Virus record (IMG/VR): IMGVR_UViG_3300021226_000025
Span: 1 to 56,046 of that record
Length of the DNA stretch: 56,046 nucleotides
Direction: 5' to 3' (one strand)
Source of the DNA: a virus
Taxonomy: Duplodnaviria; Caudoviricetes
A program made the position numbers and the translations under genes. Positions 1 to 56,046 of this stretch are shown one piece after another (within the stretch, counting starts at the first letter, position 1; every line of letters begins with the position of its first letter). The notes under the pieces are model-generated. The model was not told where the DNA came from. It worked only from the letters and a program-made list of their open reading frames with translations, and did not search any database.

Positions 1-54
1 ATCGCATCGGCGCACCCCCCTACCCCCCCTCGCAAGCCCCGATTTTGCTGGTGT

Positions 55-82
55 TTGACAAATTTTACAGATATGTCAATCT
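55..82 (+). promoter_or_regulatory. Early promoter P1 (sigma70-like)
   Basis: TTGACA (55-60), 16 nt spacer, TGn-CAATCT (74-82); same architecture as P2. Confidence 0.6.
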
Positions 83-112
83 GAAGTTGTCGATGCAGAT
101 GCACCGACAGAA

Positions 113-147
113 CGGGTGAATAGGCTCGTTCACCCGCTCTTTAACAA
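113..147 (+). promoter_or_regulatory. Hairpin followed by boxA antitermination element
   Basis: Stem CGGGTGAA/TTCACCCG (113-136), then CGCTCTTTAACAA (135-147), matching the nut/rrn boxA consensus. Confidence 0.7.
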
Positions 148-167
148 TGTAGCCGATGGAGTTCACT

Positions 168-434
168 ATGAGTGACTACACGCCGACCGAAAAGCGGTCG
201 ATTGCCCCTGTTACTGTGACAGTTGAAATCACAGCAACCCGTATCTCTGCAAAGGGTACGCTGTCAGGAATCACAGCGAAAGTTGTGAAAGCCCCAAAGG
301 GAATGGAGTTTAAAACCTCAGTCCCCCCAATGGCAGGCGGTGCAATCTACGTGCAGGCTCTGAGTGCAGACGGAATCGAGTTCATCGAAGCCGGAAGCGC
401 AAAGGCAAAGCCTGCTAAGGTCAAGTTGTTCTAA
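168..434 (+). CDS. Early protein, paralog A of 1491-1754
   Basis: GGAG before ATG 168; PPMAGGAIY and C-terminal KLF shared with paralog. Confidence 0.85.
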   Translation: MSDYTPTEKRSIAPVTVTVEITATRISAKGTLSGITAKVVKAPKGMEFKTSVPPMAGGAIYVQALSADGIEFIEAGSAKAKPAKVKLF

Positions 435-446
435 GAGCAACCTGTG

Positions 447-479
447 GACTCCGACCAGAAATGGTCGGAGTCTTTTTTT
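447..479 (+). terminator. Intrinsic terminator T1
   Basis: GACTCCGACCA-GAAA-TGGTCGGAGTC followed by T7. Confidence 0.9.
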
Positions 480-500
480 ATCTGACTAGGAGCGAAAGCA

Positions 501-698
501 ATGAAAGTCAATCAAGTCCCGCCGAAAGGCAAGCGGAAAGCCCGCATCCAAGAGCGCAACCAGTACTGTGTAAAGTGGCAAGAGAATGATTCAATTTTCT
601 TCCGCTGGTTCAAGAGAGACCGCTATGCAGTCCAGTTCATGCAAGAACTGGTCTCTGACGGAATCCCCGAGAGCCAAATGCGACTGGTGATGAAGTAA
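501..698 (+). CDS. Hypothetical early protein (65 aa)
   Basis: AGGAG RBS; ORF bounded by terminators. Confidence 0.8.
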   Translation: MKVNQVPPKGKRKARIQERNQYCVKWQENDSIFFRWFKRDRYAVQFMQELVSDGIPESQMRLVMK

Positions 699-701
699 AC
701 C

Positions 702-731
702 AGAGCGGAGCCGAAAGGCTCCGTCTCTTTA
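702..731 (+). terminator. Hairpin/terminator T2
   Basis: CGGAGCC-GAAA-GGCTCCG followed by TCTCTTT. Confidence 0.7.
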
Positions 732-740
732 ACCTTGGAA

Positions 741-842
741 ATGACTATGGAAAAGTTCTGTGAGAAGCACCCACTACTCGCCGCTGTGATTATCGCACCA
801 ATACTTTACGTATTGCTGTGGTTAGCGATGGCGATGTTCTAA
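741..842 (+). CDS. 33-aa single-TM peptide (not in ORF track)
   Basis: MTMEKFCEKHPLLAAVIIAPILYVLLWLAMAMF*, lies between T2 and T3. Confidence 0.7.
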   Translation: MTMEKFCEKHPLLAAVIIAPILYVLLWLAMAMF

Positions 843-845
843 ACC

Positions 846-878
846 AGAGAGGAGATGTAAAGTCTCCTTCTCTTTTTT
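846..878 (+). terminator. Intrinsic terminator T3
   Basis: AGAGAGGAGA...TCTCCTTCTCT followed by T tract. Confidence 0.75.
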
Positions 879-1021
879 CTTTATGTATTGTATATAACCA
901 TACGCCGGGGGGTTGAGACATGCCGCATTAGACCATGTGGCGCAATAATCTATGGGCAATCTAGGTTTTTGTATTTGTATTTGTAAAGTTTAGATTACCT
1001 TACACCACAACTTGACACGTG

Positions 1022-1034
1022 CAAACCATTGATT
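1022..1034 (-). promoter_or_regulatory. IHF-binding site
   Basis: Reverse complement AATCAATGGTTTG fits WATCAANNNNTTR exactly. Confidence 0.6.
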
Positions 1035-1220
1035 TCATTGGTAACTTTACCAAGTGATAGTGTAAACAATCTAAATAATCTAAATAATCTATAGAATATA
1101 TATAGGCCCTTTGTTCACAATGACTTTTAGCCTGTAAAGTAAAGGAAGGCGGGTTGCAATTGCACCACTCCCAATCGCTAACTTTACCAGATTATTTAGA
1201 TTATCTAGATTATTCCCCAG

Positions 1221-1233
1221 TAAGTTGTTGATT
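1221..1233 (-). promoter_or_regulatory. IHF-binding site
   Basis: Reverse complement AATCAACAACTTA fits WATCAANNNNTTR exactly. Confidence 0.65.
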
Positions 1234-1352
1234 CATAAGGGAATTCCTAACAATCTAAACCTTGGTGTTTGACAAATTACAAAAACCTTGTTACTCGCGG
1301 TGTAGATTGTTGCCTATCTTTGTAAAATTACACAACACCGCCGACCCCTCGA

Positions 1353-1366
1353 AGTGAGTGCTCACT
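1353..1366. promoter_or_regulatory. Palindromic operator-like site
   Basis: AGTGAG-TG-CTCACT, about 30 bp upstream of the P2 -35. Confidence 0.45.
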
Positions 1367-1394
1367 CTCCCGCAAACCCGCTCGGCGCAAGTGT

Positions 1395-1422
1395 TTGCGT
1401 TTTTCGCTGGGCGTGGCAATCT
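1395..1422 (+). promoter_or_regulatory. Early promoter P2
   Basis: GTGT-TTGCGT, 16 nt, TGn-CAATCT-GA; mirrors P1. Confidence 0.55.
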
Positions 1423-1490
1423 GAGGGTGTCCCTGCAAACAACGCAGTAAGACACAATGTAATGTAATCAATCAACTTTAGGAGTGAATC

Positions 1491-1754
1491 ATGTCAGTAA
1501 CTGCAACTGTGAAGAAGTCGATTAAGCCTGTTACCTTTACCATCAAGGTAACTGCTAAGAAGGTCAATGAGAACGGTACGTTCTCTGGTCTAGAGATACA
1601 AGGCATCAGTGGTAGCGTAAAGAACGGTACGTTCCGTGTTGTTGCACCTCCACAAGCAGGTGGTGCAATGTACATCAAGTGCGACACATTGGACGGATTG
1701 GAACTTGTGCTTGATGGTACAACGACTACTGCCGCCAAGACCAAGTTGTTCTAA
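1491..1754 (+). CDS. Early protein, paralog B of 168-434
   Basis: AGGAG RBS; PPQAGGAMY and C-terminal KLF. Confidence 0.85.
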
Positions 1755-1758
1755 CCTT

Positions 1759-1795
1759 ACAGGGCAGACTAACCCTCTGCCCTGTTTCCCTTTTC
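1759..1795 (+). terminator. Hairpin/weak terminator
   Basis: ACAGGGCAGA/TCTGCCCTGT 10-bp stem plus pyrimidine tail. Confidence 0.6.
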
Positions 1796-1820
1796 CTCAA
1801 CATGTTCATAGGAGATAATC

Positions 1821-1958
1821 ATGAAATGGACTATTCGCAAAACATCCAATGGCTACATCGTCAAGTTTACCGATGACACCGACAAGATGGTGTTCCCCAC
1901 AAGGGCTATGGCATTGGCTTACATCAACAACCGTGTACTGTCCTCGTTAGGGTTGTGA
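1821..1958 (+). CDS. Hypothetical 45-aa protein (not in ORF track)
   Basis: AGGAGA RBS; MKWTIRKTSNGYIVKF... Confidence 0.75.
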   Translation: MKWTIRKTSNGYIVKFTDDTDKMVFPTRAMALAYINNRVLSSLGL

Positions 1959-1959
1959 C

Positions 1960-2172
1960 ATGGAAGATTACCACTTACCCATCTGTACCAACTGCTACGC
2001 CGTGAGGGTAGAACCTCAACGGCGGTATATGCCAAGACCCACATGCTTGCGATGTGGTGAGGCAATAGCCAAGCAACGTAAGTTTACCGTTGCATGTAAC
2101 AACAAGCAGGGGTATGAGTTAATCACCAACCCCGACCATCTCAAACAACTTAACCCTAAAAGGACAACTTGA
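1960..2172 (+). CDS. C4 zinc-finger protein
   Basis: CTNC...CLRC. Confidence 0.75.
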   Translation: MEDYHLPICTNCYAVRVEPQRRYMPRPTCLRCGEAIAKQRKFTVACNNKQGYELITNPDHLKQLNPKRTT

Positions 2173-2173
2173 C

Positions 2174-2278
2174 ATGTTCATCAAACCCATTAAACCGCTA
2201 CTGCTCAAGGGCAGACTGCTAATCTACATTGTCATCGGGGCACTATTGGGTGCTCTCGGTGGGTGGTTGTTCTCATGA
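2174..2278 (+). CDS. 34-aa membrane peptide (not in ORF track)
   Basis: AAGGA RBS; hydrophobic LLIYIVIGALLGALGGWLF; ATGA overlap with next gene. Confidence 0.65.
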   Translation: MFIKPIKPLLLKGRLLIYIVIGALLGALGGWLFS

Positions 2279-2451
2279 AACGACTACTGACCCGAATTGC
2301 AGAAGTCGTACTGACGATTCTGTTTGCCGTGTTCGTTGCCGTCCTGTTTGTCGAATGGCTTGCAGGATGTGGCGAAACGTATATTGATGCTAAAGGGGTG
2401 AGGCATCAATACGAATGTGTGTTCATCCATAACTTGACAACTAAGGAGTAA
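2275..2451 (+). CDS. Small membrane protein
   Basis: N-terminal TM segment; translationally coupled start. Confidence 0.7.
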   Translation: MKRLLTRIAEVVLTILFAVFVAVLFVEWLAGCGETYIDAKGVRHQYECVFIHNLTTKE

Positions 2452-2454
2452 ACC

Positions 2455-2643
2455 ATGAAGCGACTGTTCGCCCTACGTGATAGCCGTGGACAACTTGTCC
2501 GCAATGAGGACAACAAACAACCGATGTACTTTGCTGACAAGGATTCTGCTCGCAGATACCGCAGTAAGTTGACACAAGAAATCAATGTGTACTTCGTAAC
2601 CTACGGCGTTGACCATAAACTTTACAAAGGAACCCACCAATGA
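2455..2643 (+). CDS. Hypothetical protein
   Basis: AAGGAG RBS; overlaps ATPase start. Confidence 0.8.
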   Translation: MKRLFALRDSRGQLVRNEDNKQPMYFADKDSARRYRSKLTQEINVYFVTYGVDHKLYKGTHQ

Positions 2644-3626
2644 GAGCCACTCTACTGAAGGACACAATCAAGTCCCTGTTTCCCATTCAACGTACCATCT
2701 GTATCGAAGGTAGCCCCGGTGGTGGTAAGACAACCATCGTGCATCAAGTTGCTGAGGAACTCGGCGTACCCTGCATCGAGCGACACATGCCAACCATGCT
2801 TGTCGAGGACTTCGGTATCCTGTTCCCCAATGGCGATGACCAACTGCACTACAAGTTGCCTGATTGGTTTCCTGTCAAGGGCAAAGCACCTGAGAGCGGT
2901 ATCTTGCTGTTCGATGACCGCAACCAAGCCAATGGCGACTTGCAAAAAGTCCTAGCCAACATCTGCCAAGCACGAACCTTACACGGTGTGCCAATGCCTG
3001 ATGGGTGGCAGGTCATCTCCACAGGTAACCGCCAAGCAGACCGAGCAGGTGCTAACCGAGTGCTTGGTCACTTGCGCAATCGTGAGACTGTCTACGAACT
3101 TGACACTCACCTTGACGACTGGACTACATGGGCTATCGACAACAACGTAAAGCCCGAGTTGGTTTCGTTCATTCGCTTCCGCCCTGCTTTGCTTCACGAC
3201 TATGACCCACAACGTGACCAAAACGCAACCCCTCGTTCATGGGTTGAAGGTGTTAGCGATGTGCTCGGTACTGTCCCTGCTGATGCAGAGTTCGAGTCGT
3301 TCAAGGGTGCAGTTGGTGAAGGTGCGGCGGCAGAGTTCGTAGGGTTTCTACGCATCTTCCGCAAGTTGCCCAACCCTGATGCAGTACTGATGAACCCGAC
3401 AACTGCTGACGTACCGAGTGACCCTGCTACGTTGTATGCCCTGTCCGGTGCTATCGCTGAACGTGCAACTGAGAACAACTTTGAGCGTGTTTGTACCTAC
3501 GCTGAACGTATGCCCGCCGACTTCTCGGTGCTTACTGTGTCGTATGCCTCACGCAAGAAGCCTGAGTTAGCCAACACCCAAGCGTTCAACAAGTGGGTCA
3601 TCAACCACCAAGACGTATTGTTTTAA
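2640..3626 (+). CDS. MoxR/dynein-related AAA+ ATPase
   Basis: Walker A GSPGGGKT, Walker B LLFDD, sensor TGN, Arg finger LRNR. Confidence 0.9.
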   Translation: MRATLLKDTIKSLFPIQRTICIEGSPGGGKTTIVHQVAEELGVPCIERHMPTMLVEDFGILFPNGDDQLHYKLPDWFPVKGKAPESGILLFDDRNQANGDLQKVLANICQARTLHGVPMPDGWQVISTGNRQADRAGANRVLGHLRNRETVYELDTHLDDWTTWAIDNNVKPELVSFIRFRPALLHDYDPQRDQNATPRSWVEGVSDVLGTVPADAEFESFKGAVGEGAAAEFVGFLRIFRKLPNPDAVLMNPTTADVPSDPATLYALSGAIAERATENNFERVCTYAERMPADFSVLTVSYASRKKPELANTQAFNKWVINHQDVLF

Positions 3627-3674
3627 CCAACCAAGAGGGGCAACTGCCCCTCGCTTTTAGAAGGAGTGACTACT

Positions 3675-4523
3675 ATGAATCTATCTGACCGTGCCCTACT
3701 GGTGCAGTTATCCATTAGCCAATGGACTGCCCGCAAATTTGACAAGAAGGTAACGCAAGATGTTGCCAGTACACATGGGGTAAGTACCAATGCAGGGCGG
3801 TACAACAAAGCACTACTGCCCATGAATGACTTGCTTGACCGAGTGCACAAGAAGTCAACCCTCATCCGCACCAAGTTCTACGACAACACGTTGCCGTGGG
3901 GCATTGAAGGTACGATGATGCTACCCTCTGCCAACTACCTCAAGTTCGTGACTGACTTCCGCAAGGAAAAGGGCGAGTGGCAGTACCTTGTGGATGACTT
4001 TGTGCGTAACTATGGACAGTTGAAACTTGACGCACAGCGTTTGCTCAATGGTATGTACAACGATGCTGACTACCCATCTGACTACGAGATAGCCAACAAG
4101 TTCAAGATGGACATGGCAATCTTCCCTGTACCTGCTACTGACTTCCGTGTGCAAATCGCTTCAGACGAACTGACTCGTATCCAACAAGATGTTGAGGCTA
4201 GGGTGAAGGATGCACAACAACAGGCTATGCAGGAGGTATGGAATAGACTGTACGAACGTGTAAAGAACATGGCAGAGAAACTTGCTGACCCCAAGGCTAT
4301 CTTCCGTGACACATTGGTGGATAACCTGCGTGACCAATGCGACATGTTGACACGCTTGAACTTCACCGATGACCCCAACCTTGAAGCACTACGCTCTGAG
4401 GTTGAAAGCAATTTGCTGAAGCACCCCGATGCTTTGCGCAATGACCCTGACCTACGCCGTGACAAAGCGGCAGAGGCTAAGGCAATCATGGACAAGATGT
4501 CCGTATTCATGAACGCACAATAA
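3675..4523 (+). CDS. Helical protein, DUF3150-like (by recollection)
   Basis: AAGGAG RBS; LVQLSISQWTARK N-terminus; position between AAA and vWA genes. Confidence 0.7.
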   Translation: MNLSDRALLVQLSISQWTARKFDKKVTQDVASTHGVSTNAGRYNKALLPMNDLLDRVHKKSTLIRTKFYDNTLPWGIEGTMMLPSANYLKFVTDFRKEKGEWQYLVDDFVRNYGQLKLDAQRLLNGMYNDADYPSDYEIANKFKMDMAIFPVPATDFRVQIASDELTRIQQDVEARVKDAQQQAMQEVWNRLYERVKNMAEKLADPKAIFRDTLVDNLRDQCDMLTRLNFTDDPNLEALRSEVESNLLKHPDALRNDPDLRRDKAAEAKAIMDKMSVFMNAQ

Positions 4524-4533
4524 GGAGAACTAC

Positions 4534-5691
4534 ATGACAACTGTAATGATGCCCGAGGTAGTGGAACACCTACCACCCGCTGACGAAAAGCGTATCGAAC
4601 GACTGCTTGCCAAGGCTAGGACTGCCCTAGTCCTTGAGCATCCGTTCATTGGCAACGTGGCATTGAACCTGCCCTATGTGCCTGACTACACCATCAAGAC
4701 TGCCGCAACCAATGGCAAGAACATCCGATACAACCCCCACTTTATCGACAGTCTCAACGATGAGGAACGCAAGTTCTTGGTGGCACATGAGTGCTTACAC
4801 CCTATGCTTGAACACACATTCCGCCGTGGTGAACGCAACCACAGGGTGTGGAACCAAGCGGCAGATTACGTCATCAACAAGTTGTTGGATGATGAGAAGA
4901 TTGGCAAGATGCCACAAGGCGGACTGCTCGACAACAACATCCACAATGCAGGTGGCGGTACTACCGAGGGTATCTACAACATCCTGCCACAACCTGATGA
5001 CGATGGAAACAACGGACACGGCGACCCATTGGATGACTGCAATGACGGCGGTGACACACCTGCTGACAAGGCGCAACAGGAAGCAGAGTGGAAGGTGCGA
5101 GTAGCACAAGCGGCACAAGCCGCAAAGATGATGGGCAAGATGTCCGCAGGACTTGAACGCCTAGTGGGTGAGATACTCAAGCCCAAAGTTGACTGGCGTG
5201 ATGTGCTTCGTAAGTTCTTGGAGAAGTGCAAGAGTGACCAACGTACATGGTCTAAGTTCAACCGCAGGTTCTTGGCACAAGGTATCTACCTGCCAAGTGT
5301 GAGTGGTGAATCGCTCGGTGAGATAGCCTTTGCAGTTGACTGCTCAGGGTCAATCACACAGGAAGTTATTGACCAATTTGCCGCAGAGATTCGCTCTGCC
5401 AAAGAGGATGGTAACCCTACCAAAATCCATGTGGTGTACTTCGATAGTGAAGTGAGCCACTACGAATCGTATGGTAGAGATGATGACCTTGACATCAAGC
5501 CACACGGCGGTGGTGGTACTGCGTTTAGCCCTGTGTTTGCATACTTCGCAGAGCATGACATCAACCCAGTAGCCTGTGTGTTCTTGACTGACCTGTGTTG
5601 TAGTGACTTCGGTGACCAACCTGACTACCCAGTACTATGGGTATCTACCGATGAGGGTACTGCCCCATTCGGTGAAGTGGTGCTGATGTGA
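4534..5691 (+). CDS. Metallopeptidase-vWA fusion (DUF2201-like)
   Basis: HECLH zincin motif; MIDAS DCSGS, GGGGT, FLTD. Confidence 0.9.
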   Translation: MTTVMMPEVVEHLPPADEKRIERLLAKARTALVLEHPFIGNVALNLPYVPDYTIKTAATNGKNIRYNPHFIDSLNDEERKFLVAHECLHPMLEHTFRRGERNHRVWNQAADYVINKLLDDEKIGKMPQGGLLDNNIHNAGGGTTEGIYNILPQPDDDGNNGHGDPLDDCNDGGDTPADKAQQEAEWKVRVAQAAQAAKMMGKMSAGLERLVGEILKPKVDWRDVLRKFLEKCKSDQRTWSKFNRRFLAQGIYLPSVSGESLGEIAFAVDCSGSITQEVIDQFAAEIRSAKEDGNPTKIHVVYFDSEVSHYESYGRDDDLDIKPHGGGGTAFSPVFAYFAEHDINPVACVFLTDLCCSDFGDQPDYPVLWVSTDEGTAPFGEVVLM

Positions 5692-5954
5692 TAGCGTTAC
5701 CCGATGGCTATACATTGGGTACATCTAACCGCCAGTCTGTTACCAATGCAAGGCATATGCTCGGTGACAGTTGGCAGGTTACTGTGTATCACAAGGGCTT
5801 GCCTGCTTTTGATATGGCAAAAGAACTACGCATCGACCAATGGTCACCTGTCTACGCAGGGCGATTACATGGCGGTAAGTGGCAACAATACACAGACATT
5901 CACGAACTTGTGCGTGTGATGTGTAGCAAACACAGAATAGGAGTAGGTAAATGA
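5688..5954 (+). CDS. Hypothetical protein
   Basis: GTGA overlap with upstream gene. Confidence 0.7.
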   Translation: MIALPDGYTLGTSNRQSVTNARHMLGDSWQVTVYHKGLPAFDMAKELRIDQWSPVYAGRLHGGKWQQYTDIHELVRVMCSKHRIGVGK

Positions 5955-6178
5955 TTACATACGCAGAACTTATTGTGATGTTTGTGTTTGTAGGTATGGG
6001 TGTTTACATCTCATACCTACGGCATGAACTCAAGAAGTCTAATCGTGCAGGGGAAATGCTGACCATGATTCTGCACGATGTCGCAACAGGTCAGGTTGAA
6101 ATCGAAAGGACTGAGAATGGAATCAGTATCCGAAAGGACGATAGACAAGTATCGCCACATCAATGTGGAACACAATGA
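5951..6178 (+). CDS. Small membrane protein
   Basis: RBS; N-terminal TM segment. Confidence 0.7.
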   Translation: MITYAELIVMFVFVGMGVYISYLRHELKKSNRAGEMLTMILHDVATGQVEIERTENGISIRKDDRQVSPHQCGTQ

Positions 6179-6698
6179 TTGGTGGGACTGTACTTGCGAC
6201 ATGTTCAAAGAGGACATGAAGGAACAGGGTATCTACGTAAGCAACACGTACTTTAGTGGGTTCTGCTCACAGGGTGATGGTGCTTGCTTCGAGGGACACC
6301 TTGATGATGTGCCATTGTTTCTTGAGAAGAACTACAAGCCCGAGGACTATCCAATGATACGCAAGTTGTTGGATAGTGGTGGCACAGTTAAGTTCAGCGT
6401 ATCTCATAGTGGGCACTACTACCATGAGAACAGTACTCGGTATTACATCGAGGCGGATAGGCTTGTTGACGTATTAGATATGCCGACAGACTTTCACCTA
6501 CAAATTGTAGAGCAATGGGAAAACATTTTGGATAAAGAGATTGTAGATTTTGAGAAGCAAAGCGTGGAGATATTCAAGAACCACATGCGTACCTTGTACC
6601 GCAAGTTGGAGGAGGAGTATAACCACTTAACAGGTGATGAAGCGGTGAAGGAAACCATTCTCGCTAACGACTTACAGGAGGAAAGTGATGACGATTGA
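6117..6698 (+). CDS. Conserved acidic phage/MGE protein
   Basis: AAGGA before ATG 6117; FSGFCSQGDGACF motif. Confidence 0.75.
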   Translation: MESVSERTIDKYRHINVEHNDWWDCTCDMFKEDMKEQGIYVSNTYFSGFCSQGDGACFEGHLDDVPLFLEKNYKPEDYPMIRKLLDSGGTVKFSVSHSGHYYHENSTRYYIEADRLVDVLDMPTDFHLQIVEQWENILDKEIVDFEKQSVEIFKNHMRTLYRKLEEEYNHLTGDEAVKETILANDLQEESDDD

Positions 6699-6852
6699 CG
6701 AACAACAAAGGGTGACACTAGCAATCAACAACTTGTTGTACTTAGTCGAGGTGTTCTACCCCGACCCAGTATATGCAGAGCAGTATCACGTTGACGAGGT
6801 GATAGAGCAGGGGCGTAAAGCCATTGAGATTTTAACCAAAGAAGGAGAGTGA
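6688..6852 (+). CDS. Hypothetical 54-aa protein (not in ORF track)
   Basis: AGGAGG RBS; fills the gap exactly. Confidence 0.7.
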   Translation: MTIDEQQRVTLAINNLLYLVEVFYPDPVYAEQYHVDEVIEQGRKAIEILTKEGE

Positions 6853-6853
6853 C

Positions 6854-7474
6854 ATGGCGACAGTAAGATTCAGCAAAGAGTTACAAGACGCAATCGTTAA
6901 GAACGCAGAGCGTATGTTTGACAAGCAGATGGATGCCGCAAAGGGCAACATCAATGCGACATGGGGTGACCGCATTTATGAAATCATCCATGCCAAGTAC
7001 ATCCCTGCGATGAACGCATTACCGATGCACTTTTTCTCTACCACATGGGAGATGAAGGTATCGAAAATCAACGGCAAAGATGTTGGTGGATTGACTTGCA
7101 AGTTAACCGCCGAGCGACCTGTACCCAATAGCCTACCCAAAGATGTACCTGCCAAGGGTAAAGACTACTATGGCTACGAGTTAGTAGGTCATGAATGGGA
7201 ACAGATAGAGCAAGAAATTGCAGACTACCGAGCAAGTATTGCCGCAGTAGCAGAGAAGAAGAAAGCCTTTGTCGAGTCAGTCAAGAAGGTAATCAACGCA
7301 CATGCAACCCTTGCCCCTGCCCTCAAGATGTGGCAACCCCTGTGGGATTTAATCCCCGAGGAGTACAAGGAACGCCACCGCCAAGTGGTAGAGCGTGAGA
7401 AGAAGGAAGTCAAGGTAGACGTAGACCTGACTGCCCTCACCGCACAAGTTGCTTTCCACAAAATGACACGATAA
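6854..7474 (+). CDS. Hypothetical protein, possibly Nmad5-like
   Basis: AAGGAG RBS; C-terminal TLAPALKMWQPLWDLIP pattern. Confidence 0.6.
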   Translation: MATVRFSKELQDAIVKNAERMFDKQMDAAKGNINATWGDRIYEIIHAKYIPAMNALPMHFFSTTWEMKVSKINGKDVGGLTCKLTAERPVPNSLPKDVPAKGKDYYGYELVGHEWEQIEQEIADYRASIAAVAEKKKAFVESVKKVINAHATLAPALKMWQPLWDLIPEEYKERHRQVVEREKKEVKVDVDLTALTAQVAFHKMTR

Positions 7475-7483
7475 GGAATTGAT

Positions 7484-8395
7484 ATGCGCACAGATAAACT
7501 TTCATACAACGATGTTGCCGAGTGGTTTACTAAGGCACGTAACCCCGATTCAGGTAGACCAGTCATGTCATGGGCGAGGATGTTTAAGGTTGGTGATACA
7601 TACGAACTGCGACATGGCAGTACCAAGGTAGGTGTGTTCACACCTGACAACAAGTTTACCTTTACCTTGTCCACACAACAGGCAAGAAGTTCGAGTGTTA
7701 CCCTAAGCCAAGCACTACAAAGAACCATCCCCTTTGTGTGGTGCAGAGTTGGTATGGGTAAGTATCGGATTAAACCTACGCCAAAGTTGGAAGAATACAA
7801 AGCCAAGAACCCTGACGCATACGCATGGCATTACTTCTCAGAGCAAGAAGGTTATGAGTTGTTCGATGGTTTGTGTTTCGACTTGAATACTTACGAGCCA
7901 GTAAATGCACGACCAAAGATGAGCGATACCATTGACCCTGTAAAGCGTAAGGAATGGCTAGGTTCATTACGTAAATTCAAACGAGCGGTGAAGGTACGAG
8001 CACGACTAGGTGTACTTGATTCTCTGATACAAGAAGTTGCACAGGAACGTAGCAAACATCGTTCCCGATATGATTGGGAAATGCCCGACTGGAATACTGA
8101 CACATGGCAGGATATGCTATACACTTCAATAAAGAATTCAGAGTGTTCGACCGAGTTACTGAAGGGTATAGTCAAGTCAGTTTCCACAGGCTATTACAAG
8201 TCTAGTATCTCTGTCGATGATGTACTTAAAGAGTGCGACAAGATATGCACCAATTACAGCGTAGAGATACGCCGTAAGTTCGGTGTGTTTGACGGAGATA
8301 AAAGTGAAGTGCCCATCATGCAACATACGAATGAAATGCCTAGACACACGGTGGAACAAGACCGTGAATCAGACAAGGCGCAAATGGAAATGTAA
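7484..8395 (+). CDS. Hypothetical protein (303 aa)
   Basis: Long ORF, TAAGGA RBS. Confidence 0.8.
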   Translation: MRTDKLSYNDVAEWFTKARNPDSGRPVMSWARMFKVGDTYELRHGSTKVGVFTPDNKFTFTLSTQQARSSSVTLSQALQRTIPFVWCRVGMGKYRIKPTPKLEEYKAKNPDAYAWHYFSEQEGYELFDGLCFDLNTYEPVNARPKMSDTIDPVKRKEWLGSLRKFKRAVKVRARLGVLDSLIQEVAQERSKHRSRYDWEMPDWNTDTWQDMLYTSIKNSECSTELLKGIVKSVSTGYYKSSISVDDVLKECDKICTNYSVEIRRKFGVFDGDKSEVPIMQHTNEMPRHTVEQDRESDKAQMEM

Positions 8396-8678
8396 CTGTG
8401 GGGCAAGGGGTACTACTATCGAATCATGGGAGAGTACCCCTACCCGAGTAACACATAAGCCAAAGCCCAAGCCTGACTACAAAAAGATAGACGTTGAGAA
8501 GTCTACGGATAAGTTGATGACTGCGTTCTACGGCAGACTTGAGAAGCCAAAGAAGCAGAAACAAGTTGAGGTAAAACATAAACCAACCAAGGCTATGTTT
8601 GAGGATGTCGAAGATAGTAGGAACTATGACGACTACTCTGACTTAGGTATTGACATTCCTAAAGGAGATGAATGGTGA
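8304..8678 (+). CDS. NrdR-like zinc-ribbon protein
   Basis: GGAG before GTG 8304; MKCPSC...DTR...RRKWKCNC...TTIE. Confidence 0.7.
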   Translation: MKCPSCNIRMKCLDTRWNKTVNQTRRKWKCNCGARGTTIESWESTPTRVTHKPKPKPDYKKIDVEKSTDKLMTAFYGRLEKPKKQKQVEVKHKPTKAMFEDVEDSRNYDDYSDLGIDIPKGDEW

Positions 8679-8839
8679 TTCTTTCGCAAGGCAAACTCGC
8701 TGATGGTTTAGTGGATGACCTACTGCAAACCATTCATAAGTATGACGAAACTCTTTACATGGCAACAGTCATTGGTGTACTGGAGTTAGTCAAGCAACAA
8801 CTGATAAACGAGAGCGTGGAGAATAGCGATGACGATTGA
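8672..8839 (+). CDS. Hypothetical 55-aa protein (not in ORF track)
   Basis: AAGGAG RBS; fills the gap. Confidence 0.7.
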   Translation: MVILSQGKLADGLVDDLLQTIHKYDETLYMATVIGVLELVKQQLINESVENSDDD

Positions 8840-9032
8840 TACCAAGAAACGTGATGGTGCTTACTACGACTTCATTGGTAGGGTAGCCTACGAAGATGAT
8901 GGGGGATGGAGTAAGGATGTATGGGATGCGGCATGGGCAGAGCAACAGAAGGACATTGACCTTTTACATGCACGGGTCAAGTTGTTGGAAGAAGAATGTG
9001 CGTGGCTTAACTCAGTAGGAAAAGACAAATGA
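8829..9032 (+). CDS. Hypothetical protein
   Basis: GGAG RBS; coupled to neighbours. Confidence 0.7.
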   Translation: MTIDTKKRDGAYYDFIGRVAYEDDGGWSKDVWDAAWAEQQKDIDLLHARVKLLEEECAWLNSVGKDK

Positions 9033-9469
9033 AAAAATCTAAATCAATGAAGGTGGCAGAGTATTTCTTGAAGTACCCTAATGCAGTTCCCAAAGATGTT
9101 GGTGCGAAGTTCAAGATGCACATGCCACAGGTGTATGGAATACGCAAGCGGGTGCTTAGTGGTGCGCTAGATAGCGTACTACCTGATGTAGTTAATCCAC
9201 AGATTACTGATGCAGTAACCCAGTTCACACCAAGCAATAAAGCAGATGACTTGCAGATTGGTGGCGACCATTACAAGAACATGGGGATACAACCTTGGAA
9301 GGCTATGGAATCTTGGATGACACCCGAGGAATTCCGTGGATTCTTGAAGGGTAACTCAATCAAATATCTTGCACGTTGCAATGCCAAGGGTGGCGTTGAG
9401 GATGTGAAGAAGGCAAGGCATTACATCGACAAACTTGTTGAGGTGATGAATGATTATGACGCTGATTGA
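9029..9469 (+). CDS. DUF3310 (SaV / T7 gp1.7-like) protein with N-terminal HTH-like extension
   Basis: QIGGDHYK...GFLKGNSIKYLAR...EDVKKARHY. Confidence 0.85.
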   Translation: MKKSKSMKVAEYFLKYPNAVPKDVGAKFKMHMPQVYGIRKRVLSGALDSVLPDVVNPQITDAVTQFTPSNKADDLQIGGDHYKNMGIQPWKAMESWMTPEEFRGFLKGNSIKYLARCNAKGGVEDVKKARHYIDKLVEVMNDYDAD

Positions 9470-9596
9470 TGCCTTATGGTACGGACTTAAATTCGCAATC
9501 TTCACAATAGGTTCGGTTGCCGTATTGGTAGCCGCCTTTGTCTTGATAGTTATATGGCTTGAGCGTAGAGAAAGGAACCGCCGTGGAGACAGATGA
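9456..9596 (+). CDS. 46-aa membrane peptide (not in ORF track)
   Basis: GAGG RBS; TM segment plus basic tail. Confidence 0.6.
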   Translation: MTLIDALWYGLKFAIFTIGSVAVLVAAFVLIVIWLERRERNRRGDR

Positions 9597-10044
9597 ACTA
9601 CGTGAGCGGTGGCGTGAGACTGCCCAACATGGAGGGGGGTATTGCCCTGTCTGTGATAGGTGGGGTAGCGTATACCGCATCAACCTAAATGAAACAATGG
9701 CGAAGTCACTGATATGGCTGACGAGAACACCACATGCTGATGTGAATGGTTGGGTAGAAGTACCGACCAAAGCACCGACATTTGTTCTCAGGTCAAATCA
9801 GTTACCGACCCTTAAACATTGGGGACTTGTTGAGCGTATGCCTAACAACGACCCAAGCAAGAAATTCTCAGGTGTATGGAGAGCAACCGACAAGGGCAGA
9901 GCCTTTGCAAGCGGTGCGCTACGTGTGCCCAAGAAGGTCTACATCTACAACGATGTTGTGGAAGCGTGGTCTCCCGAAGATGTATCCATTAGCGAATGTT
10001 TCGGTGAGTACTTTGATTACCAAGATGCAATGAGGTCAACATGA
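9583..10044 (+). CDS. Zn-knuckle / winged-helix-like protein
   Basis: CPVC; LKHWGLVE...GVWRATDKG wing-like motif; start GTG 9583 or TTG 9559. Confidence 0.7.
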   Translation: METDELRERWRETAQHGGGYCPVCDRWGSVYRINLNETMAKSLIWLTRTPHADVNGWVEVPTKAPTFVLRSNQLPTLKHWGLVERMPNNDPSKKFSGVWRATDKGRAFASGALRVPKKVYIYNDVVEAWSPEDVSISECFGEYFDYQDAMRST

Positions 10045-10196
10045 CACATCGACCAAGTGGAACTATGTGTAGCCAATGCACCAACAAGAAGTTTGATTGC
10101 AGTCAACTACCTTTTCAGACTATGACCCCATTCAAACAAGATAAAGACGGAGTACTTGTAGTCCGATGCACTGCGTATAAGAAGGAGAATCAGTAA
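10041..10196 (+). CDS. 51-aa Cys-rich protein (not in ORF track)
   Basis: ATGA and TAATG overlaps on both sides; CSQC...C...C. Confidence 0.7.
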   Translation: MTHRPSGTMCSQCTNKKFDCSQLPFQTMTPFKQDKDGVLVVRCTAYKKENQ

Positions 10197-12073
10197 TGGA
10201 CATAGTAACCATCGACTTTGAAACGTACTACGACCAACTGTTTTCGTTGTCCAAGATGACGACAGAAGCGTACATACGTAGCGATAAGTTTGAGGTCATA
10301 GGCGTGGGGGTTAAGGTCAACGATTACCCGACCGACTGGTATAGCGGTAATGATGTTGGCAAATTCCTCAAGTCTCTTGACTATAAAGACAAGGCAATCC
10401 TTTGTCACAACACCGCCTTTGATGGTGCGATATTGTCATGGCACTTTGGAATCAAGCCTAAGTTGTGGCTTGATACGATGAGCATGGCTAAACCTTTCCA
10501 CAACATCACGGTGGGGGGTTCACTCAAAGCACTTGCTACTTACTATAACTTGGGGGCTAAGGGCGAGGAAGTTATCCAAGCCATTGGCAAGCACCGCATG
10601 GACTTCACTGCTGAGGAACTTGCACGTTATGGTGAGTACTGTAAGAACGACGTAGAGTTGACGTACGCATTGTTCAACAAGTTGAAGCGTGGCTTTCCTG
10701 TCAGTGAACTGCTGGTGATTGACCAAACCCTGCGCATGTACACCGAACCAACCATCGAGTTGGATGTGGATGTGTTACAGAAACATCTTGAGGAAGTCAT
10801 TGAACGCAAGCGGTTGCTCATTGATGACCTTGGGTTGACTGGTATCAGCAAGGATTCAATCACAAAGACATTGATGAGTAATCAAATCTTTGCGAAGTAC
10901 CTTGAGAACTTGGGTGTTGAGCCGCCAACAAAGACGAGCGCAAGGACAGGCAAGGAAGCCTACGCTTTCTCAAAGACAGACAAGGCTTTCACAGACTTGT
11001 TGGAACATCCTGACCCACGAGTTCAGAACGCGGTCGCGGCTCGGCTCGGGGTGAAGTCCACTCTAGAGGAGACCCGAACCCAGTCTCTAATAGAGGTGGC
11101 GGGGCGGGGTCGGCTCCCAATCATGCTCAACTATTATGGTGCGCACACAGGCAGGTTCTCGGGCGGTGACAAGATGAACTTGCAAAACTTACCTGCACGT
11201 GGAAACAATAGCATCCGCCGTGCATTGAAAGCACCCAACGGACAAGTTCTTGTGGCGTGTGATTCGTCACAGATTGAGGCCCGCATGGTTGCGTGGTTGG
11301 CAGAGCAACATGATTTAGTCGGTGCGTTTGCCGAAGGTCGTGATGTCTATTCCGAGTTTGCCAGTGAGGTATACGGACGCACCATAACAAAGTCTGACAA
11401 GGTTGAACGGTTCGTTGGCAAGACCTGTATCTTGGGGCTAGGCTACGGCATGGGTGCTGAGAAGTTTAGGCGCACACTAGAGATAGGACAGGGTGGTATC
11501 TCTGTCAAGATTGAACTGCATGAGGCTGACCGCATTGTGCGTTTGTATCGGCAGAAGAACCACAAGATTGTTTCTCTGTGGAACAAGTGTGGCAACTCGT
11601 TGGGTGGCATCCTTGCAAGACAGAGCGGTGTCATTGGCAAGATGGTGACCTACGATGAGCAAGGCATACGCTTACCCAATGGGTTCTATATCAGATACCC
11701 TGCGCTACGTGCAACGGCAAACGGCTATGAATATATTTCAGATGCCCGAGCCTATCGCAAAGCCGTCAAAGACCGTGTGTTGTCAGGCGAGATGAGCGAA
11801 GTTGATTGGACAAAGATTTACGGTGGCAAGGTCACAGAGAATCTTGTGCAAGCCCTCGCTCGTATAGTTGTTGCAGAACAAATGGCGAAGATTGGGCAGC
11901 ACTACCATGTGGTGTTTCAAGTCCACGATGAAATCATCATCGTTGCCCCGGCAGCCGAAGCGTCAGACGCAGAGAAACTTATTGTCGAAACAATGTCAAC
12001 CCCTCCCGTGTGGGCACAGGACTTACCAGTCTCATGTGAATCGGGTATGGCAGAGAACTATGGAGATACATAA
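10196..12073 (+). CDS. polA: Family A DNA polymerase with 3'-5' exonuclease
   Basis: ExoI DFET, ExoII HNTAFD, ExoIII YCKND; motif A DSSQIEAR, motif B KTCILGLGYG, motif C VHDE. Confidence 0.95.
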   Translation: MDIVTIDFETYYDQLFSLSKMTTEAYIRSDKFEVIGVGVKVNDYPTDWYSGNDVGKFLKSLDYKDKAILCHNTAFDGAILSWHFGIKPKLWLDTMSMAKPFHNITVGGSLKALATYYNLGAKGEEVIQAIGKHRMDFTAEELARYGEYCKNDVELTYALFNKLKRGFPVSELLVIDQTLRMYTEPTIELDVDVLQKHLEEVIERKRLLIDDLGLTGISKDSITKTLMSNQIFAKYLENLGVEPPTKTSARTGKEAYAFSKTDKAFTDLLEHPDPRVQNAVAARLGVKSTLEETRTQSLIEVAGRGRLPIMLNYYGAHTGRFSGGDKMNLQNLPARGNNSIRRALKAPNGQVLVACDSSQIEARMVAWLAEQHDLVGAFAEGRDVYSEFASEVYGRTITKSDKVERFVGKTCILGLGYGMGAEKFRRTLEIGQGGISVKIELHEADRIVRLYRQKNHKIVSLWNKCGNSLGGILARQSGVIGKMVTYDEQGIRLPNGFYIRYPALRATANGYEYISDARAYRKAVKDRVLSGEMSEVDWTKIYGGKVTENLVQALARIVVAEQMAKIGQHYHVVFQVHDEIIIVAPAAEASDAEKLIVETMSTPPVWAQDLPVSCESGMAENYGDT

Positions 12074-12309
12074 TGAATCAGGTGACAAACTTAACCAAGG
12101 TGGTAGAGGACAAACGCAAAGCGGAGGTTCTCGAAATCATGCGCAACGCAAACGACAAGGTTGAAGCAGAGGGTGCGAGCAACGTGCTCATCCTGCTCAA
12201 GACCGATGGTGTCTACACAAGATTCTCCACAAGCATTGACGATGTGATGGAGGTGGTAGCCCAGTTGGAACTGTTGAAGTACGACATATTGCGCCGTATG
12301 CACGACTGA
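12073..12309 (+). CDS. Hypothetical protein
   Basis: TAATG coupling to polA. Confidence 0.75.
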   Translation: MNQVTNLTKVVEDKRKAEVLEIMRNANDKVEAEGASNVLILLKTDGVYTRFSTSIDDVMEVVAQLELLKYDILRRMHD

Positions 12310-12370
12310 TGTATACTGGATTTTCCAATTAAACAGAGAACCCCAAGGACACCCCGAGGGGCTACAACCT

Positions 12371-13030
12371 ATGCGCCTGTCCCATTCATACTCGTCAATT
12401 AAGTTGTACGAGAACTGTCCGTTGCGGTACTACCGACAACGAGTTCTGAAAGATGTTGTGGATGAAGGCGGTGAAGCAAGTAAGTATGGTGAAAGAATCC
12501 ATGCCTTCTTGGAGACCCGCCTGAAAGAGAACTCCCTGCTACCACAGGAGGTCGCCCATTACGAACCATTGTGCGCATCGGTGGAGCGCATCTCTCAGGG
12601 CGGTGAGTTACACATCGAGAAAGAACTTGTGCTGAGTGATAACCTTACACCTACTGGGTGGTGGGACGCAGACGCATGGATTAGAAGTAAACTTGACATC
12701 CTTGTAATAAACGGTAACATGGCAAACGTCATGGACTGGAAAACAGGGAAGCGAAAGGCTGACCAGTTTCAGATGCAACTGTTTGCCGCCCAAGTGTTCA
12801 AACACTTCCCCGAGGTGGATGTGGTCAAGACCAGTTTGGTATGGCTCAAGACGTTTGAGATTGACACAGAGACGTATCAGAGGTCGGAGGTCAACCCGAT
12901 ATGGGCTGACATTATGAAGCGAATCCAACGCATCCACAGTTCGTTAGAGCATGACAACTGGCCTGCCAAACCAAGTGGCTTGTGCAGGTACTGCCCCGCT
13001 CGACACGACTGTGACTACGCTAGGGTTTAA
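12371..13030 (+). CDS. PD-(D/E)XK Cas4-like exonuclease
   Basis: CP...KLD...DWKTG...CRYC...C (Fe-S staple pattern). Confidence 0.9.
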   Translation: MRLSHSYSSIKLYENCPLRYYRQRVLKDVVDEGGEASKYGERIHAFLETRLKENSLLPQEVAHYEPLCASVERISQGGELHIEKELVLSDNLTPTGWWDADAWIRSKLDILVINGNMANVMDWKTGKRKADQFQMQLFAAQVFKHFPEVDVVKTSLVWLKTFEIDTETYQRSEVNPIWADIMKRIQRIHSSLEHDNWPAKPSGLCRYCPARHDCDYARV

Positions 13031-13036
13031 CCTTAC

Positions 13037-13064
13037 TTGACATTCATGTAAAGGGATATATAAT
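13037..13064 (+). promoter_or_regulatory. Consensus sigma70 promoter
   Basis: TTGACA-N16-TATAAT. Confidence 0.7.
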
Positions 13065-13371
13065 GAGTGCAACAACACCCGAAGGCAAGGTAAAACGTAA
13101 GGTTGTTGAGGTCTTGAAGCGACATGGTGTATGGTACTTCTTCCCTGCCAACAATGGGTTTGGGAAGGCAGGTATCCCCGACATCATTGCGATTGTCAAG
13201 GGTCAGTTTGTTGGTGTGGAAGTGAAAGCCGATAGGACGAAGAAGCCTACGGCATTACAGGTGAAGTGCGGTGAGGAAATCCAACGTGCCCAAGGATGGT
13301 GGTTCGTTGTTTGCGATGTTGAATCACTGTACTCGTTGGAACAAGCGATAGAAGAAAAACTTTACAGGTGA
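13063..13371 (+). CDS. VRR-NUC nuclease (resolvase-like)
   Basis: E...GIPD...EVK...PTALQ. Confidence 0.9.
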   Translation: MSATTPEGKVKRKVVEVLKRHGVWYFFPANNGFGKAGIPDIIAIVKGQFVGVEVKADRTKKPTALQVKCGEEIQRAQGWWFVVCDVESLYSLEQAIEEKLYR

Positions 13372-13375
13372 CGAC

Positions 13376-14929
13376 ATGTTGGTAGTGGAAAAGGCAAGGA
13401 CACTTGCCCTTAAATTGAACAACCCCAATCGGGTACTCGACAGTATCCCGACTGCTAAGACTGTGGAAGTGCGTGGCATACCGCTCGTGCTGACCCCGCA
13501 CAGTCTTGACGAAGTGCGTGTGTTAAGAAACCTTGGCATCAATGCACCCTCCCCCATCTTGCACTACTACGACTGGTGCGGACAGTACACACCGTATGAG
13601 CATCAGAAACAAACTGCGGCGTTCTTGACGCTACACCCAAAGGGACTTGTGCTCAACGAGATTGGCACAGGTAAAACACAATCATCTTTGTGGGCGGCTG
13701 ACTACCTCATCAAGACCAAGCAGGTGAAGAAGGTTTTGATTCTGTCTCCACTGTCCACGTTGGAACGTGTGTGGGGTGACGCTATCTTTACAGGCTTTCC
13801 CCATCGTAGGTTTGTGGTTCTGCATGGCACTGCTGAACGTAGAAAGAAACTGCTCAAGACTGAGGCTGACTTCTACATCATTAACCATGACGGATTCCCC
13901 ATCATCTCTGAACTTGCACATGGAATGTTTGACCTTGTGATTGTTGACGAGGCGGCAGTGCTACGCAACCCATCGACACAACGCTTCAAGGTATTCCGGA
14001 AGTGGATGGACAACAATACGTCAACACGTTTGTGGTTGATGACTGGAACCCCGACTCCTAACGACCCGACAGACGCATGGGCATTGGCTAAGTTAGTCAA
14101 TAGTCCGTTCTGCACCAAGACGTTTACGGCTTTCCGTGAACAGGTCATGATGAAAATTGCGCAGTGGAAGTTCGTGCCTAGACCCGAGGCAGTTGATGTT
14201 GTTAAACATATCCTCCAACCTGCGGTGCGCTACACACGTGACGAGTGTTTCGACTTGCCTGACACAGTGATTCAAACTCGACAGGTCGAACTCACCCCCG
14301 AGCAGAAGAAGCATTACACACAGATGCTGAGACATTTTGTAACTGAGATGTCAACGGAGGGCACAATCACTGCGGTCAATGAAGCAGTGAAGATTCAGAA
14401 GTTGGTTCAGATTGCGTGTGGCGTAGCCTATGGCGACGATGGACGCAACATTGAACTCGACTGTACACCACGTATCAACTTAGTGAAGGAGGTGATTGAA
14501 GAAGCAGGAGAAAAAGTAATTGTATTTGTACCACTGACCGGAACTCTGCACATGTTGGAGAAAGAGTTGTCGAAGCACTGGACTGTTGGAGTTGTGAACG
14601 GTGAGGTTTCCTCAACTAAGCGCAATCAGATTTTCCAAGATTTCCAAGAAGCCAAAGACCCACATGTGTTGATTGCTCACCCCGCAACGATGGCGCACGG
14701 ACTTACATTGACTGTCGCGTCAACGATTATCTGGTATGGGCCAGTGACAAGCAACGAACAATATGTTCAGGCGAACGGTCGCATTGAGCGTATCGGCAAG
14801 AAGCACACATCGAACGTCATCCACATCGAGGCGACAGACCTTGAGTACAAGATGTATGAACGATTGAAGAACAAGCAGAAACTGCAAGGCTTGCTTCTTG
14901 ATTTGATTCAACAACAAACAAATAGGTGA
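13376..14929 (+). CDS. SNF2-family helicase
   Basis: GTGKT, DEAA, TGTP, QANGRIERIG. Confidence 0.92.
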   Translation: MLVVEKARTLALKLNNPNRVLDSIPTAKTVEVRGIPLVLTPHSLDEVRVLRNLGINAPSPILHYYDWCGQYTPYEHQKQTAAFLTLHPKGLVLNEIGTGKTQSSLWAADYLIKTKQVKKVLILSPLSTLERVWGDAIFTGFPHRRFVVLHGTAERRKKLLKTEADFYIINHDGFPIISELAHGMFDLVIVDEAAVLRNPSTQRFKVFRKWMDNNTSTRLWLMTGTPTPNDPTDAWALAKLVNSPFCTKTFTAFREQVMMKIAQWKFVPRPEAVDVVKHILQPAVRYTRDECFDLPDTVIQTRQVELTPEQKKHYTQMLRHFVTEMSTEGTITAVNEAVKIQKLVQIACGVAYGDDGRNIELDCTPRINLVKEVIEEAGEKVIVFVPLTGTLHMLEKELSKHWTVGVVNGEVSSTKRNQIFQDFQEAKDPHVLIAHPATMAHGLTLTVASTIIWYGPVTSNEQYVQANGRIERIGKKHTSNVIHIEATDLEYKMYERLKNKQKLQGLLLDLIQQQTNR

Positions 14930-14933
14930 CACT

Positions 14934-15338
14934 ATGACTGTAAACGTAGACGATGTGGTCGCAACATACATGAAGTTGCGCTCACAAAAAGAATCCATTG
15001 AGGCAGAGGTGAAAGACCGTGTGTCCGTAATCAAAGCCAAGATGGAGAAGTTAGAAGCATGGATTAAGGAACAGGCTGATGCTCAAGGCGTTACCAGTTT
15101 CAAGACCAAGCATGGCACTGCCTTTCTCACAACAACTGACTACGCCAATGTAGCGGACTGGGATGCCGTACTGGATTTCATTCGCACACAAGAAGCGTTT
15201 GACATGTTGGAGAAACGCATTAGCAAGATTGCCGTACGTGGATATATTGAGGCGAACAAAGCAGTCCCGCCCGGGGTCAACTACGGCACGAAACTGGAAG
15301 TAAATATCCGTAAGCCTGTCGCTAAAGTGGAGGACTGA
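14934..15338 (+). CDS. Conserved replication-module coiled-coil protein
   Basis: Coiled-coil N-terminus, VPPGV C-terminus; position in replication module. Confidence 0.75.
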   Translation: MTVNVDDVVATYMKLRSQKESIEAEVKDRVSVIKAKMEKLEAWIKEQADAQGVTSFKTKHGTAFLTTTDYANVADWDAVLDFIRTQEAFDMLEKRISKIAVRGYIEANKAVPPGVNYGTKLEVNIRKPVAKVED

Positions 15339-15341
15339 GCC

Positions 15342-15758
15342 ATGAGTATCAAAGGATTTTTTGGTAAGGGGTTGGTGTCGCTGATTAAGTCACACCAAGA
15401 CGAGGCTAACAGACTGGGGGCAGAGATGTCACCACGAGTTGCCACAGATATGGAACGCATGTTCGGTAACTGTGCACCCGCAGTAGTTGCGTTCAGAATT
15501 GAAAATGGTTTTGTTGTTCGGACAGTAAGCCACGAAGAAGCGTACGAAGGTAGACGACAAGGTGGATTCACTTACTGTAAAGACCATCAAGAGATTGCTG
15601 AACACATCGTAGCCACCGAAGCCAAGCGTGTATTGGGTATTGGTGACGAGTATCAAAGAGAAATGTTTGCCGCTGAGAAAGCACGAGCAGTGGCGGCACA
15701 AGGTTTAGTTGGTGGAGGCGGATTCGCTCAAGCCAAACGTGCAACTAATCGTATTTAA
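15342..15758 (+). CDS. Hypothetical protein
   Basis: GGAGG RBS. Confidence 0.75.
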   Translation: MSIKGFFGKGLVSLIKSHQDEANRLGAEMSPRVATDMERMFGNCAPAVVAFRIENGFVVRTVSHEEAYEGRRQGGFTYCKDHQEIAEHIVATEAKRVLGIGDEYQREMFAAEKARAVAAQGLVGGGGFAQAKRATNRI

Positions 15759-15782
15759 CCCGCTCAACAAAGGAGAATTTCT

Positions 15783-16769
15783 ATGAGCAATATCGTATCC
15801 CTTGCCAACGTGCAAGTCCCCGCCCACCTCGCTCAACGTGTTGGTGTTCCATCTGCCCTGTCTCAATCACTATCCGGTGGTATCGGTGGTGGTGAAGCGT
15901 TCCCACGTATCAGCATCAAAGGCAGTCGCTTCCGTATTGTCGAAGGCGGTACAGAGACCGTACTCGATACAACTTCTTTGGACGTTGTTGTCGTAGGTGC
16001 GAACCCCCGTCTGTCGAAAACTTGGTATGCAAAAGCATGGACACCTGAGAGTGAGCCTTCTTCACCTGACTGCTTCTCTTTGGACGGCGTGTCGCCTGAC
16101 ACTGCAAGCACTGACCCACAGAACGACCTGTGCGCATCTTGCCCACAGAACGCATGGGGTAGCAAAGTGACTCCGCAGGGTAAACAAATCAAAGCATGTT
16201 CTGACCAAAAGCGTTTGGCAGTCGTGTCTGCTGACGACCCAACAGGGCCTGTATATTTGTTGCAGGTTACTCCTGCCGCATTGCAAGGCTTGGGTCAGTA
16301 TCAGAAAGAGTTGTCACACCGTGGCATCCCTGCTGAGATTGTCCGCACTCGTATTGGTTTTGATACCGATGCGTCATTCCCCAAACTGAAGTTCTCGTTC
16401 GGTGGCTTCCTTGACGAAGCAACACAGGGCGATGTTGACAAACTGTTTGGCTCGGATGAAGTCCGTCAAATTACTGGTGAATTGCATGTCGCGGCCCAGC
16501 CTGTGCCGAAGATTAGCGCACCACAACAAGTTGCACCGAAACCCGCACCAGTTGCGGCGGCTCCTCAACCCGCTCCTACCCCCGTGGCGGAACCCCAACC
16601 CGAAGCACCCAAGCGTGGTTTCGGTGCACCTAAAAAGGCGGCGGCATCCCCTGCCCCTGCTCCTCAGGCTAAGGCTCAGCCTGCCCCTGCCGCAACTGCC
16701 CCATCTGCCGCATCGTTGGCTGATGAGATTGCCGCACTTGTCGGTGAGGTGAACGCAGATGACGCCTAA
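15783..16769 (+). CDS. Putative ssDNA-binding/annealing protein
   Basis: PRISIKG, C...CASCP...C motif, Pro/Ala linker, acidic C-terminus; module position. Confidence 0.6.
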   Translation: MSNIVSLANVQVPAHLAQRVGVPSALSQSLSGGIGGGEAFPRISIKGSRFRIVEGGTETVLDTTSLDVVVVGANPRLSKTWYAKAWTPESEPSSPDCFSLDGVSPDTASTDPQNDLCASCPQNAWGSKVTPQGKQIKACSDQKRLAVVSADDPTGPVYLLQVTPAALQGLGQYQKELSHRGIPAEIVRTRIGFDTDASFPKLKFSFGGFLDEATQGDVDKLFGSDEVRQITGELHVAAQPVPKISAPQQVAPKPAPVAAAPQPAPTPVAEPQPEAPKRGFGAPKKAAASPAPAPQAKAQPAPAATAPSAASLADEIAALVGEVNADDA

Positions 16770-17049
16770 CCAAACGCCTATTGACTTCACAAAAGTCGAG
16801 GCGTTGCGGAAGCACATGTTGTTGACGACCAATGACATGGCTTCTGCGTTCGGTGTTTCCCGCATGACGTACTATGGATGGGTTCGGGGTAAGCCCCTAC
16901 GCAAGTCGAGTGACGAAGCCGTGAGGACTGTGCTAAAAAGGTTACTTTCGGTGATGGTTGACGACAAGTGGCCTACTCCTGACGTTATTGCGATGGAGCA
17001 GAAACAACGAAAAGAACGCCTTGACGAATTGATGAAGCGTTTTGATTGA
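16759..17049 (+). CDS. Cro/XRE-type HTH regulator
   Basis: LTTNDMASAFGVSRMTYYGWVRG. Confidence 0.85.
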   Translation: MTPNQTPIDFTKVEALRKHMLLTTNDMASAFGVSRMTYYGWVRGKPLRKSSDEAVRTVLKRLLSVMVDDKWPTPDVIAMEQKQRKERLDELMKRFD

Positions 17050-17090
17050 GGAAATGGGGGGCTAACCACCCCCCAACAAACGGGGATAAC

Positions 17091-19961
17091 ATGGACACGC
17101 TGAGTTTTTTGCAGCGAGTACTACCAAGTGAAGGACTGTATTGCATTGCTAGTTTTGAGGACGGAAATCCAAAACCACGGCACGGTTACTTTGACTCAGT
17201 AGAGAAACTCGCAAAGGTTTCACTAGCCTTAAATAGTAGGGGGCAGAACACATACTACGCAATCTCCACCTTCTTGACGAAGGAAGGTAGACGCAAGCAG
17301 GACAACGTGCAACTGACCAAGGTGTTGGCGATTGATGTTGACTGTGGCATTGGGAAGAACGGAAAGCCCAAACCTTTTGCCGATGCAAGCGAAGGTGCTC
17401 GGGCACTGGTTAAGTTTGTGCAAGCAGTTGGACTTCCGATGCCGATGATTGTTTCGTCAGGCAATGGTCTGCATACATATTGGGTGATGACTGATGCCGT
17501 GACTCCGGCCCAGTGGAAGCCACTGGCGAACGCACTTAAAGCGGCGTGTATCCAACATGGGTTCACACCGGACATTGGCGTAACAGGTGACAACGCACGA
17601 ATACTGCGACCCATTGGATGCACCAACCCAAAGGGCGGCAAGATAGCCACCTTGTTGCGGGATGCTCCTGATGTGGAGTACGACACACTTTGGCAAGTCC
17701 TGTCACCGTTTGCCTCAGGCTCATCCTATGAGCCACCCGAACAACAGACACGTACCAGTACGTTGTTGGATGCTATGGCGGTTAAGCACGAGTACGCACC
17801 TGCTAATGCGGACAAGATTGCGGAGAAGTGCCAGCAGATTAAATGGGGGACTGAGAACCAAGAAGATGTTTCAGAACCCTTTTGGTGGAAGTTGATGGGC
17901 GTAGCCGCCTACTGCAAAGACCCGATTGAAACGGCTATCAAGTGGAGTGAGAAGTACAGTAAGTTCAACCAACAGGAAGTTGTTAGCAAGGTTGAGAACT
18001 GGAAGGACGGCGCTACTGGCGCAACATGGTGCGAGAAGTTTTCGCTTGAGCGGCCTGACGGCTGTAAGGGTTGTAAGTTTAAGGACAAGATTAAAAGCCC
18101 GATTGCTTTGGGCACACAGTTTGCCGAGGTCAAATCAATGGCGGCATTGGCTGACCCGATTGCGGCACAAGTTCCATTGCCACGTGGGTTCAAGAGAACC
18201 ACGGATGGTATGAAGTATGTGATTGACGACACAGATGTTGATGTGTGTAAGTTCGACCTGTACCCGGTGGGCTATGGAAAAGATGAAGGACTTGGCTACG
18301 AGGTTGTTCGCTACATGTGGAATAGACCGCACGTTGGGTGGACAGAACTTGTACTGCGTCAAGCCTACCTGACTGATGGAAGTCGGGAGTTTTCCACTGC
18401 GATTGCTGACCAAGGCATCGTGCTTTTTAACAAGAACCAAACGAACTTTTTCCAAATGCTACTACGCTCATACATGGAGGAATTGAAGCAGAAACGAGGA
18501 TTGACTAATCTGTATTCGTCGATGGGTTGGAAGGACGACTACACACAATTTGTTCTTGGTAACACCCTGCTTCGCCGTGACTCCAACGGCTCTGTCACAG
18601 AAGAATCTGTGAACCTTGCATCATCCATCAACAAGGTGGGTGAGGATATGTACGCCTGTAAAGGCAACCTGCAAGAGTGGGTGAACTTCACCAGTATCTT
18701 GCAGAAGGGTGACCTCAAACTGCACAAGTTCCTGATTGGGTTTGCCTTTGCTACCCCACTACTCAAGGTCAGTGGACTCAAAGGGTTAACCCTATCTTTG
18801 TATGGCAAGACAGGCGGCGGGAAAACCCTAGGTCAGTTGATGATGCAGTCAGTGTGGGGCAACCCTGACTTACTCCACTTCGGTGGCAAGTTCACACAGA
18901 ACGGATTGTTCAGCCGCTTGGCAATGCACGGCAATCTGCCCATGACGGTAGACGAAATCACCATGCTCGACAAAGAGGAAGCGGGTGACATGCTCTACTG
19001 GATTTCACAGGGCAAGGACAAGGCTCGTTTGAACCGCAACGCCGAGGAGAAAGCAGTCAAGGAGTGGCAGACCACGATGACTGTATCGACCAACGAATCG
19101 TTCAGCAGTATGTTGTACGCAGGTGGTCACGCTACGGACGCGCAGTTGGCACGACTGATTGAATTCAACGTGCAACCTAACCCACTGTTCAATGACACCA
19201 GTAATGTGGGGCGCAAGATTCATGCGTTCCTCATGAACAACTACGGTGTGGCAGGGCGTGAGTTCATGAAACATGTCATGGGCTTGGGCGTAGATGTCAT
19301 ACGCAATATGTTGGAGCACAGTATCAGTGAGTTCCCCAAGAAGTACGGTGTTCAGTTCACAGGTGACGAACGCTTTTGGGAACTGGGAGTTATCCTGTCA
19401 GACCTCGGCAACCAACTTGCTACCGAATACGGACTCATCAAGTACGAGTACCGTGACGCAACTGTTTGGGCACTGCAAGAACTGGGCGCAATGAAAACCA
19501 CAGTGGCGGCAAACAAGGCTACATCATTCATGATACTGGGCGAGTTCGTCAAAGCACACATGGATTCCACTGTGACTGTCATGCACACCCCCGGACAGAA
19601 GCCTATGCGGGATAACAACCGACCATATGTTAATGATGTGATTGTCCGTTACGACCTGCATCGCAAGACGTATGACGGCATCTTTGAAAGCGGCTCTGTT
19701 CTGATTGAGCGAACCAAGTTGCGCCGTTGGCTATCCCAACGAGGTCATGACTACAAAGCGTTCTTGCGTGAGTTCGAGCAGGAAGGAATCATCGTGACGC
19801 CCAAGTCTGAGAAGGCGTACTTGGGTAAAGATATTGGCTTGAAGATTCCGCAGTGCTACGTTGTCGGCATCAACCTCAACCACCCTGAACTACAAGGGGT
19901 CTTGGATGATGCACAACAACCTATCGCTAACCTGATGGTTGGTCAGTTGCAAGCCGTTTAG
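17091..19961 (+). CDS. Primase-helicase (AEP/RepB-like primase + Zn finger + DUF927-like + P-loop helicase)
   Basis: IDVD, SSGNGLHTYW, ILRP; C...CKGC; GKTGGGKT, TVDE; start ATG 17091 after GGGGA. Confidence 0.88.
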   Translation: MDTLSFLQRVLPSEGLYCIASFEDGNPKPRHGYFDSVEKLAKVSLALNSRGQNTYYAISTFLTKEGRRKQDNVQLTKVLAIDVDCGIGKNGKPKPFADASEGARALVKFVQAVGLPMPMIVSSGNGLHTYWVMTDAVTPAQWKPLANALKAACIQHGFTPDIGVTGDNARILRPIGCTNPKGGKIATLLRDAPDVEYDTLWQVLSPFASGSSYEPPEQQTRTSTLLDAMAVKHEYAPANADKIAEKCQQIKWGTENQEDVSEPFWWKLMGVAAYCKDPIETAIKWSEKYSKFNQQEVVSKVENWKDGATGATWCEKFSLERPDGCKGCKFKDKIKSPIALGTQFAEVKSMAALADPIAAQVPLPRGFKRTTDGMKYVIDDTDVDVCKFDLYPVGYGKDEGLGYEVVRYMWNRPHVGWTELVLRQAYLTDGSREFSTAIADQGIVLFNKNQTNFFQMLLRSYMEELKQKRGLTNLYSSMGWKDDYTQFVLGNTLLRRDSNGSVTEESVNLASSINKVGEDMYACKGNLQEWVNFTSILQKGDLKLHKFLIGFAFATPLLKVSGLKGLTLSLYGKTGGGKTLGQLMMQSVWGNPDLLHFGGKFTQNGLFSRLAMHGNLPMTVDEITMLDKEEAGDMLYWISQGKDKARLNRNAEEKAVKEWQTTMTVSTNESFSSMLYAGGHATDAQLARLIEFNVQPNPLFNDTSNVGRKIHAFLMNNYGVAGREFMKHVMGLGVDVIRNMLEHSISEFPKKYGVQFTGDERFWELGVILSDLGNQLATEYGLIKYEYRDATVWALQELGAMKTTVAANKATSFMILGEFVKAHMDSTVTVMHTPGQKPMRDNNRPYVNDVIVRYDLHRKTYDGIFESGSVLIERTKLRRWLSQRGHDYKAFLREFEQEGIIVTPKSEKAYLGKDIGLKIPQCYVVGINLNHPELQGVLDDAQQPIANLMVGQLQAV

Positions 19962-22900
19962 TCGGGGATGCCCGCAAGGGTTTCCTCGTCTACACCATAG
20001 AGGCGAAGCATGTCTTTCGCTTCCATGCGACCGCTCTTAGCCGAGGACTTGAGTGCACGGATAGCCAATGGTTTGCTTGCTTCTCGGTAGGCTTGTGACA
20101 AGCCACGGTCAAAGTTGCGCATCTCAAGGCGAGTGCCTTTGGTGTCCTCGTTCCAGTCAGACACAAACTTCTTAACCTGAGCCAAGCGTTCAGTGTCGTT
20201 CTCCAGTCTTGCCGCCACACCTTCACGGGTGAGTTCGGTTTTAATCATGGACATGTAGGCTTGTTCCTGTCTGTCTGCTGACATCCAGTCCATCTGCATT
20301 TGCGCACGACTTGGGTAGAAGCCCATTGCCTTACCAAGCAACTCCCATGTGGAAACATTCTTGGCGACCACATAGCCTTTGTTGTCTAGGATTGCGCCAG
20401 TGTCTGCGTACTTCCACGCATCACCCACGTTCTTAATGGCTCGGATAGGGCTATCTCTCAACAACTCTATGGGTGACTGACGACCAGTCGCCACAGCAGG
20501 CAGCGTACTTGCACCCCAGTTGAGCGCACCCACGATGAATGAGGTAGGTGCACCTGCTAAGTTCTCAACTTCACGCAGGATTTCATCCTTAGTCGCTGAG
20601 GGTTTGAGGATGCCAGTTCCGGGGATGATGTCGCCAAGACCCAAGCGGTTAGAGAACGACCAACCAGTTACATGGTCAAGCAAACCACGCATCATGATTG
20701 GGTTAATTTCAGCGGCAAGTTCCGCACCAAATACATCGGCAGTCAAACGAGCAAACTCTTTCTCGACTGAACCAATCTTTAAGCCAAGGCGCTGGCAGAG
20801 TGCGTCAAGAATGTCCAACAAGTCGTCAGCACCCGGTAGTCCACGTACCCCAGACAGGAGTAGCAACGAACCTATCATGATGATTCTGCCTTCGTAGTTC
20901 ATATTTTTGAGCAGTTGAATCATCATGATTGGGTACTGCTTGTACATGTAGATGAAGGCTTGCACACCACCACGGAAGAACGCAGGGCGGTTGTACTGAG
21001 CGTAGTCACCTTGCGTAGCGTCCAGTGCTTTGGTGGACATCTCACGTGCTTTTACGTCCGCAATGGATGGGTCACCATGCGTCGCCATCTGCCGCTCATA
21101 CTCACCACGATATGCTGCTAGGAGTGTGACACGGCGGTTGACCTGCTCGGAGTACGAGAAGGGAAACATCCACGTTTGAATAAATTTTTGGACAGTTGGG
21201 TTGCCAGTAATCTTGCGACCCTTACTGGTTCCGGTCATAGCGTTAAACGATGCGGCATCCAAGCGTTGCTGTTCGGTCATGTCACGTAGGAAACGCAACT
21301 CACTACCAGTCAGTCCATCCTTGGTGTACTTCGCACCATTCTTTTCCTCTACCTCAAACTCTTTCAGACGAGCATCAAGCCATGCTAAGTCAGCATACTT
21401 GGGGTTTGCCGTGTTCATCAAGAACTGGGTCAGCAACTTACCTGCCTTACCTGCGCCCAAGCCAACACCGAAGCCAGTCTTAGGGTTGAACGAGGAGAGG
21501 TACGCCCATGAGTTTGTCGGCAGTGAAAGCACTTGCGTGATGCCAGTTGCAATCGAGCCACCTAGTTGGAATATAGCCGCCCATGTACGAGTAGCCACAC
21601 TCCACTGATTGTTAGACCAAATGTCATCAGCGTGAATAATGTCTCCAGTTGAGTCCATCCATGCAAGCATGGACTTGGCACGCTCGTTGTAGTACTGACC
21701 ACGTTCGATACGGCGACCGTCTTTGGTGTACTCAACTACGTTGTCTTGGAAGAACTTCTCTTGGAAGTATTCACGAGCCGCAACTTCTTTGGCCTCCCCC
21801 GTGGCAGATTCCCACTTGGCTTTCAATGTTGCAAGACGTTCAGGGTTGTCACTCCAGTTGTCAGTATCGTCAAGCACTTCGTCAAAGCGGTGACGGTATT
21901 CTTTGTTGGCTGCAACATAGGCTTGCTGCTCCAAGAACGCAGACGAACTACGGACAATATCTTTATCCCAGCCGGGTACACCTGCACGCTGCAAGTTGGA
22001 GCGAGCACGGGAGTTCTGACCTGAGACTTTCTGCACAAGAACTTGGCGCACCTCAGGCGACAACTGGATACCCAAGCGACTGAGCGAGTACATGACCTCA
22101 TCGTAGTGGAGTACGTCCACCAAGTCAGGAGTCTGACGGGTAACTGATGCAACGGCTTCGAGGCGAACCTTTTGCAGATTGCCTTTCTCGTCACGCATGT
22201 CGTACTCACCATTGAGCATGGCGTTCAGTTCTTCTTGGTACTGCTCAGCATCTTTCTGTGTGCCTGTCTTGTAGAAAGCCAGTGAGTCTTGTTGACCATC
22301 AGCCAACTTAACTGGGTATCTAGTGCCGTCCTTATCGGTTGTGTATGCCTGCACACGGACTTGCCACTCGCCTTCACGAGTAAGCGGTACGTAAGCACCT
22401 GCGATTGAACGCTTGGCGTACAACTGGTCGTCATTGATAGAAGCCGCAAACATTGAGCGTTCTTCGATGCGATGCTCCAGTGCCCAGATAGAACTGTTTT
22501 TGATTGGGTCTACCTCAGGGTCAATCTGCGTCTGCAACTTAGACCGCATACTCTTAACAAGCGTCTCTACCTGCGTGGGGGTATACCCCGGCATCATACC
22601 TTTGAGGTCGTTCAATGCTAGGTCGGAGTAAAACGCACGGGCGAACTTCATACGCAACCACTCAAGGGCATCCTTATTGGAAGTATCCAACAACTTGAGG
22701 CGGTTGCCTTGGAACTCTGCACCTTTCATGCGCATCTCATCAAACATGCCAGTGGCATCCTCAATAAATCTACGCTCAACATCCGTAAGTGGTGTAGACT
22801 TCTTAAATGCACCCCGCACCCCTGCGGAGATGGCCCTCTTTTGCTCGTAGACTGCGCCAATGTACTTGCTTCGCAGAACGTCAATATGGCTCATTGCCAT

Positions 22901-25900
22901 AGTTTCTACGAACTCGTTATACATCTTCCACTCAACGCTATCTTCCGTGAGGTCTTTGAACCACTCGGGGGTAGGAGCCATGTTGGGCACTTCATACATT
23001 GGCTCTTTCATACGCTTGGTGTACAAGCGTTTGGTCTGCTCAATGTCTTGACTGAATTTCTTCTCGTCTCGCTTACGCTCAAGCGCATATTCAGCCTTCG
23101 TATCCTCATCAGTTTCAGCGGCAATCTTTTTATCGACACGAGCAAAGGCTGCGTCACGATATTTTTCAATCTTGGCAATGACTGCATCTCGCTCGGTCGC
23201 AAGTTCTTGACGGTATTCATCAGTCATCGGTACTTCTTTTGTACCCTGTTGAACTTGGAAGCCTTTCTTAAAATCCTCCACAGACAAACGGCCTGCATCG
23301 ACCAGTGCTCGGAACGCATCAGGGTTTACATCCAAGATACCGGAGTCTGGGTCAAAAAACACAGGGTTGTCCATCTTGTCCAACTGTGAGTCGGAGATGG
23401 AGTTCATCTTAAAGAGCGAACCGTACGCAAGTAACTCACCCGCACGAACTTGTTTCTCCATGTCTGCGCCTTCACCTAGGCCCAGAAACTTGGCTTTGTG
23501 AGCAGTCGCCGTACCATCCGCATACTTCTGCTTGTACTGGTTCTGCTTTGCACCTTTGAGTTGGAGCAGTTCAAAAATCTTGGAGAAACCTTTGCTCTTG
23601 CGGGCTAGGTTATCCATCGTCTGAATACCATCAAGGACAGACTGCGCTACGTTTGTCACGTTAGACATTACGCCTTTGCCTTGCTTAACGGCTTCGGCTG
23701 CACGATTCTTAGCGTCAATGATGTCGCTTACAGCACGAGACAGACCACCATGAATAGCAGCATTACGGTTGAGGTTACCCATTGCGTAAGTCAGCGCACC
23801 CTGTGGAGCCATTGCAGCAAAGCGCAACACTTCCACATTGGACTGGTCGTTCAACAACGACTGGTCAATTTCTTTGAACAAGCCTGACAGGTTGACTTCG
23901 CTGCGGCCTGTGCCTTGACGCACGTACTTGCGTGATAGTCCAATGAGATAGCGAGCCGCATCGTCGTTGAACTTCAAGCCTATCTTGTTGAGTTGGTCTT
24001 TGACCCAGTTCCAAAAACGCAAGATGGTGTTGGTATCCACGGCAGCGGCACGGTCAGCCAGTACTTCTTCAACCGCCTCAAGGAACGGGATACCCCGCCC
24101 TGCTGCGTACACCTCTGCTGCCTGCGTCAGTTGTGCATCTGAATCAGCAACAAGTTTGAGGATGGCGTTCAGTGCACGGTCGTTGAATAGACCACGAAAG
24201 CCAACGTGACCAAGGGTCTCGTGAGCAATAATGAAGCGGGCTTGTTGTTCTGACTCGATGAAGTCTGCAAACAGAACTACGTTGTTACCCCATGCCATAC
24301 CTGCGGCATTTACGTGCTCGATGTCACCAGCCTTGCGTGCCTTGGCAGCAGCGGCAAACAACGAGGGGTTAGCCTTTTGCATGTCAGCCAGATTGGAGAA
24401 CACGTGGACAGTAGGCTTACGGGCAAACTTAGACACCACACGTGCAGCAAACAGACGCAGTGGGCCAGCCTTCATAGGTTCAGTTGGGCGACCGTCTACA
24501 CGGTAGAACTCTAGGTCACCACGGTCACTACGTGCATTGTCGTACAGTGGGTCATACTGGAGGTCATCCAGTGTGGTCTGTGTTTCTTCATCCTCAAGGT
24601 CACGCAATGCCTGTCTAGCATCCTTGTGCTTCTTGACAAATTCTTCTTTAGACATCTTGCCTTCTTCTTTGGTTGCCAACACAAAGTTACTTGTACCGGG
24701 AACTTGCACGATGATAGGTTCACCGTCGGAAGTAAAGAAGTCTTTAATGCGTCCACGACCGCTGACTTCAAAGTTGTCGTTGTCTACATCCACGTAGCGG
24801 ATAAGCGCAGCACGGCGTAACTGGGCTTTGTCCAGATAGCCATTGCGGTTGTTGATGAGGTCAGCCATGCGAATCTCACCAAGGTTCTCCGTAGGAGTGT
24901 TGACTGGCTTATTGACCACGGCTTCTTGTTTAGTCTTGGCTCCGGGCTGACGAACCAACGCTTGAACATTGGCATCATTCAACAACCCGTGGTCAGCCAA
25001 CAAGGAGTACAAGCGAGACTTAGGCCCGATGCTCTCCTCGTTGAGTGCCACTTCCCTTAGTGCGGCTATGAAGTCCCGCTGGGGAATACCTCCGTCTGCC
25101 AAGAACCTTTCGGATGCAGTACGGAGATATGCTTTGACGTTTGAAGTCAATGCGTAGGCACTGACGATTTCAAACAGAGCCTCTGCGTAAGCAGCAGGAC
25201 TCTTTGTAGTTTCGATGGTCTCGATAGCCATATCGAGTTCTTGGTTGGCAAACTTAGTTTCTTCGCTTGCCTCTTGCACGCCTTTCTTTGTGGTGCTCTC
25301 CACCACAGCAGGCTGCTGAGTTGTACCAAGAAGTTGTCCGACCATTGCCGCCAGACCACTTGGGCCTTTCTGCAACTTAGCGGCTTTGGCAGGAGTAGCC
25401 TTAGCCTTTGCCTCGGACTTTTTTTCTGCACCCTTGGCAAGTTTCTTTTTGCCACCCTTCGGAGGAGTCGGTTCAGTCGGCTTAACTGGAGCCGCAGCCG
25501 TGGTGACTGGTGCGTTAGTTACGGCTTCTTGGGTTTGCTTCTTCCCGCGCTGGAGAGACTTGCCGCCACCGCCTGTTTGAGTGCCGCCGCCTTTGACTTG
25601 GGTCGTGGGCTGGTTCCCAGTTTGCCCCCCGCCTTGTACTCGTCCATTATCTTCTTGACGTTGGCTGACACTACCTTGTTGCTGCTTCCCTTTTTGAGTG
25701 GCATTTGCTTTTCCTTTCTTGAGCACTGCGGCTTTCGCCTTAGTTGCGGTTACTGCCGTAACAGGCGCACCTGTCGGCGGAATCTGTACAGCACCCTGCT
25801 GCACAGTCGGAGTAGGCACGGCTTGGCGTGTACCCGCACTCTTGAGTGCTGCCACGGTAGGCTGACCTTGTTGCGTGAACAATGACAACTGACCTGCACG

Positions 25901-28093
25901 TTGGAACTGTCCGGGGGTAGGAGTACCTTGCACAACTGGAGCGGGTGCAGGCAGTTGCGTGCCGACACCACGGCGCAAACCTTCAGCACGTGAAGGCACT
26001 GGCGCTTGTCTGCGGTTGAACAAGGGCATCTGCTGCGGCTGCCGTACAGGCAACGGACGCATAGGAAGTTGTTGCTGTGTGACTGGCTGTTGCTGCTGGG
26101 CCGCAAAGTCCAACTGTCGTTGATTCTGAGCCTGCACCGCCAGACGTTGCATGTCGGCTTCACGCTGTGCTTGTTCCTGAGCCTGACGCTGTGCGTAGGC
26201 TTCTTGGATTTGGCGTTGCTGAATAGCCGCCTGCAACTGGTCAGCCATTGCAGGATTGAACGCAGGTTGCTGGTTCGTAAACCCAACACCACTTGGAGCA
26301 GGAGGTGCGAACTGCAATGCCATTTGCCGTGGGTCAACAGGGACTTGAGGCGAAGGCAATGCCAAGCGGTCAGACGGAGGAGCAGTTACGGCTTGTTGTT
26401 CGTACTGCTGGGTCTGAGGATTCCATACCATGCGGGGAGCAAGTTCGCCCGTTTGCTGGCTACGTTGCTGTAACTCACCAATGGTTGCACCGCCAAGGTC
26501 AAGCACACCTTGTGCACCACCGAACTGACCGGGGGCTACCTGCCCTGTAAAGATACGGTCAGTAGGTACGGAAGGACGGACTGCGCCATCAGCGCCAGCC
26601 ACAAAATCAGGGCGTGCACCCATACCACCGACTTGGGTTGGGCCACCTACGGGAGTACCCGGTGGAGGTGGAATGATTGTCAACGCAGTGGATGGAGCAG
26701 GAGGCTCAGCAGTCTGGCTTGGATTCAGCAGGTTGGTAGGCTCTTTGGTAATCGGGCCACGGCGTAAGTTAGCCGCTGCACCAAGCACACCGCCAGTACC
26801 AAAACCTGCTGCAAATGATTCGTAAAGACGTTTCTGTATTTCAGGCGCAGAAAAGTCCTGCCCTGTGTTGGCAATCAGCAAAGCCTCTTGCCCAAGTTCA
26901 GTCGTACCTTCAGCAGTACCACCAGCAACAAAGCCTTTACCTGCACGCTTGAGTAGTTCTGCACCACGCAGACCTTGTGTGCCTAGGAAGGTTTCGCCTT
27001 GAATATCACGGAGGGCTTTGCCGCCCTGACGAGCCAGACCGCCTGTGCCAAACAAGCGAGAGGCAAGCAGGAACTCAGGCAAAGATTCAAGTGCTGCATA
27101 CGGAACAGCGGAAGCCAATGCGGAAAGACGATTGTCTTGCCCTTGGTCACGTTGCTCACCATAGATGTCAGCCACACCCGTGGCGTAGTTCTGCGCCGTA
27201 GTGAAGATGGTTGCACCAGCAATACCAGCAGCCTCACGCAGTATCTTGGTTTCAGCAGCGTTAAGTACTTCACCTGCGGCTTTCTTTTTGATAGCCGCAA
27301 GAACAGATTGTTTGAAGGTTTCTTTACCAGCCAGACCAGCGAGGGCTGCACCACCACCTGCAAGTGGGCCACCAGCGGCTGTACCTGCAAAGAAGCCTGC
27401 GGCGGCAGTAGCAACAGACTCCAGAATATTTGGGCCTTGTTGGGCTACGGTTGCGACCAGCCAGTCAATAGCAGTGTTAGCGTCCTTGACATCGGAGAAC
27501 TCACGAATGTAAGGCGAGGACTTCTGTAAATCACCACGAATGGTGTCAGTGCCTACCTGAGCATCGACGATGCGCTGACCAGTTTCTTCTGCACCTAAGA
27601 ACTGCAAGCCTCGACCCGCAAGCATTTGCATATTGTCCAGACCAATGCCAAAGTTCTTCTTGGCAAGTTTGCCTAGGCCGGGGTTCTTGATAGTGCTGAG
27701 GTATTGTCCGTAGGAGTTAGGGTCAAGTTGAATCCAGTCGCCGCCCTGTGGCATACCGACACCGGGCATACTCAAGCGGGCTTCGCTTTGCAACGCCAGT
27801 GCATCATCATCAGCAGCAAATTGTGCGCCGTTTACAAACAGAGACTTGGTAGACGGGCTGTATGCCACAACCGGAGGACGTTTAATCTCCGGCATGGTGA
27901 ACTGGCTCTGCTTGACCAACTCCTGCCCAAGAACTGCCGTGTCCACTTGGGAAGGCATCATGTTCTCTGTTCCGCTACGTGGCATCTGCGAGAAACCAGC
28001 ATAGGGATTGAGCACAGTGTTTAAGTCTGCGCCCATGCTACCTAGGTTGACATCTGCAAATGACAGTCCAGCGGGAGTTGCAGGATTCGCCAT
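19958..28093 (-). CDS. Giant (2711 aa) polyvalent internal virion/ejection protein
   Basis: HETLGH metallopeptidase-like motif (24206-24223), YVPLTREG PLxRFG-like motif (~22370), hydrophobic Gly/Ala N-region; last gene of virion arm. Confidence 0.85.
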   Translation of the reverse strand: MANPATPAGLSFADVNLGSMGADLNTVLNPYAGFSQMPRSGTENMMPSQVDTAVLGQELVKQSQFTMPEIKRPPVVAYSPSTKSLFVNGAQFAADDDALALQSEARLSMPGVGMPQGGDWIQLDPNSYGQYLSTIKNPGLGKLAKKNFGIGLDNMQMLAGRGLQFLGAEETGQRIVDAQVGTDTIRGDLQKSSPYIREFSDVKDANTAIDWLVATVAQQGPNILESVATAAAGFFAGTAAGGPLAGGGAALAGLAGKETFKQSVLAAIKKKAAGEVLNAAETKILREAAGIAGATIFTTAQNYATGVADIYGEQRDQGQDNRLSALASAVPYAALESLPEFLLASRLFGTGGLARQGGKALRDIQGETFLGTQGLRGAELLKRAGKGFVAGGTAEGTTELGQEALLIANTGQDFSAPEIQKRLYESFAAGFGTGGVLGAAANLRRGPITKEPTNLLNPSQTAEPPAPSTALTIIPPPPGTPVGGPTQVGGMGARPDFVAGADGAVRPSVPTDRIFTGQVAPGQFGGAQGVLDLGGATIGELQQRSQQTGELAPRMVWNPQTQQYEQQAVTAPPSDRLALPSPQVPVDPRQMALQFAPPAPSGVGFTNQQPAFNPAMADQLQAAIQQRQIQEAYAQRQAQEQAQREADMQRLAVQAQNQRQLDFAAQQQQPVTQQQLPMRPLPVRQPQQMPLFNRRQAPVPSRAEGLRRGVGTQLPAPAPVVQGTPTPGQFQRAGQLSLFTQQGQPTVAALKSAGTRQAVPTPTVQQGAVQIPPTGAPVTAVTATKAKAAVLKKGKANATQKGKQQQGSVSQRQEDNGRVQGGGQTGNQPTTQVKGGGTQTGGGGKSLQRGKKQTQEAVTNAPVTTAAAPVKPTEPTPPKGGKKKLAKGAEKKSEAKAKATPAKAAKLQKGPSGLAAMVGQLLGTTQQPAVVESTTKKGVQEASEETKFANQELDMAIETIETTKSPAAYAEALFEIVSAYALTSNVKAYLRTASERFLADGGIPQRDFIAALREVALNEESIGPKSRLYSLLADHGLLNDANVQALVRQPGAKTKQEAVVNKPVNTPTENLGEIRMADLINNRNGYLDKAQLRRAALIRYVDVDNDNFEVSGRGRIKDFFTSDGEPIIVQVPGTSNFVLATKEEGKMSKEEFVKKHKDARQALRDLEDEETQTTLDDLQYDPLYDNARSDRGDLEFYRVDGRPTEPMKAGPLRLFAARVVSKFARKPTVHVFSNLADMQKANPSLFAAAAKARKAGDIEHVNAAGMAWGNNVVLFADFIESEQQARFIIAHETLGHVGFRGLFNDRALNAILKLVADSDAQLTQAAEVYAAGRGIPFLEAVEEVLADRAAAVDTNTILRFWNWVKDQLNKIGLKFNDDAARYLIGLSRKYVRQGTGRSEVNLSGLFKEIDQSLLNDQSNVEVLRFAAMAPQGALTYAMGNLNRNAAIHGGLSRAVSDIIDAKNRAAEAVKQGKGVMSNVTNVAQSVLDGIQTMDNLARKSKGFSKIFELLQLKGAKQNQYKQKYADGTATAHKAKFLGLGEGADMEKQVRAGELLAYGSLFKMNSISDSQLDKMDNPVFFDPDSGILDVNPDAFRALVDAGRLSVEDFKKGFQVQQGTKEVPMTDEYRQELATERDAVIAKIEKYRDAAFARVDKKIAAETDEDTKAEYALERKRDEKKFSQDIEQTKRLYTKRMKEPMYEVPNMAPTPEWFKDLTEDSVEWKMYNEFVETMAMSHIDVLRSKYIGAVYEQKRAISAGVRGAFKKSTPLTDVERRFIEDATGMFDEMRMKGAEFQGNRLKLLDTSNKDALEWLRMKFARAFYSDLALNDLKGMMPGYTPTQVETLVKSMRSKLQTQIDPEVDPIKNSSIWALEHRIEERSMFAASINDDQLYAKRSIAGAYVPLTREGEWQVRVQAYTTDKDGTRYPVKLADGQQDSLAFYKTGTQKDAEQYQEELNAMLNGEYDMRDEKGNLQKVRLEAVASVTRQTPDLVDVLHYDEVMYSLSRLGIQLSPEVRQVLVQKVSGQNSRARSNLQRAGVPGWDKDIVRSSSAFLEQQAYVAANKEYRHRFDEVLDDTDNWSDNPERLATLKAKWESATGEAKEVAAREYFQEKFFQDNVVEYTKDGRRIERGQYYNERAKSMLAWMDSTGDIIHADDIWSNNQWSVATRTWAAIFQLGGSIATGITQVLSLPTNSWAYLSSFNPKTGFGVGLGAGKAGKLLTQFLMNTANPKYADLAWLDARLKEFEVEEKNGAKYTKDGLTGSELRFLRDMTEQQRLDAASFNAMTGTSKGRKITGNPTVQKFIQTWMFPFSYSEQVNRRVTLLAAYRGEYERQMATHGDPSIADVKAREMSTKALDATQGDYAQYNRPAFFRGGVQAFIYMYKQYPIMMIQLLKNMNYEGRIIMIGSLLLLSGVRGLPGADDLLDILDALCQRLGLKIGSVEKEFARLTADVFGAELAAEINPIMMRGLLDHVTGWSFSNRLGLGDIIPGTGILKPSATKDEILREVENLAGAPTSFIVGALNWGASTLPAVATGRQSPIELLRDSPIRAIKNVGDAWKYADTGAILDNKGYVVAKNVSTWELLGKAMGFYPSRAQMQMDWMSADRQEQAYMSMIKTELTREGVAARLENDTERLAQVKKFVSDWNEDTKGTRLEMRNFDRGLSQAYREASKPLAIRALKSSAKSGRMEAKDMLRLYGVDEETLAGIPD
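25519..25704 (-). CDS. Nested 61-aa basic protein in an alternative frame
   Basis: AAGGA RBS 7 nt before ATG; MPLKKGSS...KQAVAASLSSAG resembles a widespread small phage protein family. Confidence 0.7.
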   Translation of the reverse strand: MPLKKGSSNKVVSANVKKIMDEYKAGGKLGTSPRPKSKAAALKQAVAASLSSAGRSKPKKP

Positions 28094-28103
28094 AGTTACC
28101 TCA

Positions 28104-31100
28104 TTACGGATTTACTAGAAGCCCAGCGACAGGTGGTCTAACCCCTGCCTTCTCTGCTGCGGGGCCGAAGATTGGCATACCAGCAGTAGGCATACCACTT
28201 CCGAGCACAAACAGACTTCCGGGCGCTTTGTTGATTGTTTCACCATTCAGGGTAATAGTACCAGCAGACATATCGACAACGCCAATTCGTGTGCCGTCGT
28301 TGGAGACTATCAGAGCCTTACCGCTACCATCAGGCGACATTGTGACTTTGACACCAGTGGCGTTCTCAAATGCTGTCTGAGCCATCTTAATGTTGCCAGC
28401 GTTAATGTCTTTGGAAATATCAGCAATAAGTTGACGGTTGATTTTGTTGGTGTCGATATAGATTTGTCCGAGAGTTTTTGCACGCTCACCAGTAACGGTC
28501 TCCTCAATCTTGAGGCCGGACTCAAACGATTTCTTGAACATGTACTCTTTGAGCGCAGTCTTGCTTGCCAGATACTTGGCGTCCATATCTTCTTTGGCAT
28601 AACCAATAAGGTCGGAACCAGACACGCCTTGTGCCAAGACTTTGCCGTTCGAGAACAAATCCCACTTACCGTCGCTACGTGGTTGCAGTTGGAGTTTCTG
28701 TCCGGTGAACTGACTCCACACACCAACCATACGAGTTGGGTCACCAAAGCGAGTGAACTCAGCCACACCACGGTCGCCCATCATGCGGTACAGGTCAAGG
28801 TCGGTGGAGTAAATCTTGCCGATGTATTCCAAAGCCTTGGCAGGGTTACCACTGTTAGCAGCGTTCAGTGCCAGTTGACGGGTGTAGTCCCGCATCTGCA
28901 ATGCTTGCGTTGTGAACTGGTCGTATACCCTAGGGTCAATCGTGCCAGCCTCAGGCATTTTGATTTGCTTCTTCTCAACGTCCGCAACAGCAGGTGCGCT
29001 TACAACAGGCGCAGCGGCGGCAGCAGGAGGGGCAGCAACGGCAGGAGGGGCAGCGGCAGCAGGTGCATTTAGAACCGGAGCAGCAGCAACTTGCTGTGTG
29101 CGTGCAGTACGACGACTGTACAAGTCCTGATAGTTCTTAGGCTGTAAATGCAGACCCATTGGGTCTTTTGCAACCGATGGATACAAGTCCATCAAGCGAC
29201 CAGTGAACTCAACACCAGCAGAAGTGGTTGCTTGCTGTAAGAACTCATTCTGTCCAGTGGTCGGATTCTTCTGCGTACCGGGGCCAGTGCCAAAGACAAC
29301 GGGATTACCACCCTGCGATTTGACAAACTCAATTTGCTGGGTAACAAAACTTTGCTCGGCTGGGTTGTTTGGTAGACCCGTACCAAGATACACAGTCACA
29401 CCTTGCAGACTATTCTTGGATGCGTAGTCTTGCAACATAGACAGCACAGCCTTAGGACTTGCACCAGTCTTGTAAGAACCTTCAAGTTTGTTGGCTTTAG
29501 CAAAACCTTCAGCCAAACTATCGCCAATGGCAATAGTCTTGGCAGGTGCAGCAGGAACAGCGGCAGCAGGAGCAGCGGCAGCAGGAACAGCCGCTTGTTG
29601 AGTACCAGACAACGCGGTTAGTGCGGCGTTGTACAGTGCCACGTAACCACGGTTGTAGTCTGCGTTCATGACTGTACCGTCATGCGCATTGAGTGGGCGA
29701 CCAAACTGTTTCACTTGGTCAGCATTACCTTGGTATCCAGCACCCCACAAGTTCTTCGGGTTGCCAATGTACTCGTTGTACTTAAGCACCAACAGACCAG
29801 CATCAATCTTCCCAGCAGTGTTGAACTGCATATTGCGGGCAGCCTCAACCTGCGCAGGAGGAATCTTGTACTTCTGAATGTTTCCTGCGTTGGTGTACCA
29901 GTTCTTCATCAACTGGAATGTGTCAGGCATAACTTGAAGCGGGCCACTTGCACCAGCACCGCTATCTGATTTTGCCGCACCAAAGTTAGACTCAAGACCA
30001 TACACAGCCAGAGCCGCAGCAGGGTCTACTTGGAGTGCATCCGCACGAGAAAGAATCTGTTTAGTTTCTGCTTTCTCCAGAATCTTAGGCAGCATCGGAG
30101 CCAACTGCTCGACACGCTTATCAGTAACCTTAGCCGAGTTGGTGACAAACTTCTCATCAAACTTCTTGGGCGCAAGTTTTCCGCCAACAGCCTCAGGTGC
30201 TGCGGGCAGTTGTTCTGTGCGTGTCTCGGCTTGGCGACGGGCGTCACGTATAGGAGCCTCTGACATAAAGGCAGCGTAGAAACCCATTGGGTCAAGTTTG
30301 GCTTGCGCCAAAGCCTGAGGGTTCTGCATAAAGTATGCAAGCGACTCGTCGCTACGGAACCAGTTCATTGCCGCAGTAGCGATGTCTCGTTTCTCAGCCG
30401 TAGTCTTGTCGTCAAAGAAGTATCCATACAGTTGCCCAGACGGAGCACCTGCCACACCATACTTACCAATGGCAAGACCAGTGGCAATCTGTTCACGTTG
30501 CTGAATAATTGCGCTACGTGCTGCACCTTCTTGGCGAGACCGTTGGAAACCAGCGGAGTTCGGGTCAATCTTAGGAATACCTTCAGCATCAACCAAACCT
30601 GCACGACTAGGAAGATTGGGGTTGAAGTCAGGCACAGTCAAATGTGCTGCCTGACCTTGCCCGTATTTACGTACGGCATCAGGAAGTTGCAACCCAGTGC
30701 GTTTCTGCCAGTCTGCAATGTTTTGGTCGGGGATAGGTGAACGCAACGGAATGTTTGTACCCGGAACAGTGGGGACATCTGTCCGTGCTTCAGGCAATGC
30801 AACTCCAGCAGAGGAACTAGGCGCAGGTGCAGGTGCAGGTGCAGGTGCAGGTGCAGGTGCAGGTGCAGGTGCAGGAGCAGGTGCAGGTGCAAGAGCCGCA
30901 GGAGCCGGAGCCTCTACTGGAACTTGGCGAACATCCGTGCTGTAAAACGGGTTGTAGTTCTGCGCAGGATTAAAGTTAAGCCCAGCAAGCATTTGCTGGG
31001 TTGTCTGGGTATCTTGCTGGCGGTTCAACTCCTCACGGTTAATCGCCTGCATCCGCATTTCTTCAATGCGTGATTGCCATTCAGCACGTTCTGCATCTCT

Positions 31101-31157
31101 CTGGCGACCAGAGATAATGCCCATGCTGCTGGCGGTTTGACTTAGATTGAGCGCCAT
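28104..31157 (-). CDS. Internal virion protein with lytic transglycosylase and SGNH hydrolase domains
   Basis: SLT: LESNFG, GPLQVMPDT, AGYQG; SGNH: IGDSL, VYLGT, DPMGLH. Confidence 0.85.
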   Translation of the reverse strand: MALNLSQTASSMGIISGRQRDAERAEWQSRIEEMRMQAINREELNRQQDTQTTQQMLAGLNFNPAQNYNPFYSTDVRQVPVEAPAPAALAPAPAPAPAPAPAPAPAPAPAPAPSSSAGVALPEARTDVPTVPGTNIPLRSPIPDQNIADWQKRTGLQLPDAVRKYGQGQAAHLTVPDFNPNLPSRAGLVDAEGIPKIDPNSAGFQRSRQEGAARSAIIQQREQIATGLAIGKYGVAGAPSGQLYGYFFDDKTTAEKRDIATAAMNWFRSDESLAYFMQNPQALAQAKLDPMGFYAAFMSEAPIRDARRQAETRTEQLPAAPEAVGGKLAPKKFDEKFVTNSAKVTDKRVEQLAPMLPKILEKAETKQILSRADALQVDPAAALAVYGLESNFGAAKSDSGAGASGPLQVMPDTFQLMKNWYTNAGNIQKYKIPPAQVEAARNMQFNTAGKIDAGLLVLKYNEYIGNPKNLWGAGYQGNADQVKQFGRPLNAHDGTVMNADYNRGYVALYNAALTALSGTQQAAVPAAAAPAAAVPAAPAKTIAIGDSLAEGFAKANKLEGSYKTGASPKAVLSMLQDYASKNSLQGVTVYLGTGLPNNPAEQSFVTQQIEFVKSQGGNPVVFGTGPGTQKNPTTGQNEFLQQATTSAGVEFTGRLMDLYPSVAKDPMGLHLQPKNYQDLYSRRTARTQQVAAAPVLNAPAAAAPPAVAAPPAAAAAPVVSAPAVADVEKKQIKMPEAGTIDPRVYDQFTTQALQMRDYTRQLALNAANSGNPAKALEYIGKIYSTDLDLYRMMGDRGVAEFTRFGDPTRMVGVWSQFTGQKLQLQPRSDGKWDLFSNGKVLAQGVSGSDLIGYAKEDMDAKYLASKTALKEYMFKKSFESGLKIEETVTGERAKTLGQIYIDTNKINRQLIADISKDINAGNIKMAQTAFENATGVKVTMSPDGSGKALIVSNDGTRIGVVDMSAGTITLNGETINKAPGSLFVLGSGMPTAGMPIFGPAAEKAGVRPPVAGLLVNP
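30823..30888. repeat. Hexamer tandem repeat (GCAGGT)x11 encoding an (AP)n linker
   Basis: 8 perfect + 1 variant + 2 perfect units. Confidence 0.95.
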
Positions 31158-31169
31158 GTTTGTGCCCCC

Positions 31170-32861
31170 TTAACCAATCTTGATGGTCGTGCCGGATGCT
31201 TTTGCTCCACCAGTAAAGCCACCAAACAAGTCCCCAATGTCTCCAGCAGCAGCACGACGGCGGCGGTCAGCAGCGTCATACATGTTGCCAAGGTAAGAGG
31301 CATACTGCATGTTAGAAGCCTCTGGCCCGACGTTGGGTAGATTCGATAGACCTGCTTGCTTAAGCCTAATTCTGTTTTGCTCCGCAGTATCCATACCTTG
31401 CAGATACGCAGTCTGAGCACCAGTATCAATGCCTAAGTTGAAGCGACGTTCTTCAGCGCGGCGTAGACCAGCACGACGAGAGTCGATACCACGCAAGGCT
31501 TCAGCCTTAGCGCGAGCACCTGCGTTCTGAACTTGCCGAGAAGCACGTAGACCAAATGTCTCAGGGTCAAAGTAGCGAGACTCACCAGCCAACTCCAACG
31601 CTTGAGAAAGTTTTTGGTCAAACAGTGCTTTGTTGGTAGTACGCAGATTTTCAAGTTCAGTTTTTTGCTGCGCAACCAAGGCTTTTTCTTCTTCGCTCAA
31701 GCCATCACCAGCAATCTGGGAACCAACCAGTTGCCCAGCCGCACGGAGAAGGAGGTCAGCCTGACTTGATGGGTTAGTAAGTTTCTGCTTAAGTGCTTCA
31801 GACAATGTAGCAGGAGCCGCTGCTTGCGCAGGGCCACCAGACGTACCAGCAGTACCACTTGTGCCACTTGTACTTGCACTTGCGGGCGCAGCAGTTACGT
31901 TAGAAGCGTAGGCCGGACTGAACGCTGCACGAGCAGCAGCCGCATTTTCTGCAACAGCCGACACTGCCTGCCCAGATTGCGCATACGCAGGAGAGGTCTG
32001 AGTAGCAAAGTCAACACCAGTAGTGCCCGCATTAACAACAGGTACATTCAGTCCAGCGTTGTAGTAACTGGATGTGCCAAGGTTGGCAGCATTACCACCC
32101 AATGCAGTAGGTGTGTTAACAGACAGTGTCCCAGACGCTTGGATAGCGTTGGCTGCGTTTTGTACGTTTCCTGCACTACTTAGTTGCGCAGCCAACTCAC
32201 TGTTAACCTGACCACCGTAAGCAATAGCAGATGGGTCAACAGCCGTTCCATTAGCCAGCAAGTAACCTTTGGTAACTGGGTCGTAAGTAGCAATAGCAGA
32301 AGTACCATCACCCAAGTTTGCAATACCAAGGGTAGTAGTTGGTGTACCTTGTACTGGGCCAACGTAACCGGGTGAACCGGGAGTAGTCGCAACAGGTGTA
32401 CCACCCGCACTACCTGCAAGTTGGGGTGCGCTAAAGTATCCAGAGATACCTGAACCCAAACCGCCCATCAATGCGCCACGGCCTACATCACCACCAGTCG
32501 CCGCAGCAGCAACCGCGCCAAGACCAGCACCAACAATCGCAGAGCCAACCACAGAGCCAACAGTAGCCGCAGTAGCAGCAGTAAGACCAGCACTTGCCGC
32601 AGCACCAGCAATCGCACCGGATACACCGATGGACGCAGCAATCGCAGGAGCGACGAACGGAACAGCAACCGCAGCAACAACTGCGACTACTGCTTTAAGT
32701 CCACCGCCACCACCTTGCGGGCGAATACCCATTGCTTTAACCAAAGCCTTGCGCTGCATAGGCGGGATGTCCCCACCAAATGCAGCCTCAGGTAAATCAG
32801 GAATACCCATCATTGCCATCTGTTTGGCACTGGGCATACGAACAAAAGTTGTTGCGCTCAT
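31170..32861 (-). CDS. Internal virion/ejection protein with Gly-Ala membrane-active region
   Basis: Long hydrophobic Gly-zipper N-region, helical C-terminus; position among ejection genes. Confidence 0.75.
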   Translation of the reverse strand: MSATTFVRMPSAKQMAMMGIPDLPEAAFGGDIPPMQRKALVKAMGIRPQGGGGGLKAVVAVVAAVAVPFVAPAIAASIGVSGAIAGAAASAGLTAATAATVGSVVGSAIVGAGLGAVAAAATGGDVGRGALMGGLGSGISGYFSAPQLAGSAGGTPVATTPGSPGYVGPVQGTPTTTLGIANLGDGTSAIATYDPVTKGYLLANGTAVDPSAIAYGGQVNSELAAQLSSAGNVQNAANAIQASGTLSVNTPTALGGNAANLGTSSYYNAGLNVPVVNAGTTGVDFATQTSPAYAQSGQAVSAVAENAAAARAAFSPAYASNVTAAPASASTSGTSGTAGTSGGPAQAAAPATLSEALKQKLTNPSSQADLLLRAAGQLVGSQIAGDGLSEEEKALVAQQKTELENLRTTNKALFDQKLSQALELAGESRYFDPETFGLRASRQVQNAGARAKAEALRGIDSRRAGLRRAEERRFNLGIDTGAQTAYLQGMDTAEQNRIRLKQAGLSNLPNVGPEASNMQYASYLGNMYDAADRRRRAAAGDIGDLFGGFTGGAKASGTTIKIG

Positions 32862-33346
32862 TTCATAGCCTCCGTTAATTCAAGTCGCATGTGTGTATAC
32901 ACAGGCTTAAAACCGTATTGAGAAATAACCCGCTCCATTGCTGGGGACACCCATCCCTCAATGACTCGGACACTATTCATATACGCCCAACCACAAAGCA
33001 TCTTCCAATACTTTGCATGTAGAGCGTCTAAATCACTACCACCAAGCGCAACGATGTTCATTGCAGGCAGTTTGGGGTAGTGAATAATTTCTAACACCAG
33101 TGCTAACTTCACACTCTTAGTGATTGTTTTATCACATTTGACAACAAATATATACATCTTTCCTTGTAGGGCAGCGTTGTATATATCGTCAATCGTCATC
33201 TCACCGTGCATCGCACGTTTTACACATCGCTCTAACAGAGGTTTTGTAGCAGGCCAATACGTGTCGAAATGCTCCTTCGTAGAAAGAAGAAGTGGTTCAA
33301 ACTCATCGAGAGGTATCGGGTCAAACCCTGCTGGTAGAGTACTCAT
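32858..33346 (-). CDS. Degenerate GNAT-like protein (T7 gp13-like position)
   Basis: MNIVALGG...IEGW...YGFKP pattern; lies between tail and ejection genes. Confidence 0.55.
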   Translation of the reverse strand: MSTLPAGFDPIPLDEFEPLLLSTKEHFDTYWPATKPLLERCVKRAMHGEMTIDDIYNAALQGKMYIFVVKCDKTITKSVKLALVLEIIHYPKLPAMNIVALGGSDLDALHAKYWKMLCGWAYMNSVRVIEGWVSPAMERVISQYGFKPVYTHMRLELTEAMK

Positions 33347-34317
33347 GCGTCTTGGTATTTCTTGAGAAGTGCGTCGAAGAAGTCTTTACCTTTAGCCTGT
33401 ACCACTTTGGCAGGGATTACATACTCACCTGCGGATACACGAATAGGAATACTATCGCTAGTACCAGTGCCGGGGCCACTAACTTTACCGCCCTTTGCAG
33501 CATGGTCACCCATGTGTACGTAACCACCAGAAGCCATGCTCATCATAGGCTGGTCGCCCATCGGAGCACCACCCATCGGAGCACCACCTGCACCTTGTTG
33601 AGTGCTACCTTGCACCGCACGAATAGCAAGCAGCAGCACAAAGATTAGACCTTGGTCGTATTCAGGGGACAAATCTTCTTCAGTCGCCATACCTTGTTGA
33701 ATAGCAAACTGGCGAATGTAGGTATACATCTCAGGGTTTTGAAGTGCAGTCATAGCAAGTTGACCTGCCATGTTGAGTTCCTCAGGGGTAATCTCTCCGG
33801 CTTGGAAGCCAGCCATGATGGCTTGTTGAATACGTGCGACTTCTTGGGGTTGCTTGCGCATGAACTCTTGGAGTTGCATCTCGATTGCTTGAGGGCTTAG
33901 ACGCTCTTGAGGTTTACCAACACCAGAAGGGCGCATAGGCATACCACCAGCACCGACCATACCGCCTTCGGCGTAAGTAGGTTGGAGACGGAAGTCAAGA
34001 ACAGGTGCACTAGGGTTTGAAGCCACTGTGCCAGTTTGAATTGGAGCCGCAATGTTTTGCTCGTTGACAGTGACGTTAGGTGTACCTGAACCCAATAGAC
34101 CTTGCAACGATGCAGGAAGGTCAAGCGACGTAGTAGGTGCGGGAAGTTCCGCACCCATACCCGGCGCAGTCGGGGTAGGTGTCATTTGCGGCGCAGGAAC
34201 ACCAGTTAAGTTGGTAGCCAAAGCGCCTTGCACCGTAGGCTGTCCGGCCTGTGGGACGGACGACGGAGCCTTGGGAGCCATATTTAGAATCTGAAGAACT
34301 GGGTTATTGCCTGCCAT
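33343..34317 (-). CDS. Virion-associated protein with AxGGxV repeats
   Basis: YAEGGMV, MASGGYV, AKGGKVSGPGTGTSDSIP...GEYVIP. Confidence 0.75.
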   Translation of the reverse strand: MAGNNPVLQILNMAPKAPSSVPQAGQPTVQGALATNLTGVPAPQMTPTPTAPGMGAELPAPTTSLDLPASLQGLLGSGTPNVTVNEQNIAAPIQTGTVASNPSAPVLDFRLQPTYAEGGMVGAGGMPMRPSGVGKPQERLSPQAIEMQLQEFMRKQPQEVARIQQAIMAGFQAGEITPEELNMAGQLAMTALQNPEMYTYIRQFAIQQGMATEEDLSPEYDQGLIFVLLLAIRAVQGSTQQGAGGAPMGGAPMGDQPMMSMASGGYVHMGDHAAKGGKVSGPGTGTSDSIPIRVSAGEYVIPAKVVQAKGKDFFDALLKKYQDA

Positions 34318-34320
34318 GAT

Positions 34321-34668
34321 TTATCCTTTCAATTGGGAAATGAGCGTGTTAACGGTCGCCCGCAAATTCGCAACGTCATTGGCAAGCAACTGAACATCAC
34401 TGATTAACTTGCCGTAATCGTCTAAATCTGGTACTCGTTGCCCGCTAATAGTATACCCGTTACCTGTTGCAGATACACGAGTAAATGTTGCTGTTGGTGC
34501 GGATTTGACACCAATGTTTCCTTTGGTGACCGCTGCGCTTTGTAGGTCTGCTTCGCCACGGATACCGCAAAGCAACTCGACATCTTCTTTCAGTGCATTG
34601 AGCAGTTGGGACTGCCAGTCTGTAACTGTACCTGAAGGTATAGAAGGGATTGCTGTGAACCGTGCCAT
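34321..34668 (-). CDS. Small tail protein (needle/plug-like)
   Basis: Follows nozzle gene; C-terminal heptad coiled coil. Confidence 0.55.
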   Translation of the reverse strand: MARFTAIPSIPSGTVTDWQSQLLNALKEDVELLCGIRGEADLQSAAVTKGNIGVKSAPTATFTRVSATGNGYTISGQRVPDLDDYGKLISDVQLLANDVANLRATVNTLISQLKG

Positions 34669-37289
34669 TATGCAGCCCTCAATCCAAATGGGGTTTCCCC
34701 TATGTGCACCGCACGAACTCGTGCAGAACCAGATACCGCTACCTCAAACGTGTCAGAGCGGTAACCTGTGGGAAGCCTAAAGATGTCGTCTGAAGATACT
34801 GTACCTTGGAATATCAGTGTCTTATCTGCCCAGATGCGGAATGTGACTGGTAATACCCCTGCCACAGTTTTAAATGAGCGAGTAATATTGTCACCGTTGA
34901 TAACAGTGGAATTCAGTGTGCCTGAGTTCTCAATACGCACGCCCAAACTTGTTACTCGGTCATATGGGCCGTTCATGTCGCCAAGACCCTTGAAGCACAA
35001 AACTGTACCGGATGTATCAGCAGTTGTACCAGTTGCTGTACCAACACTAGGGTATGTAAACGTCGTGGAATTTACAACTGTGATGACTGCATCTGCGGCG
35101 TTGAACGTAGACGACAGACCACCAGTAAATCCAGAAATAGTAATCTTGCTGCCAGTAATGAACCCATGTGCGCTGGCGGTCACAATCGTAGCGACGTTGG
35201 CTGCACGAGCATACGACGCTGTTTGAATCGGCGTAGCGTAGTCATTCCACACTTGAAGGTTGTACGCGGGTACTCCAGCGTTGTACGCTGCAATAGCCTC
35301 GGCTTCGGCGTCAGGTGTAGCGTAGTCTGCAATCACACGGGCTGCACCAATGTTGAGGTAGTCCTTGGTCACAATGACCTTAGACTTCCACTCCATTGCT
35401 GCAAGAGGTTGCGTATTTTTATCCCACTGATAGAGATTACCTAGATTATCCCCAATATAGTAGAAATTGTTTGTTTTTGGGTCGTACCATGCGGCAGACC
35501 AAATATAGTTGACCGATACAAAGTACCCACCAATACGTTCATCACGCTCAAACGTAAATGAGTTGGTGGAGTGTGAGGCGAAGTATTTACCGTTGTAGAA
35601 CTTAGCCACCAATGTGTTAGGGGACAAGGTTGCATCCCATGTATCCCAGTCGTGCACATACTTAGTAATCAAGTCCATACCGAGCGACGGGTTGTACACA
35701 GCCAAACCACCATAGGTAGCGTACACAACACCATAACCCATGTTCACAATCGAACGCTTTGAGACACAGGGGTAGAGCGTATCAATACGAGCAAACGCCA
35801 TTGTGGCAGGGTTGTTACCTGACACTTGGTATGGATACTTCTCTGTAAGTACAAGCACATATCCGCCAACAGACGCAATCCCCACAATAGGTGATTCAAA
35901 CGTCAGCGCATACTTGTTCGGAAATGCGTGGAATACATTCGGCTCAGAGAAGTAAAGTTGGTTGCCCTCAAACCCAGCAAGAATGTTGTTCTGTACCGCA
36001 GTCAAACCTTTAAGGTTTGCAGGTGGCGGGTCATAATCATCTGTACTGAGAATGTCGGTCAGTAATGTTGAGTCGAAGTCATCTGTAAACGAATACACAC
36101 CACCGTCGCCCCAGTAACGTGCAGTGCTGGTAGGTAGTTCAGAAACGTCGTGGTACAACGTGCCAGCAATCTCCACTTTATTGGTTACATCAGATGCAGT
36201 CTGTGCGTACTCAAACGTATAGTCGTCAATGACATCAGTAACAATACCACCAGTAATATTGAACGATGAGTCTAAGCACCCACTGATTTTAAAACGGTCG
36301 TCAATAGCAAGATTGTGATGGTTAGACAGTGTTACCCGTGACACGTTGGACGTACGTTGCACACGAGCAAGTGAAGTTGGAAACCACAAGGTGCGCAGCA
36401 AGTAATACGTTGTGCCAGACGTAGACGACAGCGTACGGTAGAGACGCACACCACGTACAAAGTTATCTCCAGTTGGTTTAGAGGTTGGAATATTGGTGAC
36501 TGTAACCGTCTGGCCTTCTTTGATATACAAGTTGTCAGATGGGTCAGAAGCAATAGATTCCTCAAGCCACGGTGTGTACCATGTGTACACATACGAGCGA
36601 GGGAATGTCGTACCTGCCAGTGCAACAGTACCAGAGGTATCTGCCGTAGTGCTTACCGTTTCGCCGGGACAGAAGTACGAAAACGAAGTCGAGTTAATAA
36701 CCGTGACTTCAGCGTTGGTCGCATTAAACGTAGCCACTGTGGATGTACCAGCAGGCATACCACTGATAGTCACCTTGTTACCAGTACGTAAACCGTGCGC
36801 CGCACTGGTTACGATGGTTGCGGTATTACCCGCATCACGCGCTTTAGACGCCGTAGTTTTGTTTGAGAACGACGCTGCGGACGTTGTGACCTTTGTCTCA
36901 GGTAGTGGTAATCCAAGTTCGTAGAAGTTATTTGGATACGGCTCACCAGTCGCAGTAGCCAACTGGTAGTTTGACACCTTAGGTACACCGTCGCCAGTGT
37001 AGTAAAAGCGTTGCTCCATATCCGTGGAGTCAGACGCAGTAACAATGTCAACGTCAGTAGTCCATGTCAGGAACTTGAGTTCATCTGTGTCAGGGTCGCG
37101 CAATCCGTACAGAGTCTTGATGTCACCCACACGTCCTACGTTGTCTACAAGGTAGGGTAAACGATAGGGAATCAAATCACCGGAGTACAACTTGACGTTG
37201 TACGCCAACTGCCCCGCAGAATCTGGGAGCAGTTCAGGTGAAATCTTGGGGGCTTCACCTAGGAATTTGACAAGTTTAACGGCAGCCAT
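34668..37289 (-). CDS. Tail nozzle/stabilisation protein (P22 gp10 / T7 gp12-like) with inserted beta-barrel repeats
   Basis: F.GEAPK...LLP N-terminus, LYFSEP...FP, CVSKRS, WKSK; three T..AHG...G.K.TISG-type repeats. Confidence 0.8.
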   Translation of the reverse strand: MAAVKLVKFLGEAPKISPELLPDSAGQLAYNVKLYSGDLIPYRLPYLVDNVGRVGDIKTLYGLRDPDTDELKFLTWTTDVDIVTASDSTDMEQRFYYTGDGVPKVSNYQLATATGEPYPNNFYELGLPLPETKVTTSAASFSNKTTASKARDAGNTATIVTSAAHGLRTGNKVTISGMPAGTSTVATFNATNAEVTVINSTSFSYFCPGETVSTTADTSGTVALAGTTFPRSYVYTWYTPWLEESIASDPSDNLYIKEGQTVTVTNIPTSKPTGDNFVRGVRLYRTLSSTSGTTYYLLRTLWFPTSLARVQRTSNVSRVTLSNHHNLAIDDRFKISGCLDSSFNITGGIVTDVIDDYTFEYAQTASDVTNKVEIAGTLYHDVSELPTSTARYWGDGGVYSFTDDFDSTLLTDILSTDDYDPPPANLKGLTAVQNNILAGFEGNQLYFSEPNVFHAFPNKYALTFESPIVGIASVGGYVLVLTEKYPYQVSGNNPATMAFARIDTLYPCVSKRSIVNMGYGVVYATYGGLAVYNPSLGMDLITKYVHDWDTWDATLSPNTLVAKFYNGKYFASHSTNSFTFERDERIGGYFVSVNYIWSAAWYDPKTNNFYYIGDNLGNLYQWDKNTQPLAAMEWKSKVIVTKDYLNIGAARVIADYATPDAEAEAIAAYNAGVPAYNLQVWNDYATPIQTASYARAANVATIVTASAHGFITGSKITISGFTGGLSSTFNAADAVITVVNSTTFTYPSVGTATGTTADTSGTVLCFKGLGDMNGPYDRVTSLGVRIENSGTLNSTVINGDNITRSFKTVAGVLPVTFRIWADKTLIFQGTVSSDDIFRLPTGYRSDTFEVAVSGSARVRAVHIGETPFGLRAA

Positions 37290-37291
37290 AG

Positions 37292-37630
37292 TTAGATGTT
37301 TCGCTCAAAGTGCGGACAGTCCACAAGAGATTTGAAATTCCCACCCCAACGGTTTTTCGGATTCAGACTCTCCCAGTACGCACCAATAGGTGCAAGGATA
37401 CTCTTATCCCAGATGATTTGTCCATCCTTGAAGAAGTTCAAATCAATCGCACAACGCTTGAGGTGGATTGAATTCATAGTCTTGCTACGACCAGTTTTGA
37501 AGTAGATAGCCTGCTGTTCAGGAGTGCGTGCGAGTTCTCCGCCCGTCACCATGAACCCTTGCTCAGTGGCGTGTTGAATCAGTTTGCAAGCGTCCAGTAA
37601 GAACGCGGCCTGCTCTTGGCTGAGACTCAT
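37292..37630 (-). CDS. Endolysin, peptidase M15 family (L-Ala-D-Glu-type)
   Basis: RTPEQQ, SIHLKRCAID, WGGNF, DCPHFE. Confidence 0.9.
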   Translation of the reverse strand: MSLSQEQAAFLLDACKLIQHATEQGFMVTGGELARTPEQQAIYFKTGRSKTMNSIHLKRCAIDLNFFKDGQIIWDKSILAPIGAYWESLNPKNRWGGNFKSLVDCPHFERNI

Positions 37631-38148
37631 TTGTCGCCTCCCTTATTCCGCAACTCCATGACCTTCTCAACTGTACGTCCGCCAAAGTACGCTGTCATCA
37701 CAAGCATACCCCACTGCCCAAGCAGACTCACATAAGATTCTTGTACGTTGATACCTGCTGCACTCAATCCTGCAAACAGAAGGTACGCACTCAGGATATA
37801 GATGAGGGTCATAGGGCGGATGTTCTTTGACATCCATGAGTCAGAAGCCATGTCCGCTTTCCAGCGGTCAGAGACGTTGTTCTCTTGGTTGGCTTGCGCC
37901 GCCAGCAAGGCTTCGAGTTCTTGCTGCTCAAGTTTGGCTTTCTCAATACCTAACTCAAGCAACCGCTCCTCGTGGTCATATTGGAGTTGACGCAGTTTCT
38001 CTACGTCAGCAGGAGTAGGATTGTCAGGAATCTTTACACCAAGAGTTTTTTCTACAACGTCTTTACCCTTGGCTTGGATGGCACTGGACAATAACCCCAG
38101 TCCACTTTCTGCGAGTGTGCCTAGTAGTGCGCCTACTATTGGAATCAT
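37627..38148 (-). CDS. Holin (3TM GTA-type)
   Basis: AAGGAG before ATG 38148; SKNIRP, TM segments, AYFGGR. Confidence 0.85.
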   Translation of the reverse strand: MIPIVGALLGTLAESGLGLLSSAIQAKGKDVVEKTLGVKIPDNPTPADVEKLRQLQYDHEERLLELGIEKAKLEQQELEALLAAQANQENNVSDRWKADMASDSWMSKNIRPMTLIYILSAYLLFAGLSAAGINVQESYVSLLGQWGMLVMTAYFGGRTVEKVMELRNKGGDK

Positions 38149-38149
38149 G

Positions 38150-38362
38150 TCAGTTCTCCTTTTCCTTTTGCTCTCTATCTTTTTCAAACTGCTTTTGCAT
38201 CCGCTCCAACTTTTTGATGGACGCCTCTACCATGTTGCGCTGTTCAATTGTTTCCATATATACCCATGCACAAAACGGTAGCCCCAACAAAATAACCAAT
38301 GCAAAAATTACCAGTACGACAAGGAACGTCGTGTCATCGCTATTGTGATTAGAAGTCCCCAT
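38150..38362 (-). CDS. Single-TM coiled-coil lysis-region protein
   Basis: TM plus charged helix; adjacent to holin. Confidence 0.6.
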   Translation of the reverse strand: MGTSNHNSDDTTFLVVLVIFALVILLGLPFCAWVYMETIEQRNMVEASIKKLERMQKQFEKDREQKEKEN

Positions 38363-38985
38363 ATCTCAAGCACCACTATTAAAACTGCTGCGATATACAA
38401 AGCCCTGCTCTGCCACTTAGCGATTACCAAGTCCTTTTTGTATCTTGCAATCGTTGCCCGTTTTTCCTCCTCTTTCCGTGCGGCTGCCTGCTCTGCCCTA
38501 ATTTTGTCACGCATTTTTTCAAAGCGTGTCCACAAATCTCCAAGTTCAGCAGGGGTTTGATAGACCATTGTTTCGCGTAACTCTGTGTGTAGCGCATCCA
38601 GTCTGGACTGAATCAATACACGCTGTAACGCACGACGACTTTCTGACTCGTTGCCCCTATAAACCTCTTTTGCTTTGCGTTCTTCCTCGTAGAACAACTG
38701 CTCTACTTGGTCAACCACATCGAAAAACTTACCAAGGTGGTCTGCAAGTTGCCCCAGCACATCATTAGGGTCTGTCCTGCCAATCTCCTTGACTCGTTTC
38801 TTTTCCTCCTCATATTGAACAGCCTGTTCTTTAGTTAATTTCTTACCAGCAAACTGGCTGTGCAAATCATCAAGTATCCCCTTAACATCTCCTGCGACAC
38901 TCTTAACATCTTTGTAGAGTTGACATCCCTTCTTGACTGCTGCAACAGCAGTGTTTGCCAGTGCAAGAAGGGTAAGGGGGTCAAT
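38308..38985 (-). CDS. 225-aa membrane-anchored coiled-coil protein, probable ATT start
   Basis: GGAG-6nt-ATT GAC CCC CTT (IDPLTLLALAN); in-frame TAA two codons upstream. Confidence 0.7.
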   Translation of the reverse strand: MDPLTLLALANTAVAAVKKGCQLYKDVKSVAGDVKGILDDLHSQFAGKKLTKEQAVQYEEEKKRVKEIGRTDPNDVLGQLADHLGKFFDVVDQVEQLFYEEERKAKEVYRGNESESRRALQRVLIQSRLDALHTELRETMVYQTPAELGDLWTRFEKMRDKIRAEQAAARKEEEKRATIARYKKDLVIAKWQSRALYIAAVLIVVLEIWGLLITIAMTRRSLSYW

Positions 38986-38996
38986 ACCTTACTCCA

Positions 38997-39176
38997 TCAG
39001 CAAGCCTTGGGCATTTTATGCACCATGCCGCCTTTAGCGTAGCCCTTCATCGGCATAGAAGTTTTGGTCGGCTTTTTCACCATGCCGCCCTTCTTGTAGC
39101 CGCGCTCAGCGACGCTATTTGAGATAGCGTCCTTCTTCATTTCATCCAAAGTTTTTTCTTTTAGTTTGAGTGGCAT
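38997..39176 (-). CDS. 59-aa basic protein with two YxKGGMV repeats (not in ORF track)
   Basis: AAGGAG RBS; GYKKGGMV, GYAKGGMV. Confidence 0.75.
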   Translation of the reverse strand: MPLKLKEKTLDEMKKDAISNSVAERGYKKGGMVKKPTKTSMPMKGYAKGGMVHKMPKAC

Positions 39177-39177
39177 G

Positions 39178-39357
39178 TCATACTCCTTTGATTAAGATGG
39201 TCACAATGATTCCAGCCATACCTACAATCAAAGCACCAGTTGCTTTGAGTAGTAGTCCTTCCAGTCGGTCAACCCTCTGTATAAAGGTCGTGTAACGCTC
39301 TGCGCACACGGCCTCATGCGAGGTAAGTTGAACTTCTAATTCATGCGTTGTTGCCAT
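39178..39357 (-). CDS. Small coiled-coil + TM protein (XhlA/holin-like)
   Basis: AAGGAGG RBS; HEAVCAERY, C-terminal TM. Confidence 0.75.
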   Translation of the reverse strand: MATTHELEVQLTSHEAVCAERYTTFIQRVDRLEGLLLKATGALIVGMAGIIVTILIKGV

Positions 39358-39520
39358 TCTCGGCCTCCTTAACCGCCTCAGTTTGGTCAATGATTGATGG
39401 GAATTCTTGTTCTTCAGGCAAAGGCTCGATGACTAAAACGCAGTCCTCAGGCACGACTTCACAACGGGCAAGTGCACCGTTGGGGAACATTACGAGAGGG
39501 GAGCGTTTGGTATCCATCAT
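39341..39520 (-). CDS. 59-aa acidic protein (not in ORF track)
   Basis: ATGA overlap with upstream gene. Confidence 0.6.
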   Translation of the reverse strand: MMDTKRSPLVMFPNGALARCEVVPEDCVLVIEPLPEEQEFPSIIDQTEAVKEAENGNNA

Positions 39521-40401
39521 GCTGTGAATGTCCCAGATGAAGTAAAGGTGTGAATGGTGTAGCCACCCGATGAAGTAACTGTACCTCCAGTGCCTTTTTG
39601 CGCTCCAAGGTAGCGGATAACAACAAGCCCAGAACCACCACTTCCGCTAGTAGATGTGCTGCCGTGAGCACCTCCTCCACCGCTACCAGTATTTGCAGTT
39701 CCATTACCTGCGTTACCCCCACTACCAGCACCACCGCCGCCACTTCCACCGCCGCCACTAGCGGCAGTCTGTGAACTTCCGCCACCGCCACCCGCACGAG
39801 TTACCGCAGTACCTGTAATAGAAGAAGTTAATCCTGCACCACCTGCACCACCGTTACTACCTGAACCATCAGAGCCAGCGACACCTGCACCACCGCCACC
39901 ACCATCACCCCAGTTGTTGACGCTCATCCCACCATTAGTTCCTTGTCCACCAGTGCCAGAACCACCTGCGGCAGTACCTGTTGAGTTTGCACCACCGGAA
40001 CCTGAACCACCGCTAAACCCAGTACCACCAGTAGCATTACCTCTACCGCCAGCACCACCCACGGTACTGATTGAAAGCGCACCCCCACTAATGGACGACG
40101 CCGAACCACTAGGGCCGTGAGCGTTGACAACCGCTGCACCACCAGCACCAACAGTAATTGTGTACACAACACTTGGTTGCACCCCTACTGCTGGTTCAGC
40201 GGACGAACTACCACCAGATAGTTCACCTGCTACATTGGTGCGATACCCACCAGCGCCAGCGCCGGAACCTGCGTGCGCACCACCAGCACCACCACCAGCA
40301 ATTACTAGATACTCAATCGGGTACACACGAGGGTAATCAGCATCACCCTTACCGTCACGTATCTGTCGTGCTGTCCAAACACCGCTTTGAGAAAGTCCCA
40401 T
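39517..40401 (-). CDS. Glycine-rich adhesin / receptor-binding protein
   Basis: YLVIAGGGAGG, polyglycine repeats, GGSGLVVIRY, YTIHTFTSSGTF. Confidence 0.85.
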   Translation of the reverse strand: MGLSQSGVWTARQIRDGKGDADYPRVYPIEYLVIAGGGAGGAHAGSGAGAGGYRTNVAGELSGGSSSAEPAVGVQPSVVYTITVGAGGAAVVNAHGPSGSASSISGGALSISTVGGAGGRGNATGGTGFSGGSGSGGANSTGTAAGGSGTGGQGTNGGMSVNNWGDGGGGGAGVAGSDGSGSNGGAGGAGLTSSITGTAVTRAGGGGGSSQTAASGGGGSGGGGAGSGGNAGNGTANTGSGGGGAHGSTSTSGSGGSGLVVIRYLGAQKGTGGTVTSSGGYTIHTFTSSGTFTA

Positions 40402-40754
40402 TACGAAATCTCCTCATATGAACATACTGCTGTGAGGTCACCAACAGCACTGGCTAGACATCGAAGCGAGTCGCCTTCTTCAAGGTATATAGCCTTGGAC
40501 ATCAAATCAAGAACGGCATCCGCAGGAACCTGAACAGTGTACGCAATAGGATACGAAGTGGTCGAACGATATAAATCCACTGTAATGTCAGCCGAAACTG
40601 CGCCATCCACGTTGGCAACATAAAGGGCATTGACCTTAAAAACTTTACCACTGCCTGCTGAGTTAGTAACAATCGCAGTTGCAGAAGTACCGACAGCCTG
40701 TACCGCCGTTTTTCCTGTGATGGTTGCTACGTTGACGATATTTGGGGCTGCCAT
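40401..40754 (-). CDS. Fibre adaptor-like beta protein
   Basis: MAAPNIVNV...IYLEEGD...SYEEIS; coupled to adhesin gene. Confidence 0.7.
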   Translation of the reverse strand: MAAPNIVNVATITGKTAVQAVGTSATAIVTNSAGSGKVFKVNALYVANVDGAVSADITVDLYRSTTSYPIAYTVQVPADAVLDLMSKAIYLEEGDSLRCLASAVGDLTAVCSYEEIS

Positions 40755-40757
40755 GAT

Positions 40758-41111
40758 TTATCCTCCGAAAACGATTGCCATAGCGATGGCTTTACCAGTC
40801 GTCGCTCTGTCGGCAAATTCTGTGAAAAGAGCCGCCGTTGGGCGGAGTTCAAAACGGTCGCTTGCAGCATAGGCTCTGGCAGATGTGCCGTCCTGCCCAC
40901 GTACAACCGTCATTGTGTCTGTGCTACGTGCTGTGACCTTGACAATCTCAAGATTGTTTGATGTATCAATCAGCGTAGCGTAGAAATAGTCACCAGTGCT
41001 GAGCGTAGGAAACCTAGACCCCTCACCGGAGTTCAACACAATCGTTGTCGATGAACTGGTGATACTGGCGTTCAGTACGCCATACGCATTGTTGGTGACT
41101 TTAATTCCCAT
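40758..41111 (-). CDS. Short fibre anchor protein, paralog of 42590-43378 N-terminus
   Basis: RFPTLS.GDYFYATLIDTSNNLEIVK.TARSTD shared; ends GKAIAMAIVFGG. Confidence 0.8.
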   Translation of the reverse strand: MGIKVTNNAYGVLNASITSSSTTIVLNSGEGSRFPTLSTGDYFYATLIDTSNNLEIVKVTARSTDTMTVVRGQDGTSARAYAASDRFELRPTAALFTEFADRATTGKAIAMAIVFGG

Positions 41112-41113
41112 GA

Positions 41114-41476
41114 TTACTGTCCTTGAATATCAGGTACTTCTACCCAATTACCTGCGTCGTCATCCCAACGATAGTATTTACCGTCGTTCGGATGTTGTGT
41201 TGGTGCTTCCCACAAGCAAGATTGCTCGTTCAAAACCCACTTGCTGTAAGGCTTGGGTGGGATAAACGCATCACGCACCTTGTCATAAGTGAACCCAATC
41301 CCAGCGTAGTTTTTACGCAGAGGTGTGCCGCCATTTGCATGAACACCACCGTGAGTGTTGTAACTGGTCTGAATCCACTCACCGGGAGATGAGTCCACAA
41401 ACGTATCAAAAAACTCAGGCTCAGCCACAATCACTTGTGTCACGATGCTATCAACAACTTTTGCAAAATGTGCCAT
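41114..41476 (-). CDS. Fibre-associated protein
   Basis: MAHFAK...WIQTSYN...RKNYAGIG...DAFIPPKPY. Confidence 0.8.
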   Translation of the reverse strand: MAHFAKVVDSIVTQVIVAEPEFFDTFVDSSPGEWIQTSYNTHGGVHANGGTPLRKNYAGIGFTYDKVRDAFIPPKPYSKWVLNEQSCLWEAPTQHPNDGKYYRWDDDAGNWVEVPDIQGQ

Positions 41477-41478
41477 AG

Positions 41479-41757
41479 TTATCCTTTACTTGCGATATAA
41501 GCAGCGCGTTTAGCCGCTTGGTCTGCTTCATAGGCCGCAACCGCCGTGTCGTAGTTATTAGACGTGGTTACCGCCCAGTCTGGCAGTTCAGTGATTTCTT
41601 GATTTGGTGCATCTTTGAATTCAATGTGGCCTGTGTTAGTCGCATCATCAAATTGCAAAGCATGGACGTCAGAGGGCACAGCAGAAACATCTACCGGAGT
41701 AAAAGATACCTTGTCTTTATACACGGCTGCGTCGTCCACAATAATAGTTAACTTCAT
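41479..41757 (-). CDS. Fibre-associated small protein
   Basis: VHALQF...GHIEF; ATGA coupling. Confidence 0.7.
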   Translation of the reverse strand: MKLTIIVDDAAVYKDKVSFTPVDVSAVPSDVHALQFDDATNTGHIEFKDAPNQEITELPDWAVTTSNNYDTAVAAYEADQAAKRAAYIASKG

Positions 41758-42029
41758 TTTATTAACCTCGTATTTGCAGTTTCGAGTAGCATAGAGTTTG
41801 CTCTGACCATTTCATTCCTAAATGATTCAACCGCTGCTCCAGTGCTTCTTTGTTGTTGACTATTTTCAATCATTAAAATTGGTAGCCAAGATATAGCACA
41901 CCCCCATTCATCTACATCTGCACCTGTATTTGGATTATGCCCCCGTATTTGGGTAAACCATGCGCACTCCAACTCTTTGCATGGTTCAAAGTTATTTAGC
42001 GGGCAATTTGTTTTAGGTGCTATTTTCAT
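41754..42029 (-). CDS. Cys-rich fibre-associated protein
   Basis: CPL...C...CAW...GCA...AAVESFRNEMV; TGATG coupling. Confidence 0.75.
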   Translation of the reverse strand: MKIAPKTNCPLNNFEPCKELECAWFTQIRGHNPNTGADVDEWGCAISWLPILMIENSQQQRSTGAAVESFRNEMVRANSMLLETANTRLIK

Positions 42030-42589
42030 CAGTGCATCCAAGTTACAACAGAATACCGTGTTCCAGAAGTCACCGGGAGAATCTGGTGCGGAAAAACAAA
42101 ACTAGACGGGAAAATTATGCACGAACCTTTTGGTACGCGATACGGCTCACTGTACCCAAAGAACTGAAACTCTCCGCCTTCGTAGTCATCGTTCAAAGCA
42201 AAACTAAAAGAGAGTTGTCTTTGGTTTGTTGTTGGGCTGTAGTCCACATGTTCTTTAAAAAACCCGCCTTCTTTATAACGAAGCAATTCATATCCCGTGT
42301 CTTGGTTGCAAGCGGCACGTGGAAACTTCCAAAAATAACTTTTAGCCGCCCAAGACAAAGCCTTTAATATTGTATTGTCCAGTTCTACACGTTTGTCTTG
42401 GTTAATAGAAAGCGACTCAGCCATAGACATTTTTATGGTGTCACAGTTGCGAGTTTGCAAATCTACCCCAGAAAGAGTTTTTGCTGGCACCCATTCTTGG
42501 GAGTTTGCATATTCGGCAAGCAGGGCATCGCATACACCTGCTGGCAAGATGTTTGGCTCTATCTGAATATAATGTTCAAGTTTTATCAT
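42029..42589 (-). CDS. 2OG-Fe(II) oxygenase (prolyl-4-hydroxylase-like)
   Basis: HVD, LNDDYEGGE, FPH, GTRYS. Confidence 0.92.
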   Translation of the reverse strand: MIKLEHYIQIEPNILPAGVCDALLAEYANSQEWVPAKTLSGVDLQTRNCDTIKMSMAESLSINQDKRVELDNTILKALSWAAKSYFWKFPRAACNQDTGYELLRYKEGGFFKEHVDYSPTTNQRQLSFSFALNDDYEGGEFQFFGYSEPYRVPKGSCIIFPSSFVFPHQILPVTSGTRYSVVTWMH

Positions 42590-43378
42590 TTAGTCTTTTG
42601 TCGCAATGATTACGTCAACATACTGAACGGCTAAGTTAATAGCCGTACCAGTGAAAGAACCGCCTGAGTGGGTGTGAGAGCCACCGCCCCCGTTATCGTT
42701 ATTAGCAAATGTGGATGAACCGGAACCCGCTGGCGTACTGTAATGATTGGCACCTTCTGGTGCGTCAGCAAAGCCATACCAACTACTATCCCCCCCGCCA
42801 GCGGCTGCCAATCCTAATGTCCCGGCAAAAGAAGTTACAAGTACTTGGTGGTAGTGGTTTGGAATCTGCCCAGTAGATAAAGTGGTTGCTCCAGACGTTC
42901 CAACAGTTCCACTGACCGCTTGTGACGTAAACGCTGAAGTAAATGCTACCGAACCACCGGAAGATGCAGCACCGCTAACAACCCTCAATGCCTTGTCATT
43001 ATGAGTTGTACTTTTTGTCCAGCCCGTTGGGGCAGATGTTTGTTGGAATAGTAGTGCTGTTCCAGAGGCAAACGCACCAGCGGCATCCACAAATGTTTGC
43101 GCAGTCAAACGAATCTCAATACGGTCACCAGTGCTATACGCACGAGCGGTCGTTGATTCTTGTGCACGAACAACTGTCAGCACGTCAGTACTACGAGCCG
43201 TACACTTAACAATCTCCAAGTTGTTGGAAGTGTCAATCAGTGTGGCGTAAAAGTAGTCGCCCGCACTTAGAGTTGGGAACCGAGCACCCTGCCCCGATGT
43301 CACCGTAATGCTAGTCGAACTGCTAGTAATACTAGCAGCCAGCGTAGCATTGGCGTTATTTGAGAGTTTGATACCCAT
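42590..43378 (-). CDS. Short tail fibre with collar-like and HxH motifs
   Basis: APTGW, IPNHYH, GSHTH, YVDVIIATKD. Confidence 0.85.
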   Translation of the reverse strand: MGIKLSNNANATLAASITSSSTSITVTSGQGARFPTLSAGDYFYATLIDTSNNLEIVKCTARSTDVLTVVRAQESTTARAYSTGDRIEIRLTAQTFVDAAGAFASGTALLFQQTSAPTGWTKSTTHNDKALRVVSGAASSGGSVAFTSAFTSQAVSGTVGTSGATTLSTGQIPNHYHQVLVTSFAGTLGLAAAGGGDSSWYGFADAPEGANHYSTPAGSGSSTFANNDNGGGGSHTHSGGSFTGTAINLAVQYVDVIIATKD

Positions 43379-43389
43379 TCCCAGACTCC

Positions 43390-43836
43390 TTAGTTAACAG
43401 TCACAGTCCAAGTAATACCGAGCGTATCTGCTGCGCCCTTGTTGATGACTGAGAACACAGTACGGCAAAGCAAAGTGCCAGAAGATGCTGCGTTGAAAAT
43501 ACCTGCTTCGGTCAGCGCACCAGTACCAGTACCCGCTGGGAACGTAGCAACATACGCCACAGAGTTAGTGGTTACAGTTGTAGAAGTCAGAGCAACACGC
43601 GACGAAGCAACTGGAGTTTGCAGTGCAGTATCACCTACCGCAGCAGCAGTTGTACCAGTACCAACTTCCATATGACTCATGGCGGTCGCTGTGGCATCCT
43701 TCATACGAGAAGCAATGAAGTTTTTGCCTACCGTTACCACTAGGTTTTTTACTTCTTCTTCCTGCTTGATATTACCGTTTTCATCAGTGAGGACGAGTTT
43801 CAGAGTACCCGTCATCTTGATTGCGTCATTAAACAT
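43390..43836 (-). CDS. Tail/fibre-attachment structural protein
   Basis: KNLVVTVG, GTGTTAA, LTEAGIFNA. Confidence 0.75.
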   Translation of the reverse strand: MFNDAIKMTGTLKLVLTDENGNIKQEEEVKNLVVTVGKNFIASRMKDATATAMSHMEVGTGTTAAAVGDTALQTPVASSRVALTSTTVTTNSVAYVATFPAGTGTGALTEAGIFNAASSGTLLCRTVFSVINKGAADTLGITWTVTVN

Positions 43837-43846
43837 TTCTCACTCC

Positions 43847-45121
43847 TTAGTTGAGTTGGTTTTCGTTAAGTCCGTAACCGTTGTACGTGTACTCAACCGA
43901 CTCCGTGCGTATCGTATATACGATACCAGCATTGGGGTTAGTTGTCAGTACAAATTCACCGTTTACAAGGGGTTGGTGTACCAAGTGAGAGTTAATTGTA
44001 CCGAGTGTCCACTGGTACGTAAACTTCTCATCAGAGGCAAAAGCAATGTCATACAACGGCGTTGTTACGCCCGGTATGAGTAGTATCGAAACCGAGTCCA
44101 CCGCAGTAGCGGAATCAGTCAATACTTGTGCGTAATTAACTACAACAGAATCAGATGCTGTAACTGTATCTGTCGTTGTTTTGTTCTGCGCAAAGACAGA
44201 TGTATCCGCAACAGTAACTGGGTCTGGGTCAGCATCCGCATCGTTGCGGTCATAGTCCACCATCTCGCTGAAGTCTTTGTAGACCACATCGGTCATGGTG
44301 ACTGAATCAGTCAGTACCTGTGCAATATTGAGCGCAGTTGCATCGCTTGCAGTAACTGTGTCACTAGGGTTTACACCTATATCAAATGAGTTCAGCGCGT
44401 CCGTTGCAGTAACTGTCTCTGTCTTAGCAAGGTCAGCCTGCACTGCAACAGAATCAGAAGCCGTGACGGTTTCGGCAATGTTGCCTTTATTTACGTTAAT
44501 GGCTGCTGCTTCTACCATTGACACACTATCAGCAACAACTTTAGACGCGTCAAACACAGGGGACGCGTCGGACGCCGTAGCCGTGTCAGTCAGGGCTTTA
44601 CCAACATCTTTGGTGTTGACTGTATCTGCCGCAGTAACGGTATCAGTAGTTGTCTTATTCTGTGCAAACACAGGCGCAGAATCAGATGCCGTAGCAGAAT
44701 CAGTTAGGGTTTTCCCTATACTACGGGTAGATGTGTCGGACGCAGTAACTGGGTCTGGGTCAACGTCAGCATCATTGCGGTCATAGTCAACAACCTCAGT
44801 GACATCTTTGTAGACCACATCATAAATCGTGACCGAATCGGACAGCACAAGTCCGGGTTCAAGTGCAATCTGCTCTGTTGACTCAACTGAGTCGGTAGGG
44901 TCAGTAACTGCTTTATCGAGCGTAAGAGTGCGGAAGTCAGACATCAAAACTGTCTGTTCTTCCAAGTACTCCATCGGTACAACAAACGCACTGATTTGGA
45001 TGTTCTGCTGCGGACGAGCCGTAACAGTCGCGCCGCCAGCAGCCGACACACCGATAGCCACGGTCGAAACCGCAGCCACCAATGAGGTAGTCAGTGCATA
45101 GGAGACACGAATATTAGCCAT
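43847..45121 (-). CDS. Acidic repeat-rich virion protein
   Basis: ~20-aa D-(S/T)-(V/A)-T-A-S-D repeats. Confidence 0.8.
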   Translation of the reverse strand: MANIRVSYALTTSLVAAVSTVAIGVSAAGGATVTARPQQNIQISAFVVPMEYLEEQTVLMSDFRTLTLDKAVTDPTDSVESTEQIALEPGLVLSDSVTIYDVVYKDVTEVVDYDRNDADVDPDPVTASDTSTRSIGKTLTDSATASDSAPVFAQNKTTTDTVTAADTVNTKDVGKALTDTATASDASPVFDASKVVADSVSMVEAAAINVNKGNIAETVTASDSVAVQADLAKTETVTATDALNSFDIGVNPSDTVTASDATALNIAQVLTDSVTMTDVVYKDFSEMVDYDRNDADADPDPVTVADTSVFAQNKTTTDTVTASDSVVVNYAQVLTDSATAVDSVSILLIPGVTTPLYDIAFASDEKFTYQWTLGTINSHLVHQPLVNGEFVLTTNPNAGIVYTIRTESVEYTYNGYGLNENQLN

Positions 45122-45456
45122 TAGAAGTTGTCCCTCACTGTAAAGCGCAAGGTCTCAAACACAGTTTGAATATCCCCGTTAAAACTAATTGCGACTTCGC
45201 CTTCATACATGCCGGGGTCTACGTCAAGTACACCACCAGAAAAACCAAACTGTACCTGTCCAGTTGTGCCGCCACTCAACTTGGTGCAAGTTATTGTGGA
45301 TAGAAGTGTAGTTGTACCAGCCTTGCGGAATTTAACCGTAACCACAGTCGTAGAGAGTGACAAGTCAATGGGCGTACCAGTGATGTCGTCCGTCAGCGTA
45401 AGGACAATAAGCGGCTTTTCGTCGCCTGCTACTAATCGGATGACATCTGCTGCCAT
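45121..45456 (-). CDS. Ig-like (BppU N-terminal-like) structural protein
   Basis: GD...PIDLS...G.Y.GEV...TVR. Confidence 0.65.
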   Translation of the reverse strand: MAADVIRLVAGDEKPLIVLTLTDDITGTPIDLSLSTTVVTVKFRKAGTTTLLSTITCTKLSGGTTGQVQFGFSGGVLDVDPGMYEGEVAISFNGDIQTVFETLRFTVRDNF

Positions 45457-45463
45457 ATGAACC

Positions 45464-46117
45464 TCATGCGAATGGGCGCATCTGCACTGACATCGAGGCT
45501 CGACCTGCGCCTAGATTCGCCCGTGCTCTACGCTCTACGGTTTTAGATAAGTACTGCTTGGAATGATACGCCGCCAACTCGCGGTCTGACCAATTCTTGT
45601 TTGGCAGTACAAGTAAATGTTGCAGTGCACCGTGCATGATGACGTTTTCTAAATCATCAAAGACAGTCTTATCCATACCTGTGGCAGAACGGATGGGCTT
45701 CAGAGCCACAATCATGGCAAGGTCATAACTGACTGAGGCGTCAGGAATGGGGGCCAACGCAAAGTTGTCTGCGTCCAACTGGAATACATATCGTGGGTCG
45801 GACTGCTTGGCAGGGTCAGTGCTAGGCCAATCAGGGTACTGCCTATGGACATCCTCAAGCGTTGCAGGTTCAATTCTTTCTCCGTTGACGGAGACAGTCA
45901 GGAACGCATGAACCTCAGCCTGTGAGGGATTGGTGTAAGGATATTCATAGACACCCGGAGTCAACCGGATGGTGGGTTGCTGATACCGCCATGCCAGCGT
46001 GCGTTCGCACACCTCGATGGCTGCATCACGAACATATTGCTCTATGACAGGCTGCGGGCATCCGGGCACACTCGGTGTCAATCGTTGAGCGAGAGAAAGG
46101 AATGTGCGGGTAGCCAT
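45464..46117 (-). CDS. Head-tail adaptor-like protein 2
   Basis: VPGCP...AAIEVCERT; position after capsid genes. Confidence 0.7.
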   Translation of the reverse strand: MATRTFLSLAQRLTPSVPGCPQPVIEQYVRDAAIEVCERTLAWRYQQPTIRLTPGVYEYPYTNPSQAEVHAFLTVSVNGERIEPATLEDVHRQYPDWPSTDPAKQSDPRYVFQLDADNFALAPIPDASVSYDLAMIVALKPIRSATGMDKTVFDDLENVIMHGALQHLLVLPNKNWSDRELAAYHSKQYLSKTVERRARANLGAGRASMSVQMRPFA

Positions 46118-46761
46118 TAAATCACCTGTTTAGGGTCAAGTCCGGCTTCCTCAGTATCGGTCAATGTCCGAGACTGAGCATTTACGCCGAGAGCCTGAGT
46201 AAAGGTTTGTTGGAACAACTGAGCACGGTTCGAGTTGACATGCTCGTTGTCTACGGATTCTGCCAAGAAGATAGTACCGTCAACAACGACGGGGAAGTAC
46301 GCATCAGGCAGCAAAGCCACATCTGCATCAGCGGCATAGTCAGGTGGGGTCTGAGCGTACTCAACGACCAGTACTTGACCAGTGGGGGCTTTAGGGTAGA
46401 TAAAGAAGCGATTGGGGTTGCGGACATGCCGCATCCAGTTAACACAGGCTCCAGCCGCATCATTCATCCAACCGGGGTAGGTCTCATCCAATGAATCGCG
46501 GCTTACCTCAGTCACACCTGCACCATCCTGAACTTGAAAAATTTCCATGATTCGGATGGAGTCGGCAGGTGCAGACTGAATCACCGCGCCCGCTGTACAG
46601 GTCACTGTGCCGATATACGCAAAGAGGTCAGGACGTAACACTGCCATGCGCTTCAACGCCTGATTGGCGAAGCCGAGCAAGTACGTATCGCTGTAACGAT
46701 ACGGAGCAGTATTGTCCTGAAGGACTCTGCGAACCTCAGTGATGACAGCGGACAGTTTCAT
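46117..46761 (-). CDS. Head-tail adaptor-like protein 1
   Basis: LQD...RYSD...N.A...RPD, FFIYP; position after capsid genes. Confidence 0.7.
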   Translation of the reverse strand: MKLSAVITEVRRVLQDNTAPYRYSDTYLLGFANQALKRMAVLRPDLFAYIGTVTCTAGAVIQSAPADSIRIMEIFQVQDGAGVTEVSRDSLDETYPGWMNDAAGACVNWMRHVRNPNRFFIYPKAPTGQVLVVEYAQTPPDYAADADVALLPDAYFPVVVDGTIFLAESVDNEHVNSNRAQLFQQTFTQALGVNAQSRTLTDTEEAGLDPKQVI

Positions 46762-46997
46762 TAGGGTAAATCCTTAGATGCGTCAGCGTTAATATCTTCG
46801 TTCACGTAGGCTGGCTCCTCGGGGATTTCTTCGGTTTCCAGTACCAAGCCAGTCTTGCGGCCTTTCTGTTTCTTAGGAACAAACTTCTCAGGGAAGGCTT
46901 CCTCCTCAGTCACTTCCTCGCACAGCGGATTCTCTGCAAGGATAGGGTTCCAGTCGTAGATGAATCCGTCTTTTTTGTTTCGTAGGTAACGTGCCAT
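46761..46997 (-). CDS. Hypothetical acidic protein
   Basis: AAGGAG RBS; TGATG coupling. Confidence 0.75.
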   Translation of the reverse strand: MARYLRNKKDGFIYDWNPILAENPLCEEVTEEEAFPEKFVPKKQKGRKTGLVLETEEIPEEPAYVNEDINADASKDLP

Positions 46998-47158
46998 CAA
47001 ACTCTCCTTTTTGCTACGTTCATATTATCGACCAAGTTGGGGTACTTACGCCCTGCTTTCTTAGCCGCCGCTTTAGCCTTTGCTTTCTGCTCAGGCGTCA
47101 AAGGCTTAGGCTTGCCTAACCCCTTTGGTCTTGGTTTATCCCAAACTTGCTGCGCCAT
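46997..47158 (-). CDS. 53-aa basic protein (not in ORF track)
   Basis: MAQQVWDKPRPK...AGRKYPNLVDNM; coupled at both ends. Confidence 0.75.
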   Translation of the reverse strand: MAQQVWDKPRPKGLGKPKPLTPEQKAKAKAAAKKAGRKYPNLVDNMNVAKRRV

Positions 47159-47517
47159 TAGTCGGCTCCTTCCTCACTAACCATATCGTAAGGTTTGGGT
47201 TCCCATGCTTGACACACGCGCAAGTTATGACAAATAAAATCAAACTTGTGACACCAACCTCGCCCGCCACCATCTTTATCCAACTCATTGATGGGGATAG
47301 ATTCCATCTCTTTGAGTTTCTCAACTGTATTGTCAAAGTACTCGCAGTTGGCACAAAACCTACGGCGTGCTTCTTCCTCTGGGATGTTCCAAATCTTAGC
47401 AATCTTAGACCAGAACGCTTTGTTTGCATACTTGTCTACGGATGTCCGTGTTGGCCCAAGACACCAGTCGCGGACTAGACGGTGGACAACCTGCATATTT
47501 TCTTGTGCGCTTATCAT
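47158..47517 (-). CDS. Cys-rich hypothetical protein
   Basis: CANC...C...C...C; TAATG coupling. Confidence 0.75.
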   Translation of the reverse strand: MISAQENMQVVHRLVRDWCLGPTRTSVDKYANKAFWSKIAKIWNIPEEEARRRFCANCEYFDNTVEKLKEMESIPINELDKDGGGRGWCHKFDFICHNLRVCQAWEPKPYDMVSEEGAD

Positions 47518-47798
47518 TACCACTTCACCTTATCTGCCCAGTAAGCCGCAGACATTTTGCCCTTGGCGATATTCTTTGCGTGTCGTGCTTCAAAACTTCT
47601 TTTACGGGCTTTCTCTTTCTCCGTAGTTGGATGAGCACCAGCACCTTGTACACCTTGCTGCCCAAAGCGAATGGTCTTTACCTCAGTGCCAGACTTTGCC
47701 ACAACAACGTGGCTTTTTGTAGGGTGGTTAGGAGTGCGCTTGGGCTGGTTGTAGCCTGACACACCTGCTCGCTCTAGTCGTGGGTCTTTGGTAGCCAT
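47517..47798 (-). CDS. Basic conserved phage protein
   Basis: KSHVV...IRFGQQG...SFEARH...SAAYWA. Confidence 0.8.
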   Translation of the reverse strand: MATKDPRLERAGVSGYNQPKRTPNHPTKSHVVVAKSGTEVKTIRFGQQGVQGAGAHPTTEKEKARKRSFEARHAKNIAKGKMSAAYWADKVKW

Positions 47799-47800
47799 GA

Positions 47801-48085
47801 TTATTGGACAATGATTGCAGTGACTGACGTTGCGCCGCCAATGTCACAATAAATCCCGTTGGTAAAAATGATTCCACCCTCAGGAAGATTCCAAGTAACA
47901 ATACCTTGTTTACTGGTATCGAGTTCGAGTCTCACAGTACCAGAGTTCGTCGTATTGTCATAAAAATTGATATGACTCAACGCACCTCCAGAAGTGGTAT
48001 ACATAACGCCGATGAGCCGCGCAGGCCCAGTATTCATCAATACATTAGCGTTTGTGTGTATTGCTTGTGGTTCACGTTTTGCCAT
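47801..48085 (-). CDS. Small beta-rich virion protein
   Basis: AGGAG RBS; GIIFTNGIY. Confidence 0.75.
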   Translation of the reverse strand: MAKREPQAIHTNANVLMNTGPARLIGVMYTTSGGALSHINFYDNTTNSGTVRLELDTSKQGIVTWNLPEGGIIFTNGIYCDIGGATSVTAIIVQ

Positions 48086-48099
48086 ATTGTTCTCCTAGA

Positions 48100-48126
48100 G
48101 AAAGGGGGGCCTAAGCCCCCCGTTTC
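48100..48126 (-). terminator. Terminator after capsid/decoration genes
   Basis: GGGGGGC-TTAG-GCCCCCC-TTTC on the minus strand. Confidence 0.7.
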
Positions 48127-48600
48127 TTAGTTGATGTCTGTCAACACTGCAAAAACACGTACAACAGCAGCGGCTGGCACAGCAGTGCCAATCGTGATGT
48201 CGATAGTGTCAGCCGCAGCGTACACCTTGCCACCACTCAAGGTAGGAGCAAATGCACCAGCAGACAGGACAGGAACACCACCGGAAATACCAGTTGCGTT
48301 TGCTGAAGTTGCAGCCAAGTAACCAGTAGCGGCAGTGCCGTCACCGATTGCAATGGTACTGGTAACACCAGCGGCGGTAGTGACCTGCATACCTACGTTA
48401 GACACAATAGTGCCAGCAGGTACAGGAATCACTTCCAACACATCACTAGCAGCCAGTGCAGTAGCACCAGCAGCAGCGCGTGCCGCAATGATTTTCGGGA
48501 AGTCAAGAGTAATCTCCACACGATGACACTTGTTCAAAGCATCAGATGGGAGGGCGGCTGAGCCTTTGTTAAAGCCCAGAGAGTCGGTATATGTAGCCAT
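48127..48600 (-). CDS. Capsid decoration/cement protein
   Basis: Ala/Thr/Val-rich; directly after MCP and before a terminator. Confidence 0.7.
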   Translation of the reverse strand: MATYTDSLGFNKGSAALPSDALNKCHRVEITLDFPKIIAARAAAGATALAASDVLEVIPVPAGTIVSNVGMQVTTAAGVTSTIAIGDGTAATGYLAATSANATGISGGVPVLSAGAFAPTLSGGKVYAAADTIDITIGTAVPAAAVVRVFAVLTDIN

Positions 48601-48626
48601 GTTACAAATCTCCTAGTTAATGTTGA

Positions 48627-49535
48627 TTAAGCCAAAGTAACGACGCCTTGGGCAAGTGCCTCAGGCTTCACAACTTTGTAACCGTACACTTGGAGACCAC
48701 GAACGATGTTACCGAAGGTAGACTCAGAGCGGATGGTTTCCATTTCAGTCATTTGAGAGGCAAAAGTGAAGCCCATCTTGTGACCAGCAATGAGACTGAA
48801 CTTACCGCTAGACACGGACAAGTTGTGGCTCATGTAGATGGTGAAACGGTCAATCATGCCCAAACGACCATTACGGATAACAGACATGCTGTCACCAGTA
48901 ATAGAAGCATCCTTCAGGTCAGATTTCTTAATCATACCTGCCATCTTTGCAGGGACAACCAAGAAGCGACCAGCCTCAGGTGCATTGGCTTCGTCCAACA
49001 CAGTACCCATGTCAACGATGTAATCCAACACGTTGGACTTAGTAATCGCCACAGGAGTACCAGTAGAGCCGAGGTCAATGTTGCCAGTGATACGACCAGC
49101 AGTGTTACCTTTGTTCAAAGAAGAAATATCAGGCAACAGGTCGGTCAACACACGTTGGTCAATCTTAATCTTCATACGCTCAGAAGCGTCTTTAGACCAA
49201 GTGTCCATTAAGTTGATGTCAGCCTGAACTTTGTCCACATCATCTTCGATACAAGAGAAGTACTCGCCCTTGTCGATGAGCAGTTGCAGTTTAGGTTTGT
49301 CAGGGTTCTCTACTTGTAGAGTTTGACCCTTGGTGTACGTACGGATGGTAATTTCAGGGGTAGTACGGATATTGACCGTATCACCGTACTGACGAATCTC
49401 ACCTTCGTAGTCAGTGTTAGAGATTGCTGCGAGCACGGTGGCGTCGTAGAAATTCTCAATCAGTTTGCCCGACCAAATCTCGGGGATGAAATTGCCCGAA
49501 TACTGTGGGCGACCAGCGGCGTTAGGAAATGCCAT
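48627..49535 (-). CDS. Major capsid protein (P22-like coat)
   Basis: FIPEIWS, DYEGEI...GDTVNI, VRGLQVYG.KV; follows scaffold gene. Confidence 0.9.
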   Translation of the reverse strand: MAFPNAAGRPQYSGNFIPEIWSGKLIENFYDATVLAAISNTDYEGEIRQYGDTVNIRTTPEITIRTYTKGQTLQVENPDKPKLQLLIDKGEYFSCIEDDVDKVQADINLMDTWSKDASERMKIKIDQRVLTDLLPDISSLNKGNTAGRITGNIDLGSTGTPVAITKSNVLDYIVDMGTVLDEANAPEAGRFLVVPAKMAGMIKKSDLKDASITGDSMSVIRNGRLGMIDRFTIYMSHNLSVSSGKFSLIAGHKMGFTFASQMTEMETIRSESTFGNIVRGLQVYGYKVVKPEALAQGVVTLA

Positions 49536-49551
49536 GATGAAACTCCTCTAA

Positions 49552-50589
49552 TCAAGCGTTAACAAGTATGCGACCTTCTCGCTGTGCAGCGAAAATGTCA
49601 CGTTCGATTCGGTCACGCTCTGCCTCACGCCCTTTGTATTTGCCAGACCGGACATCGTTGAAAAAGGTTTTGATGTCATCTGACGAATAGTTCTTGGCGC
49701 TTGTTCCTGTGGGAGTACCAGTATTGCGGGAACGACCCGGCGCTACTTGTTTCTCCAACTCGGAAGCAGTCGCTTGCCGACGGTTTGTTTGAGCAACATT
49801 GGCTTGTCCAGTCAACTCAAGCCAAGATTTGAAGAAGTTACCAACACGGAATACATCAAGACTCTTTTGCGCATCTTCTAGGATGGTTTGACGAGTCACA
49901 CCAGTCAGCGGGTCTACTTGCAATAACCAAGACTGGAAGTCAGGGTTGTCGTTGATTCCACGCCAATCAGGTACGAAGTCCGTCAACTGCGCCCAGAATT
50001 GCTGCTCTGAAGATACGGCTTGGCGATGAGCCAAGTTTTGCACCTGCGGAACAACATTCGCTTGTAGTTGTTGGATAAACTTCTCCAGTTGAACAATCTT
50101 CTGCGCGACTGGGATGAGTTCTTCACGAGTCACACGACGCATAACGTCAAGCGATTCGCCGTACTCCTCTTGGTCGCGGTCGGTAATCAAAGGCGCATCA
50201 GCGACTTGATTGGCCCGATTAGACTGTTGGGCTGACATCGTTGCCAACAACTGCTCCATGCTCTGTAAACGTGTCTGGAGTTCTTTGTTCTGGCTATGCA
50301 GACGCGGAACTTCAGCGTTGTACATCCCTTGGAGGGTCTTGTATTTCTGTGTGAGGGTATTGTCCTCAGAACCTTTGTCATCACCTGCTGTTTGCTCATT
50401 GACAGATGACTGAGTAGCATCGTTCGGTGCAGAGTTCTCGTCGGCGGTCTGGTGTTGTTCGGTAGACGACGCATTGCCATCGGCGGGAGGAGTAGTGCCC
50501 TCTGCGCCCTTGTTGTCATCACCGTTGATTTGCTTGTACAACTCCTGTACTGCCTCGGTCTGTTTGCGAATTTGCTCTGGAAGTGCCAT
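49552..50589 (-). CDS. Scaffolding protein
   Basis: Acidic coiled-coil; C-terminal AQREGRI; precedes MCP. Confidence 0.85.
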   Translation of the reverse strand: MALPEQIRKQTEAVQELYKQINGDDNKGAEGTTPPADGNASSTEQHQTADENSAPNDATQSSVNEQTAGDDKGSEDNTLTQKYKTLQGMYNAEVPRLHSQNKELQTRLQSMEQLLATMSAQQSNRANQVADAPLITDRDQEEYGESLDVMRRVTREELIPVAQKIVQLEKFIQQLQANVVPQVQNLAHRQAVSSEQQFWAQLTDFVPDWRGINDNPDFQSWLLQVDPLTGVTRQTILEDAQKSLDVFRVGNFFKSWLELTGQANVAQTNRRQATASELEKQVAPGRSRNTGTPTGTSAKNYSSDDIKTFFNDVRSGKYKGREAERDRIERDIFAAQREGRILVNA

Positions 50590-50629
50590 GATTAAACGCT
50601 CCTATCGGTATGCGTGATTAGACGGCGAG

Positions 50630-50848
50630 TCATTTGGACTTTGCCGCTAGTTCAGGGGACTCTTTGGCGAACTTATACAGTTCACCCAACACTTGACACC
50701 GCCCCTGCGAAAGTGCCATGTTGTTTATCGCGTGAGGTAGTTGCTCTAACTCATGTGTCCGCCATGTCTGTATCCAGTCCAAAAGTTCTGGATACTGGCG
50801 AATACATGCGCCAAGAGCGTGAACTACTTTGAGGTCGGGCTTTATCAT
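50630..50848 (-). CDS. Small portal-adjacent protein
   Basis: ATGA overlap with portal; QGR motif. Confidence 0.75.
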   Translation of the reverse strand: MIKPDLKVVHALGACIRQYPELLDWIQTWRTHELEQLPHAINNMALSQGRCQVLGELYKFAKESPELAAKSK

Positions 50849-52905
50849 GCCGCTCTCCCGCTCACACGATTACTGACTGTGTTGCCCTCCATCCCACCTT
50901 TGGGCGAGCCATCTGGGAGTTGCGGTGCGCCACCTTGAGGGGGTTGCTGTTGTGCAGCAACGGCCTCTGCTTGAGACCTAAGACGCGCCACATACCCGGC
51001 TTTTTCCCGAGATGGGATGATGTCATCCACAGGCATTTGCAACCCTTTAGCGATTTCACGAAGAATCGCTGCCCTACCATCCTTGCCGACAATTTCCATA
51101 TCGACCTGATTGGCGGTTGCGTTGAGGAACTCGATACGGCGCACGTTGACAGTTTCTTTGACTGCCAAGTTAATTGCACCTTTGGCTTGCACTTGTGCAT
51201 CGCCTTTGATTGTTTCGTCCTCGTCATAGCGCATGTTGTACACGAACTGACGTTGGACAATAGGTTTGATTACATCGGCGTCGATGTGACCAACAACCTG
51301 ACGGATACCTTTACCTGCTGCGCCCATCAGCATGGACAAGCCAGATGATGTGCGACCAGCACCTTGTACGTTCAAGTCGCCGTACAGATACGCAGGGATA
51401 CCAGAGTGGTCATCAGCCATGCGTGAGAACTTGTCGTACACCGCCATCAGCGTCTGAGCATTGTCCTCAGGCTGAGTAAAGCGTACAGCAGGAGAACTCG
51501 AACCCATCGGGTCATTCGTAACCTGCCATATCTTCCAAGGGTGCATCTGTGTGATGTCCTCATTGGGGGGTATACGCTCAAGGTTTACTTCGACCTGCGG
51601 GCCAGACGAGATGCCCATGTTGTTAACGAGCGCACGTGCGGCTGCGTTACAAACATTCTGGATGTCCTCGATAATCTCTGGAATACCTTTACCCCAGAAC
51701 GCACCGGGGCACTTGATGAACGAAGTTTTTGCGTAAGGCTTCTCACCTAGAGGGTCATAGTTCAGAACTGCCTTGATGACATAGTTCCCAACCATCCAGA
51801 CGTTTGCATCGTACTCACGAGCATCGTCAGGAACTTCCTCCTCGCTCATGCCCCACTCAAGGAGCATCTTGCCAGATACCTTACCCCAAAACTCTAGTGC
51901 ATCAAACACTTCTGTGGGGCGCATGTAGGAGTAGAACTTGCGCTCTTGCTCCTCTTTGAGCAATTCAACGTCCTCACTAATCCATGAGGAGCCGTTACCT
52001 TCCGCAAGCACCTTGCGGATGGCATCTTCGTCGTATCCGGGCACACCAATCAGGTCTGCCAACTCCATACGAGTCAGAGGGTGGTGTTCAAACAGGTAGC
52101 CATCCTCAATCCGAGTGATACCCGGCTCAGGGTAGATACGATAAGGGTCTACGCGCTCGTATTCGGGGGCCAAAACCTCAGTTGGCTCTACCGTAGTACG
52201 CCCAGTAGCGTCCAATTTCCACCCCAACCTGCGTTGGCGGCGTACAACTGGGCCTTTTACGAAGGCACAAGGATAAGTTACGAGGTCAGTGATGAAATCG
52301 TTGAAGGAATCAGCCCATCCGCCCTGTGCGAACTGGTCTTGAATCTTCAATTTCATCTTATCCGCACGAGTTTGTGCGTCTTGCAGGATTCTGAAGCGGT
52401 AATCTTGGCTTACCATCTCCTTGACCTGCGACATTTCGTCTTGAGAGGGTGCTTGAGCGTTCTCTTGCACCATTTTCAACACCAAATTGGCGAAAATATC
52501 CTGAATTTCCTTGCGTTGGATGGGCGAAAGGTCAGGAATTGGGGTCGGAATGATGTCCCAAGGGGGTGTTCCGGTGTCCAAAAGGATGTCACGGAGCCAA
52601 GATTCCGCTGCGCGGCACTTGACTTCGGTAATCATCATGTAAATGTCAGAGCCGCCCTGACTTCTAATCTGCTTTAACTTGTCGGCTTCGTACTCTCCGT
52701 TGCGTTGGCGCAGCGCCATGAGCATTTTCTGCTCGATTGGCTTCTTTGCCTGCTGTGCAACGTCCCAACATCCACGCAAATAGGCAGCAAGACCGAGAAT
52801 CATCGGCTGATTTTGACGTTCAGCCAATGCTTTATCCGCAGCCTCTTGCTCTTGCCGAGCAATATCTGTGTTGCTTACTACGCGTAGGAAGTTAAGTCCA
52901 GCCAT
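50845..52905 (-). CDS. Portal protein
   Basis: 686 aa, between TerL and scaffold; RTSSGLSMLM motif, Q/P-rich tail. Confidence 0.9.
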   Translation of the reverse strand: MAGLNFLRVVSNTDIARQEQEAADKALAERQNQPMILGLAAYLRGCWDVAQQAKKPIEQKMLMALRQRNGEYEADKLKQIRSQGGSDIYMMITEVKCRAAESWLRDILLDTGTPPWDIIPTPIPDLSPIQRKEIQDIFANLVLKMVQENAQAPSQDEMSQVKEMVSQDYRFRILQDAQTRADKMKLKIQDQFAQGGWADSFNDFITDLVTYPCAFVKGPVVRRQRRLGWKLDATGRTTVEPTEVLAPEYERVDPYRIYPEPGITRIEDGYLFEHHPLTRMELADLIGVPGYDEDAIRKVLAEGNGSSWISEDVELLKEEQERKFYSYMRPTEVFDALEFWGKVSGKMLLEWGMSEEEVPDDAREYDANVWMVGNYVIKAVLNYDPLGEKPYAKTSFIKCPGAFWGKGIPEIIEDIQNVCNAAARALVNNMGISSGPQVEVNLERIPPNEDITQMHPWKIWQVTNDPMGSSSPAVRFTQPEDNAQTLMAVYDKFSRMADDHSGIPAYLYGDLNVQGAGRTSSGLSMLMGAAGKGIRQVVGHIDADVIKPIVQRQFVYNMRYDEDETIKGDAQVQAKGAINLAVKETVNVRRIEFLNATANQVDMEIVGKDGRAAILREIAKGLQMPVDDIIPSREKAGYVARLRSQAEAVAAQQQPPQGGAPQLPDGSPKGGMEGNTVSNRVSGRAA

Positions 52906-52907
52906 TG

Positions 52908-53096
52908 TCAGTCATCCATCTCTGGTTTCTTACTGGTTTTCTTCTCGTGTTCTTCCATGATGTCGTCAATCGTCATCACGGGGGGTTTCCACTCGATAGG
53001 CTCGTATGTCTTAGGCTTGCCAGCCATACCACTGGTGTCCATCTTCGGGTTATCCGACAGGACTGTAAATGGTTTCGCCTTCTGATTTACCTTCAT
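52908..53096 (-). CDS. 62-aa hypothetical protein
   Basis: AGGAGG RBS before ATG 53096. Confidence 0.75.
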   Translation of the reverse strand: MKVNQKAKPFTVLSDNPKMDTSGMAGKPKTYEPIEWKPPVMTIDDIMEEHEKKTSKKPEMDD

Positions 53097-53129
53097 GTTA
53101 CCCCTCCTCCTACTATATATTGTAGGTTG

Positions 53130-53158
53130 GTTATAGCAACAAGTATACAGGCAGTCAA
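53130..53158 (-). promoter_or_regulatory. sigma70 promoter of the structural operon
   Basis: TTGACT-N17-TATAAC with extended -10 TG. Confidence 0.7.
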
Positions 53159-53160
53159 GG

Positions 53161-53192
53161 AAAAAAAGAACCCCGTGGTTTGCCCACGGGGT
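53161..53192 (-). terminator. Terminator after terL
   Basis: ACCCCGTGG/CCACGGGGT stem followed by TCTTTTTTT. Confidence 0.85.
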
Positions 53193-53253
53193 AGAACGGC
53201 GTGAAGGAGATTCAGCCGAGGTGACAACTGCATGTAGCAGTACGGCAAGTATA

Positions 53254-54642
53254 TCATGTCCACCCCACGGCAGAAACTGGTTTAATCTCCCGGCGCTGGG
53301 GCAAGTGTGACCCTTCCCCAACACTGGTAATGTGCAGCATCAGATACTGCAACGCCTCGGCTACGTGGGAATGTTTGTTCTTCTCGATGTCAGCATCACC
53401 TTTCGGTTTGTAGCGATACCCGCCCATCATCGCTGCCTTGAGTTGTGTGCACTCAGGGGTAACGACGAACGCTGGGTCACCGTCTACTTGACGCATGAGG
53501 AAGTCGTCCACTGCGTTGATACGTGCCGAGATGTTGTTGGTCTTGGCAGGGAAAACCCTTAGACCTTCGGCCTTGATGATGTCCACTGCCGAGCGTTCAT
53601 CGGTCTGCGCCCGCTGTACACCCGCAGGGTCGGTGACGACTATGACTGGTGCACCGGGAAATTTTTCGTACAGCATGGGTTTGAGCATGGTGCGGATGAA
53701 CCGCTGGATACCCATGTCAAACGATACACACTCGCCAAGTATCAGTGCCCGACCACGTGGGTCTTGTTGACCGAGCACAGCCGCCGGGGTGAGGCCCAAG
53801 TCCATCCCAATGACAATGGGTCGAACCCCATTGTTGATATAGCGAAGTCTCTGCTTAGCCATATGATAGTCCGGCCTGAAATACTTGTAGACAGGCATAC
53901 CAGCCGAGGAGAGTCCATACTCGCCGTCGATGTAAACCCGCACGTATTCTTCTGAGCGACCTTGCGTGTCGTAGTATCCGTCTGGCAGGTTCTCGATGTT
54001 TTCTGCAAAAGCCGAGCGACCTGACGGCTGTTTGAACACATCCCACCCGTTGTCGTTTGGAGATACGCCATCTTTGGGGTCTAAGCCTTCCATCTGGTAA
54101 TACCACCAAGTGTCCATCGTCGGAGGGTTGGTGTCGCCCCACATCCCGTGCCACGTTGGGCCGCCGTCTTTGGCAGAGGGAAAACGCCCAATACGTTTAG
54201 ACATCGCGTCAACAATGTCGGGGTGGATGTCTCTACACTCGTTGAACCATGCGAAGGACAACTCCAAGGAGTTCAAGTTGGCAACGTCGTCAGCGTCGTC
54301 CAGTGCACGGAACATAATCTCGCACTCTACGTCGCCCACCTTGAAGAAGTAAGTCTTGGTGGTGCGCATGTAGTCCCCGCACTGTCCGGGCGGGAACCAA
54401 TCGAGAAACGTCTTGATGGTTGTATCTTGCAACTGCCGCGCCGTTTCACGGACGATGGCAGCGCGGGTCTTGCGTATCCCTTGCTGGTTGGGCTTCTGGA
54501 GACTCGCCCGTCTGATTACCTCAAACGAACAAGTCACCGATTTGCCCGAGCCGACTGGCCCCATCAGTACGCGCATCTTCGCGTCTGACTCCATAAACCG
54601 CTCGCCAGTTGGCGGCGGTGTATAGTTAATATCCAGTGCCAT
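53254..54642 (-). CDS. terL: Terminase large subunit
   Basis: GPVGSGKS, WFNE, DTNP, GMDLG, DPAG, SHVAEALQY. Confidence 0.95.
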   Translation of the reverse strand: MALDINYTPPPTGERFMESDAKMRVLMGPVGSGKSVTCSFEVIRRASLQKPNQQGIRKTRAAIVRETARQLQDTTIKTFLDWFPPGQCGDYMRTTKTYFFKVGDVECEIMFRALDDADDVANLNSLELSFAWFNECRDIHPDIVDAMSKRIGRFPSAKDGGPTWHGMWGDTNPPTMDTWWYYQMEGLDPKDGVSPNDNGWDVFKQPSGRSAFAENIENLPDGYYDTQGRSEEYVRVYIDGEYGLSSAGMPVYKYFRPDYHMAKQRLRYINNGVRPIVIGMDLGLTPAAVLGQQDPRGRALILGECVSFDMGIQRFIRTMLKPMLYEKFPGAPVIVVTDPAGVQRAQTDERSAVDIIKAEGLRVFPAKTNNISARINAVDDFLMRQVDGDPAFVVTPECTQLKAAMMGGYRYKPKGDADIEKNKHSHVAEALQYLMLHITSVGEGSHLPQRREIKPVSAVGWT

Positions 54643-54911
54643 TACGAACGGTCAGGGAAGATACCGTCGATGCAGATGATTTTGCTGGGCTTGCCAATCT
54701 CCCAGCCGTGGCGCTTGACACCGTGGTCATCTGTCGGGCGCAGGTCAGGCAACGCAAAATTGTTCACCCCGTCGCCGCCATAAATCGTGCCGAGGATGGC
54801 AAACAGTGCGTTGTACGTGCCAACCTTGATGAGTTGCCCGTCACACGACGCCCAATTTCTCGGTGCAAAACTGCCGCCAAACTCACGTATCTCTCCAATG
54901 TATCCGTCCAT
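54642..54911 (-). CDS. Stand-alone phage tail collar domain protein
   Basis: IGEIREFGG.FAP.NW..CDG...LFAILG..YGGDG..FALPDLR. Confidence 0.9.
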   Translation of the reverse strand: MDGYIGEIREFGGSFAPRNWASCDGQLIKVGTYNALFAILGTIYGGDGVNNFALPDLRPTDDHGVKRHGWEIGKPSKIICIDGIFPDRS

Positions 54912-54913
54912 GA

Positions 54914-55123
54914 CTACTCTCCTTGTGTAAATGGTTCAACAATCATAACGAGGAACTCTCGCCCCCGCCTCTTGTGTTTGACAATCTTCGTCTTGTAAGA
55001 CTTGTTCAACCACTTGAGGTTGGTCTCCATATTATGTGCTTCGCTGGCGCTGGTAAACCGCGCCATCTTCAACCCTTCGTACTCCTCGTCAAACCTACTC
55101 AGTATGCTCGATGGCAGCGACAT
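54914..55123 (-). CDS. Hypothetical protein
   Basis: GAGGTG RBS. Confidence 0.7.
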   Translation of the reverse strand: MSLPSSILSRFDEEYEGLKMARFTSASEAHNMETNLKWLNKSYKTKIVKHKRRGREFLVMIVEPFTQGE

Positions 55124-55571
55124 CGGTCACCTCGTTTTCAATCACTTGCGTTTCGTGGCGCTGCCCACCCAGATTGATGGTGATGCGCACGCCGCCAGTG
55201 CCGCCTTCGGCAACAGCGTCGTTCTTGGGTTCGAGTCCTCCCCACTTGACAGTGGACTTGATGAGGTCGGCTTTAACTGCGGGGGATACGGCGGGGTCGT
55301 GAATCAACATCCAAGAAGTTGTCAGGAGTTCTTCGGCTTGGGCGCGGGCCTTGAGTTTGAACGTCAGCCCTTTGTCTTGGATTTCGCCACGGTAGTGGTC
55401 TACCTTCTTCAGAAACACCGGGTCGGCGTTGAAGGTAAGAATGTCGTTGCCAGATATTTTGTGTCGGGTGATGACCTCTTGCAAGGTTTCCCCGCTGCCC
55501 TCCAGCATGAGGGCTACATCAAACGCCAACCTATCTGACCACTTAACGTGGTGTAGTGGAAGTGTGTCCAT
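55095..55571 (-). CDS. terS: Terminase small subunit (putative)
   Basis: First gene of packaging arm; HTH-like N-terminus, helical core, ITINLG C-terminal strand. Confidence 0.65.
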   Translation of the reverse strand: MDTLPLHHVKWSDRLAFDVALMLEGSGETLQEVITRHKISGNDILTFNADPVFLKKVDHYRGEIQDKGLTFKLKARAQAEELLTTSWMLIHDPAVSPAVKADLIKSTVKWGGLEPKNDAVAEGGTGGVRITINLGGQRHETQVIENEVTDVAAIEHTE

Positions 55572-55577
55572 GATTCG

Positions 55578-55607
55578 ACTATATGTTGTGGGATACGTGG
55601 TTGTCAA
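55578..55607 (-). promoter_or_regulatory. terS promoter, probably leaderless
   Basis: TTGACA-N18-TATAGT, 6 nt before ATG 55571; no SD. Confidence 0.7.
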
Positions 55608-55609
55608 GC

Positions 55610-55625
55610 GGTTTCACGTGGAACA
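55610..55625. promoter_or_regulatory. parS: Chromosomal-type parS site
   Basis: GGTTTCACGTGGAACA (reverse complement TGTTCCACGTGAAACC), 15/16 match to TGTTCCACGTGAAACA. Confidence 0.8.
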
Positions 55626-55769
55626 GTTTATATCAAAGTTACTGCGGTTTATCCTGTTCGAGATAACTTTACACGTTCCTTTTTTTGGGTCTTGCTTTAA
55701 GGGGTTTACTATCATGGGGCGGGGTGTCGCAACGGCAGTCCATGTGCCCCCCCTCCTGCCAGCCAGCGC

Positions 55770-56046
55770 ATCGCATCGGCGCACCCCCCACCCCCCCCCC
55801 CCCCCCCCCCATTTTCCTGGTGTTTGACAAATTTTACAGATATGTCAATCTAAAAGTTTTGATATAGAAGGACCGACACACCGCGTGAAAAGGGGCGCGC
55901 ACGCTCGCTCGTTAACAGGCGCACATGGCGTGTGCGAACATGGGGTCAAAGCGGATCTACAACAGAGGGACAGCCCCCCGTCTTCTACGCTGCGAGACAT
56001 CACGACACCTAACACCTCTACAACGGCGGCGTGCCGGCGGAGACAA
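55770..56046. repeat. Terminal overlap with bases 1-~277 (circularisation), degraded copy
   Basis: ATCGCATCGGCGCACCCCC...TGGTGTTTGACAAATTTTACAGATATGTCAATCT occurs at both 1 and 55770; identity decays progressively after the poly-C run. Confidence 0.9.

What the first reader, a model, noticed from the sequence alone, without database searches (positions are those of the whole stretch)
25519..25704. Fully nested same-strand gene inside the 2711-aa ORF
Seen: an alternative-frame ORF with its own AAGGA RBS encodes MPLKKGSSNKVVSANVKKIMDEYKAG...KQAVAASLSSAGRSKPKKP, while the host frame here is low-complexity linker (QQQGSVSQRQEDNGRVQGGGQ). From memory it resembles a common free-standing small basic phage protein (MPLKKG...KQAVAIALS). 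Inference: an entire gene was captured into a tolerant linker and still functions; standard gene callers would miss it.
Basis: partly seen in the sequence, partly recalled or inferred. Interest (0 to 1): 0.7.

Follow-up and report, generated by a model that had tools for sequence, protein, structure and literature searches.

The report
Old small gene nested in giant gene
A 61-residue, very basic phage protein gene sits entirely inside another reading frame of a 2711-residue virion protein gene, is kept intact by selection, and belongs to a huge family that normally stands alone.

Summary
ORF 25519-25704 (-) lies wholly in the +1 frame of ORF 19958-28093 (-), with AAGGA 7 nt before its ATG. It is not a chance ORF. 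A profile built only from 64 free-standing homologues scores it 77.7 bits, and the family has 7444 representatives at E<=0.001.

In 6 of 7 relatives of the giant gene that cover the site, the nested ORF, its Shine-Dalgarno site and its start are kept, while the flanking linker diverges. Substitutions fall on nested third positions (8/8/31). Host third positions vary in 11% of codons here against 89% elsewhere.

The host frame is also kept open by selection. Nested copies use T at third positions in 2% of codons, against 21% in free copies. Only 0.35% of synonymous recodings leave the host frame open.

Nesting recurs in several divergent lineages, always in +1. One sister phage carries an unrelated small gene at the same slot, and that second family is itself mostly nested.

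Expression and function are untested. This is a new variant of embedded overlapping genes: the nested gene is the old one.

The parts
25519..25704 (-). Nested gene: 61 codons plus TAA stop, in the +1 frame of the host ORF. It encodes a basic protein (13 K, 2 R, 1 D, 1 E; pI 10.75) predicted to form two helices.
   Evidence: Searches give the ORF. Searches give the homology. Searches give the selection. One search gives the AF2 model (helices 9-25 and 38-52, mean pLDDT 80.5). One search gives the composition.
25712..25716 (-). Shine-Dalgarno-like AAGGA, 7 nt upstream of the nested ATG. The conserved DNA island in relatives begins here.
   Evidence: One search gives the sequence. One search shows the island starting at this motif. 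Searches show a GGAG/AGGA-type motif upstream in 14 of 15 other nested loci. One search shows no significant RNA structure around it (z -0.72).
19958..28093 (-). Host gene: a 2711-aa giant virion-module protein and the last gene of the minus-strand structural block. It is read through the nested gene in frame 0.
   Evidence: Searches give the ORF. One search gives the neighbours: internal virion protein, portal and large terminase. One search gives NF032893, PLxRFG domain, 180.7 bits against a cutoff of 100. One search gives phrog_11358 on the C-terminal part.
25394..26713 (-). Low-complexity Q/A/P/G/T-rich linker of the host protein (about residues 461-900) that houses the nested gene.
   Evidence: One search gives the sequence and the composition. 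One search shows the flanks of the island diverged or unalignable. One search shows normal host codon periodicity everywhere in the linker except over the nested gene.
20069..21337 (-). PLxRFG ('tail-700') domain of the host protein, residues 2253-2675.

Best explanation
A genuine, selected protein-coding gene for a 61-aa basic two-helix protein is embedded in the +1 frame of the disordered linker of a giant PLxRFG-type virion protein gene. The protein belongs to a very large family of small phage proteins (phrog_2423-like, distantly DUF6496-like).

Both frames are decoded from the same late mRNA:
- Ribosomes that start at 28093 read through and make the 2711-aa protein.
- Ribosomes that load at the internal AAGGA-N7-ATG (25704) make the small protein.

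The nested gene is the older partner. The host frame over it is a tolerant G/Q/T/K-rich spacer, and its only visible constraints are to stay open and hydrophilic. The nested gene's synonymous sites have been tuned accordingly, with almost no T at third positions.

The gene behaves as an exchangeable cassette between giant genes.

Function is inferred only, at about 30% confidence: a head- or ejection-associated small basic protein made together with virion proteins. Free-standing copies usually sit directly 3' of the portal gene or next to giant DarB-like genes.
For: HOMOLOGY
- phrog_2423 matches at E 1.9e-8.
- 18 homologues at E<=0.01, including 13 free-standing proteins of 46-60 aa.
- An HMM built from 64 unique free-standing members only scores the peptide 77.7 bits.
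- 7444 library representatives match at E<=0.001 and 2561 at E<=1e-10.

CONSERVATION OF GENE SIGNALS
- The nested ORF with ATG and SD, in the same +1 frame, is present in L085-L089 and L092, that is in 6 of the 7 host relatives that cover the site, and in L001.
- The DNA island starts at the SD and ends at the stop codon, between diverged flanks.

SELECTION IN THE NESTED FRAME
- Variable columns by nested codon position are 8/8/31 in 56 codons of 8 sequences.
- By host codon position, inside the nested gene, they are 20/6/6 of 56. Outside it they are 1431/1158/2124 of 2391.
- Of 482 sliding windows over the giant gene, 15 have host position-3 variability at or below position 1. Thirteen of these cover host residues 779-896, and the other two are saturated.
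- NG86 median omega is 0.24 for the nested frame (27 pairs) and 1.97 for the host frame (21 pairs).
- In an independent lineage (L019/L174/L175), host position 3 varies in 4 of 58 codons inside the nested gene, against 58 of 98 and 166 of 298 in the flanks.

SELECTION ON THE HOST FRAME
- T at nested third positions averages 2.0% in 16 nested copies and 21.3% in 165 free copies (Mann-Whitney p 9e-11).
- In the window, T3 is 1.6% in the nested gene and 27.8% in the host gene.
- Only 0.345% of 20,000 synonymous recodings keep the host frame open.

RECURRENCE
- 15 of 183 distinct family loci are nested in a same-strand frame of at least 300 aa, and all 15 are in +1.
- The giant hosts of the L004 and L019 lineages are not detectably homologous to this one outside the nested segment.
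- The family tree needs 6 state changes, of which 4 are forced by starred branches.

CASSETTE BEHAVIOUR
- The L090 host is 81/89 and 107/117 identical to L001 in the flanks but only 16/50 over the slot. There it carries a different +1 ORF that starts at the same SD.

CONTEXT
- Free copies lie directly after portal genes: DSL-LC04; 24 loci whose upstream ORFs align; phrog_1216.
- One free copy lies after a DarB-like giant gene (L072).
Against: - There is no direct evidence of translation. RNA-library contigs of relatives cover the ORF, but the tool warns that DNA can be present in such libraries, and coverage says nothing about which frame is read.
- Part of the island's very high similarity between divergent hosts probably reflects recent exchange rather than long purifying selection. 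WIN and L092 are 97% identical in nucleotides here while their flanks are 28-61% identical in protein. Two alleles are distributed against the host phylogeny.
- dN/dS in overlapping frames is biased.
- In the L019 lineage the 17 substitutions show no clear periodicity (6/4/7).
- One nested locus (L183) has no SD-like motif.
- Function has no support beyond gene neighbourhood. Foldseek against the PDB found nothing at E<=0.001. The Pfam DUF6496 match is below the gathering score.
Confidence: 0.85

Rival explanations
1. It is a chance open frame in a low-complexity, stop-poor linker, with an accidental AAGGA.
For: The same +1 frame in this linker also holds longer ORFs with no sign of function: 195 aa at 25750..26337 and 102 aa at 25147..25455. 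Host codon periodicity over them is normal. ORF length alone therefore means nothing here.
Against: - It scores 77.7 bits against a profile of free-standing proteins only.
- Substitutions follow the nested frame.
- Start, SD and stop are conserved across relatives.
- The same family is nested in unrelated giant genes.
Confidence: 0.01
2. It is a recently captured relic, no longer expressed. The island looks conserved only because it spread recently by recombination and because the host frame constrains it.
For: - Synonymous divergence in the island is low: nested dS is 0.07-0.87, and 0.11 for WIN-L092, although the hosts are far apart.
- The alleles are mosaic relative to host phylogeny.
- No expression data exist.
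Against: - The host-frame protein changes freely over the island: host-frame identity is 53-100% against 82-100% for the nested frame.
- Host third positions, which are free elsewhere, are frozen here.
- No copy among the 16 nested ones is broken, across several deep lineages.
- The nested state has persisted long enough for synonymous sites to lose T.
Confidence: 0.05
3. The segment is decoded by a programmed +1 ribosomal frameshift from the host frame. This would give a truncated N-terminal product of about 800 aa with the small-protein domain as its C-terminus, rather than a product of independent initiation.
For: The frames are on the same strand and offset by +1, and the nested frame ends soon after. 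Such a product cannot be excluded by sequence alone.
Against: - The nested ORF begins with ATG or GTG exactly where free-standing homologues begin (MPLKKG...).
- A GGAG/AGGA motif lies 6-9 nt upstream in 14 of 15 other nested loci and in the window.
- Sequence upstream of the SD is not conserved, so no conserved shift site is seen.
- I did not run a formal search for slippery sites.
Confidence: 0.05
4. The 2711-aa ORF is not one protein. Two genes flank a free-standing small gene, and the host frame merely happens to be open across it.
For: Free-standing copies lie next to giant genes in some phages (L060 before one, L072 after one). Some hosts of nested copies are shorter (850-1431 aa).
Against: - No stop ends the upstream part, so ribosomes must read through.
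- The frame is open in all 16 nested cases.
- Only 0.345% of synonymous recodings would leave it open.
- T3 depletion holds even in genomes of 34-38% G+C.
Confidence: 0.03

Closest known systems
Lambda-type spanin genes Rz/Rz1 (recalled from the literature on Rz/Rz1 equivalents, not from a call)
   Same: A small gene lies wholly embedded in the +1 frame of a larger same-strand gene and has its own ribosome-binding site. Across phages the same pair is found embedded, overlapped or separate, as here, where the small gene is nested in some phages and free-standing in most.
   Different: - Rz1 always travels with Rz, and the two products form one complex. Here the nested gene usually stands alone, often next to the portal gene, and is nested in unrelated giant genes.
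- The host segment here is a disordered spacer, not a functional domain.
- An unrelated small gene can replace it at the same slot.
Overprinted (de novo) overlapping genes of small viruses, such as phiX174 E in D and B in A (recalled); reviews appeared in the search listing (PMC8227390, PMC6195259; abstracts only seen)
   Same: The same nucleotides code twice on the same strand, and the asymmetric constraint is visible as a shifted codon periodicity.
   Different: In overprinting the embedded frame is the young, lineage-restricted and often disordered one. Here the embedded gene is the old, widespread and folded one (7444 representatives), and the enclosing frame over it is the low-complexity newcomer.
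phrog_2423 / Pfam DUF6496 small proteins of unknown function
   Same: They share the size, the basic charge and the two-helix pattern. phrog_2423 matches at E 1.9e-8. The DUF6496 profile aligns to residues 10-57, and 10 of 46 family members hit it at E<=0.1.
   Different: The phrog match covers only residues 1-22. The DUF6496 score of 14.4 bits is below the gathering score of 24. Neither family has a known function, and no paper in the library mentions DUF6496.
PLxRFG-domain / DarB-like giant virion proteins of podoviruses (the host gene)
   Same: The host matches NF032893 at 180.7 bits. Its C-terminal part resembles proteins of Pseudomonas and Pseudoalteromonas phages annotated as structural, PLxRFG or DarB-like.
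   Different: None of the 25 listed rows (40 records matched) names a nested gene among the features under the match, but those matches lie in the C-terminal part, not at the slot. I did not inspect the linkers of those cultured phages.

Membership tests
MPLKKGSS...KQAVAIA small phage protein family (phrog_2423-like) | Significant profile match over the whole length | tested here: met
   An HMM built from 64 unique free-standing members scores it 77.7 bits, E 4.3e-20 at Z=1e6. phrog_2423 matches at E 1.9e-8 but only over residues 1-22.
MPLKKGSS...KQAVAIA small phage protein family (phrog_2423-like) | Invariant residues of the N-terminal motif and second helix (P2 L3 K4 G6 S8 N15 A45 A47 A53), with the protein starting at the motif | tested here: met
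   Alignments A1 (19 sequences) and A2 (46 sequences). P0001 carries all the invariant residues.
Pfam DUF6496 (PF20106) | Score at or above the gathering threshold (24 bits) | tested here: not met
   14.4 bits, E 0.05. 10 of 46 family members match at E<=0.1, the best at 9.5e-4. It is treated as a possible distant relative, not as a member.
Same-strand embedded overlapping gene (Rz1-in-Rz type) | Lies wholly inside another CDS in a different frame of the same strand | tested here: met
   The offset of 2389 nt puts it in the +1 frame.
Same-strand embedded overlapping gene (Rz1-in-Rz type) | Own start codon and ribosome-binding site, conserved in relatives | tested here: met
   An SD-like motif is present in the window and in 14 of 15 other nested loci.
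Same-strand embedded overlapping gene (Rz1-in-Rz type) | Purifying selection on the embedded frame, and selection keeping the enclosing frame open | tested here: met
   for the embedded frame. for the enclosing frame.
Same-strand embedded overlapping gene (Rz1-in-Rz type) | Both protein products detected | not testable with these tools
   Only RNA-library contigs of relatives cover the site. No proteomic or ribosome-profiling data are available.
De novo overprinted gene | The embedded frame is younger and more narrowly distributed than the enclosing gene | tested here: not met
   The embedded family has 7444 representatives and is mostly free-standing. The enclosing frame over it is not conserved between lineages.
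PLxRFG domain-containing protein (NF032893), for the host gene | Score above the curated cutoff (100 bits) | tested here: met
   180.7 bits over residues 2253-2675.

The most novel reading that the evidence does not exclude
Disordered linkers of giant ejected virion proteins are a general docking site for mobile small genes that ride in the +1 frame. Old, folded, widely distributed small phage genes from at least two unrelated families are carried inside a younger spacer-coding frame. They are pre-adapted by loss of T at third positions, are swapped between giant genes as cassettes, and are invisible to standard annotation. This is the reverse of classical overprinting, and it would mean that a whole layer of phage small proteins is systematically missed.
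Probability: 0.55. Interest if true: 0.85.

Novelty: new variant of a known kind. Interest (0 to 1): 0.75.

Why it matters
Embedded genes in dsDNA phages are known mainly from a few textbook cases and are discarded by gene callers. This case has an unusually clean computational signature:
- homology to thousands of free-standing proteins;
- a shifted codon periodicity;
- synonymous sites tuned to keep the other frame open.

It shows an old gene living inside a newer reading frame, which is the opposite of overprinting. The pattern recurs: 15 of 183 loci for this family and 47 of 65 for a second family are nested, all in +1 and mostly in giant virion protein genes. The two families swap at one slot.

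If this is general, it has three consequences:
- Phage annotation pipelines miss a class of conserved small proteins.
- Linkers of giant virion proteins become places to look for them.
- The system offers a natural model for how two frames share synonymous sites.

The family itself, several thousand clusters of unknown function, becomes a target for functional work.

Tried and rejected
SEARCHES THAT LED NOWHERE
- DNA search of 24500-27000 against 50,697 cultured phage records found no match.
- tblastn of the peptide there gave 22 records. All were weak partial matches (36-52% of the query, E 4e-3 to 0.4) to free-standing ORFs, so no cultured phage with a nested copy was found.
- tblastn of the second-family peptide there found no match at 1e-3. 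The low-complexity filter may have masked it.
- NCBIfam has no family for the peptide.

STRUCTURE
- The AF2 model is a two-helix hairpin. Foldseek against the PDB gave 17 matches at E<=10 and none at E<=0.001, so there is no functional lead.
- The PDB sequence search gave only a weak, repeat-summed resemblance of the second helix to TALE repeats (E 0.014; no single repeat significant). I treat this as a curiosity.
- Atlas search with a stored homologue gave only 'hypothetical' clusters and one cluster with 11% DUF6496.

OTHER CHECKS
- The promoter scan of 25300-26100 found no sigma-70-like site. The one terminator-like hit is on the other strand and within shuffle expectation.
- RNA folding around the start gave z -0.72, so no structure.
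- I tested whether the giant hosts of different nested lineages are homologous. Pairwise phmmer found only L004~L019 (E 4e-62) and WIN~L001. WIN~L004 matches only over the nested segment. A common origin of the nested state in one ancestral giant gene is therefore not supported, but it is not excluded for very distant homology.
- I looked for split forms of the host gene among the 8 relatives found with its N-terminal 460 aa. All that reach the site are fused, so the 'fusion of two flanking genes' origin has no direct support.
- Laying RNA-library contigs: three of the four runs laid have a long contig over part or all of the ORF, and X20 has none there. This is presence in RNA libraries only, not proof of transcription.
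- Literature: 'DUF6496' gave 0 papers and 'PLxRFG' gave 5 papers, none on nested genes (listing only). Three combined searches on overlapping, embedded or nested phage genes (listings and abstract starts only) turned up nothing that describes this arrangement. Supplementary files were not consulted.

LIMITS
Nested fractions are therefore counts in those samples, not prevalences.
- My regular-expression recognition of family ORFs missed some loci: 72 of the first 80 were recognised.
- L088 (host ORF cut by the contig end) and L090 (lacks the cassette) were left out of the 7-sequence codon count. L091 ends before the site.
Full report
WHAT IS THERE. The window is a complete 56,046-bp virus record. 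It has a podovirus-like structural block on the minus strand: large terminase 53254-54642, portal 50845-52905, and internal virion protein 34668-37289. The block ends in a 2711-aa ORF, 19958-28093. That ORF carries a PLxRFG ('tail-700') domain near its C-terminus (NF032893, 180.7 bits against a cutoff of 100). It also has a long Q/A/P/G/T-rich linker at about residues 461-900. The product is very basic (13 K, 2 R, 1 D, 1 E; pI 10.75). AlphaFold2 on a 46-sequence alignment predicts two helices, 9-25 and 38-52 (mean pLDDT 80.5).

IT IS A MEMBER OF A VERY LARGE FAMILY THAT NORMALLY STANDS ALONE. PHROGs gives phrog_2423 at E 1.9e-8 over residues 1-22. Pfam gives only a sub-threshold DUF6496 match (14.4 bits against 24). 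The 5.8-billion-protein search returned 18 hits at E<=0.01 among 47 candidates. Five are close relatives (78-95% identity) and 13 are free-standing proteins of 46-60 aa that share the N-terminal motif and the second helix but lack a 16-residue insert. Of the 72 where my pattern recognised the ORF, 68 are free-standing and 4 are nested. An HMM built from the 64 unique free-standing sequences alone scores the window's peptide 77.7 bits (E 4.3e-20 at Z=1e6). A profile search of 1.84 billion cluster representatives found 7444 at E<=0.001 and 2561 at E<=1e-10. Nearly all of the 150 listed are 51-208 aa, with the match at or near the N-terminus. Free-standing copies most often lie directly 3' of a portal gene. 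In phage DSL-LC04 the copy overlaps the annotated portal gene by 11 nt. In 24 loci the upstream ORFs align with each other along their length, and two of them were checked against portal phrog_1216 (E 1.3e-35 and 6.6e-54). One copy follows a DarB-like giant gene (L072), and one precedes an ORF of more than 1985 aa (L060).

THE NESTED COPY IS UNDER SELECTION. Eight IMG/VR loci encode relatives of the giant protein's N-terminal 460 aa, at 52-91% identity. L091 ends before the site. Of the seven that cover it, six (L085-L089, L092) hold the nested ORF in the same +1 frame at host residue 790-858, with ATG and an AAGGA/AAGGAG motif. So does L001. In a DNA alignment, the conserved island begins at the SD and ends at the stop codon. 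The flanking linker is riddled with substitutions and indels, and in L087 it is unalignable upstream.

Over 56 gap-free codons of 8 sequences, variable columns by nested codon position are 8, 8 and 31. By host codon position (7 sequences; L088 and L090 left out, see limits) they are 20/6/6 of 56 codons inside the nested gene, against 1431/1158/2124 of 2391 outside. Host third positions therefore vary in 89% of codons elsewhere and in 11% here. They are the nested second positions.

Of 482 sliding windows along the giant gene, 15 have host position-3 variability at or below position 1. Thirteen of these tile residues 779-896, and the other two (1559-1605) are simply saturated. This also serves as a negative control for the two longer +1 ORFs in the linker (25750-26337 and 25147-25455), which show ordinary host periodicity.

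Pairwise protein identity over the same nucleotides is 82-100% in the nested frame and 53-100% in the host frame. NG86 median omega is 0.24 (27 pairs) against 1.97 (21 pairs). These figures are biased in overlapping frames, but their direction is unambiguous. An independent lineage (L019, L174, L175) repeats the main effect. Host position 3 varies in 4 of 58 codons inside the nested gene, against 58 of 98 and 166 of 298 in the flanks. With only 17 substitutions, the nested periodicity there is flat (6/4/7).

THE HOST FRAME IS ALSO KEPT. If the giant ORF were open across the small gene by luck, the nested gene's synonymous sites would look like those of its free relatives. They do not.
- T at third positions averages 2.0% in 16 nested copies and 21.3% in 165 free copies (Mann-Whitney p 9e-11). 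It is 0-6% even in hosts with 34-38% G+C.
- In the window it is 1 of 61 codons, against 27.8% for the host gene's own third positions.
- Only 0.345% of 20,000 synonymous recodings of the peptide, drawn from the genome's codon usage, leave the host frame open.

T at a nested third position is T at a host first position. That is where all stop codons and the codons for F, L, S, Y, C and W begin. The pattern therefore fits a host frame that must stay open and hydrophilic. These copies are related within lineages, so the p-values overstate independence. Even so, at least seven lineages show the depletion.

RECURRENCE AND MOBILITY. Pooling five scans, 183 distinct family loci include 15 that lie wholly inside a same-strand frame of at least 300 aa. 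All 15 are in +1, and 14 have a GGAG/AGGA-type motif upstream. Hosts range from 850 to 2789 aa, and the nested gene sits at different relative positions in them.

The giant hosts of L004 and L019 are homologous to each other (E 4e-62) and hit other PHROGs (14770, 616, 10691; DarB-like 10089). They are not detectably related to the window's host, except over the nested segment itself. A FastTree of 169 distinct peptides needs 6 changes between the free and nested states (4 forced by starred branches; shuffled mean 15.5; 0 of 500 shuffles as low). The alignment is short and many forks are unresolved.

Within the window's own group the island is mosaic. The window shares one allele of a short patch with L092 and L088, while its close host relatives L085, L086 and L089 share the other allele with L001 and L087. 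The window and L092 are 97% identical in nucleotides here, although their flanking protein identity is 28-61%.

Most telling is L090. Its giant gene is 81/89 and 107/117 identical to L001 just upstream and downstream, and 661/700 further on, but only 16/50 over the slot. It lacks the family altogether. At the same SD it has a GTG-started 53-codon +1 ORF of a different family (weak phrog_1375, E 0.005). That second family has at least 453 IMG/VR loci. Among 65 distinct copies in the best 80, 47 are nested, all in +1, and 18 are free. They show the same T3 depletion (3.6% against 25.7%, p 4e-9).

HOW IT MOST LIKELY WORKS.
- Shown: two frames of one stretch are both under selection; the nested gene keeps its own start signals; it is older and far more widespread than the frame around it.
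- Inferred: both products come from the late structural mRNA, the small one by independent initiation at the internal SD. No promoter-like site or stable structure is seen nearby.
- Inferred, weakly: the protein acts with head or ejection proteins. This rests on the gene's usual place after the portal gene and on its repeated association with giant ejected-type proteins. Its charge would suit nucleic-acid binding, and a faint TALE-repeat resemblance is not evidence.
- Origin: cassette replacement in L090, the mosaic alleles and the tree favour capture and exchange into tolerant linkers over a single ancient fusion. The direction of each transition is not shown.

COMPARISON WITH WHAT IS KNOWN. 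The arrangement works like the Rz/Rz1 spanin pair (recalled): a +1 embedded gene that has embedded and separate architectures in different phages. It differs in three ways. The partners are not an obligate pair, the enclosing segment is a spacer, and unrelated genes alternate at the slot. It is the inverse of overprinting, where the embedded frame is the novelty. Searches of the paper library found no description of it (listings and abstract starts only). The exact peptide, and those of L092 and L090, are absent from the 15-billion-protein collection, which is consistent with gene callers skipping them. Five near relatives were called on other contigs.

LIMITS. There is no proteomic or ribosome-profiling evidence. 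RNA-library contigs of relatives cover the ORF (X15 record 4 spans 25427-25823; X18 record 17 spans 25537-25696 with 3 differences in 160), but such libraries may hold DNA.

VERDICT. This is a real, selected nested gene (confidence 0.85). Its function is unknown, probably virion-associated. It is a new variant of embedded overlapping genes and one instance of what looks like a wider, unannotated phenomenon.

Noticed in passing
L090:12351-12512 (+), same contig as L093; compare window 25519-25704: A sister phage has a different small gene at the same slot, the same SD and the same +1 frame. It has 53 codons and a GTG start, with an N-terminus like MPFKSQAQ followed by a PEMAKE-type helix. This second family has at least 453 IMG/VR loci. 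47 of 65 distinct copies in the best 80 are nested in large same-strand ORFs, all in +1, with T3 at 3.6% against 25.7% in free copies.
   Followed up: partly
window 25640-25660 region of the nested gene; L001, L085-L089, L092: Two alleles of a short patch of the nested protein (residues 17-21) are distributed against the host-gene phylogeny. The window, L092 and L088 share one, and L085, L086, L089, L087 and L001 share the other. This suggests gene conversion or cassette exchange between divergent giant genes.
   Followed up: partly
L002:5851-6105, L008:3386-3655, L035:2206-2430, L062:3532-3732, L078:6001-6195: Many free-standing, portal-adjacent copies carry one of two conserved C-terminal tails that the nested copies lack. 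One ends in ...KKDGN.PVKIY and the other in ...FSPIARPQRF.G.F. These may be docking peptides.
   Followed up: no
window 25750-26337 (-) and 25147-25455 (-): Two longer ORFs (195 and 102 aa) lie in alternative frames of the same linker, the first in the same +1 frame as the nested gene. Host codon periodicity over them is normal, so they look like compositional artefacts. They are a useful internal negative control.
   Followed up: yes
window 24206-24226 (-), host residue 1290: The motif AHETLGH sits in a conserved-looking middle part of the giant protein and is reminiscent of a metal-binding or peptidase-like motif. No Pfam family matched the giant protein.
   Followed up: no
P0001 residues 43-56: The second helix and following loop (KQAVA.(A/S)L..AG(K/R)S) weakly resemble the helix-loop of TALE DNA-binding repeats in a PDB profile search (E 0.014 summed over repeats, with no single repeat significant).
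   Followed up: no
window 33343-34317 (-): The C-terminal 50 residues of this 324-aa protein match tape-measure and endolysin PHROGs (for example phrog_3547 at E 3.3e-11). It is probably a cell-wall-hydrolase module in an ejected virion protein.
   Followed up: no

Follow-up and report, generated by a model that had tools for sequence, protein, structure and literature searches.

O-acetylation of peptidoglycan protects bacteria from lysozyme, and it also controls the transglycosylases of the cell itself. In Neisseria, an SGNH-fold serine esterase, Ape1, works together with LtgA, a family-1 lytic transglycosylase (LT). According to PMC7083599 and PMC6174289, LTs are blocked by 6-O-acetyl groups, which Ape1 removes; the former paper further describes an Ape1-LtgA complex in which the two proteins stimulate each other. 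The C-terminal SGNH domains of OatA and PatB act on MurNAc C6 as transferases and are supplied by a membrane partner (PMC6174289). Among phages, the virion-associated proteins Tal (gp59) of S. aureus phage 80alpha and Gp44 of phi11 contain SGNH/GDSL domains (PMC7048315; PMC5380687). They are thought to aid wall penetration; both are baseplate/tail-tip proteins of Gram-positive siphophages, and the SGNH domain of Gp44 is accompanied by an endopeptidase domain. The T7 gp16-type internal core protein carries a lytic transglycosylase domain, and we know of no esterase in T7 gp16. A literature search that judged papers mostly by their titles and the openings of their abstracts, with subscription journals and supplementary files outside its range, turned up no description of an LT-SGNH virion protein or of a phage-borne peptidoglycan de-O-acetylase.

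Here we describe a 1017-aa protein encoded in a DNA stretch of 56,046 nucleotides from an uncultured phage (the window, to which all positions refer). Whereas Ape1 and LtgA are two separate periplasmic housekeeping proteins, an LT domain whose best structural and profile match is LtgA and a compact SGNH domain are found here in one phage polypeptide. The SGNH domains of Tal and Gp44 are far larger than this one, which adjoins an LT and is encoded in a podophage-type genome, within the block for internal proteins.

The original prediction had placed an LT and an SGNH esterase, joined by an Ala/Pro linker, at 29120-30060. Both domains proved real by fold and conserved residues, as did their connection through the linker. 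The five motifs by which they had been recognised all lay at or near the positions proposed, on the minus strand within ORF 28104..31157: LESNFG at aa 388-393 (29996-29979, with the Glu389 codon at 29993-29991), GPLQVMP from aa 405, GDSL at aa 545-548 (29525-29514, exactly as reported), VYLGT from aa 589 and DPMGLH at aa 665-670 (29165-29148). The proposed span covers aa 367-680 and is slightly short: the LT begins some 50 nt past its upper limit. The features are as follows.

28104..31157, minus strand: whole ORF, 1017 aa (P0001), from ORF listing and translation; presumed internal virion or ejection protein
30111..31157, minus strand: N-terminal region, aa 1-349, no known family
29595..30110, minus strand: divergent family-1 lytic transglycosylase (SLT/GH23-like), aa 350-521, from Pfam, PDB profile, AlphaFold and VIA-align
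29991..29993, minus strand: codon of Glu389 (G-L-E-S-N-F-G), predicted catalytic acid, from conservation and LtgA alignment
29538..29594, minus strand: Ala/Pro-rich linker 1, about aa 522-540, from translation
29118..29540, minus strand: compact SGNH hydrolase domain ('d2'), aa 540-680, ~140 aa, from fold and motifs
29517..29519, minus strand: codon of Ser547, block I G-D-S-L, predicted nucleophile, from conservation
29463..29465, minus strand: codon of Gly565, probable block II oxyanion glycine, from conservation and model
29367..29369, minus strand: codon of Asn597 (G594-L-P-N597), block III oxyanion asparagine, from conservation
29148..29165, minus strand: block V, D665-P-M-G-L-H670, predicted catalytic His, from conservation
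28980..29102, minus strand: Ala/Pro-rich linker 2, about aa 686-726, from translation
28107..28979, minus strand: C-terminal domain, aa 727-1017, conserved, no known family

The 1017-aa protein and its gene neighbourhood

The ORF lies in a minus-strand structural block, flanked by a 563-aa Gly/Ala-rich ORF, in which a long hydrophobic stretch is rich in these two residues, and by a 2711-aa ORF. The gene order reads 873 aa (phrog_511, 'internal virion protein'), 324, 162, 563, 1017 and 2711 aa, and it recurs in two related contigs of ~55 kb (L004 and L005). This order suggests that the protein is packaged in the virion and ejected from it. It resembles T7 gp16-type proteins in being a large protein that follows the tail genes of a podophage structural block, and in its SLT-type domain, whose presumed role is to breach the wall at ejection. 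Against PHROGs, the ORF matched phrog_19273 alone, a family of unknown function; there was no 'internal virion protein' match and no homology to a characterised ejection protein, those of T7 gp16 type included.

Neither end of the protein gave a credible match in Pfam. The N-terminal region (aa 1-349), within which an (Ala-Pro)n run occupies about aa 82-113 (30819-30914), was ~80% identical to that of the relative P0007. Identity in the C-terminal domain (aa 727-1017) was 87-94% in P0006 and P0007 and 24-33% in 66 further homologs. Among the remaining 64 ORFs, the sole other wall hydrolase recognised was a Peptidase_M15_4; M15-type peptidase activity is unaffected by O-acetylation.

The lytic transglycosylase domain

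Pfam SLT (PF01464) matched the domain alone with 19.7 bits (E 6.4e-4) and the whole protein with 16.0 bits, both under the family's gathering cut-off of 21.3 bits. When a profile of the LT family was searched against the PDB, it found Neisseria LtgA (5mpq, E 3.9e-5); phmmer searches of PDB sequences, with the whole protein or with the LT domain alone, returned nothing relevant. The domain was folded alone by AlphaFold (pLDDT 91.4), and a joint two-domain alignment was dropped because relatives lacking the esterase cassette were misaligned across that region. We found the lysozyme-like helical fold in the model, with LtgA as its best VIA-align match (Z 15.0, rmsd 2.8, 141 residues aligned), followed by MltC (Z 14.2) and Slt70 (Z 13.9), as well as MltF and MltE. 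Since it is recognised by profile and fold, below the Pfam cut-off, we count the domain as a divergent family-1 member.

Glu389 was invariant across 31 aligned homologs. In the profile match, Glu389-Ser390 and G405-P-L-Q-V-M-P aligned with E-S...G-L-M-Q-V-M-P of LtgA. As a family-1 LT, the domain would cut the MurNAc-GlcNAc bond to give 1,6-anhydroMurNAc, for which a free C6-OH would be needed.

Fold and catalytic residues of the SGNH domain

The AlphaFold model of the SGNH domain (pLDDT 97.1, pTM 0.91) has a three-layer alpha/beta/alpha fold with a parallel sheet. Foldseek returned 58 PDB matches at E<=1e-3, SGNH/GDSL esterases leading. Among the best 50 entries listed by VIA-align (Z 12.3-14.6, with 124-143 of 145 residues aligned), 47 were named GDSL/SGNH esterases, lipases or acyltransferases and three were design scaffolds. 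A profile of the SGNH family gave 17 matches in the PDB, the best of which, though weak, were GDSL/SGNH proteins. Pfam assigned this copy (aa 530-668) to no family even at E<=10, and Lipase_GDSL_2 (PF13472) was touched by only three of 75 relatives (best E 1.2e-4), scoring below its cut-off in P0112 and P0122. We assign the domain to the SGNH superfamily by fold and motifs rather than by the Pfam models Lipase_GDSL (PF00657) or Lipase_GDSL_2.

We aligned 159 SGNH domains, only 28-79% identical to this copy. Block I was kept almost without exception (G545 and D546 100%, S547 99%), as were G594 (100%) and N597 (99%) of block III and H670 (99%) of block V, where D665 was kept in 85%. Gly565, present in 96%, sits in the loop following the second strand of the model and, judging from the model's secondary structure, is the probable block II residue. 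The segment G594-L-P-N597 aligned with a block of the SGNH protein 4c1b that reads G-T-N-D, the register being off by one residue. Given the fold and the conservation, we rejected a chance origin of the GDS motif. The atypical spacing of blocks III and V, pointed out in the original prediction, was confirmed: block III reads G-x-x-N rather than G-x-N, and the Asp of block V is at His-5 (D-x-x-x-x-H) rather than at His-3, while most relatives have the usual D-x-x-H, in the form D-x-V-H-P. The residue preceding the oxyanion Asn is Pro in this copy; in the family it is Ser in 60%, Pro in 31% and Ala in 3%.

On the model, the domain is complete-looking at about 140 aa, would be among the smallest such SGNH enzymes and is a predicted esterase. 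We propose a minimal SGNH serine esterase that would act through Ser547, His670 and probably Asp665, with Gly565 and Asn597 forming the oxyanion hole. The non-canonical blocks III and V could also mean that the domain is catalytically dead here and serves as a spacer, wall-binding or structural module, and the missing Pfam GDSL match and the existence of close relatives without the domain (see below) point the same way. We consider this very unlikely, as Ser, Gly, Asn and His are 96-100% kept in 159 sequences of such low identity, which indicates selection on catalysis. Some carbohydrate esterases of the SGNH fold act by a Ser-His pair alone.

Structural comparison could not separate Ape1/OatA/PatB-like enzymes from lipases and thioesterases, since all were tied within about one Z unit: OatA-C (6vjp Z 13.7, 5ufy Z 13.6), PatB (8tlb Z 13.5), TesA/TAP-type thioesterase-lysophospholipases (4jgg Z 14.2, 1ivn Z 13.5), and sialate O-acetylesterases and acetyl-xylan esterases (Z 13.4-13.7). 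Of the two peptidoglycan enzymes singled out beforehand for comparison with the model, OatA-C was recovered, and Ape1 appeared neither in the best 50 structural entries listed nor in the 17 profile matches. Ape1 contains a CBM35 module (abstract of bioRxiv 10.1101/2021.09.23.461501), for which there is no room in the ~140 aa here. As no such module lies between the two Ala/Pro linkers, we file the domain as working like Ape1 and not as an Ape1/CE3 member.

The C-terminal domains of OatA and PatB share with the phage domain the fold and the Ser/His(/Asp) and Asn blocks, and OatA-C is of similar compactness (153-155 residues, 135 of them aligned). An OatA-C/PatB-like acyltransferase acetylating peptidoglycan, say to thwart host autolysins or superinfecting phages, would fit these tied matches and the similar size of about 155 aa, yet we regard such a function as highly improbable. 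No MBOAT/AT3 acetyl-donor partner was present in the protein or in the families listed (25 of 28) for the other 64 ORFs, in contrast to the membrane partner of OatA and PatB. In OatA transferases, the residue before the oxyanion Asn is a Val/Ile that favours transfer over hydrolysis (Val490, beside Asn491), whereas Pro or Ser precedes the oxyanion Asn in the phage family. Acetylation of the wall would, moreover, block the fused transglycosylase, going by PMC6174289.

Domain partners, cassette behaviour and candidate substrates

A 139-aa SGNH query against 1.84 billion proteins retrieved 154 cluster representatives at E<=1e-3, 13 of them at E<=1e-30. P0006 and P0007, the closest relatives of the whole protein (84-86% identity overall), lack exactly the SGNH domain, the deletion beginning inside linker 1 and ending inside linker 2. 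The domain was present in 10 of 68 orthologous proteins and, as judged by sequence comparison, is evidently a mobile cassette.

The company that the domain keeps was examined with a local HMM and with Pfam. Of 102 homologs, 42 carried the SGNH domain, and in 40 of these the local HMM recognised SLT as well. In 84 proteins with both domains, SLT came first in 55 and SGNH in 29, the two being separated by a median of 21.5 aa. Pfam scans of 75 multidomain representatives found SLT (21), Phage_lysozyme2 (9) and PG_binding_1 (4), with Phage_lysozyme, SLT_3, Hydrolase_2, VgrG3-like C and Transglycosylas once each; four representatives had peptidases (M23 in two, VanY and M15_2 in one each). P0111 has the order SGNH, PG_binding_1, Phage_lysozyme2. 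P0147 has SGNH at aa 513-646 followed by Phage_lysozyme at aa 674-800; in a Helicobacter pametensis prophage, the protein occupying the tape-measure position is 89% identical to it. The SGNH family was almost always found directly beside MurNAc-GlcNAc cutters (SLT, Phage_lysozyme, Phage_lysozyme2, VgrG3-like C, Hydrolase_2) or PG_binding_1. The link to glycan cutters is strong and not universal, given that 65 of 109 representatives longer than 260 aa had no SLT-like domain by local HMM and that 31 short stand-alone SGNH forms were found. The 14 Pfam families seen among the 75 scanned relatives included no depolymerase, tail-fibre or lipid-related family.

This adjacency to SLT, lysozymes and PG_binding_1 speaks for a domain that clears O-acetyl groups from peptidoglycan ahead of its cleavage. 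Two other kinds of substrate were weighed against it. SGNH domains are also reported from the tail fibres and spikes of phages (PMC3853054; bioRxiv 10.1101/2022.12.27.521992), and the present domain might likewise deacylate an envelope glycan other than peptidoglycan (LPS O-antigen, capsule or exopolysaccharide, for instance), the link with LTs reflecting no more than a shared envelope target; the sialate O-acetylesterases and acetyl-xylan esterases, scoring like OatA and PatB, would agree with this. We think it unlikely, however, because the domain belongs to a protein of the internal/ejection block and not to a fibre, lies so close to SLT in either order and is also fused with PG_binding_1 and three other lysozyme families, while no depolymerase or tail-fibre family turned up among its relatives. 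Somewhat less likely again is a lipase, lysophospholipase or thioesterase acting on outer- or inner-membrane lipids or on lipoprotein acyl chains, which would aid the ejection channel across membranes. TesA/TAP-type enzymes rank with the best structural matches, an ejection protein has two membranes to cross, and the adjacent 563-aa ORF has its long hydrophobic stretch; but carbohydrate esterases are tied with them on structural score, the catalytic and binding domains that co-occur with SGNH all act on peptidoglycan with no lipid-related domain among them, and the PG_binding_1 fusion points to the wall.

The best explanation, which we hold with a little more confidence than doubt, is that of a virion-borne de-O-acetylate-then-cleave protein consisting of an LT and a predicted SGNH esterase. 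Adjacency to glycan cutters is what this two-step function, put forward in the original prediction, would lead one to expect; the function itself is predicted. The 1017-aa protein would be the cell-wall opener in the virion of a ~56-kb podophage, probably kin to the HMO-2011/SU10 type, with its two enzymes held on flexible Ala/Pro tethers. In the periplasm, the esterase would strip 6-O-acetyl groups from MurNAc, leaving the adjoining LT able to make a passage through the wall for the DNA. The cassette is optional, gained or lost within the linker, presumably according to peptidoglycan O-acetylation in the host.

If a phage esterase does undo O-acetylation at DNA entry, this modification would be a barrier to phage infection as well, and the cassette would be a simple, portable counter-measure and a host-range marker. 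A broader version of this idea, which we put forward tentatively and with more doubt than belief, is that O-acetylation as a barrier to phage DNA entry is answered by a plug-in SGNH de-O-acetylase cassette that moves among ejection proteins, tail lysozymes and tape measures by way of their Ala/Pro linkers; whether or not ejection proteins that are otherwise 84-86% identical have it might then be a host-range determinant tracking acetylation of the host wall. The ~140-aa domain would in any case be an attractive minimal model of the SGNH fold and, if active on O-acetylated walls, a useful partner for engineered lysins against lysozyme-resistant acetylated walls.

Relatives were also sought in other collections. 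There was no match in a plasmid collection, and two pattern scans of 185,579 species genomes, one for the close subfamily and one for the stand-alone subgroup, found no relative. When the whole protein was compared by tblastn with 50,697 phage records, one weak match was obtained, to the Helicobacter pametensis prophage. Two stand-alone relatives used as queries against the phage records added Synechococcus phage S-H38 alone.

Domains of P0001

The studied protein, P0001, combines a lytic transglycosylase (LT) domain with a compact SGNH hydrolase domain (d2, aa 540-680). Its features are as follows, the motifs being read from the P0001 translation:

29996-29979, minus strand: LESNFG motif, aa 388
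29993-29991, minus strand: codon of Glu389, derived from the LESNFG coordinates
aa 405, minus strand: GPLQVMP motif
29538-29594 and 28980-29102, minus strand: Ala/Pro-rich linkers either side of d2
29525-29514, minus strand: GDSL motif, aa 545
aa 589, minus strand: VYLGT motif
29165-29148, minus strand: DPMGLH motif, aa 665

All five motifs lay where the original prediction of an SLT-SGNH fusion had placed them. The Pfam SLT model (cut-off 21.3 bits) scored below threshold both with whole P0001 (16.0 bits) and with the LT domain alone (19.7 bits), and phmmer found nothing among PDB sequences for the domain alone. A profile of 18 LT homologs matched the Neisseria soluble lytic transglycosylase LtgA (5mpq) in the PDB at E 3.9e-5, pairing the E-S and G-L-M-Q-V-M-P of LtgA with E389-S390 and G-P-L-Q-V-M-P of P0001. 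LtgA was also the best structural match (VIA-align Z 15.0, rmsd 2.8, 141 aligned) of an AlphaFold model of aa 350-521 (31-sequence alignment, pLDDT 91.4), followed by MltC (Z 14.2), Pseudomonas Slt (14.0), Slt70 (13.9) and then MltF and MltE. With the Glu motif in place and profile and fold both pointing to LtgA, the predicted SLT domain was borne out: aa 350-521 are a divergent but typical family-1 LT.

No Pfam match was found for d2 of P0001, even at E<=10. Searched alone against 1.84 billion representatives, d2 returned 154 proteins at E<=1e-3; of these, 21 reached E<=1e-10 and 13 reached E<=1e-30. Across 159 near-full-length domains, G545, D546 and G594 were conserved in 100%, S547, N597, G623, N637 and H670 in 99%, G565 in 96% and D665 in 85%. 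This conservation counts against d2 being an inactive structural or binding module, which we regard as improbable. PDB matches of a 42-sequence d2 profile were weak; the best were GDSL/SGNH proteins, with 4ppy first (E 0.0037), then, also weakly, 4c1b, 4iyj, 6nkd, 4hf7, 3p94, 4rw0 and PAF acetylhydrolase. In the alignment with 4c1b, GDS faces GDS, the G..N block faces G-T-N-D and D-g-v-H-P faces D-G-L-H-P.

The AlphaFold model of d2 (pLDDT 97.1, pTM 0.91) gave 58 Foldseek matches in the PDB at E<=1e-3, SGNH esterases on top. Among the best 50 VIA-align matches listed (Z 12.3-14.6), 47 were named GDSL/SGNH esterases, lipases or acyltransferases and three were design scaffolds. Language-model look-alikes were small, mostly viral clusters named SGNH/GDSL. 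Because conservation, profile and model matches together place in d2 the SGNH fold and each of the four residues behind the superfamily's name (S, G, N, H), the predicted SGNH domain stands; as modelled, d2 belongs to the superfamily by fold and motifs, though it fails the curated Pfam models. Its block III and DxxH spacings, already suspected to be atypical, are so: block III has G-x-x-N spacing, and block V reads D-P-M-G-L-H in P0001 versus D-x-V-H-P in most relatives.

Judged from the model, the fold alone gives no answer on substrate. OatA-C (Z 13.7 and 13.6), PatB (13.5), sialate O-acetylesterase (13.4), acetyl-xylan esterase (13.7) and TesA thioesterase/lysophospholipase (14.2) were tied. 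Neisseria Ape1 was not among the best 50 VIA-align matches listed, an absence that does not exclude it.

Distribution and partners of the SGNH domain

A search with aa 360-670 of P0001 yielded 102 homologs (559-1780 aa), of which 42 contained d2 and 60 did not. The C-terminal domain of P0001 was present in 68, which we took as orthologs because they share it. All 68 had an SLT domain; d2 was found in just 10. The two closest relatives, P0007 (84% identical) and P0006 (86%), lack exactly aa ~545-690, and both ends of this insertion or deletion fall inside Ala/Pro linkers, which may therefore be recombination-prone joints. A near-perfect (Ala-Pro)n run also occupies aa ~82-113 (30819-30914, minus strand). 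In six orthologs d2 was joined to a canonical PF01464 SLT, not to the SLT type of P0001. The 32 non-orthologous d2 proteins (roughly 780-1740 aa) carried d2 right at the N-terminus or around residue 150 or 425, followed by SLT in 30. Taking all fetched proteins with both domains (n=84), the order was SLT then d2 in 55 and the reverse in 29; a median of 21.5 aa separated the two domains.

More distant relatives (140 representatives) were scored with a local SLT HMM. SLT-like domains were present in 0/31 proteins of <=260 aa, 10/37 of 261-600 aa, 16/38 of 601-1000 aa and 18/34 of >1000 aa. Pfam partners, surveyed in the 75 representatives of 261-1000 aa, were SLT (21), Phage_lysozyme2 (9), PG_binding_1 (4), Lipase_GDSL_2 (3), Peptidase_M23 (2) and, once each, VgrG3-like C, Hydrolase_2, T4SS, VanY, SLT_3, Phage_lysozyme, Peptidase_M15_2, Lipase_GDSL and Transglycosylas. 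One protein (P0111) reads d2, PG_binding_1, Phage_lysozyme2; in another (P0147), d2 (aa 513-646) is accompanied by Phage_lysozyme (aa 674-800). P0147 is 89% identical to an 892-aa protein that, in a prophage of Helicobacter pametensis, occupies the tape-measure position. Thus d2 sits repeatedly beside at least four families of MurNAc-GlcNAc bond cutters and a peptidoglycan-binding domain; peptidase partners were rare. We conclude that d2 is a mobile cassette keeping company with glycan cutters. The same associations count against an esterase acting on acetylated envelope glycans other than peptidoglycan, which we hold to be unlikely, and against a lipase or lysophospholipase aiding membrane passage, to which we give slightly less credence still.

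In the alignment, many short stand-alone d2 forms begin, by eye, with a signal-peptide-like or lipoprotein-like leader, which would fit action outside the cytoplasm. The sole PHROG match of P0001 was phrog_19273 (function not annotated), over aa 532-652. In this family and in P0169, P0198 and P0210 (4807-5076 aa), d2 occupies about aa 550-680 of giants of roughly 4800-5100 aa. Some relatives with N-terminal d2 have PF18760 besides SLT; these and the giants look like multi-enzyme "polyvalent" injected proteins. The T4-like cyanophage Synechococcus phage S-H38 (MW117965.1) has a ~1196-aa ORF (1198-4788), annotated hypothetical, with a partial d2-family match (40.5% identity over 84 aa of P0123, a d2 protein; E 2e-6).

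A candidate de-acetylate-then-cleave mechanism

It is established that LTs, which act by forming a 1,6-anhydro bond, cannot cleave at MurNAc O-acetylated at C6; O-acetylation also blocks lysozymes, and Gram-negative bacteria that acetylate their walls need the SGNH esterase Ape for LT action (PMC6174289). Neisseria Ape1 and LtgA are described as forming a complex with mutual stimulation (PMC7083599). Given this block, the need for Ape and the Ape1-LtgA pairing, on the most parsimonious reading d2 would strip 6-O-acetyl groups from peptidoglycan and the tethered LT would then cut the glycan strand, a proposal that we rate at slightly better than even. The tool originally predicted against O-acetylated peptidoglycan is supported in part: both domains stand, and from them, the conserved residues and the company of glycan cutters we infer substrate and catalysis. 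An OatA/PatB-like transferase is very improbable, as no donor partner was found in P0001 or among the Pfam families listed for the 64 other ORFs (25 of 28), and the fused LT counts against it.

Weaker points agree with de-acetylation. In OatA, Val/Ile before the oxyanion Asn favours transfer over hydrolysis; d2 has Pro or Ser there, which would suit a hydrolase. Among the 64 other ORFs of the phage, Pfam recognised just one further wall hydrolase in the 25 of 28 matched families listed: a Peptidase_M15_4 protein, likely the endolysin, of a family that targets peptide, not glycan. The only cultured-host example of d2 is the Helicobacter prophage, which may fit the same reading: in H. pylori, PatA-type wall modification is reported to contribute to lysozyme resistance (PMC3517862).

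P0001 would work like Ape1 with LtgA, but we do not count d2 among the Ape1 family: the CBM35 module is missing, and no homology to Ape1 showed among the matches listed. SGNH domains are reported on virion proteins, namely phage tail fibres (PMC3853054; bioRxiv 10.1101/2022.12.27.521992) and, with putative activity, Tal/Gp44 of S. aureus phages (PMC7048315, PMC5380687). In openly accessible article text, we found no published description of a phage-borne peptidoglycan de-O-acetylase, or of an ejection or tape-measure protein that joins an LT to an SGNH domain.

Genome setting

The window is a 56,046-bp virus record, 100% complete by CheckV. Its portal is 24-29% identical to those of HMO-2011-type podophages (Puniceispirillum HMO-2011, Roseobacter CRP phages, Pelagibacter HTVC103P) and 34% to those of Rhizobium RHph_TM phages; SU10-type portal and adaptor domains were found in the Pfam scan of the 64 ORFs other than P0001. 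The P0001 gene (28104..31157, minus strand, 1017 aa) lies within a minus-strand structural block encoding, in order, 873 (phrog_511, "internal virion protein"), 324, 162, 563, 1017 (P0001) and 2711 aa. This order is conserved in two related ~55-kb contigs, L004 and L005 (794, 339/331, 169, 508/527, 962/996 and 2808/2855 aa). From gene position and the transglycosylase domain, we infer that P0001 is an ejection protein.

Directly downstream, the 2711-aa ORF (19958-28093, minus strand), kept in both contigs, had no Pfam match at E<=0.01; inspection by eye shows an H-E-T-L-G-H stretch, a possible metallopeptidase-like motif. Just upstream, the 563-aa ORF (31170-32861, minus strand) had neither a PHROG nor a Pfam match. 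A long hydrophobic stretch rich in Gly, Ala and Val lies close to its N-terminus, and it may encode an ejection protein that inserts into membranes. In the 324-aa ORF (33343-34317, minus strand), the final ~50 aa match a short segment common to many PHROGs labelled "tape measure" and "endolysin" (phrog_3547, E 3.3e-11) and look like a small conserved module, not a whole domain. The 64 other ORFs also showed, by Pfam, a DUF2201_N/DUF2201 metallopeptidase-VWA pair, a 2OG-Fe(II) oxygenase, a family A DNA polymerase, DUF927 and an SNF2-related helicase.
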